Source: Macrostomum lignano (Eukaryota). Taken from it: a stretch of 64,000 nt of DNA. A program made the translations under genes and the position numbers. Positions 1-64,000 of this stretch are shown piece after piece. Below the pieces are notes generated by a model, which saw nothing but the letters and a program-made list of their open reading frames with translations, ran no database searches and was not told the DNA's origin. Positions within the stretch are counted from its first letter, which is position 1, and each line of letters opens with the position of its first letter. The stretch covers positions 186,001-250,000 of the forward strand of contig NIVC01001654.1 of the NCBI GenBank assembly GCA_002269645.1, in the 5' to 3' direction.

Positions 1-3
1 GAG

Positions 4-1887
4 TCAGAGGATTCGGATTACAGGCAGGCCTAAGCTCAACCGAAGCAAGAAAAGCAGGGGGCAGTGAAAGCGGTCAGACTCACGAGTGGAGGCGTTGAGC
101 GGCTGCCTGCAGGTGCTGTGGGTTTCTGGAATGTGTGAAGGAAAGGGAGGTAAGTTGGTGAAGTGATTGCAAGTACTCGTAGAATGGAAACTAACTGCAA
201 CTGACTCGGTGGCATTTAGCAGCCTCAGCACCTGCCGCTGCTCAAATCGCTGTGCGAGCTGCGCACACGTGAGGCCCTGATTGTCTCGATGACTGGCATC
301 GGCTCCATTGTCGATGAGAGTCTTGGCTGCTCGCACGTGACCGGCTTGGCAGGCTCGTGACAGAGCAGTGCGACCGTGAGTGTCTTGTGCGTGCAGTGAG
401 GCGCCGAGATGGATGAGTTTGTGAATGAGTTCGTGATGACCTGCATCAGCTGCGAGCATGAGAGCGGTGGCTCCGGTGTTGTCGTCTGGGAGATCGACAT
501 GCTGTGTGCTGAATCGGTGATGATTGAGCAGTGAGGTGGCAAGAGCGACGAGTCTTTGAGACATGGAGATGCGGAGGAGCTGTGTTATTTGAGCTGGCGC
601 CATTCGAGAAAGGGTATCAGTGAGAACAGAGTTCCTGCCTTCGATGGCCATAGCAGCAGTGAAGCTGAGGATGGTGCTGTATTGGAGGAGCCATTGGGGC
701 TCGAGGCCGACGGAGGCAACGGCATTTTCGTGAAGACGAGTGCAAGCCGCGACCGCGCACTGGAAACGGAGATTCGCTTCTAGACCGGGACTTGAAAGAC
801 GAGAGATGAGGAACTTGACGATTTCAGAGTGACCACAGATTGCAGCCTTTTCGGCAGCTTTGATGCAGGTGTCCCTGTTTGATTGCTCATTGATTTGTGG
901 GACGAGAAACTTGACGATTTTAAAGTGACCATTGATTGCAGCAGATATGGCAGCTTTGATGCAGCAGGTGTCCCTGTTTGATTGGTCATTGATTTGTGGG
1001 ACGAGAAACTTGACGATTTTAAAGTGACCATTGATTGCAGCAGATATGGCAGCTTTGATGCAGCAGGTGTCCCTGTTTGATTGGTCATTGATTCGTGGGA
1101 CGAGAAACTTGACGATTTTAAAGTGACCATTGATTGCAGCAGATTCGGCAGCTTTGATGCAGCAGGTGTCCCTGTTTGATTGGTCATTGATTTGTGGGAC
1201 GAGAAACTTGACGACTTCAAAGTGACCACGGATTGCAGCAGATTCGGCAGCTTTGATGCAGCAGGTGTCCCTGTTGGATTGGTCATTGATTTGTGGGACG
1301 AGAAACTTGACGACTTCAAAGTGACCACGGATTGCAGCAGATTCGGCAGCTCTGATGCAGCAGGTGTCCCTGTTGGATTGGTCATTGATTTGTGGGACGA
1401 GAAACTTGACGACTTCAAAGTGACCACTGATTGCAGCATTTTCGGCAGCTCTGATGCAGCAGGTGTCCCTGTTTGATTGGTCAATTATGTGTGGGACCAG
1501 AAACTTGACGATTTCAAAGTGACCATATTCTGCAGAATTTTCGGCAGCTTTGATGCAGCAGATGTCCCTGTTTGATTGGTCAATTATGTGTGGGACCAGA
1601 AACTTGACGATTTCAAAGTCACCAATTAATACAGCAGTTTCGGCAGCTTTGATGCAGCAGGTGTCCCTGTTTGATTGGTCATTGATTTGTGAGAGGAGAA
1701 AATTAGCGATTTCAAAGTGACCATTGATTGCAGCCTTTTCGGCAGCTTTGATGCAGCAGATGTCCCTGTTTGATTGGTCATTGATCTGTGGGACGAGAAA
1801 CTGGACGATTTCAAAGTGACCACGAATTGCAGCAGCAAAAATGTGTTCCGTGGTCGGTCGCTGATGTCGGCTTTGACTTTGACCCAT
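4..1887 (-). CDS. Ankyrin-repeat exon of ANK-cGLR paralog A; the gene probably continues beyond the left edge of the window
   Basis: 627-aa ORF with ~11 tandem 33-aa repeats (AAxxAAxxGHFEIVKFLVPQINDQSNRDTCCIK) followed by 3 canonical ANK repeats (TALMLAADAGH, TALSRACQAGH). Highly similar to exon 1 of gene B (17960-18785). Starts MGQSQS. Confidence 0.85.
   Translation of the reverse strand: MGQSQSRHQRPTTEHIFAAAIRGHFEIVQFLVPQINDQSNRDICCIKAAEKAAINGHFEIANFLLSQINDQSNRDTCCIKAAETAVLIGDFEIVKFLVPHIIDQSNRDICCIKAAENSAEYGHFEIVKFLVPHIIDQSNRDTCCIRAAENAAISGHFEVVKFLVPQINDQSNRDTCCIRAAESAAIRGHFEVVKFLVPQINDQSNRDTCCIKAAESAAIRGHFEVVKFLVPQINDQSNRDTCCIKAAESAAINGHFKIVKFLVPRINDQSNRDTCCIKAAISAAINGHFKIVKFLVPQINDQSNRDTCCIKAAISAAINGHFKIVKFLVPQINEQSNRDTCIKAAEKAAICGHSEIVKFLISRLSSPGLEANLRFQCAVAACTRLHENAVASVGLEPQWLLQYSTILSFTAAMAIEGRNSVLTDTLSRMAPAQITQLLRISMSQRLVALATSLLNHHRFSTQHVDLPDDNTGATALMLAADAGHHELIHKLIHLGASLHAQDTHGRTALSRACQAGHVRAAKTLIDNGADASHRDNQGLTCAQLAQRFEQRQVLRLLNATESVAVSFHSTSTCNHFTNLPPFPSHIPETHSTCRQPLNASTRESDRFHCPLLFLLRLSLGLPVIRIL
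800..1835 (-). repeat. 99-bp coding tandem repeat (33-aa ankyrin-like unit, ~11 copies)
   Basis: 99-nt period visible directly, e.g. gcagcaggtgtccctgtttgattggtcattg at 961 and 1060. Confidence 0.95.
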
Positions 1888-2035
1888 TGTTCTAAAAAGC
1901 CGTATTGGATAAAAAAGGTTAAGTGGGAGAAAAAAGGAGAATGGCAGGAAGAGGAGAGGGAGTGGAAATACAGCTTTGTAGCTGTAAATTTTTTAATGAA
2001 TTTAGAAGAGACTATGAACCTTGCCTGCAATCTTT

Positions 2036-2584
2036 GGCTGCTGTCAGAGCGGCAGATGTCAGTCACGGTTTGTCAGAGTGGCAGATGTCAGTCACGGCTG
2101 CTGTCAGAGTGGCAGATGTCAGTCACGGCTGCTGTCAGAGTGGCAGATGTCAGTCACGGCTGCTGTCAGAGTGGCAGATGTCAGTCACGGCTGCTGTCAG
2201 AGTGGCAGATGTCAGTCACGGCTGCTGTCAGAGTGGCAGATGTCAGTCACGGCTGCTGTCAGAGTGGCAGATGTCAGTCACGGCTGCTGACAGAGTGGCA
2301 GATGTTAGTCACGGCTGCTGTCAGAGTGGCAGATGTCAGTCACGGCTGCTGTCAGAGCGGCAGATGTGAGTCACGGCTGCTGTCAGAGTGGCAGATGTCA
2401 GTCACGGCTGCTGTCAGAGCGGCAGATGTCAGTCACGGCTGCTGACAGAGTGGCAGATGTCAGTCACGGCTGCTGTCAGAGTGGCAGATGTCAGTCACGG
2501 CTGCTGTCAGAGCGGCAGATGTGAGTCACGGCTGCTGTCAGAGTGGCAGATGTCAGTCACGGCTGCTGTCAGAGCGGCAGGTGT
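2036..2584. repeat. 31-bp minisatellite (~17 copies) upstream of ANK gene A
   Basis: Unit gtcagagtggcagatgtcagtcacggctgct; same unit at 19203-19661. Confidence 0.95.
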
Positions 2585-3271
2585 TTCAAAGGTTTGTGCA
2601 GCCGGTTGCCAGAAAGATTTTACCGCCTCATCTCTCAGCTGCCCCCCTTTTGCAGCCTCTGGCGAGGCCACCCCTTGACCACCCCGGCCTTAGCAACCGA
2701 AACTTTTCTCTCAAGCGTGAGCGCTTTTGCCTCTGTGCACCCAGCATGGCAACGGAGAGACTGCGGCTGCAGCGGCCAACCCCAGCTGTACTTGATGAGG
2801 CTGAGCTGACCCATTGTGCCTCAGTGCAGTGTGAGATCTTTAAATGCATTTAATGGCCCACTGAGCGGTGTAAAATGCTGCTCAGTACCGCAGTGCATCG
2901 GTTTGAGTAGGCGGTCAAATGTACAGAAATGCATTGTTAAATTTGGCCAGTTTTCTCTCTCACTCTGCTCACTGGCCTTCTTAACTGCAGCAGCTGCAGA
3001 GCATTGGCTGGCTGGCAACAGGGCTCAGGCTCTCTCCCGACTCTCCTATGCTTTCGCCTGCTTCTCTCGTGCGCAGCTCAGGCAGTTGAGAGTCTGCTGG
3101 GCTGAGTTTGGCGAGTGCATTTAGCAGCAATAATTGACATTCTTTTGCTTTTCTACAGAAGCCTCTCATCACTGCCGCTCCTTCTGTTTCATGTTTTGAA
3201 CAGGTGGCAACCGGCCCCTGTGGCAGAACTTGGCTTGCAAGCGCAGGCAGAAACTTGCAGTGATGATTGCT

Positions 3272-4067
3272 CGGCAAGAGACAGGGGTGCCCGGCAAGAG
3301 ACAGGGGTGCCCGGCAAGAGACAGGGGTGCCCGGCAAGAGACAGGGGTGCCCGGCAAGAGACAGGGGTGCCCGGCAAGAGACAGGGGTGCCTGGCAAGGG
3401 ACAGGGGTGCCCGAAAAAAGACAGGGGTCCCTGGCAAGAGACAGGGGTGCCCGGCAAGAGACAGGGGTGCCTGGCAAGAGACAGGGGTGCCCGACAAAAG
3501 ACAGGGGTGCCTGGCAAGAGACAAGGGTGCCCGGCAAGAGACAGGGGTGCCCGGCAAGAGACAGGGGTGCCCGGCAAAAGACAGGGGTGCCCGGCAAAAG
3601 ACAGGGGTGCCCGGCAAAAGACAGGGGTGCCTGGCAAGAGACAGGGGTGCCCGGCAAGAGACAGGGGTGCCCGGCAAGAGACAGGGGTGCCCGGCAAGAG
3701 ACAGGGGTGCCCGGCAAGAGACAGGGGTGCCCGGCAAAAGACAGGGGTGCCCGGCAAAAGACAGGGGTGCCCGGCAAAAGACAGGGGTGCCTGGCAAGAG
3801 ACAGGGGTGCCCGGCAAGAGACAGGGGCGCCCGGCAAGAGACAGGGGTGCCCGGCAAGAGACAGGGGTGCCCGGCAAGAGACAGGGGTGCCTGGCAAGAG
3901 ACAGGGGTGCCCGGCAAGAGACAGGGGTGCCCGGCAAGAGACAGGGGTGCCCGGTAAAAGACAGGGGTGCCCGGCAAAAGACAGGGGTGCCTGGCAAGAG
4001 ACAGGGGTGCCTGGCAAAAGACAGGGGTACCTGGCAAGAGACAGGGGTGCCCGGCAAGAGACAGGGG
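3272..4067. repeat. 20-bp minisatellite (~40 copies)
   Basis: Unit ggcaagagacaggggtgccc. Confidence 0.97.
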
Positions 4068-5411
4068 ACGTCCCAGTCGGATTAGTGGAATCGCAATTAA
4101 ATCTGAGCATAGGGTTTGCAAACAGGGGCAGAGCAGCGCCAAACCCGTCAGACTCTCTTGCCTCGACCCTGGGTTCGATTCGAGCGCGGCCGCAATCACT
4201 CGGGCTTGTGTGAGCAGGAAAAATTGGCCCAGTGAGTTTCCGTGCGACTCACAGCCGGCCAACCCCCTGGCACAGAGTGTGCATGAGTGCGGTGCCTGCG
4301 TACAGCATTGGCGCGCTTGCATGGCTCAGGAGTCGCCGTCAGCGCTGGTTGCGGTACGATGCCGTCGAAGGTGTTGCGCCAGAGAGCCCACAGCGCTACT
4401 GCGAATCCTGATTAATTTAAGAGCCTGCAGATGCGCTTCATTTCTGATTTCGATGCCTTCTGCTTTTTAAAAAAAACCACAGTTCCAAACTCTTGTCCTG
4501 ACCCTCCGCTGCAGCCACTGCACCCAAAGAAGAGCAGCGCCTGAGGCAAAATGGCAAAAGAAAAGCGCCGAAAATGATCTCGCAGTCTCTGACCTTCATC
4601 TGGAACGGCCCCACCCAGCTCAGCACTCGCAGCTGCAAATAGAAAACTGCTCGAGTTCGTAATCACCTCATACTGGCCTCTCGAACCACCCAACCCCCCG
4701 AAACCACTATCTCAGAGACGATAAACAAAAAGTATAGCTAGAATGCAGCTCCATCAAGCTCACCTACTCAAAAGAGACTGAGTATAGCACTGCTGGTTGC
4801 CCCCGGAAACCGCAGAGGCTGGAAAGATCGCGCATTTAAACCGCAGGGAGGCTGGCAGAGCGGTCGATGTGCTGTCCTGAGAGTAGCGAGCGAGCAGAGA
4901 TAATTGCTGCTTGAGGTTGAGCTGGCCTCTCTAACCACCCTGTCCCTACGCCTCAACGCTGCGTTTTTCTGTCATAAATAACTTTTGTTAACAGCCATTG
5001 TTAGCAGGAATGCAAAATGCAGTGCATTGCTGCGGCAGAGAGCTGGATTGGGTTGCCAGAGCTCGGCTGCACTTTAATGATAAACACCTGATGAAGCCCG
5101 AGACTGCAGTTGAGAGACTGAGCAGCTCAGCCAAAATGCGTCTTCGAAAAAAACGAAAAATTGCATGAACTGTGGTTCATTTCAGTGCGATTGGCCTGAG
5201 GCGATTCTCTGAGGCGATAACAATCTGATGGAATGGATTGGTTTTTAGTGGAGATGTACCAATTGGTCACTTACATTTCCTTTATGGAAGCCACAGAGAT
5301 TGAAGTACAGTTGCTTTCGCCAACTTCAATCAATGAAGCATTGGGACAGAAGCTGCATCATTAGTTTTAGACAACATTAATCAGGGAGACAAATCAGATG
5401 CATGTATCAGA

Positions 5412-5671
5412 CAGTCCCTACAGACACCATCCCTACAGTCACCATCCCTACAGTTACCATCCCTACAGTCACCATCCCTACAGTCACCATCCCTACAGCC
5501 ACCATCCCTACAGTCACCATCCCTACAGTCACCATCCCTACAGCCACCATCCCTACAGTCACCATCCCTACAGTCACCATCCCTACAGCCACCATCCCTA
5601 CAGTCACCATCCCTACAGTCACCATCCCTACAGTCACCATCCCTACAGTCCCCATCCCTACAGTCCCCATC
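5412..5671. repeat. 15-bp minisatellite (~17 copies)
   Basis: Unit cagtcaccatcccta. Confidence 0.95.
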
Positions 5672-5777
5672 AGAAATTGGCTTTTGTGTCAGCAATTGCA
5701 TCATCGAAACTTGAGATTGAAGTCCTCTGACAACAAAGATTGGTGCGACTTGACACCAAAGACTAGCTTGTAGTTCT

Positions 5778-6184
5778 TATCTGACACCCTCTAGATTTGA
5801 GCACCATCTGACACCCTCTAGATTGGCGCCCCATCTGACACTCCTAGATTGGCGCCCCATCTGACACCCTCTAGATTGGAGCCCCATCTGACACCCTCAA
5901 ATTGGCGCCCCATTTGACACCCTCAAATTGGCGCCCATCTGACACCCTCAAATTGGCGCCCCATTTGACACCCTCAAATTGGCGCCCATCTGACACCCTC
6001 AAATTGGCGCCCCATCTGACACCCCCAAATTGGCGCCCCATCTGACACCCTCAAATTGGCGCCCCATCTGACACCCTCTAGATTGACGTCCCATCTGACA
6101 CTCTCTAGATTGACGCCCCATCTGACACCCTCTAGATTGGAGTCCCATCTGACACTCTCTAGATTGGCGCCCCATCTGACACCC
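5778..6184. repeat. 26-27-bp minisatellite
   Basis: Unit ccccatctgacaccctc(t/a)a(g/a)attggcg. Confidence 0.9.
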
Positions 6185-6399
6185 AGCTGTTGGGGTGAGC
6201 AAGGACTTTCCTGGGCAAACCGAATTCTTATCACCTGTAGCCGCTGCACGGCGATGCTCCGCAAAGGCTGCTCCGGGCTCTCACGAACCGATGGACCTGC
6301 CCGCAATGTACTCTCACCATATCGGTCTCGAGCACCACAGCAGTGACTCAGAAACGGCAAACAACCCACGCTGCCAGTTTCCGTGCCACTACCCGTCAG

Positions 6400-6900
6400 G
6401 AGACGCTGCAGATTCTCCAGTAGAACGCGGACGGCATCTCCACCCGGATCGCTGAGCTGGCGGGCTGTGCCACCAAACTCAAGACGGATGTGATCTTGAT
6501 CCAGGAATCCAGGAATCTTGATTCGCACGAACGACGACACCCAGTTCATTCCCGGTTTCGCCACTTTCCGCGTGGATCGCAAGCATCCTGATGGCGGGGC
6601 TGGTCCGCTGACCTTTATTCGAGACCACCTGGCATACAAGCGCATCCCAGTTGGCACAGCGGAGCCGATCGAGATCTGCCGCGTGCGCATCTTTCTGAGT
6701 GCCAAGAAGGCCTGCTCGTTGACAACATCAACGTCCCGCCGGTCCGCGGTTGCGAGGAACAAACCGAAGAGCTGTGGAACGCCTTCCCTCTGACCTGACG
6801 TCCTCGTTGGTGATTTTATTGCTCACTCGACCACTTTGGACTCGGTCCACCCAGCTGATAGCCAGGGGACACTTTCCTGGACTGGGTGAGCGGCACAAGC
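6400..6900 (+). mobile_element. Degenerate non-LTR retrotransposon (LINE) APE endonuclease fragment
   Basis: Translation LQILQ*NADG...DVILIQES...IPGFATFRVDR...GG.LTFIR...GDFIAHS matches APE motifs (W-N-x-x-G, I-Q-E-S/T, R-x-D-R, G-D-F-N-A-H). Contains a stop and frameshifts. Confidence 0.8.
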
Positions 6901-7284
6901 GGGTATTGAAGCGGCTTTTACTGCACTGCTCTGGGTTGCTAATCTGATTTGTGTAAATACTTTTGTATCATTTGCATCGGTGTGTCTGATGTGCAATGTT
7001 CACTTTATTGTCCCCAACAGAGGTGCACCGTACAGAGGTATCTGCAGTGGTCACACACCAATTTTATCAACTTTCCCAAGAGCTTTACGAAAATATATTT
7101 TTCATTTGTTTTACTGTGGCTCTCGTTTTTGCCCCACAATGCGTGCTTGCGTCACCTTGCAGCTGAGCTCTGCAGCCGCTCCATGTAGCTTTTGGTTCCG
7201 CAAATATAAGCCCGATATTTACTCGGATGTGATGTAACTTGTCCGTTGACTGTCTCCGTGTTGGTTTTGCTTTCTATACTGAGG

Positions 7285-7880
7285 TCCTCAGCTCCATCAC
7301 CCAGCTGCCCAGATCCTCAGCTCCATCACCCACCTGCCCAGATCCTCAGCTCCATCACCCAGCTGCCCAGATCCTCAGCTCCATCACCCACTGCCCAGAT
7401 CCTCAGCTCCATCACCCAGCTGCCGAGAACCTGAGCTCCATCACCCAGCTGCCCAGATCCTCAGCTCCACCACCCAGCTGCCCAGATCCTCAGCTCCATC
7501 ACCCACTGCCCAGATCCTCAACTCTATCACCCAGCTGCCGAGAACCTGAGCTCCATCACCCACCTGCCCACATCCTCAGCTCAATCACCCAGCTGCCCAC
7601 ATCCTCAGCTCCATCACCCAGCTGCCCAGATCCTCAGCTCCATCACCCACTGCCCAGATCCTCAACTCTATCCCCCAGCTGCCGAGAACCTGAGCTCCAT
7701 CACCCATCTGCCCAGCTCCTCAGCTCCATCACCCATCTGCCCAGCTCCTCAGCTCCATCACCCATCTGCCCAGATCCTCAGCTCCATCACCTACCTGCCG
7801 AGAACCTCAGCTCCATCACACAGCTGCCCAGATCCTCAGCTCCATCACCCTGCTGCCCAGATCCTCAGCTTCATCACCAT
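7285..7880. repeat. 28/29-bp minisatellite (~20 copies)
   Basis: Unit cctcagctccatcacccagctgcccagat. Confidence 0.9.
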
Positions 7881-8261
7881 CCTTGCAGGTCCTCTCACCT
7901 ATTTTTAAGCACACAAGTTTCCCATATACTTGTGGAGTTTATTGACACCAGTTCCTATGAAATTGACTGCTATAGTTTATCTGCAAAAAATCTGCAACCA
8001 GTTTCAATATTCCTCACTTTCTTATTTCTACTTCATCAGTAGTGTACCTGAACTGTGAGCACAGATAATGTTATGAAATTAGCGCGTATATTTTCGTGAA
8101 AGGAGCCACACCTCCCCTATTATGGCATTAGACACTAGAGCGTACATTCTACTAACTGATCTATACTTAGTAGTGTAGAGCTTTAGGGGTAGGATGCTTA
8201 AGGCTGCTTTTTAGTGTGTTAGAGGCGAGTAGCTAGAGTGTCAGAGACTGTCAGGGTGCCT

Positions 8262-9461
8262 GAGCTGGCTCAGAATCAGCTGCTCAACTTCCTGCTGAGC
8301 AGAGCTGGTTAACTGGCTCAGAATCAGCTGCTCAACTGCCTGCTGAGCAGAGCTGGTTAACTGGCTCAGAATCTGCTGCTCAACTGCCTGCTGAGCAGAG
8401 CTGGTTAACTGGCTCAGAATCTGCTGCTCAACTGCCTGCTGAGCAGAGCTGGTTAACTGGCTCAGAATCTGCTGCTCAACTGCCTGCTGAGCAGAGCTGG
8501 TTAACTGGCTCAGAATCAGCTGCTCAACTGCCTTCTGAGCAGAGCTGGTTAACTGGCTCAGAATCTGCTGCTCAACTGCCTGCTGAGCAGAGCTGGTTAA
8601 CTGGCTCAGAATCTGCTGCTCAACTGCCTGCTGAGCAGAGCTGGTTAACTGGCTCAGAATCTGCTGCTCAACTGCCTGCTGAGCAGAGCTGGTTAACTGG
8701 CTCAGAATCTGCTGCTCAACTGCCTGCTGAGCACAGCTGGTTAACTGGCTCAGAATCTGCTGCTCAACTGCCTGCTGAGCAGAGCTGGTTAACTGGCTCA
8801 GAATCTGCTGCTCAACTGCCTGCTGAGCAGAGCTGGTTAAATGGCTCAGAATCTGCTGCTCAACTGCCTGCTGAGCAGAGCTGGTTAACTGGCTCAGAAT
8901 CTGCTGCTCAACTGCCTGCTGAGCAGAGCTGGTTAACTGGCTCAGAATCTGCTGCTCAACTGCCTGCTGAGCAGAGCTGGTTAACTGGCTCAGAATCAGC
9001 TGCTCAACTGCCTTCTGAGCAGAGCTGGTTAACTGGCTCAGAATCTGCTGCTCAACTGCCTGCTGAGCAGAGCTGGTTAACTGGCTCAGAATCTGCTGCT
9101 CAACTGCCTGCTGAGCAGAGCTGGTTAACTGGCTCAGAATCTGCTGCTCAACTGCCTGCTGAGCAGAGCTGGTTAACTGGCTCAGAATCTGCTGCTCAAC
9201 TGCCTGCTGAGCACAGCTGGCTAACTGGCTCAGAATCTGCTGCTCAACTGCCTGCTGAGCAGAGCTGGTTAACTGGCTCAGAATCTGCTGCTCAACTGCC
9301 TGCTGAGCACAGCTGGTTAACTGGCTCAGAATCTGCTGCTCAACTGCCTGCTGAGCAGAGCTGGTTAACTGGCTCAGAATCTGCTGCTCAACTGCCTGCT
9401 GAGCAGAGCTGGTTAACTGGCTCAGAATCTGCTGCTCAACTGCCTGCTGAGCAGAGCTGGT
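8262..9461. repeat. 48-bp minisatellite (~25 copies) with a 480-bp higher-order duplication
   Basis: Unit gagctggttaactggctcagaatctgctgctcaactgcctgctgagca; variant units recur 480 bp apart (~8515/8995 and ~8730/9210). Confidence 0.95.
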
Positions 9462-9479
9462 GAACTGAATCGCCTTAAC

Positions 9480-10105
9480 TGGCACTGGAAATCGCTCACA
9501 AAAATCGCCCCAAATCAAGACGAAGCGCGCGATGCCCCGCAAAGAAGCCAACAACCCGGAGGCGCACATCACCACCAAGAAGCTGTTTGTCGGCGCCCTT
9601 CGCAAGGACGTCACCGACCAGCTGCTGCGGGACTTTCTCAGCCTACGGCACCATTGTCGACGCGTACATCGTCAGGGACAACGCCACGGGAGACAGTCGC
9701 GGCTTCGGCTTCGTCGTGTTCGATGACTATGACCCCGTGGACAAAGCGATGCTGTACAAGCCTCACCTGCTGCGCGCTGGAGGCTCAGTCAGCATCACGG
9801 ACGTGAAGAAAGGCCTCACCAAGGAGGAGCTGGCCAGAGCGCACCTTCTCGAGCAGCAGCAGTCTCGGCATGGAGGCCAACATGGGCGGCCCTCCCGGCG
9901 CTATGATGATGTCAGGCGGTGCCATGGGGCCCTGGGGTCCCATGATGGGACCCATGATGGGCGGCGGCAGCGGACCGAAGCCGCCGCAGCAGCAGCAGCA
10001 GCACGGAAAGCAGCCGCAGGCCGCGTCTTCAAAGCCCATCAAGAGTCCCGCTGGGGCTGGCGGCGGCGGCGGCCCAGCACCCAACGGCATGGGCGGCCCT
10101 GGAGG
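9480..10105 (+). pseudogene. hnRNP A/B-like RRM2 plus Gly/Met-rich tail; RRM1 missing; frameshifted
   Basis: KTKRAMPRKEANNPEAHITTKKLFVG...RGFGFVVFDDYDPVDK parallels the hnRNP A1 linker and RRM2 (RNP2/RNP1). Frameshifts near 9510, 9635 and 9865; intronless. Confidence 0.7.
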
Positions 10106-10106
10106 C

Positions 10107-10315
10107 TCGATTGGAGGAGAGAAGGGAGGGAGAAGGAGGGAAAGGAGAAGGAGGGAAGGGAGAAGGAGGGGAAAGAGAAGGAGGGGAGGGAGAAGGAGGG
10201 AAGGGAGAAGGAGGGGAAAGAGAAGGAGGGAGGAAGAGGGAGGGGAGGGAGAAGGAGGGGAAAGAGAAGGAGGGGCTCAGGGAGAAGGAAGGGAGAGGGA
10301 GAAGGAGAGAGGGAG
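10107..10315. repeat. Purine-rich ~15-bp repeat tract
   Basis: gagaaggaggg(g/a)aa units, almost no pyrimidines. Confidence 0.85.
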
Positions 10316-10626
10316 CTGGTAATCCCAAATAAGGAAAGCTCATAAAACAAAAATCTCAGCGCAGATCGAGTAAGTTCAAATTCTATTTAGCTCCAGTCTG
10401 ATTCCATAAAAATTATAACTAAGCCCAAATATCCATAAAAACCTAGCTAAGGACAGAAATAAGGACATGATGCCACTTTTGATTTTGTAATGCCTGAAAA
10501 TATTTGTCCGTTTATTTCAATATCTGACAGCTCATTAATCGCAGACGCAGCTGTCGTTAAAATTTGTTAGAATAGAGTTCAATCTTAACAATTGACGTGT
10601 TCCGTTTGAGATGGGGACTCGCAGTA

Positions 10627-11310
10627 TCAACCGCTGTTGCCACCCGAGCTGCTGACATTGCCGCATCTGGGCAGCTGCTTCTTGAACAGCGGAACCCAAA
10701 CGCAGTACACGGCCCAGCTCAGAGCGCAGTTGACGTAGAACAGATAGTTCAGACACTTTGCCAACGGAAATATGAGCGACAGAATGTCAGAAATTGACAG
10801 CCTAAAAATTGACAGAATGCTCCAGCGATCAATAATTATTCATCTAGAAGTAGAGTTTGCTACAGACAACTTAACTAAGAGGCTATAGTGCAACTAGGAG
10901 TACAAACCGTCTCCCAAGAGCGCAATCCGACGATATCCGTCGACCTTCACGCATGCACTGAATTAAACTTTCATTCTGAAATAGCTCGTATAATAGCAAC
11001 AAAGGTTAGTGAGTCCCAATGAAACTCACGAGATGAGCATGGTAGAGAAGTCTGAGGCTGTGATGGCGCACAAGATAAAGTGGCTGCCCTTCAGCTGAGA
11101 TCGAACCTTAATCACACAGTAAATGACAAAAACCGCACCAATTATCGCCACTAGAAAAATCGGTGGAGCAATGTAAATCCTCAGGTTCTCTGATATCAGA
11201 ATGGCGATTTTGGCAGCCTCGAGGAGCGACGACGGCTGACTTGATGGTGTCTTTGTGGGAAGCCCAGTAAGAGATCCGGTTATTATTTCCAATCCCAATT
11301 GCAAGCTCAA
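10627..11310 (-). pseudogene. Rhodopsin-like peptide GPCR remnant (TM1-2 exon, ECL3 mini-exon and TM7 exon; TM3-6 absent)
   Basis: IAPPIFLVAIIGAVFVIYCV...ILCAITASDF ends at a GTGAGT donor (11029). The last exon 10801-10627 reads LNYLFYVNCALSWAVYCVWVPLFKKQL, resembling a TM7 NxxxY/helix-8 pattern. Confidence 0.5.
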
Positions 11311-11369
11311 AAATAATTGCTCAATAATTAATAATTGCTCAATAATTGCTCAAAAAAACGCGAGGAAAG

Positions 11370-11568
11370 AAGCATCAAGCCAGACAAAAGACGCATCATG
11401 TAAAAAATAAAGTGTCATGTAAAAACTCCGTTTCAAACATAAAAGAAGCGTCTTGGAGAGAATTGCTGAGATGTAAATCCTGCGGTCAGAAGCGACAGTT
11501 TTTTTTCAAAAAAATGTATTTTTTTCCTTGTTAGTTCCCTAACGAGGGGGGGGGGGCTGAGTGCCAGT
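11370..11568 (+). mobile_element. Short relic of the Helitron family seen at 37-50.6 kb
   Basis: Contains catcatgtaaaaaa and aaagaagcgtc satellite-like monomers, gaattgctgagatgt, and a degenerate 3' end (ccctaacg-G-run...gccagt). Confidence 0.5.
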
Positions 11569-11723
11569 AAATACTCAAATTGCCAACCAATCAAACAAAT
11601 TCTTGCCTTCCAGCCAGAAATTTGGATTCATCTTCCGAGAGTTGAAAAATCTTTATAAGAGCGGAAGGATGGATAGATATTGCACTCAGTTCAGTTCAAT
11701 TCAGCCCAAAAAGCACACAAAAT

Positions 11724-12376
11724 ATGAGTTTATATTCGATAGCCTACTCTGTTTCAATTTTTCTGATAGCCATTTCGGCCGAAAAGTTCTCCTATGTCGG
11801 CTGCTTTGCAGACCGTGCGTCCAGAGACCTAAACGGACGCACGATTGATGATGCGAGCATGTCACGGAAGTTCTGCAGCGCCGTCTGCTCGCATGACAAG
11901 TACCGCTACTTCGGCTTGCAATTCCGCTCCCACTGTTTCTGCGGTAACTCCTACGGACTGCACGGAGTCGCTAATGAGGCCGACTGCAACATGGCCTGCA
12001 CTGGAAACTCGCGCCAGATTTGCGGTGGCCACAGTCGAAATTCGGTTTTCGCCCTGGTGTACACCTGTGAGATCGCTGAATAAGTAGCTGGAGTCACTTT
12101 AGCGAGGTTAATTCTCAGTTAAGTCGCTTCATCCTTCCAGCTGACGGTTTCCATCGAGCAGAGAGATCACATTCGATTATCACTGCTGGTGCCCCTACGG
12201 AGGCCTTCTGGACCGTCGCTGCCAGGTCTGACATCGAGTGCGCCACGTTGTGCCAGGAGAGTACTGACTGCCAGGCTGTGCTGTTCGCTCGACAGCAGCT
12301 GCTGTGCCACTTGCTGACGGTCGCCTACCTGCCTGCCAGTCTGAAGGACATCGCTGGAGACTACTATGTGCGCTGA
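11724..12376 (+). CDS. Secreted WSC + PAN/Apple domain protein (2 exons: 11724-12066 and 12141-12376; 192 aa)
   Basis: Hydrophobic N-terminus; WSC motif YVGCF...C...C...YFGLQ...CFCG...C...C.GN..QICGG. The intron GTGAGA...TTCCAG (74 bp) restores the frame into SDIECATLCQESTDCQAVLF...CHLL (PAN-like). Confidence 0.8.
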
Positions 12377-13539
12377 TGTGCCGAGCGGAGTTTTGAATGC
12401 TGAACTGGAGTTTTAATTCCATTGATCAAATTTTTGAAAAGTTCAAATTATCGAGCAATTATAAATTCGACTCCGAATGAGACATGCAGACTTATTGACT
12501 AGTCGGTTACAAACTGCCAAAATCTTTGAGACCCCATTTTTCGTCTGATAATGGCTCTCAACTAGCCTCATTTTTCTGCTTGAAACTGCAGAGCATTGTT
12601 GTAAAACCAAGGCATGTAAAGTATAGAAGTTATAGTCATTTTAATGAGCAAATATACTGATAGAAGAATTGACACCCTGCGCCGTTCTGTTGTCATCAGC
12701 TCTGAATCACATGACAACTGTCTTTCTGGGAACAATGCCCCTAGAGGCAGAGTAGGAGTAGGCAACGTTACGAAGAGAAGATATTTTTAGACACACCAAA
12801 AAGTGGCAGAATGGTGGTTTCTTATCTGAGATATCTACCATATTCGTATCGACCAAGGCTTTTGCTACTTTGTTGTTAAAATAACAGATATAAAAAGATG
12901 GAAAATTTGTCTTTCAAAAAATTCAAATTCCTGATTAGTGTTAGTTGTAGTTATGGTTCAGTATACATACATCTGTTTGTTGATATTGATGTGCCGCTCT
13001 ATACTTGACGAAAAGGCCAACGGGAATTTAGTATTCTTCAACACAACACATTGGCTTCGCAAGCTAGGCTACCCCCCGCAACCAACTCAGCCCACAGATG
13101 CGAGAATAACTAGATAACTCAGCACATTTGCGTGTAAGCTACTTTCAATTCAGTAGTAGGTTAAACGAAAGCGTTTGAATGTATTTTTTAAAGCCAAGGC
13201 TTATTTGTTAGCTCTTAACCCCCCAGCTTAAACCCTCCAACCGCGCCTTTCCACACTACCCCCCGCCCGCCACAATTTTAATTGCCTTTCTCGGAATTCC
13301 AGCCTAAAGCTGCCATGTACGTTTCAGTATACTGGCTATTGTACATTAATATTGCTGAACTAATTAGCTGCTGTATTCTTCTTTGCTACTGAACTGAAAG
13401 TAGAATGCCTGAGTGGCCTATGTACTCATTTTTAGTAGCTACTCGTATCTGTGACCCCGCCTAGAACGCCGCCACTGCAAAGTAAACAAGCGCCAAACAG
13501 CAAAAGTACACAGTGCTCAGAATTTCTCAGTCAACGACA

Positions 13540-14300
13540 GCTTCTGGAACATCGGAGGTGCCAAGGATCAACATCTTGCCACCAGAGCGATTCCTGCCTC
13601 AACAGGGCCGTGGAATGAGTCGTGGAAAAGCCTTTTTGGCAACCATCTGTTGGCGGCGGACTTCGACACTCAACCAGATGGAATCTTTGCAGCGATGCAG
13701 CCACCGCGCACCATCTCAAAATTCGAATCGTAAACAGACATCGCTGGACGAGATTCGACGAGACCGTGAAGCTGCTGAAGGAGCAGTTTGGTGGCAAGAC
13801 TGGCGGGCTCGTGCGAGTTCGGCGGCATGATGGATGAGATGATTCGCGACCAGAGATCGTGGAGAAGGTCATGCAGCGACAGGCGGATGCTCATCGAGGA
13901 GGGCCTGACGTTGAGGACGGCGGTGACGCTGAGCCAGCAGTGGGAGACTGGCATTGAGAATGGCAAGTCGAGGCGGGGCGAGCGGATGTCCGGCGGAGGC
14001 GGCCACAACAGGCGAGAGCCAAAGTGTCCATAATTCTATCGGAGAGGACCTACCGGAAGCTCGGGACCAAGGTGCCGCTGCAGCCATCTACCAGGAAGCT
14101 CATCACGTACAACGGCAAAGCTATCGACACGCTGGAACAAGCGGTGCTGTCAGTCAACTACCGCGGGCAGAGGGTGCCATTCTTCTGCTTTACAGTAGTA
14201 TGTCAGGGATCCCACATAATGAGCACGGATCTGATGCAGCAGCTCAGCTTCCAAGTGGTGAACTGGGACGGTGACCTGGTGCGCACTGTGGACGAGACCA
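13540..14300 (+). mobile_element. Degenerate Ty3/Gypsy LTR retrotransposon gag-protease fragment
   Basis: FDETVKLLKEQF and CEFGGMMDEMIRDQ...LTL..AV are gag-like; IILSERTYRKL...LQPSTRKLITYNG is the protease C-terminal half. Catalytic DTG deleted; frameshifts. Confidence 0.75.
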
Positions 14301-14680
14301 GCAAGTCAAATGTGTCAAAGGTCGGCGACTGCATGTACATCAACGAGCACCAACGGCGATTCGAGTGAATCCGAGCAGTCGGACTCGCTCCGACGCAGAG
14401 GTAGCCTTGGGAATGTGGTGACGACTCATTGGTTGCAATTTCTGCAAAGAAAATTCGAACTTCAACTCTTTATTTTTGAATATTCCTGTTCGACCGTTTT
14501 TGCGATTGTGACTCAAAATCAAAACGTAGATGGTTTTCAGGTAGGTACATTTATTAAGTATAGCTTGTAAATATACTTATCGAAAGGCCAGCGTAATTAG
14601 TTAAATTGTGCCTATAGCCACTCAAGTCTATCTCAATATAACAATTTGCTGCAGAGCTAATTAGGGAGAAGGAGGGGAGG

Positions 14681-15013
14681 GAGGGAGCTGTCAGGCTGTC
14701 AGCCACTGAATGTTCATGAGGGAGCTGTCAGGCTGTCAGTCACTGAATGTTCGTGAGGGAGCTGTCAGGCTGTCAGTCACTGAATGTTCATGAGGGAGCT
14801 GTCAGGCTGTCAGTCACTGAATGTTCATGAGGGAGCTGTCAGGCTGTCAGTCACTGAATGTTCATGAGGGAGCTGTCAGGCTGTCAGTCACTGAATGTTC
14901 GTGAGGGAGCTGTCAGGCTGTCAGTCACTGAATGTTTATGAAGGAGCTGTCAGGCTGTCAGTCACTGAATGTTCATGAGGGAGCTGTCAGGCTGTCAGTC
15001 ACTGAATGTTCAT
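14681..15013. repeat. 37-bp minisatellite (9 copies)
   Basis: Unit gggagctgtcaggctgtcagtcactgaatgttcatga; paralog at 30015-30122. Confidence 0.95.
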
Positions 15014-15620
15014 AACTACATGATTGAAGTACATGAAATCAATTTGCAGACTGATATAGCTTATTCTAAGAGCAGGTGCTTGAATAATCACGGAGCATGT
15101 ATACACGACATTTTAAGCTATAAAAGTACATCTTAAGTATTTATCAGTATTATATGCAGTAAAATTTCTCGAACATAGATTACTGTTTCATGCAAATATC
15201 TGCTACCTGTGCATTTGGCTTGAATATGTCATTAAACAGCATTGGCAATTGGGTATTGAAGTCCGCAGAACAAAATCGCTGAGAAAAGCCCACGTCAAAG
15301 CAGAAACGCAGTTTGAAGGGAAAAAGCAATTCAGCATGCAGTGTGAATTGAATTGCAGCACAAATGTACAAAACTGCAGTTCACAGCAGGAGGGCTGCTC
15401 TCACTAAACTAGCTCATTTTCTAAAAGCTAAAAGACAGACAGATTTAGGACACGCAGATCCCTCATCAAGCCAGCATGCAGACGATTGAAATAGACCGTT
15501 TCTGGCCATGCATGCCAAGTCAAAATGTAAAGACGATTCAATGTGTTTCAAGCAGAACACGAAGAACCAAAATCAGAATAAAGAGTTTAATTAAACAAAC
15601 GCAAGTTGCATGAAGTTCAA

Positions 15621-18600
15621 TTAAAAGCAAAAATAATAAAACAAAAGTCTTCTTCTCTGACCTCGACTTTGCGACTCGACTTTAAGGGCTCCAGCCACTG
15701 CATCAAGACTCTCCAGCTTCTGCCTGACCCAGCCGATCTTCTCCTCGTCCTGCGTCTCCATGGCGACGCGTCTCTCTTTCTCGATCATCTTTATCTGCCG
15801 CAGGCTGAGCTCCACGTGCTCGCGGCAGTCGCTGTAGTGAGCCAGAGTGAGCAGCTCCTCCAAGTCCGGGTCTCCAAGCAGCTCTCGCTTCCAATCCTTT
15901 AGTTTAATTGCAGGTGCGCGATTGCGGAGCAGCTCAGCTTGGAGACTCCAGCTCAGGCAGCGGAAGTTCACGTACAGGTGGGAGGAGAGAGGCTGCGACA
16001 GTCTGGCTGTGAACAGAGTCTGCGTGAACTCGGGAAGGAATGGGAAGCGAGGCGGAGAGTCGCAGGGGAGGCAGAACCTCCACGCCCAGTCTGAGTCTTC
16101 TGGCAGTTTTCTAATGTAGCTCTCTTCTCGAATATGCTGTGGCTTCAACCCTGACTCAACCTGATATCTCTGCAGCTCCATCGCGAGTCTCTCAGCCTCC
16201 TCAGATTCTCCGAACTTCAAATGCGCCATGGCGGTCATGCACAGGGCGGCGCACTTGCACCACTGCAGCTCATGAAGGAGACTGAGCTGACTCATCAGAG
16301 TGTCTCTGTTGCTCGATTCCGACTGCAGCTCGCTCACACACTGGTGCACCACACTGTACACGTCTGCGAACTTGTAGTAAATTGTTGGATAACGATCACT
16401 TCCTTCCCTGATCTCCGTGACAGCAGGCGGCGCTGTCAGAGGCAGCAGAGTGAACGGGTGAAAATAGAACTTCTCTGACTGCAGAGGTCTCACGAGTCTC
16501 CTCAGCTGCTCGACCACTCCGCCGAAGTCGCTTCTCAGCTCACAAAGTCGGTCTCGAATCCTCGCCTTCGTGTTGTCGAAGTCGCCGCCGATTCCAGCGT
16601 TCTTGAAGTAGAGCAGAGCGTCGGGCATGAAGAAGTGCGGCATGCACTCATCGGGCGAGCTGCTGCCCGAGTCGATGAAGCTCAGCATCATGTCGAGAGA
16701 CTCCTTAAGCAGAGCGATCAGATTGTGGGGCTGCCAAGCGTCAATTTGAGGATGTGCGCCATGCTTCTTCAGCATGAAGAATAGCAGAGTCTTCGCATGG
16801 TAGGTCTTGAGTCCAGGTGTGTCCAGAGTGAGCGGCAAGTGTCTCTTGAAGATAAACTTGATGAGTGTGAACAGCTGGCCTTGGACTGTGCTCAGCTGTC
16901 TCATGATCCGTTTCTCATGGAAGCTGAAGCTCACTCTGAGCTCGTTGGTCGAGCTCGGTCTTGTCGCTCGCACGAGGTGAACATCATCACTGAATGGAAG
17001 CAGTTTTATAACTCTGTGTGCACAGAAACTGCTGCAGCACTTGATGGCATGGCACGTGTCCTGTGCAGGCTGCACACCGCATGCTGCGGCTGTGACAGCA
17101 GGTTGGCTGCCTGCAGAGCGCAGTGAGAGGAGAGTGTCGAGTGAAGAAGATGGGGTTGGTTTGCAGCTGCTTGAGTGTGTCGGTTGAGTTCGTGTGTGAG
17201 TGCTACTACTGTAGTCAATGAGTGAAGCAAAGTATTTGTTGAAATGCAGCGGTAAGGAGTTGATGATGGGCAGAGAGGGAAAGAAATTATTTTACATTGT
17301 TGCAGTTTGTTGCAGTTTACTTTCTTGCGCATGGCAACTCATGATAATTGTTTAATAACCTGTGAGGTGGTGAGGCAGTGCAATGATTGGTAGAATTTGA
17401 ATTGGTTGGCAGAATTTGTATTCAAAGCGAGTGCTGGATGGTTTTAAACTGAGCAAGGTGTGAAAGTGAGGTTGAGAAGTTCAGGCAGTGGGTATCGAAT
17501 TGAGCAAAGTTGATGGGGCTAGTATTGGGTGGGGATGAGGCGAGCGTGACTGACCTGCTCCGACTGGCACCTGTGCGTGGCCCTCGTTGACTTGCAGTTG
17601 AGTGGCGTTTCTGCAGGAATCATCTCGTCCATGGCAGCCACCTTCGAGATGGAACAGTTGCCCATCAAGCAGCACAGTCCAGTCAATGTCGGAGTCTGCA
17701 TCTGTCCTGCCGTTGACTTGGAGCAGACTGTTGGCCCAGCCCTCTGCGTAGCTGCCGGTCATCCGCCTGCCATCCTGTGTGAGGACTTGAGTGACTTTTT
17801 CCAGCCAGTCAGCGAGTTTTTGCTGACAGTTGGCTCTCTGTTTGGTGAATCCCGCCTCGTTGAGAAGTGGATGCAGGTGGTGGTGAGAGAGTCTGGAAGG
17901 TTCTGACTGGGGAACTGTCAGGGGAACTGACTGGTTGGGATTAAGCAGTCGGAGGACCTGCCGCTGCTCAAATCGCTGTGCGAGCTGCGCACACGTGAGG
18001 CCCTGACTGTCTCGATGGCTGGCATCGGCTCCATTGTCGATGAGAGTCTTGGCTGCTCGCACGTGACCGGCGTGGCAGGCTCGTGACAGAGCAGTGCGAC
18101 CGTGTTTGTCTTGAGCGCGAAGTGAGGCGCCGAGATGGATGAGTTTGAGAATGAGTTCGTGCTGACCAGCATCAGCTGCGAGCATGAGAGCGGTGGCTCC
18201 GGTGTTGTCGTCTGGGAGATCGACATGCTGTGTGGCGAATCGGTGATGATTGAGCAGTGTGGCGGCAAGAGCGACGTGTCGCTGGGAGATGGAGAGATGG
18301 AGTAGTTGTGAGATTTGAGCTGGCTGCATTTGAGAGACGGTTTTGTTGAGAACGGAGTTGGTGCCTTGGATGGCCAAGTTAGCAGTGGAGGTGAGGATGG
18401 TGTTGTATTGGAAGAGACAGTGCGGCTGAAGGTCTAAAGAGGCGACGAGAGGTTCGTGTCTTTGAGAGCAAGCGTAGAGTGCGCATTGGAAACGGAGCTT
18501 CGCTTTTAGATCGTGACTTGAGAGACAGGAGACGAGAAACTGGACGATTTGAAGGTGACCAGTGGTTGCAGCCCATTCGGCAGCATCGATGCAGCAGGTG

Positions 18601-18785
18601 TCCCTTTCAGAGTGGTCAATGATTTGTGGGACGAGAAACTGGACATCTTGAAAGCGACCATAGTGTGCAGCTAGAAGAGTAGCGCTGACGATTTCAGAGC
18701 AGTGTCCTTGGGCCGCAGCGCGTCGGGCAGTTTGGGTGATGCTGTCTGTGGTTACGGGCTGTTGGACACATTGATTCTGGTCCAT
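15621..18785 (-). CDS. Ankyrin-repeat / cGAS-like (Mab-21, cGLR) nucleotidyltransferase fusion, gene B (exons 18785-17555 and 17110-15621; ~906 aa)
   Basis: ANK repeats, then the NTase motif GSYAEG...SDID. The donor GCAG|GTCAGT and acceptor CTCTGCAG| join in frame to QDTCHAIKC (putative third acidic residue). Mab-21 motifs follow: ELRVSFSFHEK, LKTYHAKTLLF, W...L..LL..L, CMPHFFMP. Confidence 0.85.
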
Positions 18786-18844
18786 GGTTCTGGAGAGCGG
18801 AGCTGTGGTGCATTAGTGGTGCGAGAGCGTGTAAGAAAGAGACT

Positions 18845-19120
18845 TTGTGGAAGGAGAAAGTTGAAAGTGGATATGAAATGGAGAAGGAAAGAAGGGGAGG
18901 AAAAAAGAAGGGAAGGAGAAGGAGGGGAGGAAGAAGGAGAAGGAGGGGAGGGAGGGAGGGAGTGAGAGAAAGGGGAGGGAGAGGGGGGAAAAAGAAGGGA
19001 AAAAGAAGGGAGGGAGAAGGAGAGAAAGCAGTAGAGAGAAGGAGAAGGAGGGAAGGGAGCGAGAGAGGAGGAAGTGTGGGAGAAAGAGAGGAAGAAAAGG
19101 GGAGCGAAGGAGAGGGGAGC
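18845..19120. repeat. Purine-rich low-complexity tract upstream of gene B
   Basis: GA-rich stretch; a shorter counterpart lies at 1920-1970 upstream of gene A. Confidence 0.8.
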
Positions 19121-19202
19121 GAACAATTGGGGCTGCATTGTGGCTGTAAATTTTTATAAAGAATTTTTTAAATCTTTGTGAGCCCTACCTATGATCCTTG
19201 GT

Positions 19203-19661
19203 TGCTGTCAGAGTGACAGATGTCAGTCACGGCTGCTATCAGAGTGGCAGATGTCAGTCACGGCTGCTGTCAGAGTGGCAGATGTCAGTCACGGCTGCTG
19301 TCAGAGTGGCAGATGTCAGTCACGGCTGCTGTCAGAGTAGCAGATGTCAGTCACGGCTGCTGTCAAAGTGGCAGATGTCAGTCACGGCTGCTGTCAGAGT
19401 GGCAGGTGTCAGTCACGGCTGCTGTCAAAGTGGCAGATGTCAGTCACGGCTGCTGTCAGAGTGGCAGGTGTCAGTCACGGCTGCTGTCAGAGTGGCAGAT
19501 GTCAGTCACGGCTGCTGTCAGAGTAGCAGATGTCAGTCACGGCTGCTGTCAAAGTGGCAGATGTCAGTCACGGCTGCTGTCAGAGTAGCAGATGTCAGTC
19601 ACGGCTGCTGTCAAAGTGGCAGATGTCAGTCACGGCTGCTGTCAGAGTGGCAGATGTCAGT
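19203..19661. repeat. 31-bp minisatellite (~15 copies) upstream of ANK-cGLR gene B
   Basis: Same unit as 2036-2584. Confidence 0.95.
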
Positions 19662-20212
19662 TCCAAAGGTTTGCGCAGCCGGTTTTACCGCTTCATGTCT
19701 CATCGACTCACTTTTTAGTCGAGCGGTGACAACCCCCGGTTTTATCAAACTTTTCTCTCGAGCAGGAGCTGAGCCCGTCTTTGAAGCTCCCAGGCAAAGC
19801 ACAAAATGCACAGCAGTAAGTGCTTGTGGGCATGAGCGTACGAAGCCGTCACAGAAAGTCATTCCTGCATATCCTAAGGGCTGATAGCGCAAGCACAGGA
19901 AACTTTGGACGTGCGTATAACTCCACTGCGCATTGGCAAGCGGGTTTGAAACGCGCATTGAGAAACGGCATTTTTTCTGCCCCAACCCAAAGCAATCGAT
20001 AGGCAGGGCGCACAGGAGACTTGAAGGGACCAGGCCAGTTCATTTCTCGAGCAGTTTGTGAAGATAAGCGGTGGCACCTGATTGTCTGCTCAAATTTTCA
20101 AATAGAAACAACCGAATTTGGCAATCTTGGTCTCGCTTTAAAGCTCACCAAATTATTTTCGACTGACTAGAGTTTCATTCGAAACTGAGTACGAGTTCAT
20201 TGTTTGTGTGGT

Positions 20213-20314
20213 ACTCGGTGCTGAGGCTGTCAGTGATGGTGAAGACTCGGTTCTGAGGCTGTCAGTGATGGTGAAGACTCGGTGCTGAGGCTGTCAGTGA
20301 TGGTGAAGACTCGG
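20213..20314. repeat. 32-bp tandem repeat (3 copies)
   Basis: actcggtgctgaggctgtcagtgatggtgaag. Confidence 0.85.
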
Positions 20315-20908
20315 TTGGCGTGATTGACTTCCGCAGTGAGGCCAGCTCAGCATTCTCAGCCTTTGTGTCACAAAAGCATGTCTGATTCAGTTTCATATTT
20401 TGATAATTTGCTGAGCTTTCATTTTGCATTCGACTTTCTTTGAGTTCTTCCCAGCTACGCAAACAGTTTCTGCATTAATATGCTTGCTTTATCAAGCACA
20501 AAATTCAGTAGCAATAACGAGGCGAATCCGCATGCACAACAGAATCCAAACGGTGCAGTCATTGCAGAAAGGGGGCTTTATGACTCAAAGCAAATGATAT
20601 GTGAAAAGAAGACGACACCAAAATGACACGGGCAATGGAAGACTAGATCTAAAAATAGTAGCCGTGTCTTTTATTCACAAACATTAAATCATAAAGAAAT
20701 AAATTAAAATGTCGTCTCACGGTTCGAAAGTAGAAATGTGGAAAATTAGACAAAGATTGCGAATTTGTTCCATCTAATAAGAACTGACACGGAATCGAAG
20801 ATAAAGTAATAAAGAAAGGCAAGAAGATAAAAGATAGGTTGCAAGAAAAGATAAAGGTGAAATGTGAGATTCAAAGACTTGTTTGTGTATGGAGAAGGAG
20901 ACAAAGAT

Positions 20909-21041
20909 GCAAGCTGAGATGCGGGAGAGGCTGAGAAGTAGATAGAGATGCAGCTGAGATAAGGGAGAGGCTAAGAAGTACATAGAAAAGCAGCTGAGAT
21001 GGGGGAGAGGCTGAGAAGTAGATAGAGATGCAGCTGAGATG
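20909..21041. repeat. 40-bp tandem repeat (~3 copies)
   Basis: gcagctgagat...gagaggctgagaagtagatagagat. Confidence 0.8.
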
Positions 21042-21841
21042 TGGCAGGGCCATTGCATACCGTAAATGCATGCATTTATATTTTCGTTCGTAAATACTTT
21101 TTTACAGACACAAGTGGAAAAATATTAAATTACAAATTACCACTAAATTTGCTGCTGGGTGGCGCCAATGATGCAGCCAGGCGCCCGGAGGCTGGCTGCT
21201 TGAAAATTGCAGATGCGCTTTGGCCATCGAGCGGACGCCCCTTGAGCCCTTGGGCCTCGGCGCGGTTGGCAAAAAAAGGCTCGCAACCTGCGGGCTGCGC
21301 CATCTGTCGGCCAGCAGCCCGTGAGCCGAGCTGGGTGACTTCAGGGCGCTTTGCAGCCGGATGGAGCAGCTCCGCCTGCGGCAGCCTCCCAGCTCGCAAC
21401 CACCGGCGAAGGAGGCGTTGGAACTGCTGGCTTTGCTGGCGCCTCCGCCGTCCAGCTGCCTCCGACGCCCTATTCTGCTTAGTGTGTCTTTTAAACTGCT
21501 TGAATATTTCATATAACTGATTATGCATTTGAAGTGCATTCTTCTCACCTTGACATTTCGGTCCGCCTTGGCTGCTCAAGGACCCTATCGTGCATTTCGA
21601 AGGCGCCATGCATTTGTCCTGATGTGGCCAGCTTGGCCTCGTGCTGATCTGCCAGTCTGCCCTGACAGGCCCGCCTTTCTCTTCAGTGACGAGTTCGGCC
21701 AGTCTTTCGTGCCGTCCGAAAGACTTTCCAGCTACGGAATGAGCTCGGCTTCAGAAAGCGACTGGCGTCCGAGCTTTCTTAGAAATCGGCCGGCTTTCCC
21801 CAAAGCCGAAGCTGTTTTGCTTCAGAAGAGCGCAGCGCTTC

Positions 21842-22063
21842 CGGCATCAGATCTGGGTGCCTTCATGACCTCGGCATCAGATCTGGGTGCCTTCATGACC
21901 TCGGCATCAGATCTGGGTGCCTTCATGACCTCGGCATCAGATCTGGGTGCCTCAATGACCTTGGCATCAGATCTGGGTGCCTCAATGACCTTGGCATCAG
22001 ATCTGGGTGCCTTCATGACCTTGGCATCAGATCTGGGTGCCCTCATGACCTTGGCATCAGATG
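21842..22063. repeat. 30-bp tandem repeat (~7 copies)
   Basis: ggcatcagatctgggtgccttcatgacctc. Confidence 0.9.
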
Positions 22064-22125
22064 TCATTGGTTTGAATTTCTGCCATTCTCAGCTTTCGAT
22101 TCGAGCAGCGTTGCTATAGAAATAT

Positions 22126-22296
22126 GGTTTCCTTAGCAACCGGATCAGCTTGATGGTTTCCTTAGCAACCGGATCAGCTTGATGATTTCCTTAGCAACCG
22201 GATAAGCTTGATGATTTCCTTAGCAACCGGATAAGCTTGATGATTTCCTTAGCAACCGGATAAGCTTGATGATTTCCTTAGCAACCGGATAAGCTT
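22126..22296. repeat. 29-bp tandem repeat (~6 copies)
   Basis: tttccttagcaaccggataagcttgatga. Confidence 0.9.
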
Positions 22297-22434
22297 AATA
22301 AATATCTGAGCAACTGGAATTCCCAGGAACACTCTTAGATGCCGAATTCTTAAATATAGCTGCAGTTAACGAGGCTCTCAATGGGAATGGAATCCTATAT
22401 TTTTCAGAGACTGCACTTTTCCACAGCAGTTAAT

Positions 22435-23490
22435 GGGATCAGATAGGGTGTGGGATCAGATAGGGTGTGGGATCAGATAGGGTGTGGGATCAGATAGGGT
22501 GTGGGATCAGATAGGGTGTGGGATCAGATAGGGTGTGGGATCAGATAGTGTGGGATCAGATAGGGTGTGGGATCAGATAGTGTGGGATCAGATAGGGTGT
22601 GGGATCAGATAGGGTGTGGGATCAGATAGGGTGTGGGATCAGATAGGGTGTGGGATCAGATAGAGTGGGATCAGATAGTGTGGGATCAGATAGGGTGTGG
22701 GATCAGATAGTGTGGGATCAGATAGGGTGTGGGATCAAATAGGGTGTGGGATCAGATAGGGTGTGGGATCAGATAGGGTGTGGGATCAGATAGGGTGTGG
22801 GATCAGATAGGGTGTGGGATCAGATAGGGTGTGGGATCAGATAGGGTGTGGGATCAGATAGAGTGGGATCAGATAGTGTGGGATCAGATAGGGTGTGGGA
22901 TCAGATAGTGTGGGATCAGATAGGGTGTGGGATCAAATAGGGTGTGGGATCAGATAGGGTGTGGGATCAGATAGGGTGTGGGATCAGATAGGGTGTGGGA
23001 TCAGATAGGGTGTGGGATCAGATAGGGTGTGGGATCAGATAGGGTGTGGGATCAGATAGGGTGTGGGATCAGATAGTGTGGGATCAGATAGGGTGTGGGA
23101 TCAAATAGGGTGTGGGATCAGATAGGGTGTGGGATCAGATAGGGTGTGGGATCAGATAGGGTGTGGGATCAGATAGGGTGTGGGATCAGATAGGGTGTGG
23201 GATCAGATAGGGTGTGGGATCAGATAGGGTGTGGGATCAGATAGGGTGTGGGATCAGATAGGGTGTAGGATCAGATAGGGTGTGGGATCAGATAGTGTGT
23301 GGGATCAGATAGGGTGTGGGATCAGATAGTTTGGGATCAGATAGGGTGTGGGATCAGATGGGGTGTGGGATCAGATAGGGTGGGATCAGATAGGGTGTGG
23401 GATCAGATAGGGTGTGGGATCAAATAAGGTGTGGGATCAGATAGGGTGTGAGATCAGATAATGTGGGATCAGATAGCGTGTGGGATGAGA
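22435..23490. repeat. 17/15-bp G-rich minisatellite (~60 copies)
   Basis: Unit gggatcagatagggtgt, with a gggatcagatagtgt variant. Confidence 0.95.
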
Positions 23491-24318
23491 TGGCGCCAAT
23501 ACAGATGAGTCAGTGGCGCCAATACAGATGAGTCAGTGGCACCAATTGCAGTTGAGTCAGTGGCGCCAATACAGATGAGTCAGTGGCACCAATTGCAGAT
23601 GAGTCAGTGGCGCCAATACAGATGAGTCAGTGGCACCAATTGCAGATGAGTCAGTGGCACCAATTGCAGATGAGTCAGTGGCACCAATTGCAGATGAGTC
23701 AGTGGCACCAATTGCAGATGAGTCAGTGGCACCAATTGCAGATGAGTCAGTGGCACCAATTGCAGTTGAGTCAGTGGCACCAATTGCAGATGAGTCAGTG
23801 GCACCAATTGCAGATGAGTCAGTGGCACCAATTGCAGATGAGTCAGTGGCGCCAATACAGATGAGTCAGTGGCACCAATTGCAGATGAGTCAGTGGCACC
23901 AATTGCAGTTGAGTCAGTGGCACCAATTGCAGTTGAGTCAGTGGCACCAATTGCAGTTGAGTCAGTGGCACCAATTGCAGATGAGTCAGTGGCACCAATT
24001 GCAGATGAGTCAGTGGCACCAATTGCAGATGAGTCAGTGGCGCCAATACAGATGAGTCAGTGGCACCAATTGCAGATGAGTCAGTGGCGCCAATACAGAT
24101 GAGTCAGTGGCGCCAATACAGATGAGTCAGTGGCACCAATTGCAGATGAGTCAGTGGCACCAATTGCAGATGAGTCAGTGGCGCCAATACAGATGAGTCA
24201 GTGGCGCCAATACAGATGAGTCAGTGGCGCCAATACAGATGAGTCAGTGGCGCTAATACAGATGAGTCAGTGGCACCAATTGCAGATGAGTCAGTGGCGC
24301 TAATACAGATGAGTCAGT
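23491..24318. repeat. 23/24-bp minisatellite (~35 copies) carrying TGAGTCA and CCAAT
   Basis: Units gatgagtcagtggcaccaattgca and gatgagtcagtggcgccaataca. Confidence 0.95.
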
Positions 24319-24505
24319 CATGATCTAGAGATAACCATTTAAAGATGAAAGTTAAAAAGTCTCAAAACATTTGTACAAGCGTATATTTTTGCGCATATTT
24401 CCTAGAAAGCTTTGTTTCCTAGAAAGCGGTTTAGACTAAATAAATTGAGCTGGGAGATTCATTTGTTTGATTGATTATCTATGCAGTGTTCTTTCCTCTG
24501 CGTTT

Positions 24506-27500
24506 CTTTGGCTGTGTCAGGCTGTATTTGGCTGTTTGAGGGCTGCCTTTGGCTGTGTCAGGCTGTATTTGGCTGTTTGAGGGCTGCCTTTGGCTGTGTC
24601 AGGCTGTATTTGGCTGTTTGAGGGCTGCCTTTGGCTGTGTCAGGCTGTATTTGGCTGTTTGAGGGCTGCCTGTGGCTGTGTCAGGCTGTATTTGGCTGTT
24701 TGAGGGCTGCCTGTGGCTGTGTCAGGCTGTATTTGGCTGTTTGAGGGCTGCCTGTGGCTGTGTCAGGCTGTATTTGGCTGTTTGAGGGCTGCCTGTGGCT
24801 GTGTCAGGCTGTATTTGGCTGTTTGAGGGCTGCCTTTGGCTGTGTCAGGCTGTATTTGGCTGTTTGAGGGCTGCCTTTGGCTGTGTCAGGCTGTATTTGG
24901 CTGTTTGAGGGCTGCCTTTGGCTGTGTCAGGCTGTATTTGGCTGTTTGAGGGCTGCCTGTGGCTGTGTCAGGCTGTATTTGGCTGTTTGAGGGCTGCCTG
25001 TGGCTGTGTCAGGCTGTATTTGGCTGTTTGAGGGCTGCCTGTGGCTGTGTCAGGCTGTATTTGGCTGTTTGAGGGCTGCCTGTGGCTGTGTCAGGCTGTA
25101 TTTGGCTGTTTGAGGGCTGCCTGTGGCTGTGTCAGGCTGTATTTGGCTGTTTGAGGGCTGCCTGTGGCTGTGTCAGGCTGTATTTGGCTGTTTGAGGGCT
25201 GCCTGTGGCTGTGTCAGGCTGTATTTGGCTGTTTGAGGGCTGCCTGTGGCTGTGTCAGGCTGTATTTGGCTGTTTGAGGGCTGCCTGTGGCTGTGTCAGG
25301 CTGTATTTGGCTGTTTGAGGGCTGCCTGTGGCTGTGTCAGGCTGTATTTGGCTGTGTGAGGGCTGCCTGTGGCTGTGTCAGGCTGTATTTGGCTGTGTGA
25401 GGGCTGCCTTTGGCTGTGTCAGGCTGTATTTGGCTGTGTGAGGGCTGCCTGTCGCTGTTTGAGGGCTGCCTTTGGCTGTGTGAGGGCTGCCTTTGGCTGT
25501 GTCAGGCTGTATTTGGCTGTGTGAGGGCTGCCTGTGGCTGTGTCAGGCTGTATTTGGCTGTTTGAGGGCTGCCTGTGGCTGTGTCAGGCTGTATTTGGCT
25601 GTTTGAGGGCTGCCTGTGGCTGTGTCAGGCTGTATTTGGCTGTTTGAGGGCTGCCTGTGGCTGTGTCAGGCTGTATTTGGCTGTTTGAGGGCTGCCTGTG
25701 GCTGTGTCAGGCTGTATTTGGCTGTTTGAGGGCTGCCTGTGGCTGTGTCAGGCTGTATTTGGCTGTTTGAGGGCTGCCTGTGGCTGTGTCAGGCTGTATT
25801 TGGCTGTTTGAGGGCTGCCTGTGGCTGTGTCAGGCTGTATTTGGCTGTGTGAGGGCTGCCTGTGGCTGTGTCAGGCTGTATTTGGCTGTTTGAGGGCTGC
25901 CTGTGGCTGTGTCAGGCTGTATTTGGCTGTGTGAGGGCTGCCTGTGGCTGTGTCAGGCTGTATTTGGCTGTTTGAGGGCTGCCTGTGGCTGTGTCAGGCT
26001 GTATTTGGCTGTGTGAGGGCTGCCTGTGGCTGTGTCAGGCTGTATTTGGCTGTGTGAGGGCTGCATTTGGCTGTGTCAGGCTGTATTTGGCTGTTTGAGG
26101 GCTGCCTGTGGCTGTGTCAGGCTGTATTTGGCTGTGTGAGGGCTGCCTGTGGCTGTGTCAGGCTGTATTTGGCTGTTTGAGGGCTGCCTGTGGCTGTGTC
26201 AGGCTGTATTTGGCTGTGTGAGGGCTGCCTTTGGCTGTGTCAGGCTGTATTTGGCTGTTTGAGGGCTGCCTGTGGCTGTGTCAGGCTGTATTTGGCTGTG
26301 TGAGGGCTGCCTGTGGCTGTGTCAGGCTGTATTTGGCTGTGTGAGGGCTGCCTTTGGCTGTGTCAGGCTGTATTTGGCTGTGTGAGGGCTGCCTGTCGCT
26401 GTTTGAGGGCTGCCTTTGGCTGTGTGAGGGCTGCCTTTGGCTGTGTCAGGCTGTATTTGGCTGTGTGAGGGCTGCCTGTGGCTGTGTCAGGCTGTATTTG
26501 GCTGTTTGAGGGCTGCCTGTGGCTGTGTCAGGCTGTATTTGGCTGTTTGAGGGCTGCCTGTGGCTGTGTCAGGCTGTATTTGGCTGTTTGAGGGCTGCCT
26601 GTGGCTGTGTCAGGCTGTATTTGGCTGTTTGAGGGCTGCCTGTGGCTGTGTCAGGCTGTATTTGGCTGTTTGAGGGCTGCCTGTGGCTGTGTCAGGCTGT
26701 ATTTGGCTGTTTGAGGGCTGCCTGTGGCTGTGTCAGGCTGTATTTGGCTGTTTGAGGGCTGCCTGTGGCTGTGTCAGGCTGTATTTGGCTGTTTGAGGGC
26801 TGCCTGTGGCTGTGTCAGGCTGTATTTGGCTGTTTGAGGGCTGCCTGTGGCTGTGTCAGGCTGTATTTGGCTGTTTGAGGGCTGCCTGTGGCTGTGTCAG
26901 GCTGTATTTGGCTGTGTGAGGGCTGCCTGTGGCTGTGTCAGGCTGTATTTGGCTGTGTGAGGGCTGCCTGTGGCTGTGTCAGGCTGTATTTGGCTGTGTG
27001 AGGGCTGCCTGTGGCTGTGTCAGGCTGTATTTGGCTGTTTGAGGGCTGCCTGTGGCTGTGTCAGGCTGTATTTGGCTGTGTGAGGGCTGCCTGTGGCTGT
27101 GTCAGGCTGTATTTGGCTGTTTGAGGGCTGCCTGTGGCTGTGTCAGGCTGTATTTGGCTGTTTGAGGGCTGCCTTTGGCTGTGTCAGGCTGTATTTGGCT
27201 GTGTGAGGGCTGCCTGTGGCTGTGTCAGGCTGTATTTGGCTGTTTGAGGGCTGCCTGTGGCTGTGTCAGGCTGTATTTGGCTGTGTGAGGGCTGCCTGTG
27301 GCTGTGTCAGGCTGTATTTGGCTGTGTGAGGGCTGCCTTTGGCTGTGTCAGGCTGTATTTGGCTGTTTGAGGGCTGCCTGTGGCTGTGTCAGGCTGTATT
27401 TGGCTGTGTGAGGGCTGCCTGTGGCTGTGTCAGGCTGTATTTGGCTGTGTGAGGGCTGCCTTTGGCTGTGTCAGGCTGTATTTGGCTGTGTGAGGGCTGC

Positions 27501-29411
27501 CTGTCGCTGTTTGAGGGCTGTCTTTGGCTGTGTGAGGGCTGCCTTTGGCTGTGTCAGGCTGTATTTGGCTGTGTGAGGGCTGCCTGTCGCTGTTTGAGGG
27601 CTGCCTTTGGCTGTGTGAGGGCTGCCTTTGGCTGTGTCAGGCTGTATTTGGCTGTGTGAGGGCTGCCTGTCGCTGTGTCAGGCTGTATTTGGCTGTGTGA
27701 GGGCTGCCTTTGGCTGTGTCAGGCTGTATTTGGCTGTGTGAGGGCTGCCTTTGGCTGTGTCAGGCTGTATTTGGCTGTGTGAGGGCTGCCTGTCGCTGTG
27801 TCAGGCTGTATTTGGCTGTTTGAGGGCTGCCTGTCGCTGTGTGAGGGCTGCATTTGGCTGTGTGAGGGCTGCCTTTGGCTGTGTCAGGCTGTATTTGGCT
27901 GTTTGAGGGCTGCCTGTCGCTGTGTCAGGCTGTATTTGGCTGTTTGAGGGCTGCCTGTCGCTGTGTGAGGGCTGCCTTTGGCTGTGTGAGGGCTGCCTTT
28001 GGCTGTGTCAGGCTGTATTTGGCTGTTTGAGGGCTGCCTGTCGCTGTGTCAGGCTGTATTTGGCTGTTTGAGGGCTGCCTGTCGCTGTGTGAGGGCTGCC
28101 TTTGGCTGTGTGAGGGCTGCCTTTGGCTGTGTCAGGCTGTATTTGGCTGTTTGAGGGCTGCCTGTCGCTGTGTCAGGCTGTATTTGGCTGTTTGAGGGCT
28201 GCCTGTCGCTGTGTGAGGGCTGCCTTTGGCTGTGTGAGGGCTGCCTTTGGCTGTGTCAGGCTGTATTTGGCTGTTTGAGGGCTGCCTGTCGCTGTGTCAG
28301 GCTGTATTTGGCTGTTTGAGGGCTGCCTGTCGCTGTGTGAGGGCTGCCTTTGGCTGTGTGAGGGCTGCCTTTGGCTGTGTCAGGCTGTATTTGGCTGTTT
28401 GAGGGCTGCCTGTCGCTGTGTCAGGCTGTATTTGGCTGTTTGAGGGCTGCCTGTCGCTGTGTGAGGGCTGCCTTTGGCTGTGTGAGGGCTGCCTTTGGCT
28501 GTGTCAGGCTGTATTTGGCTGTTTGAGGGCTGCCTGTCGCTGTGTGAGGGCTGCCTTTGGCTGTGTGAGGGCTGCCTTTGGCTGTGTCAGGCTGTATTTG
28601 GCTGTTTGAGGGCTGCCTTTGGCTGTGTGAGGGCTGCCTTTGGCTGTGTGAGGGCTGCCTTTGGCTGTGTGAGGGCTGCCTTTGGCTGTGTGAGGGCTGC
28701 CTTTGGCTGTGTGAGGGCTGCCTGTCGCTGTGTGAGGGCTGCATTTGGCTGTGTGAGGGCTGCATTTGGCTGTGTGAGGGCTGCCTGTCGCTGTTTGAGG
28801 GCTGCATTTGGCTGTTTGAGGGCTGCCTGTCGCTGTGTGAGGGCTGCCTGTCGCTGTGTGAGGGCTGCATTTGGCTGTGTGAGGGCTGCATTTGGCTGTT
28901 TGAGGGCTGCCTTTGGCTGTGTGAGGGCTGCATTTGGCTGTTTGAGGGCTGCCTGTCGCTGTGTGAGGGCTGCCTTTGGATGTGTGATGGCTGCCTTTGG
29001 CTGTGTGATGGCTGCCTTTGGCTGTGTGAGGGCTGCATTTGGCTGTGTGATGGCTGCCTTTGGCTGTGTGAGGGCTGCATTTGGCTGTGTGAGGGCTGCA
29101 TTTAGCTGTGTGAGGGCTGCCTGTGGCTGTGTGAGGGCTGCCTGTGGCTGTGTGAGGGCTGCATTTGGCTGTGTGAGGGCTGCATTTGGCTGTGTGAGGG
29201 CTGCCTTTGGCTGTGTGAGGGCTGCCTTTGGCTGTGTGAGGGCTGCATTTGGCTGTGTGAGGGCTGCATTTGGCTGTGTGAGGGCTGCATTTGGCTGTGT
29301 GAGGGCTGCATTTAGCTATGTGAGGGCTGCCTTTGGCTGTGTGAGGGCTGCATTTGGCTGTGTGAGGGCTGCATTTGGCTGTGTGATGGCTGCATTTGGC
29401 TGTGTGAGGGC
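24506..29411. repeat. 4.9-kb compound minisatellite of 20- and 21-bp subunits
   Basis: ggctgtgtcaggctgtattt (20) and ggctgt(g/t)tgagggctgcct(t/g)t (21): 41-bp dimers on the left, 62-bp trimers in the middle, 21-bp monomers on the right. Confidence 0.95.
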
Positions 29412-30014
29412 GGTCCTGCAGGCCCTGCCTGACCGTCAGAGGGCGGCGCAGCTCCAGGCAACGCCGAGACCCGGACGCTGGCGGAGTCGCTCGAACCGCA
29501 GGCTGAGGCGGCTGCTGCACTGCAGATGCTGCAGAGCCGAGCGGCCACCCACAGCTGGAAGTTCAGGAGGTGCCGCTGCTGGCGCTGCAGGCAGCCACCG
29601 GCGATTCTGCGACTGCCTGCTGGCTGAGGTGGTGCCGGCTGACCTTTGATGTTCTTGTGGCCTTGCAGCCTTTTATGTACTTTTATTTTTGTCTTCAGAG
29701 ATTTACCAGGTAATTCAATGTAGGATTCTCATGTTGTATTCATGAATTTTGTTGTGTTGTTAACTTAAAAATCGTGAAAGCTTTCAGCAAGCAGCACTGA
29801 AAACACAAAAAGTGAGTTCGAGAACTCAGGCACTAACTCTTTCATTATTTTCAAATTTATTGGCGAACTGGAAAAGGCGAGCAAACGTACTAGTAGTGTA
29901 TTTTAACAAAGTAACTTAAATGACGAATTACAATTTGGAAAATTTGTGGAATTTTATCATTTCGTCGATTTCTGACCAATTCGAAACAGCAATAAAGAAT
30001 GAAGCTTTAGTTAA

Positions 30015-30122
30015 TGCTGTCAGGCTGTCAGTCACTGAATGTTCATGAGGGAGCTGTCAGGCTGTCAGTCACTGAATGTTCATGAGGGAGCTGTCAGGCT
30101 GTCAGTCACTGAATGGTACATG
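30015..30122. repeat. 37-bp minisatellite (~3 copies), paralog of 14681-15013
   Basis: Same unit, with similar downstream flank (30120-30220 vs 15013-15120). Confidence 0.9.
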
Positions 30123-31003
30123 ACTACATGATGAAATTTATTTGCAGACTGCCTGAGCTGCTTCTGAAAGCAGGTGCTTGAAAAATCAGGGAGCATGTAC
30201 AAACGACATTAACAGCTATTAAAGTTGTCCAATTGCTAGTGGGACAAATAACTAAGACGGAATGGCTAACACTTTGGTGGAAGGCTATATTTAAACACGC
30301 GGTCGTAAAGCTCGGCGGAGCGAGAGAAAGTGAAAAGAAAGGTAATAAACCGAGGCAAGCCAGACTATATATTTAAAGTAATAAACTGGACCTCTTCGTG
30401 CGCCACGCGCACAAAAAGGTCTAAGTTATCGATCGTGCAAAATATTATACTTTCTAGGTACGCAAAAAACAGACACAGCTAAAACGGCCCAATTGGGGGC
30501 CACCGAACGCAAAATTATATAGAGAAAATCTGGGGATAAATCTGACAAAAGTGCATCGAAAATATTATCAGTAACATACGCAGTACAAACAAAACCCAGA
30601 GGAGCTTTAAAAACTACGAATTCAAACCAAGCGGCTGCATCAGTCTCTCCAGCTTCTCCCTGACCCCAGCCGACCTTTGGATTTTCCAGGTCCATACAGA
30701 TAACTGCTACATGTGCATTTGGCTTAAATATTTCATTAAAAAGCATTGGTAATTCGGTGTTGAAGTCCGCAGAACAAAATCGCAGGGAAAAGCCCGCATC
30801 AAAGCAGACACGCAGTTTGGAGGGAAAAATTTAGCAATTCAGCATGCAGAGGGAATTGAATTGCAGCACAAATGTGCAAAACTGCAGTTCATGGCAAAAA
30901 CTTATGGATAAACTGAATTCAACGAACAGAAATAGTACACAGTTATTGGTTCTGAAATTCCAGTCCAGCACAACTTGAAAATCTGAGCAACGAAGTCCTC
31001 AGC

Positions 31004-32480
31004 TCACTGCAGTCTCATCCGACTGAGCTTGGCGTGAGTCCAGCTGTCTCTCTGCTCCGCTGCAGTTTCCATGGCAACCAGGCGCCCCAAGTCGGCCCCG
31101 TCTCGCCGCAGCTTCGCCCTCGCCCACAGCCTCCGCTCCTCATCTTCCCTGCTGCGGTGAGCGCCGCTGTCGCTGCCGCTGCGGTTCGAAACTCGCCACC
31201 GCTTCTGCCTGACCCAGCCGATCTTCTCCTCGTCCTGCGTCTCCATGGCGACGCGTCTCTCTTTCTCGATCATCTCCATCTGCTGCAGGCTGAGCTCCAC
31301 GTGCTCGCGGCAGTCGCTGTAGTGAGCCAGAGTGAGCAGCTCCTCCAAGTCCGGGTCTTCTTCCAGCTCTCGCTTCCAATCCTCTAGTTTTATTGCAGGT
31401 GCGCGATTGCGGAGCAGCTCAGCTTGGAGACTCGAGCTCAGGCAGCGGAAGTTCACGTACAGGTGGGAGGAGAGAGGCTGCGACAGTCTGGCCGTGAACA
31501 GAGTCTGCGTGAACTCGGGAAGGAATGGGAAGCGAGGCGGAGAGTCGCAGGGGAGGCAGAACCTCCACGCCCAGTCTGAGTCTTTTAGCAGTATTATCTT
31601 GATCGGGTACAGGCTACTCTCTTTTCGAATATCCTGTGGCTTAAACCCTGACTGAACCTGATGTCTCTGCAGCTCCATCGCGAGTTTCTCAGCTTCCTCA
31701 GATTCTCCGAATTTCAAATGCGCCATGGCGGTCATGCACAGGGCGGCGCACTTGCACCACTGCAGCTCATGCAGGAGACTGAGCTGCCTCATCAGGGTGT
31801 CTCTGTCGCTCAATTCCGACTGCAGCTCGCTCACACACTGGTGCACCACACTGTACACGTCTGCGAACTTGCAGTACATTTCTGGATAGTCAGTTCCTTT
31901 CCTGATCTCCGTGACAGCAGGCGGCGCTGTCAGAGGCAGCAGAGTGAACGGGTGAAAGTAGAACTTCTCTGACTGCAGAGGTCTCACGAGTCTCCTCAGC
32001 TGCTCGACCACTCCGCCGATGTCGCTTCTCAGCTCACAAAGTCGGTCTCGAACCCTCGCCTTCGTGTTGTCGAAGTCGCCGCCGATTCCAGCGTTCTTGA
32101 AGTAGAGCGGAGCGTCGGGCATGAAGAAGTGCGGCATGCACTCATTGGGCGAGCTGCTCGAGTCGATGAAGCTCAGCATCATGTTGAGAGACTCGTTGAG
32201 CAGAGCGATCAGATTGTGGGGCTGCCAAGCCTCAGTTTCAGGATCTGTGCCATGCTTATCCAGCATGAAGAATAGCAGAGTCTTTGCATGGTAGGTCTTG
32301 ACTCCAGGTGTGTCCAGATTGAGCGGCAAGTGTCTCTTGAAGATGAACTTAATGAGTGTGAACAGCTGGCCCTGGACTGTGCTCAGGTGTCTCATGATGT
32401 GTTTCTCTTGGAAGCTAAAGCTCACTCTGAGCTCGTTGGTCGAGCTCGGTCTGGTCGCCCGAACGAGGTGAACAAAACCA
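31004..32480 (-). pseudogene. cGLR copy C: partial tandem duplicate of the Mab-21 exon lacking all three catalytic acidic residues; reading frame intact
   Basis: Starts at FVHLVRATRPSS, fused to the 3' flank of copy D. No GS...DxD exon and no QDTCHA. Otherwise near-identical to B and D. Confidence 0.7.
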
Positions 32481-32958
32481 CTCTTGTCAGTCAGTTTTTT
32501 AATCCTGTCTCTCCAGCTTCTCCCTGACCCAGCCGACATATGAATTTTCCAGATACATGCAGCTAACTGCTGCCTGTTCATTTGGCTTGAATATGTCATT
32601 AAACAGCATTGGCAATTGGGTATTGAAGTCCGCAGAACAAAATCGCACAGAAAAGCCCGCATCAAAGCAGACACGCAGTTTGAAGGGAAAAAGCAATTCA
32701 GCATGCAGTGTGAATTGAATTGCAGCACAAATGTAAAAAACTGCAGTTCATAGCAGGAACGCAACCCTGCCAACCCTACCAACCCTGCCAACCCTGGCTC
32801 TAGATCTGTGCATTTCCTAAAGCAGGAGCAAAAAAGTTTTTGACAAGCTGAATTCAACAGAAGAAAATCAGGTAAAACCAACGGGAAAAGTACACAGTCA
32901 TTGGGTCCGAAACTTCAGTTCAGCAAAACGTAAAAATCTGAGCAACGAAGTCCTCAGG

Positions 32959-35432
32959 TCACTGCAGTCTCATCCAACTGACCTTGGTGTGAGTCCAGCT
33001 GTCTCTCTGCTCTGCTGCAGTTTCCATGGCAACCAGCCCCAGCCTCGCCCTCGCCCACAGCCTCCGCTCCTCATCTTCCTCTTCATCTTCGCTGCTGCGG
33101 TGAGCACCGCTGTCGCTGCCGCTGCCGCTGCGGTTCGAAACTCGCCACCACTTCTGCCTGACCCAGCCGATATTCTCCTCGTCCTGCGTCTCCATGGCGA
33201 CGCGTCTCTCTTTTTCGATCATCTCCATCTGCTGCAGGCTGAGCCGCACGTGCCAGCGGCAGTCGCTGTAGTGAGCCAGAGTGAGCAGCTCCTCCAAGTC
33301 CGGGTCTCCAAGCAGCTCTTTAATCCAATGATCGAATGCGTATGCAGGTGCACGATTGCGGAGCAGCTCAGCTTGGAGACTCCAGCTCAGACAGCGGAAG
33401 TTCACGTACAGGTGGGAGGAGAGGGGCTGCGACAGTCTGGCTGTGAACAGAGTCTGCGTGAACTCGGGAAGGAATGGGAAGCGAGGCGGAGAGTCGCAGG
33501 GGAGGCAGAACCTCCACGCCCAGTCTGAGTCTTCTGGCAATTTAGCTGGTTCATCGTATTTATCTGCTTGAATATCCTGTGGCTTCAACCCTGACACAAC
33601 ATGATGTCTCTGCAGCTCCATCGCGAGTCTCTCAGCCTCCTCAGATTCACCGAACTTCAAATGCGCCATGGCGGTCATGCACAGGGTGGCGCACTTGCAC
33701 CACTGCAGCTGTTGCAGGATACTGAGCTGCCTCATCAGTGTGTCTCTGTCGCTTGATTCTGACTGCAGCTCGCTCACACACTGGTGCACCACACTGTACA
33801 CGTCTGCGAACTTGTAGTACATTTCTGGAGAATACATTCCTTTCCTGATCTCCGTGACAGCAGGCGGCGCTGTCAGAGGCAGCAGAGTGAACGGGTGAAA
33901 GTAGAACTTCTCTGACTGCAGAGGTCTCACGAGTCCCCTAAGCTGCTCGACCACTCCGCTGATGTCGCTTCTCAGCTCACAAAGTCGGTCTCGAACCCTC
34001 GCCTTCGTGTTGTCGAAGTCGCCGCCGATTCCAGCGTTCTTGAAGTAGAGCGGAGCGTCGGGCATGAAGAAGTGCGGCATGCACTCATTGGGTGAGCTGC
34101 TCGAGTCGATGAAGCTCAGCATCATGTCGAGAGACTCCTTGAGCAGAGCGATCAGATTGTGGGGCTGCCAAGCTTCAATCGAAGGATGTGTGTCATTCTT
34201 CTCCAGCATGAAGAATAGCAGAGTCTTTGCATGGTAGGTCTTGAGTCCAGGTGTGTCCAGAGTGAGCGGCAAGTGTCTCTTGAAGATGAACTTGATGAGT
34301 GTGAACAGCTGGCCCTGGTCTGTGCTCAGGTTTCTCATGATGTCTTTTTCTTGGAAGCTGAAGCTCACTCTGAGCTCGTTGGTCGAGCTGGGTCTGGTCG
34401 CCCGCACGAGGTGAACTTTGTCGAAGTTGTATGGAAGCAGTTTTCTAATTCTGTTCTTAAAGAAACTGCTGCAGCATTCGATCGCATGGCACGTGTCCTG
34501 TGCAGGCCGCACGCCGCACGCCGTGGCTGTCACTGCAGGTTGGCTGCCTGCAGAGCGCAGTGAGCGGAGAGTCGCTTTGTGGCGAGTGGAAAAGATGGGT
34601 TGGTTTGAAACTGCATGAATGTGTTAGTTGAGTTCGTTCTACTCATGTTTCAGTGCTACTAATGATGTAATCTATAATTCGTTGCAATGCTTGCAGGGGC
34701 ACCGCAACGGAGTTGATGATGGTTGGGTAAAGAGACAATTATTTTACTTTCATTCAGACCAGGTTTTCACGTATTGCGTACTGTATGCATGCTTTTAACG
34801 TGTGTGCATGGCATTGCATAATAATTGTTTCATAACCTATGAGAGAGGTGCGATCGGAGTGATTGGTTGCCAGAATTTATATTTTAAGCGAAATGAGTTC
34901 TGCATGGTATTTCAACAAGGTTTCGAACTCATGTTGAACTTATGAACTCAGAAATTCAGCCACGATCGGTATCCAATAAATAATTGAGCAGAGTTAAGGG
35001 ACTTGGATTGGCATGGGGATTGGGATGAAGAACCCAGCCTCACACACCTGCTCCGACTGCCACCTGTGCGTGGCCCTCTTTGACCTGCAGCGGAGTGGCG
35101 TCTTTGCAGGAACCCTTTCTTTCGCAGCCACCTCTTAGATGGAACTCTTGCCCAGGAGCCAGCACAGTCCAGTCAATGTCCGAGTCTGCAGCTGTCCTGC
35201 CGTTCACTTGCACCATACTGTTGGCCCAGCCCTCTGCGTAGCTGCCCGTCATCTGCCTGCCATCCTGTGTGAGGACTCGAGCGACTCCTTGCAGCCAGTC
35301 AGCCAGTCTCTGCTGACACTTTGCTCTCTGCTCGGTGAATCCCGCATCGCTGAGCAGTCGATGCAGCCCCTCGTTTGAAAGTCTGGAAGGATACGAGTTG
35401 GTGGAGCAGGAGAGGTGTAAGTTCAGCTGCAT
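32959..35432 (-). CDS. cGAS-like (Mab-21/cGLR) nucleotidyltransferase copy D without ankyrins (exons 35432-35048 and 34547-32959; ~657 aa if the ATG at 35432 is used)
   Basis: GSYAEG...SDID exon, donor GCAG|GTGTGT, same acceptor context as B, then QDTCHA and Mab-21 motifs. An in-frame stop lies just upstream of the ATG. Confidence 0.75.
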
Positions 35433-36222
35433 TCAGTGCAGGAGGATTACTACATATCGTGCAGATAGAGCCGGGTTTTCAGAATTTTGACGCAAAAAAC
35501 GCAAATTATACTACTATCTGAAAATGAAGTAAGTAGTATACAAAAACGCTATCCTAAGCGTGATATGGCAATATGTAGTCGTAATAATCCATGTGCTCAT
35601 ATATGTACATTAATTCCATGTACATTAATCCCTATCTATCTCAAATTGGATATGTACATTAATTCCATGTACATTAATCCATATCTCAAATGTCCATGTC
35701 TATCCCCAATTCTATATGTACACTTACATTGATCTACAGTGTCATCCCCAGACGTCCCGCGCGCACCAACATTACATGCACAATGCTACATGTACACAGA
35801 GGTGAGAATTACTAATCTTATCTACTACCAAATGAGTCAACTAACCGTGTAGCGCACATCATGTATAAGTATTTACAATGAAGATATATTTACATTTAAT
35901 CAGTAGCATATTACAGGAATCAAGACATGTACACCATCACCAGCAAATAGAATATACAGAAAATTTTACATTGTTTTTCAATAATTTTCTCTTCATAAAT
36001 GATTTTAAACAGGTTTGACATGCAAAATATGTACAATAGATTTTTAAATTGGCAATTTCGCCACACGCAATGCAAAAATGTTTTATGTACATTGAAATAT
36101 ATACAGCAAATAGATTCTGATAAATACAGCAATACTACAATGAAAATTATGTACAATAAATAGATTTTACTAATTTAATATTGCAAAATGTACATTGAAT
36201 CGTCAGTTATAATTGGATTACA

Positions 36223-36450
36223 TTATTTATAGCCATAAGGCCTGCTGCCGGCCCCGTACACACGTTTTGTCAGGACGCGCTGAAACGTCTTGTCCATGGT
36301 GATCGTGTGTATGGTACAAGACGCCTTGTCGCGCCTGAACTGGAACTGCGGCAGCTGCAGAGAGCCGCCGTGTAGCAGGGCATTGCGCAATTCGTCGCTG
36401 CGCTCCCGAATCTCCGGACCCAAGTCTGCCCCCCAAATGCAGGACTGTGT
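36223..36450 (-). pseudogene. C-terminal relic of a Polinton-type protein-primed DNA polymerase B
   Basis: QFRRDKASCTIHTITMDKTFQRVLTKRVYGAGSRPYGYK* resembles the T..K.(F/Y)..V..KR...PYGY terminus of one Polinton PolB class. GC-rich, unlike the element at 54-64 kb. Confidence 0.55.
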
Positions 36451-37478
36451 TGAAGCAGTGCTTTATATTTCTATTGACGGTGGGTATGATACAAGACGCT
36501 TCGTCACGCTTTAATTACAGTAAACCATCCCCTCGAAGCTCCTATACTGAATGCTGAATCACCCTTTAACTCGGACCATAGTCAAATTCAACCCTGTTCG
36601 AAAACAGCCACCCCTCCGATGTTCACCAGACTCGTCTTCACAGCGCAGACCCCATAGCAAAATCGAGCTAAATTTTAACACTCGCCCCTGTTCTCTCTGT
36701 CCCCCTTCTAAATGCCAAGGAATTTCGACCCTCTCTCCATTTTCAGTGTACAGACAGATCTTTCCACAGCACAGACCCTATATTAAACTTCATTCAGCAA
36801 AACCCCTCTCTTCTCCGATTACGTCATCCATGCCGCCCCAGATAGCAAGAAACCAACTTTTAATGCACACATCAACCCCGCGAATCTGAGCAAATCCGAG
36901 TCCGCCAACCTCTACCTGCATTGACAAACCCCAGCTGCATTTGTAAATGTACACAGCCTATGAATCAGTGTCTCCACCGCATGCAATTCTGATTTACTTC
37001 CTATATACTAAAAATGAGTTGTCTGTGGGTATGTGGGTATGTGGGTATGCGATAGATTTCAGAAAAATTGGCTCAACCGATTTTCTTCAAACTTGCACCA
37101 TTCGATCAGAAATTTTCCTGGGACGGTACATGCATCTTGGCTAAGAAATTGCTCAATGTTAAAGGGATTAAATATTCGAAAAACATGCTTTTTTGCAAAG
37201 GTCAAGCAAAATTTTCGACTTGAAATGCATTGTAAGAATGCTAGAGAAATAACTGACTGGCTGAATTTCAATTCTGATAAAGATTGCATCACAACAAATT
37301 GAACACAGTGTCGAAGAAATGCACACACGACTTGGTTAAAATTGCGTAACCATATTGCTAACTTCAATTGAGACTGATTCTGGCTGACTGAGAAATAGAT
37401 TATGTCATAACTTTTTACTCCAATTGACTTGCTGTAAGAATTGCATTACAAGGGCCACAATTCATGTGCTCCAATTGA

Positions 37479-37547
37479 AAAAAGATAGCCTAGATGCGAA
37501 CAGACTGGACTGCTAATGTAGCGACCTGGGTTCGAATCTTAGTAGCG
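37479..37547 (+). other. tRNA-derived Pol III box (A box TAGCCTAGATG, anticodon-like GGACTGCTAAT, B box GGGTTCGAATC) in H1
   Basis: tRNA-Ser(GCT)-like anticodon loop and T-loop, followed by a T6 run. Confidence 0.55.
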
Positions 37548-37599
37548 CAAAATGATTTTTTATTAAAACACCTTGAAAATAAAAAATTGCTAATCATAA

Positions 37600-39910
37600 A
37601 AGAAGCGCCATGTCAAATATAGAAGAGCCACCATGTCGAACATAAAAGGGCCACCATGTCAAACATTAAAGAGCCACCTTGTCAAACATTAAAGAGCCAC
37701 CATTTCAAACCTAAAAGAGCCACCATGTCGAACATACAAGAGCCACCTTATCAAACATTAAAGAGCCACCATGTCGAACGAACATAAAAGAGCCACCATG
37801 TCGAACATTAAAGAGCCACCATGCAGAACATAAAAGAGCCACCATGTCTAATATAAAAGAGCCACCATGTCGAACATTAAAGTGCCATCGTGTCGAACAT
37901 TAAAGAGCCACCATGTCGAACATAAAGGAGCCACCATGTCGAACATAAAAAAGCCACTATGTTGAACATTAAAGAGCCACCATGTCAAACATTAAAGAGC
38001 CACCATGTAGAACATAAAAGAGCCACCATGTCTAATATAAAAGAGCCACCATGTCGAACATTAAAGTGCCATCGTGTCGAACATTAAAGAGCCACCATGT
38101 CGAACATAAAGGAGCCACCATGTCAAACATAAAAGAGCCACTATGTTGAACATTAAAGAGTCACCATGTCAAACATTAAAGAGCCACCATTTTGAACATT
38201 AGAGAGTCACCATGTCAAACATTAAAGAGCCACTTTGTTGAGTATTAAAGAGCCATGTCAAACACTAAAGAGCCACCATGTCAAACATTGAAGAGCCACC
38301 ATGTCAAACATTAAAGAGCCACTTTGTTGAATATTAAAGAGCCACTATGTCAAACAGTAAAGAGCCACCATGTCAAACATTAAAGAGCCACCATGTCTAA
38401 TATAAAAGAGCCACCATGTCGAACATAAAGGAGCCACTATGTCGAACATAAAAGAGCCACCATGTTGAAAATTAAAGAGCCACCCTGTAAAACATTTAAA
38501 AGATTCACCATGTCAAACAAATAAGTGACTTCATTTCAAACATAAAATAACCATCATGTCAAACAGAAAAGAGCCACCATGTCAAACATTAAAGAGCTAC
38601 CATGTCAAACATTAAAGAACCACCATGTAAAACATAAAAGAGCCATCATGTAGAACATAAAAGAGCCACCATGTCTAATATAAAAGAGCCACCATGTCGA
38701 ACATTAAAGTGCCATCGTGTCGAACATTAAAGAGCCACCATGTCGAACATAAAGGAGCCACCATGTCAGACATAAAAGAGCCACTATGTTGAACATTAAA
38801 GAGCCACTATGTCAAACATTAAAGAACCACCATGTAGAACATAAAAGAGCCACCATGTCTAATATAAAAGAGCCACCATGTCGAACATTAAAGTGCCATC
38901 GTGTCGAATATTAAAGAGCCACCATGTCGAACATAAAGGAGCCACCATGTCAAACATAAAAGAGCCACTATGTTGAACATTAAAGAGTCACCATGTCAAA
39001 CATTAAAGAGCCACCATTTTGAACATTAGAGAGTCACCATGTCAAACATTAAAGAGCCAATTTGTTGAGTATTAAACAGCCACAATGTCAAACAATAAAG
39101 AGCCACCATGTCAAACATTAAAGAGCCACTTTGTTGAATATTAAAGAGCCACTATGTCAAACATTAAAGAGCCACCATGTCCAACATTAAAGAGCCACCA
39201 TGTCTAATATAAAAGAGCCACCATGTCGAACATAAAGGAGCCACTATGTCGAACATAAAAGAGCCACCATGTTGAAAATTAAAGAGCCACCCTGTAAAAC
39301 ATTTAAAAGATTCACCATGTCAAACAAATAAGTGACTTCATTTCAAACATAAAAGAACCATCATGTCAAACAGAAAAGAGCCACCATGTCAAACATTAAA
39401 GAGCTACCATGTCAAACATTAAAGAACCACCATGTAAAACATAAAAGAGCCATCATGTCAAACATTAAAGAGCCATCGTGTCGAACATTAAGGAGCCACC
39501 ATGTCGAACATTAAAGAGCCACCACATCAAACATTAAAGAGCCACCATTTCAAACATAAAAAAGCCACCATGTCAAACATATATGTGATTCCATGTCGAA
39601 CATTAAAGAGCCACCATGTGAAACATATAAGAGACTTTATTTCAAACATAAAAGAGCCACTATGTTGAGCATTAAAGAGCCACAATGTAAAACATAGAAA
39701 CGACCATTTCGAACATTAAAGAGCCACCATGTTGAACATTAAAGGGCTACCATGTCAATCATTAAAGAGCCACCATGTCAAACATTAAAGTGCCATCGTG
39801 TCGAACATTAAAGAGCCACCATGTCGAACATAAAGGAGCCACCATGTCGAACATAAAAGATACACAATTTCAAACATAAAAGTGAGCGAATTTTAAAGGA
39901 GCCACTATAT
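37600..39910. repeat. ~22-bp satellite array in H1
   Basis: Unit aaagagccaccatgtc(a/g)aacat(t/a). Confidence 0.95.
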
Positions 39911-40644
39911 TGCTAAGGAAATTGTCGCACTAGCTACTTATTGTCTGGTGGATGCTTGCTATTTGGAGATGCTATCTATCTGGGGGATGCTTTCTATCTG
40001 GGGGATGCTTGCAATCTGAGGGATGCTTGCCATCTGGGGGATGCTTGCTGTCTTGGGATGATTTCTTTTTGCATTGCACTTCATTTGAGTAGTTTGTCTG
40101 TTTCTTTTGTGAAAGCTTTATTTGGCTATCTTCTTATTCCTTGTAGAGAACAGAGATTCTATGCAGATGTCCCCAAAAGTCCAATATACTAAAAATGAAA
40201 ATCTTGCTTGCTTGTAATCGATTAGAGAAAAAATGGCTTAACCGATTTTCATGAGACTTGCACTGTTTGATCAGAAATTTTCCCGTTACGGTACATGCAT
40301 CTTGGCTAAGAAATTGCTCCATGTTAAAGCGATTAAATATTCGAAAAACATGCTTTTTTGCAAAGGTCAAGCAAAATTTTCGACTTAAAACCCATTGTAA
40401 GAATGCTAGAGAAAAAACTGACTGGCTGAATTCTGATTCTGATAAAGATTGCATCACAACAAGTTGAAAACAGTGCCAAAGAAATGCACACACGACTTGA
40501 TTTAAATTGCGTAACCATATTGCTAACTTAAATTGAGACTGGTACTGGCTGACTGATAAATTGATTATGTCATAACTTTTTACTCTAATTGACTTGCTGT
40601 AAGAATTGAATTATAAGGGCCACAATTCATGTTCTCCAATTAAA

Positions 40645-40712
40645 AAGAGATAGCCTATATACGAACAGACTGGACTGCCAACGTAGAGACCTGGGTTCGA
40701 ATCTTAGTAGTG
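40645..40712 (+). other. tRNA-derived box in H2
   Basis: tagcctatat...tggactgccaac...gggttcgaatc. Confidence 0.5.
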
Positions 40713-40759
40713 AAAAATAATTTTTTTATTAAAACACCTTGAAAACACGAAACTGCTAA

Positions 40760-43700
40760 ACATAAAAAAGCACAATGTCGAACATAAAAGAGGCACCATG
40801 TCAAACATTAAAGAGCCACCATGTCGAACATTAAAGAGCCACCATTTCGAACATTAAAGAGCCACCATTTCGAACATTAAAGAGCCACCATTTCGAACAT
40901 TAAAGAGCCACCATTTTGAACATTAAAGAGCCACCATTTTAAACATTAAAGAGCCACCATGTCAAACATTTAGGAGCCACAATGTCAAACATTTAAGAGC
41001 CACCATGTCGAAAATAAAGAGCCACCATTTCGAACATTAAAGAGCCACCATGTCAAACATTTAGGAGCCACCATGTCAAACATTAAAGAGCCACTTTGTC
41101 GAACATTAAAGAGCCACCATTTCGAACATTAAAGAGCCACCATTTCGAACATTAAAGAGCCACCATTTCGAACATTAAAGAGCCACCATGTCAAACATTT
41201 AGGAGCAACCATGTCAAACATTTAAGAGCCACCATGTCAAACATTAAAGAGCCACCATGTCTAACATAAAAGAGCTATACCATGAAGAACATTAAAGAGC
41301 CACCATGTTGAACATAAAAGAGCCACCATGTCGAACATTAAAGAGCCACCATTTCGAACATTAAAGAGCCACCATGTCAAACAATTAAGAGCCACCATGT
41401 CAAACATTAAAGAGCCACCATGTTGAACATAAAAGAGCCACCATGTCGAACATTAAAGAGCCACCATTTCGAACATTAAAGAGCCACCATGTCAAACAAT
41501 TAAGAGCCACCATGTCAAACATTAAAGAGCCACTTTGTCGAACATTAAAGAGCGCCATGTCAAACATAAAAGAGCCAACATGTCAGACATTAAAAAGCCA
41601 CCGTATCAAACATAAAGAGTTACCGTGTAGAACAAAAAAGAGCCACCATATCGAACAAAAAAGAGCCACCATGTCAAACATTTAAGAGCCACCATGCAAC
41701 CATTTAAGAGCCACCATGTCAAAACACAAAAGTGCCATCATGTCAAACCTAAAAGAGCCACCATGTCTAACATAAAAAAGCCACCATATCGAACATTAAA
41801 GAGCCACCATGTCAAAAATCAAAGAGCCATTATGTCAAACCTAAAAGAGCCACCATGTCGAACATTAAAGGGCCACCATGTAGAACATTAAAGAGCCACC
41901 ATGTCAAACATTAAAGAACCACCATGTCGAACATTAAAGAACCACCATGTTAAACATTAAAGAGCCACCATGTCAAAAATAGAAGAGCCACCATGTCAAA
42001 CATAAAAAAGCCACCATGTCTAACATTAAAGAGCCACCATGTCAAACCTAAAAGAGCCACCATGTCAAACATAAATCTGGCATGATGTCAAACATTAAAG
42101 TGCTACCATATCGAACATTAAAGAGCCACCATGTCTAAAAGTAAAGAGCCACCATGTCGAACATTAAAGGGCCACCATGTAGAACATTAAAGAGCCGTAC
42201 CATGTCAGACATTAAAAAGCCACCGTATCAAACATAAAAGAGCCACCATGTAAAACATTTAGGAGCCACCATGTCAAACATAAAGAGCCACCATGTAAAA
42301 CATTTAGGAGCCACCATGTCAAACATATATGTGACTTTATGACAAACATTAAAGAGCCACAATGTCGAACATTAAAGAGCCACCATGTCTAACATAAAAG
42401 AGCTATACCATGAAGAAAATTAAAGAGCCACCATGTCTAAAAGTAAAGAGCCACCATGTCGAACATTAAAGAGCCACCATTTCGAATATTAAAGAGCCAC
42501 CATGTCGAACATAAAAGAGCCACTATTTTGAACATAAAAACAGCCACCATTTCGAACATAAAAGAGCCACCATGTCAAACATAAAAGAGCCACCATGTCA
42601 AACAATTAAGAGCCACCATGTCAAACATTAAAGAGCCACCATGTTGAACATAAAAGAGCCACCATGTCGAACATTAAAGAGCCACCATTTCGAACATTAA
42701 AGAGCCACCATGTCAAACAATTAAGAGCCACCATGTCAAACATTAAAGAGCCACTTTGTCGAACATTAAAGAGCGCCATGTCAAACATAAAAGAGCCAAC
42801 ATGTCAGACATTAAAAAGCCACCGTATCAAACATAAAGAGTTACCGTGTAGAACAAAAAAGAGCCACCATATCGAACAAAAAAGAGCCACCATGTCAAAC
42901 ATTTAAGAGCCACCATGCAACCATTTAAGAGCCACCATGTCAAAACACAAAAGTGCCATCATGTCAAACCTAAAAGAGCCACCATGTCTAACATAAAAAA
43001 GCCACCATGTAGAACATTAAAGAGCCACCATGTCAAAAATCAAAGAGCCATTATGTCAAACCTAAAAGAGCCACCATGTCGAACATTAAAGGGCCACCAT
43101 GTAGAACATTAAAGAGCCACCATGTCAAACATTAAAGAACCACCATGTCGAACATTAAAGAACCACCATGTTAAACATTAAAGAGCCACCATGTCAAAAA
43201 TAGAAGAGCCACCATGTCAAACATAAAAAAGCCACCATGTCTAACATTAAAGAGCCACCATGTCAAACCTAAAAGAGCCACCATGTCAAACATAAATCTG
43301 GCATGATGTCAAACATTAAAGTGCTACCATATCGAACATTAAAGAGCCATCATGTCTAAAAGTAAAGAGCCACCATGTCGAACATTAAAGGGCCACCATG
43401 TAGAACATTAAAGAGCCGTACCATGTCAGACATTAAAAAGCCACCGTATCAAACATAAAAGAGTTACCATGTAGAACAAAAAAGAGCCACCATGTAAAAC
43501 ATTTAGGAGCCACCATGTCAAACATAAAGAGCCACCATGTAAAACATTTAGGAGCCACCATGTCAAACATATATGTGACTTTATGACAAACATTAAAGAG
43601 CCACAATGTCGAACATTAAAGAGCCACCATGTCTAACATAAAAGAGCTATACCATGAAGAAAATTAAAGAGCCACCATGTCTAAAAGTAAAGAGCCACCA

Positions 43701-45870
43701 TGTCGAACATTAAAGAGCCACCATTTCGAACATTAAAGAGCCACCATGTCAAAGATTTAAGAGCCACCATGTCGAACATTCAAAAGCCGCATTGTCAAAC
43801 ATTAAAGAGCCACCATTTCGAATAATAAAGAGCCACCATGTCGAACAAAAAAGAGCCACTATTTTGAACATAAAAACAGCCACCATTTCGAACATAAAAG
43901 AGCCACCATGTCAAACATAAAAGAGCCACCATGTCAAACATAAAAGAGCCAACATGTCAAACATAAAGAGCCACCATGTCAAACATTTAAGAGCCACCAT
44001 GTCTAACATATATGTGACTTTGTGTCAGACATTAAAGAGCCACCATTTCGAACATTAAAGAGCCACCATTTCGAACATTAAATAGTCACCATGTCAAACT
44101 TGAAAGAGCTATAACATGAAGAATATTAAAGAGCCACCATGTCGAACGTAAAAGAGCCGCCATGTAAAATATTAAAGAGCTACCATGTTAAACATAAAAG
44201 AGCCACCATGTAAAACATTAAAGAGCCACCATGTGAAACATTAAAGAGCCACCATGTCAAACATTCAAAAGCCGCATTGTCAAACATTAAAGAGCCACCA
44301 TTTCGAATATTAAAGAGCCACCATGTCGAACATAAAAGAGCCACTATTTTGAACATAAAAACAGCCACCATTTCGAACATAAAAGAGCCACCATGTCAAA
44401 CATAAAAGAGCCACCATGTCAAACATAAAAGAGCCAACATGTCAAACATAAAGAGCCACCATGTCAAACATTTAAGAGCCACCATGTCTAACATATATGT
44501 GACTTTGTGTCAGACATTAAAGAGCCACCATTTCGAACATTAAAGAGCCACCATTTCGAACATTAAAGAGTCACCATGTCAAACTTGAAAGAGCTATAAC
44601 ATGAAGAATATTAAAGAGCCACCATGTCGAACGTAAAAGAGCCGCCATGTAAAATATTAAAGAGCTACCATGTTAAACATAAAAGAGCCACCATGTAAAA
44701 CATTAAAGAGCCACCATGTGAAACATTAAAGAGCCACCATGTCAAACATTTAAGAGCCACCATGTCAAACATATATGTGACTTTGTGTCAAACATTAAAG
44801 AGCCACCATTTCGAACATTAAAGAGCCACCATGTCAAACATAAAAGAGCCAACATGTAAAACATAAAGAGCCACCATGTCAAACATATATGTGACTTTGT
44901 GTCAAACATTAAGGAGCCACCATTTCCAACATTAAAGAGCCACCATGTCGACCATAAAAGAGCCACTATTTCGAACATCAAAGAGCCACTATGTCAAACA
45001 CAAAAGAGCCACCATGTAAAACATTAAAGAGCCACCATGTGAAACATTAAAGAGCCACCATGTCAAACATTTAAGAGCCACCATGTCAAACATATATGTG
45101 ACTTTGTGTCAAACATTAAAGAGCCACCATTTCGAACATTAAAGAGCCACCATTTCGAACATTAAAGAGCCACCATTTCGAACATTAAACAGCCACCATG
45201 TCAAACATGAAAGAGCTATAACATGAAGAATATTAAAGAGCCACCATGTCGAACATAAAAGAGCCGCCATGTAAAATATTAAAGAGCTACCATGTTAAAC
45301 ATAAAAGAGCCACCATGTAAAACATTAAAGAGCATCATGTGAAACATTAAAGAGCCACCATGTTAAACATTTAAAAGCCTTCGTGTCAAACAGTAAAGAG
45401 CCACCATGTCGAACATTAAAGCGCCACCATGTCGAACGTTAAAGAGCCACCATGTCAAACATTAAAGAGCCACATTGTCAAACAGTAAAGAGCCACCATG
45501 TCGAACATTAAAGAGCCACCATGTCGAACGTTAAAGAGCCACCATGTCGAACATTAACGAGCCACGATGTCAAACATAAAAGAGCTACCAAGTTAGACAT
45601 AGAAGAGCCACCATGTGAAACATATATGTGACTCCATGTCTAACATTAAAGAGCCACCGTTTCTAACATTAAGGAGCCACCATGACAAACATAAAACTGG
45701 CACAAACATAAATTGTCAAACATTAAAGAGCCACCATGTAGAACATTAAAGAGTCACCATGCCAAACATTAAAAAGCCACCAATTCAAACATAAAATAGC
45801 CACCATTTCAAACACAGGAGAGACATTTTCAAACGTAATAAGAAGCGTCATGCCAATCATAAAGGAGCCC
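40760..45870. repeat. ~22-bp satellite array in H2 with a 1221-bp higher-order duplication
   Basis: Same unit as H1; near-identical blocks at 41443/42664 and 41694/42915. Confidence 0.95.
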
Positions 45871-45954
45871 TTAGAAAGCTAAAAGGAAATGTTGCACCAT
45901 ATTCTTTTTGTCTGGTGGATGCTTGCTATTTAAGGATAGATACTTGCTATCAAT

Positions 45955-46176
45955 TGGATGCTTGCTATCTGGGGGTGCTTGCTATCTGGGGGTGCTTGCT
46001 ATCTGGGGGTGCTTGCTATCTGGGGGTGCTTGCTATCTGGGGGTGCTTGCTATCTGGGGGTGCTTGCTATCTGGGGGTGCTTGCTATCTGGGGGTGCTTG
46101 CTATCTGGGGGTGCTTGCTATCTGGGGGTGCTTGCTATCTGGGGGTGCTTGCTATCTGGGGGTGCTTGCTATCTGG
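45955..46176. repeat. 17-bp minisatellite (~13 copies) in the H2 tail
   Basis: gcttgctatctgggggt; ~5 degenerate copies at 39950-40045 in H1. Confidence 0.9.
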
Positions 46177-46789
46177 GAGGAGGGGGATGTTTGCTGTCTT
46201 GGGATGTTTTCTTTTTGCATTGCGCTTCATTTGAGCAGTTTTTCTGTTGTCTTTGTGAAGACTCTATTTGGCGGGTTTTTTTACTTGTAGAGAACAGAAG
46301 TTCTATCCAGATGTCCCCCATCGGGGGGCGAAGATTGCTAGTCCTATATACTAAAAATGAAAATCTTGCTTGCTTGCTTGCTTGCTTGTAATCGATTAGA
46401 GAAAAAATGGCTTAACCGATTTTCATGAGACTTGCACTGTTCGATCAGAAATTTTCCCGTGACGGTACATGCATCGTGGCTAAGAAATTGCTCGATGCTA
46501 AAGGCATTAAATATTCGAAAAACATGCTTTTTTGCAAAGGTCAAGCAAACTTTTCGACTTGAAATGCATTGTAAGAATGCTAGAGAAAAAACTGACTGGT
46601 TGAATTCTGATTCTGAAATAGATTGCATCATAACTGAATTGTAACTCCGACTTAAATTGCGTCACAGTATTGAAAATGCAGTGTGGAAGCGTAGCACCAG
46701 ACTTGATTTAAATTGCGTAACCATATTGTTAACTGATACTGACTGACTGAGAAATTGATTATGTCATAACTGCCTCGTGTGATTTACTC

Positions 46790-46860
46790 TATGCTTGGAG
46801 TTTTGAAACTTATAATTATAAGTGCTAAAATTCATATTATCAAAACGATGAGAGCTAGCC
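46790..46860 (+). other. tRNA-derived box in H3
   Basis: tagcctagaggta...ctgactgctaaatgcag...ggttcgaat. Confidence 0.5.
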
Positions 46861-46964
46861 TAGAGGTAAACAGACTGACTGCTAAATGCAGGGACGATGG
46901 TTCGAATTTTTAGAGAGTGGAATTTTTTAATTAAAGCTTTTTAACACCAAGAAGAAAACTAAAA

Positions 46965-49590
46965 AATCATAGAAGCGTCATGTAAAAAATCATAGAAGCG
47001 TCATGTAAACAATCATAGAAGCGTCATGCAAAAAATCATGGAAGCGTCATGAAAAAACCATAGGAGCGTCATGAAAAAATCATAGAAGCATCATGTAAAA
47101 ATCATAGAAGCGTCATGTAAACAATCATAGAAGCGTCATGTAAAAAATCATAGAAGCGTCATGTAAACAATCATAGAAGCGTCATGCAAAAAATCATAGA
47201 AGTGTCATGTAAAAAATCATGGAAGCGTCATGTAAAAATCATAGAAGCGTCATGAAAAAATCATGGAAGCGTCATGTAAAAAATCATGGAAGCGTCATGA
47301 AAAAAAAACCATGTAAGCGTCATGTAAAAAATCATAGAAGTGTCATGTAAAAAATCATGGAAGCGTCATGTAAAAAATCATAGAAGCGTCATGTAAAAAT
47401 CATAGAAGCGTCATGTAAACAATCATAGAAGCGTCATGTAAAAAATCATAGAAGCGTCATGTAAACAATCATAAAAGCGTCATGTAAAAAATCATAGAAG
47501 CGTCATGTAAACAATCATAGAAGCGTCATGCAAAAAATCATAGAAGTGTCATGTAAAAAATCATGGAAGCGTCATGTAAAAATCATAGAAGCGTCATGAA
47601 AAAATCATGGAAGCGTCATGTAAAAAATCATGGAAGCGTCATGAAAAAAAACCATGGAAGCGTCATGTAAAAAATCATAGAAGTGTCATGTAAAAAATCA
47701 TGGAAGCGTCATGTAAAAAATCATAGAAGCGTCATGTAAAAATCATAGAAGCGTCATGTAAAATCATAGAAGCGTCATGTAAAAAATCATGGAAGCGTCA
47801 TGTAAAAATCATAGTAGCGTCATGTAAAAAATCATAGAAGCGTCATGAAAAAATCATAGAAGCGTCATGAAAAAAACATAGGAGCGTCATGAAAAAATCA
47901 TAGAAGCGTCATGTAAAAATCATAGAAGCGTCATGTAAACAATCATAGAAGCGTCCTGCAGATATCGTAGAAGCGTCATGAAATAATCATAGAAGCGTCA
48001 TGTAAAAAGCATAGAAGCGTCATGTAAAAAATCATAGAAGCGTCATGTAAACAATCATAGAAGCGTCATGTAAAAAATCATAGAAGCGTCATGTAAACAA
48101 TCATAAAAGCGTCATGTAAAAAATCATAGAAGCGTCATGTAAACAATCATAGAAGCGTCATTCAAAAAATCATAGAAGTGTCATGTAAAAAATCATGGAA
48201 GCGTCATGTAAAAATCATAGAAGCGTCATGAAAAAATCATGGAAGCGTCATGTAAAAAATCATAGAAGCGTCATGTAAAAATCATAGAAGCGTCATGTAA
48301 AAAGCATAGAAGCGTCATGTAAAAAATCATAGAAGCGTCATGTAAACAATCATAGAAGCGTCATGTAAAAAATCATAGAAGCGTCATGTAAACAATCATA
48401 GAAGCGTCATGCAAAAAATCATAGAAGTGTCATGTAAAAAATCATGGAAGCGTCATGTAAAAATCATAGAAGCGTCATGAAAAAATCATGGAAGCGTCAT
48501 GTAAAAAATCATAGAAGCGTCATGAAAAAATCATAGAAGCGTCATGAAAAAAAACCATGGAAGCGTCATGTAAAAATCATAGAAGTGTCTTGTAGAAAAT
48601 CATGGAAGCGTCATGTAAAAAATCATAGAAGCGTCATGTAAAAATCATAGAAGCGTCATGTAAAAATCATAGAAGCGTCATGTAAAAAATCATGGAAGCG
48701 TCATGAAAAAATCATGGAAGCGTCATGTAAAAAATCATAGAAGCGTCATGAAAAAATCATAGAAGCGTCATGAAAAAAAACCATGGAAGCGTCATGTAAA
48801 AATCATAGAAGTGTCTTGTAGAAAATCATGGAAGCGTCATGTAAAAAATCATAGAAGCGTCATGTAAAAATCATAGAAGCGTCATGTAAAAATCATAGAA
48901 GCGTCATGTAAAAAATCATGGAAGCGTCATGTAAAAATCATAGTAGCGTCATGTAAAAAATCATAGAAGCGTCATGAAAAAATCATAGAAGCGTCATGAA
49001 AAAAACATAGGAGCGTCATGAAAAAATCATAGAAACGTCATGTAAAAATCATAGAAGCGTCATGTAAAAATCATAGAATCGTCATATAAAAAGCATAGAA
49101 GCGTCATGTAAACAATCATAGAAGCGTCATGAAAAAATCATGGAAGCGTCATGTAAAAATCATAGAAGTGTCATGTAAAAAATCATGGAAGCGTCATGAA
49201 AAAATCATAGAAGCGTCATGAAAAAATCATAGGAGCGTCATGAAAAAATCATAGAAGCATCATGTAAAAATCATAGAAGCGTCCTGCAGAAATCGTAGAA
49301 GCATCATGTAAACAATCATAGAAGCGTCATGTAAACAATCATCGAAGCGTCATGAAATAATCATAGAAGCGTCATGTAAAAAGCATAGAAGCGTCATGTA
49401 AAAAGCATAGAAGCGTCATGTAAAAAGCATAGAAGCGTCATGTAAACAATCATAGAAGCGTCATGAAAAAATCATAGAAGCCTCATTTAAAAACTAATGA
49501 AAGCGTCATTTAAAAAAATAAGAAGCATCATGGAAGAATAAAAGAAGTGTAATGTAAAAATCAAAAGAAGCGTCATGTCAGACATTAAGG
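46965..49590. repeat. ~22-bp satellite array in H3 (second type)
   Basis: Unit tagaagcgtcatgtaaaaa(a)tca. Confidence 0.95.
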
Positions 49591-50365
49591 ATGTCATGTA
49601 AAAATGAAATGCAGCTATAATGCTGTGCTGGGAAGAAAAACTGAGACGTAAAGGCTCTCAGAGAATAACTGAGATTACGAGGGGGGGGGGTTGTTTCTGG
49701 GATCTCAAAGCAAAAGTCAGAAGCTACTTCAAAGTTCATGTACTTTACTCAATTTTTTATTGCATTCTTTGTTGGCTCGCCATGGGGGGGTGCTGATAGA
49801 AGAAGAGTCATGTAAAAAATAAAAGTAGCACTATGTATACATAAAAGACAAGTCATGTCGAAGTTAAAAGATTCATTTGGGAATTGCTACGATGTCAAAG
49901 CTTGGTGGAAATCGTTATAGTGCTGTGATTCTTAAAGAAGGAATCACTAAAATGTCAAGGCTTAGGGGAGAAGAATTGCTGAGATTTCAAGGCTTTAGGT
50001 TGGGTTAAAGTTAGGTTTAGGTCAGGTGTGGGTTGAGGGTTATATTTTATCGGGTTTCAAGGTTAACAGTGGATTTTTTAGATTTCAAGGTTTATGGGGG
50101 CCATCGCTGACATGTCAAGGCTTACGGACGCGGGGGGGAATAGCTGAGATGTCAAGGCTCACGGGGGTATAAATGAGATTTCAAGGCTGAAGTCAGAAGC
50201 TACATGTAGTTTATTGAAAACTTTTTATTACATTATTTGATGCCTCCTCAGGCGAGGGATCGCTGATAAAAAAAGCGTTATGTAAAAAATAAAAGAAGCT
50301 TATCGCTATAATGCTGTAGTAGTGCTATAATGACTCTTAGAGAGAATTACTGAAATTTCAATGCT

Positions 50366-50410
50366 TTAGGGTTAGGTTAGGGTTAGGGTTAGGGTTAGGG
50401 TTAGGGTTAG
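50366..50410 (+). repeat. Interstitial (TTAGGG)~7 tract inside H3
   Basis: ttagggttaggttagggttagggttagggttagggttagggttag. Confidence 0.85.
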
Positions 50411-61914: not shown

Positions 61915-62226
61915 TCTCGTCTATTTTTAATAGCACCAAAATGAATTCCCCGCGCTCTTTGGGATTTGTCCCGAGCTCAATAGGTATTGTATTGGAGTGA
62001 TTCTTTCTTTTTTCTCCCATTTAAATCCTATTTTCCAAAACTCTTGAAGTATAATATGATTTTTTAATAACTTAATTAATTCTTGAAGCTTCTTATTATC
62101 CTGAACATTTACAGTACTAAATAAAAATTTGGTATGAGATTTGAATGTTTTTATATTTGATTCTTGTTTAGGAATAGGAATAATAACATTATTTTGCCGC
62201 ATCGATGGAGTTCTACTAAAAGCCAT
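61901..62226 (-). CDS. Viral hypothetical protein (one 1-nt frameshift)
   Basis: TATAAAATG start; the repaired frame ends GEFILVLLKIDENVGI*. Confidence 0.5.
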
Positions 62227-62256
62227 TTTATATAAAATATTTTATATATAAATATT

Positions 62257-64000
62257 TTATATTTGAGTAGGAGGTTTTTCCAAATAAGCAGTAGAGGGAA
62301 AAACATAACCAAACGACGTACTACCACATACAACTGCACCACGAATAAAATGTGCAGCATCCGCTCCACCAGTTCGAGCACCAAAACCCATAAGGGTTCC
62401 AGATTTATCTAAAGTTCCCCAAGTTCCACTATCATATGTGAAAACGTTCTGTCCAATGAGGGTAAAAGAATCACCAGCAACATTGTATGACTGTAATCGG
62501 TACCAAACCCTTTGATTTAAAATATTAACTTCAAATAAATGCCAATCACCGTTATCAATATTAGCATAGGCTACAGTTTGATCCGCATCACTACTAACAT
62601 CGTTACGAACCGTAGATCCGTCTGATTTTTTATTACTCCAAACAACTCCAAACCTATCAGTCCACTCACTAGCAAACACTATCAGCCCGGCGTCGGTTGA
62701 TAATCCAGTTCCAAATTCCGATGTTGGACGTTCGTGACATATGCATAAAACCAAACCGCATCTGCACCATCTCCTGTAGAATTAGCAACTCGGAAAAAGA
62801 AAGACGCAGATATATTTTGAAAATGTGTGAAATTGAATTGTAAAGCACCACTTACTCCAGAAGTTTCACGAGTAATTCTAGCGCCGTTTTGATAATCGAT
62901 ATAAGAAGCATCGCTAATTAAAGAACCGACTGGATATATATCTCCGGCGGTTGTTGGATTTTGATATCCAGACCAATTGCAAATTACTGGTTCGAACAAG
63001 GCCGCATCAATAGCAGGTATTCCATCCAATTTATTTTTATCGCTTCCAGACATTCTACCATTTGATGTTGGAGTAGCTAGCTGATCTACGTACGCTCGCG
63101 GAACTGCAGAAAGTATTTGAGTTGGCCAATTAAGATCTTGAATTTCAACACGGTGTTCAAATAATTGTATTTGACGAACCTCGATAGGTTGTGTACCGGT
63201 ACCACCAGTTGGGAAGAATACGCTATAATATTTCCAAAAATTAGTCGTTAAATTAGATAGAGCAAATGATGTTGCTTGAACTGGTGATCCCGACGTAGTT
63301 AATGTCGTCCATGAATCGGTAGCAACATTTTTTGCGCGAACCGACCACCCCGAGGGTATCTCAATTGTTTCACTGCCTGTAATTCTTAATTCAAATATTC
63401 TTCTATTATAACCTAAAAATTCAAATTGAATTTCCATATTGGTTGTGGTTCCGGTATTTGGTGACCATTGTGTCGCAAGGCTTCCATCTCCAACTCGAAA
63501 AGCTGTGTTGCCATTTTCAGATGCTGTAAGAACAACATCAGGATTTGAAGTATTTGATGTAAGCGGCGTGGTAAAAATATCGGCGTCGGTTGCATTAGCT
63601 CGCTCGTTTACTTGGCCTAGAGTTATCGAGTCTGCGTTCTCTGTTCCAAATAATAAATTTGTTAATTTAAAATTATTCATATTAATATTCCACTACGAGT
63701 GGCAACTTGATTATCGACATAGTTCTTATCAACCACTGAATCACTAGTTGTAATTGAAACATTTATAATTCGGTTGTTGCTCATATCTAGGTTTCCGGTT
63801 GCGGTGGTTTGAACATAACGTGAATCAGAATCAGTTCGAGAATAAGAATCAGTTACATCTCTTTTTAAATTTAATCCATTATCAACTTCGGTTTTGGTAT
63901 AAGAATCGGCTACGTTCCGTTTCAAATTTAATGAATTATCAACTTCGGTTTTGGTATAAGAATCAGTTATATCTCTTTTAAATTTAATGAATTATCAACC
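62257..64000 (-). CDS. Viral fibre / receptor-binding protein with 19-aa shaft repeats, discoidin-like and L-type lectin-like domains (5' end outside the window; two 1-nt frameshifts)
   Basis: YTKTEVDNxLNLKR x3 (57-bp repeat), GNLDMSNNRIINV...KNYVD, GDGSLATQW...WSVRA..WTTL (F5/8C-like), ATPTSNGRMSGSDKNKLDGI, F.F...GDGADAVWF (ConA/legume lectin-like). Confidence 0.7.

Follow-up and report, generated by a model that had tools for sequence, protein, structure and literature searches.

The 64,000-nt window analysed here, a stretch of Macrostomum lignano contig NIVC01001654.1, carries on its minus strand a two-exon gene whose coding region spans positions 15621–18785 (about 201.6–204.8 kb of the contig), from an ATG at 18785–18783 to a stop codon at 15623–15621. 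Exon 1 (17555–18785; 1231 nt, codons 1–410 plus one nucleotide) encodes the N-terminal repeats, the ankyrin (ANK) repeats, a linker and the start of a nucleotidyltransferase (NTase) N-lobe with its GS and DxD motifs, while exon 2 (15621–17110; 1490 nt) supplies the remaining N-lobe including the third Asp, a Mab-21 C-lobe, a C-terminal domain and the stop. The two are separated by a 444-nt GT-AG intron (17111–17554, minus strand) that reads GTCAGT...TCTCCTCTCACTGCGCTCTGCAG from 5' to 3', with a polypyrimidine stretch leading to its final CAG. Splicing at 17554/17111, which the first-pass annotation had predicted to open a protein of ~906 residues, indeed yields an in-frame coding sequence of 2721 nt for 906 amino acids plus stop; left unspliced, the open reading frame ends at 17481, 24 codons inside the intron. 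The peptide across the junction (...EGHAQVPVGAG/SQPAVTA...) is found identically in annotated M. lignano paralogues. Moreover, both the annotated gene for paralogue P0003 (L003) and a neighbouring copy (locus 2 of the window) have an intron at the identical codon, with near-identical flanks (GGAGCAG/GT...CACTGCGCTCTGCAG/GCAGCCAAC).

An ATTAAA hexamer resembling a poly(A) signal lies 30 nt past the stop codon (15586–15591, minus strand). In the 5' flank (18786–19100, minus strand), a CT-rich tract of ~250 nt ends ...CTCTCCAG/AACC directly before the ATG; from its sequence context, the AG located four nucleotides ahead of the start codon is likely a cis- or trans-splice acceptor, and the neighbouring paralogue shares the same layout (TTTTTAG/AACA ATG). 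We also considered an extra 3' exon, as a donor-like CGAG/GTCAGA occurs near 15661 and ...SRGRKRKAESD is the C-terminal end of some paralogues. This was rejected, and the read-through C-terminus kept, because the next 3.7 kb downstream contain no mini-exon that would fit and ATTAAA follows the stop. Rfam and tRNA scans of the 64,000-nt window gave no match.

Four tandem copies or fragments of the same family are found in the window, all on the minus strand. Paralogue 2 (4–1887), which is partial and runs off the window, starts with MGQSQS and continues with ten 33-aa repeats, encoded by a 99-bp tandem array at 808–1835, and then canonical ankyrin repeats. Paralogue 3 (32962–35381, in pieces 35381–35046 and 34554–32962) lacks ankyrin repeats and is the annotated P0005 (BOX15_Mlig011252g1), which matches its two exon pieces at 100% and 99.8% by tblastn. 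Sequence comparison also identified a 5'-truncated exon-2 copy (31007–32509), ahead of which, at about 32650–32750, the 3' flank of the studied gene is found in duplicate. The number of 33-aa repeats varies between neighbouring paralogues from 2 to 10 or more. At >84% identity, a database of 5.8 billion proteins contained no annotated product of the copy studied here. The neighbour P0005, on the same contig, does have an annotation.

Protein architecture and predicted fold

Residues 1–160 (18306–18785; coordinates in this section are all on the minus strand) are modelled by AlphaFold2 (AF2) as degenerate 33-aa ankyrin-like helical repeats with a helical connector, in which helix pairs from H13–26 to H155–167 reach a pLDDT of about 85–95. 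The 33-aa unit, present only about twice in this copy, is the same one that occurs ten times in tandem in the neighbouring paralogue, where Pfam calls it Ank. Three canonical ankyrin repeats follow at residues 161–285 (17931–18305; Pfam Ank_2 E 4.3e-17, Ank E 4.4e-11), the best Ank stretch being residues 208–281. Ank models, together with DARPin and ankyrin matches in both sequence and structure, identify these as tandem 33-residue helix-turn-helix ankyrin repeats, and a phmmer search with the whole protein against PDB sequences returned ankyrin matches only (DARPins, ankyrin-1/2). A flexible linker at residues 286–300 (17886–17930; pLDDT <50 at 285–301) connects the array to the NTase core.

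The rest of the core and its helical C-lobe occupy residues 412–645 (16407–17110), as supported by Pfam, profile, hhalign and Foldseek comparisons. Of the Mab-21 and Ank models that had been suggested as a check on this gene, the Ank families and Mab-21_C were recovered, the latter at residues 503–575 (16617–16835) with 26.2 bits against a cutoff of 24.1, whereas the Mab-21 N-terminal NTase domain PF03281 gave no match at E <= 1. The remaining ~260 residues (646–906; 15624–16406) form a family-specific C-terminal domain that has no Pfam family at E <= 1 but retains the motifs DWAWRFC, FLPEFTQ, LYVNFRCLSWSLQAELL and DPDxEELLTLA across paralogues. The ~250-aa C-terminal extension of the first-pass annotation is therefore present, although it is not purely helical: in the AF2 model it contains helices, short strands at 727–792 and a long terminal helix at 863–905. 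The core and C-terminal domain are predicted to form one rigid unit.

AF2 modelled the full-length protein with a pLDDT of 84.0 and pTM of 0.72, and residues 296–906 with a pLDDT of 87.8 and pTM of 0.88. This second model was built without the ankyrin region because ankyrin matches swamped whole-protein searches; in Foldseek comparisons of the full-length model to the PDB, DARPins dominated and the first cGAS appeared at rank 37. With the ANK-less model, cGAS structures made up all of the top 25 matches (target-normalised TM 0.50–0.55), led by 4k9b_A (E 3.5e-8, TM 0.52 on the target, 365 columns) and followed by MAB21L1 (E 1.5e-6) and MB21D2 (E 8.5e-6). A family profile searched against PDB sequences matched 8gjy, ‘cGAS-like receptor 1’, at E 1.4e-6, cGAS at E 4e-5, MAB21L1 at E 0.065 and MB21D2 at E 0.76. 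Both hmmsearch and hhalign align only the C-lobe to cGAS, while the fold match of the N-lobe comes from structure alone. According to these models, a single protein combines N-terminal ankyrins, a two-lobed cGAS/Mab-21 NTase core and a C-terminal domain. The open coding sequence, Pfam, AF2, Foldseek and motifs thus agree with the intact fusion of ankyrin repeats to a cGAS-like (Mab-21 fold) enzyme that had been proposed, in the proposed order.

Catalytic residues and possible activities

Since only the C-lobe aligns, the catalytic residues cannot be mapped onto cGAS by sequence, and we placed them using the secondary structure of the AF2 model, in which they fall on the strands where they would be expected. 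The G[S/G] activation-loop motif is G344-S345 (17751–17756, minus strand), at the end of strand E339–343; it is invariant in our alignment A1, with G in 98/100 and S in 98/100 family domains. The first two acids lie in D366-I367-D368 (17682–17690, minus strand), at the start of strand E366–380, where both are >=90% conserved in A1 and are D in 96/100 and 94/100 family domains respectively. The third, D428 in PAQDTCHA (17058–17060, minus strand), falls within strand E426–435; it is >=90% conserved in an R-P-x-x-D context in A1 and is D or E in 91/100 family domains. As read from these motifs, the active site (G344-S345, D366, D368 and D428) is complete. The spacing is GS, 20 residues, DID, 59 residues and D428, so that both the GS-x20-DID pattern and the third Asp in QDTCHA that had been picked out by eye are exact in the spliced protein. 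The GS-to-DxD loop is also, as suspected, longer than in cGAS, with 20 residues compared to 11 in the human enzyme. The suspected deletion of a WP...R...WP segment is only partly borne out: distant paralogues carry a C-x-YP...P segment after the third Asp, and the corresponding segment here is shorter by ~10–20 residues.

The predicted protein has the features used by Li et al. 2023 (Cell; preprint PMC9980059) to recognise cGAS-like receptors (cGLRs), namely a cGAS-like predicted fold, G[S/G] and [E/D]h[E/D] X50–90 [E/D]; their definition comprises cGAS structural homology, these motifs and ligand-activated synthesis of a nucleotide second messenger (PMC9980059). One alternative is a non-catalytic Mab-21 scaffold, as in MAB21L1 or MiD49/51, in which the NTase fold binds a nucleotide or partner and the ankyrin array does the work. 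MAB21L1 and MB21D2 are, at the E values given above, also good structural matches, and in a minority of paralogues the acids are gone (NVN in P0034; S-I-K in P0035 and P0039). However, all catalytic residues are kept here, and the complete set of G-[SG], [DE]x[DE] and [DE] is found in 87/100 family domains even though the aligned paralogues diverge to 25% identity. Retention of the acids at such divergence would be difficult to account for if catalysis were not under selection, and we regard a scaffold as very unlikely.

A complete and conserved active site would also suit an NTase with a different chemistry, one producing linear 2'-5' or 3'-5' oligonucleotides in the manner of OAS, or attaching a nucleotide to a target (protein or RNA) bound by the ankyrin repeats, rather than a cyclic dinucleotide for a receptor of the STING type. 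The long GS-to-DxD loop and the shortened segment after the third Asp would fit such an activity, as would the loss of STING reported for flatworms (Wu et al. 2014) and the absence of any reported cyclic product for the five screened relatives (PMC9980059). Product absence in one screen is weak evidence, however, and the structural neighbours of the core are cGAS and cGLRs: OAS is absent from the top 50 Foldseek matches in the PDB, and Pfam detects no OAS1_C (PF10421) or PAP domain. On balance, we judge a different chemistry distinctly unlikely.

A lineage-specific family and the integrity of this copy

In the databases searched, homologues of residues 290–906 at E <= 0.001 were confined to M. 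lignano, which was also the source of 8/8 full-core representative matches whose origin was looked up, and the homologues of the gene product are all M. lignano proteins with ANK and Mab-21_C domains. Catalytically complete ANK-cGLRs in this species amount to about 80 clusters at 50% identity. Judged from these comparisons, the family represents cGAS-like receptors that have expanded specifically in the M. lignano lineage. A caspase domain is present in one paralogue model, P0083, and may point to a direct link with cell death.

This gene is not new in kind, as both the family and its architecture have already been published. The first-pass annotation had cautioned that ANK–Mab-21 fusions might appear in existing surveys, and this is the case: ANK-cGLR fusions are described by Li et al. 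2023 (PMC9980059), M. lignano cGLRs bearing Ank_2 are listed in their Table S2, and five members of this family from M. lignano (#93 PAA68676.1, #92 PAA93208.1 and #89–91) were among the 140 proteins of their biochemical screen (Table S3). PAA68676.1 is our P0004 (BOX15_Mlig016402g1), which is 80% identical to the protein studied here over residues 290–906. The M. lignano constructs in that screen began after the ankyrin region, and none of the 15 actives reported with dsDNA/dsRNA was a flatworm enzyme, most screened cGLRs being inactive (PMC9980059). M. lignano does not appear in the accessible part of their Table S5 (PMC9980059). The reported loss of STING in flatworms (Wu et al. 2014) predates the sequencing of M. 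lignano, and we found nothing specific on STING in this species in the literature.

This copy could instead have arisen by recent tandem duplication in a cluster that is breaking up, and be a silent or decaying duplicate whose intact reading frame marks only a young pseudogene-to-be. In favour of this, the cluster includes a truncated, ANK-less copy and a 5'-truncated exon-2 fragment joined to a copied 3' flank, and the gene itself has no annotated product while its neighbour P0005 has one. Its residue 2 is D, where the neighbouring paralogue and P0004 have a myristoylation-like MGQ(S/N)QS start, and Ka/Ks is 0.7–0.9 in several comparisons. On the other hand, the 2721-nt coding sequence contains no stop or frameshift, although Ks to the closest intact paralogue in the comparison is about 0.2, a distance over which, on a rough estimate, neutral drift would be expected to introduce several stops. 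The splice sites, all catalytic residues and the poly(A) signal are likewise intact. Relative to the intact paralogue P0003, Ka/Ks is 0.53 overall (Ks 0.21), with 0.36 in the C-lobe and high values in the N-lobe (0.67) and the C-terminal domain (0.77); values in the C-lobe and the ankyrin region are 0.36–0.40, which argues against silence. Across comparisons Ka/Ks is intermediate (0.36–0.88), which is no proof of strong constraint and no sign of positive selection either. Taken together, we consider a silent duplicate unlikely. Tandem clusters, changing repeat numbers and decaying copies are birth-and-death dynamics typical of immune receptor families.

Proposed function and relation to known systems

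The reading we favour, and think probable, is that this locus is an intact, protein-coding and unannotated paralogue of the M. lignano ANK-cGLR family with an enzymatic role assigned by homology; catalysis, product, ligand and immune role are what we infer, building on the gene structure, fold, conserved motifs, family membership and tandem clustering described above. By the same homology, the enzyme would be inactive by default, and ligand binding would shift the GS activation loop, which is unusually long. With two Mg2+/Mn2+ ions bound by the three acids, NTPs would next be linked to form a cyclic di- or oligonucleotide, and this second messenger would trigger a defence response downstream. 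The role of the ankyrin array may be to bind the ligand or a partner, or to act as an autoinhibitory module. A more specific proposal, which we hold to be doubtful, is that Macrostomum ANK-cGLRs form a branch of cGLRs that senses proteins instead of nucleic acids and whose product acts through a non-STING receptor, in a phylum from which STING is reported to be missing. In that case the ankyrin array, which evolves fast and varies in copy number, would recognise proteins of pathogens or of damage and thereby free the NTase core. The first-pass annotation had likewise suggested that activation may be triggered through the ankyrin repeats or by a protein rather than by nucleic acid. Three indirect observations would agree with such a trigger: the lack of flatworm enzymes among the actives reported with dsDNA/dsRNA, the missing zinc thumb of cGAS and the weakly basic core (pI 8.1). 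They are not evidence for a protein ligand, however, since the screened constructs lacked the ankyrin region and most cGLRs in that screen were inactive.

As one more unannotated and apparently intact paralogue of a published cGLR family, the single gene matters little. The family is more interesting, as it places catalytically complete ANK-cGLRs in a phylum for which the loss of cGAS and STING is usually cited. RNAi and transgenesis make M. lignano a tractable model, and its tandem clusters with varied repeats provide natural variants for asking whether the ankyrin array is a sensor.

The closest known systems are the screened M. lignano cGLRs, which belong to the same species and family and likewise consist of a variable ankyrin array, a core and a C-terminal domain; they and the protein studied here have the motifs TGSYAEGWANSL.QVNGRT.ADSDIDWTV and RPAQDTCHAI in common. 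This copy differs from them in its separate locus, its lack of an annotated product, its complement of about two 33-aa repeats and its D rather than G at residue 2. ANK-cGLRs of other animals also join an ankyrin module to a cGLR core, although this family has no detectable sequence relationship to them outside the core. In Stylophora pistillata, 3/42 cGLRs have an ANK or death domain fused to them (Fig. 1C/4C of PMC9980059), and Li et al. 2023 take the ankyrin module to be a domain for interaction with proteins or ligands (PMC9980059). MAB21L1, which has a developmental, non-immune role (PMC9980059), and MB21D2 share the fold but are weaker sequence matches, and both are single-domain proteins with no demonstrated product.

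The best sequence-profile match in the PDB, cGLR1 (8gjy), covers the C-lobe only; it also lacks a zinc thumb but, unlike the M. lignano protein, is a single core with neither an ankyrin array nor a C-terminal domain. Vertebrate cGAS has a zinc-thumb insertion (H-x5-CC-x6-C) between its lobes and a strongly basic DNA-binding surface. In the hhalign alignment to human cGAS, the zinc-thumb insertion is absent here, with a 12-column gap at that place, and the core is weakly basic (pI 8.1, K+R 37 vs D+E 35), short of the strongly basic surface of the cGAS type. Vertebrate cGAS (mouse 4k9b) is the best structural match, and the two proteins have in common a two-lobed Mab-21 NTase fold, the GS loop and the acidic triad. 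At about 15% identity, with an N-lobe that is not alignable by sequence, the M. lignano protein also differs from cGAS in the ankyrin and C-terminal domains added to this core.

Gene model and tandem cluster

The first-pass annotation proposed an intact ankyrin-cGAS-like fusion gene on the minus strand at 18785-15621, and this is confirmed by its spliced ORF, Pfam domains, AlphaFold2/Foldseek fold and complete motif set; the interpretation attached to it is supported in part. Exon 1 (18785-17555, 1231 nt), whose reading frame opens with the ATG at 18785, precedes a 444-nt intron (17554-17111) with a GTCAGT donor after codons ...GGA GCA G, a polypyrimidine tract and a CAG acceptor ending at 17111. 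Exon 2 (17110-15621, 1490 nt) is a second ORF with its stop at 15623-15621. Spliced as originally suggested, the exons give 2721 nt in frame, encoding 906 residues; the unspliced frame closes 24 codons into the intron. ATTAAA occurs 30 nt 3' of the stop, beyond which a search for an additional 3' exon found none. Immediately 5' of the ATG, a CT-rich tract of ~250 nt ending CTCTCCAG/AACC looks like a 5' splice acceptor, cis- or trans-, and this tract-then-ATG layout is common to a neighbouring paralogue.

The junction is matched in relatives. The peptide ...EGHAQVPVGAG/SQPAVTA... is also found, with minor substitutions, in annotated M. lignano paralogues. Rebuilding the exon structure of one of these, P0003 (locus L003), showed that its intron interrupts the same codon and has nearly identical flanking sequence (GGAGCAG/GTGAGT...CACTGCGCTCTGCAG/GCAGCCAAC), as is also the case for a second copy in the window. 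If the BOX15 annotation is transcriptome-based, as we take it to be, the paralogue junctions are transcript-supported, that of the present copy excepted.

The window holds four copies or fragments of the family, this gene included, all on the minus strand. A paralogue running off the window (4-1887, minus) opens with MGQSQS, and a 99-bp tandem array within it (808-1835; 10.4 copies, 91% matches) codes for ten ankyrin-like repeats of 33 aa. With about two such N-terminal repeats in the present gene, repeat number evidently shifts between adjacent copies. The paralogue P0005 (BOX15_Mlig011252g1), which lacks ankyrin repeats, lies at 35381-35046 and 34554-32962 (minus; 100% and 99.8% identity). 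A 5'-truncated exon-2 fragment (32509-31007, minus) is preceded by a copy of the present gene's 3' flank (about 32650-32750). Two paralogues have the same 31-bp satellite (TGCTGTCAGAGTGGCAGATGTCAGTCACGGC) immediately upstream, at 2036-2584 and 19203-19661, so the duplicated unit took in 5' flank. Together the copies make up a tandem cluster in which duplication, repeat-number change and decay are under way.

The public gene model of P0005 is ~30 kb long (window 32959-62911, equivalent to 5879-35831 of locus L001), and AT-rich sequence and satellites stand in place of ankyrin exons. Its exon pieces at 35381-32962 match residues 20-659 only, so the first ~19 residues must derive from a site further upstream in the model's span; P0005 has probably been truncated, and its first exon is doubtful. 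The neighbouring paralogue (start codon 1885-1887) and P0004 (PAA68676.1) start MGQ(S/N)QS, a myristoylation-like motif. The present gene (ATG 18783-18785) starts MDQNQC, without Gly2, so that membrane targeting may differ between copies.

Much of the intergenic space is occupied by satellite arrays (24509-29411, 37595-45814, 46960-49578, 22434-24318 and 8265-9467), with units of 41 bp (119 copies), 23 bp (about 350), 23 bp (116), 17 and 24 bp, and 48 bp (25 copies, 98% identity); several of the arrays produce long ORFs that are spurious, e.g. 8241-9614. An intronless 637-aa ORF at 56087-58000 (plus strand) carries an Endonuclease VII domain (29 bits), has only remote homologues (up to 31% identity) and sits in a block at ~56-62 kb whose GC, 0.29, is far below that of the remaining window. 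It may be a mobile element.

One rival reading is that the gene is a silent young duplicate. Against the intact P0003 gene, Ka/Ks is 0.53 overall (Ks 0.21), with regional values of 0.40 for the ankyrin repeats, 0.67 and 0.36 for the N- and C-lobes of the core and 0.77 for the C-terminal domain; against truncated neighbours it ranges from 0.40 to 0.88. These ratios point to a gene that evolves fast, yet under some constraint, and a 2.7-kb frame open at this divergence from P0003 suggests that selection acted over most of its history. The gene is apparently functional.

Predicted fold and active site

Profile models recover both halves of the proposed fusion: ankyrin families (Ank_2, E 4e-17) and Mab-21_C, which scores over its gathering score. 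The N-terminal Mab-21 model PF03281 has no match in the protein. A full-length AlphaFold2 model, built on an alignment of 34 family members (pLDDT 84.0, pTM 0.72), comprises helical repeats (residues 13-281), a disordered linker (285-301), a mixed alpha/beta lobe (339-471), a helical lobe (473-616) and a C-terminal domain (653-905). The last had been described as a helical extension; helices, including a long terminal one, are indeed predicted, together with short strands. A second model, of residues 296-906, reaches pLDDT 87.8 and pTM 0.88, so the core and C-terminal domain are predicted to form a single rigid unit, the position of the ankyrin array not being fixed. Searched against the PDB with Foldseek, this model retrieved cGAS at ranks 1-25 (best 4k9b_A: E 3.5e-8, TM 0.52 on target, 365 columns, 15% identity), followed by MAB21L1 (1.5e-6) and MB21D2 (8.5e-6). 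Run against PDB sequences, a profile built from seven divergent family cores matched 'cGAS-like receptor 1' 8gjy (E 1.4e-6) and cGAS (4e-5), aligning over the C-lobe alone, as did hhalign with a human cGAS sequence.

In the AlphaFold2 model, the first core strand terminates in G344-S345, the following one begins with D366-I-D368, and strand 426-435 contains D428; this predicted placement is the canonical Pol-beta-type nucleotidyltransferase arrangement. The protein carries the motif by which cGLRs are defined, G[S/G] plus [E/D]h[E/D] X50-90 [E/D] (Li et al. 2023, PMC9980059), with a DxD-to-third-acid spacing of 59. The full set is kept in 87 of the 100 family domains covering the N-lobe, and lost in a few paralogues (NVN in P0034; S-I-K in P0035 and P0039). 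The protein could instead be a nucleotidyltransferase with other chemistry, or a non-catalytic scaffold; we rank the scaffold as least likely because the catalytic motif is conserved across the family.

Family and published cGLRs

At E <= 0.001, residues 290-906 matched 47 proteins, every one of them from M. lignano, a free-living flatworm; most contain Ank and Mab-21_C domains, and identity reaches 84% at best. P0005 is among the 47, and the contig that encodes it, NIVC01001654.1 of assembly GCA_002269645.1, matches the window at 100% identity over 41 kb, which places the window at about 186,001-250,000 of that contig. No annotated product of the gene itself was found on NIVC01001654.1 or in the other public protein sets searched. 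An exhaustive profile search over 1.84 billion representatives gave 79 clusters at E <= 1e-30; all eight full-core matches looked up came from M. lignano. Past E ~1e-19, the matches listed were mostly C-lobe-only, both source-checked ones being from eukaryote assemblies. Aligned paralogues diverge down to 25% identity.

Two family gene models include further domains. P0083 (PAA93319.1, BOX15_Mlig026614g1; 2111 aa), on another contig, joins ankyrin repeats, a cGLR core and a C-terminal caspase (Peptidase_C14, 96 bits) in its gene model; this is a genuine cGLR-caspase fusion or else two genes run together. The gene model of P0054, likewise a family member, includes a WSC domain.

The earlier caution that such fusions may already appear in surveys was justified. 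In defining cGLRs, Li et al. 2023 (Cell; preprint PMC9980059) count > 3,000 of them; 87% are single-domain, but some have ankyrin or TPR repeats attached. Table S2 of that paper includes the M. lignano Ank_2 accessions PAA67649.1, PAA58690.1, PAA68676.1, PAA86972.1, PAA45980.1 and PAA68216.1, and 5 of the 140 proteins purified for their biochemical screen (Table S3) are from this species. PAA68676.1, 80% identical to our protein over residues 290-906, and PAA93208.1 were screened as constructs beginning past the ankyrin region. The 15 active enzymes came from insects, anemones, molluscs, hydras and corals, so no activity with dsDNA or dsRNA is reported there for the flatworm enzymes. A literature search for Macrostomum together with Mab21 found no paper mentioning both. 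The gene is thus a genuine member of a published family, and new as a member only.

By homology, the protein would most likely respond to a ligand by making a nucleotide second messenger for cell-autonomous defence, with the ankyrin array serving as a ligand- or partner-binding or autoinhibitory module. STING is reported lost in flatworms (Wu et al. 2014), a conclusion that predates the M. lignano genome. Activation may, as first proposed, act through the ankyrin array and protein instead of nucleic acid; such a route would fit the lack of a zinc thumb, a core close to neutral (pI 8.1), the silence of ankyrin-less constructs in the published screen and rapid repeat-number change.

Set beside human cGAS, the GS-to-DxD loop is longer, as originally noted, with 20 residues against 11. 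A WP...R...WP segment had also been thought deleted; the region that follows the third Asp is indeed shorter, by ~10-20 residues, than its counterpart in distant paralogues, where a C-x-YP...P stretch is kept. One His and three Cys (H379, C384, C391 and C436; window about 17651-17034, minus), extending from after the DxD motif to just past D428, are retained by 85-95 of 100 family domains and may, at a guess, form a structural metal site. In the hhalign comparison the zinc-thumb insertion of human cGAS is absent from the family core, and the cGAS thumb differs in location from these four residues.
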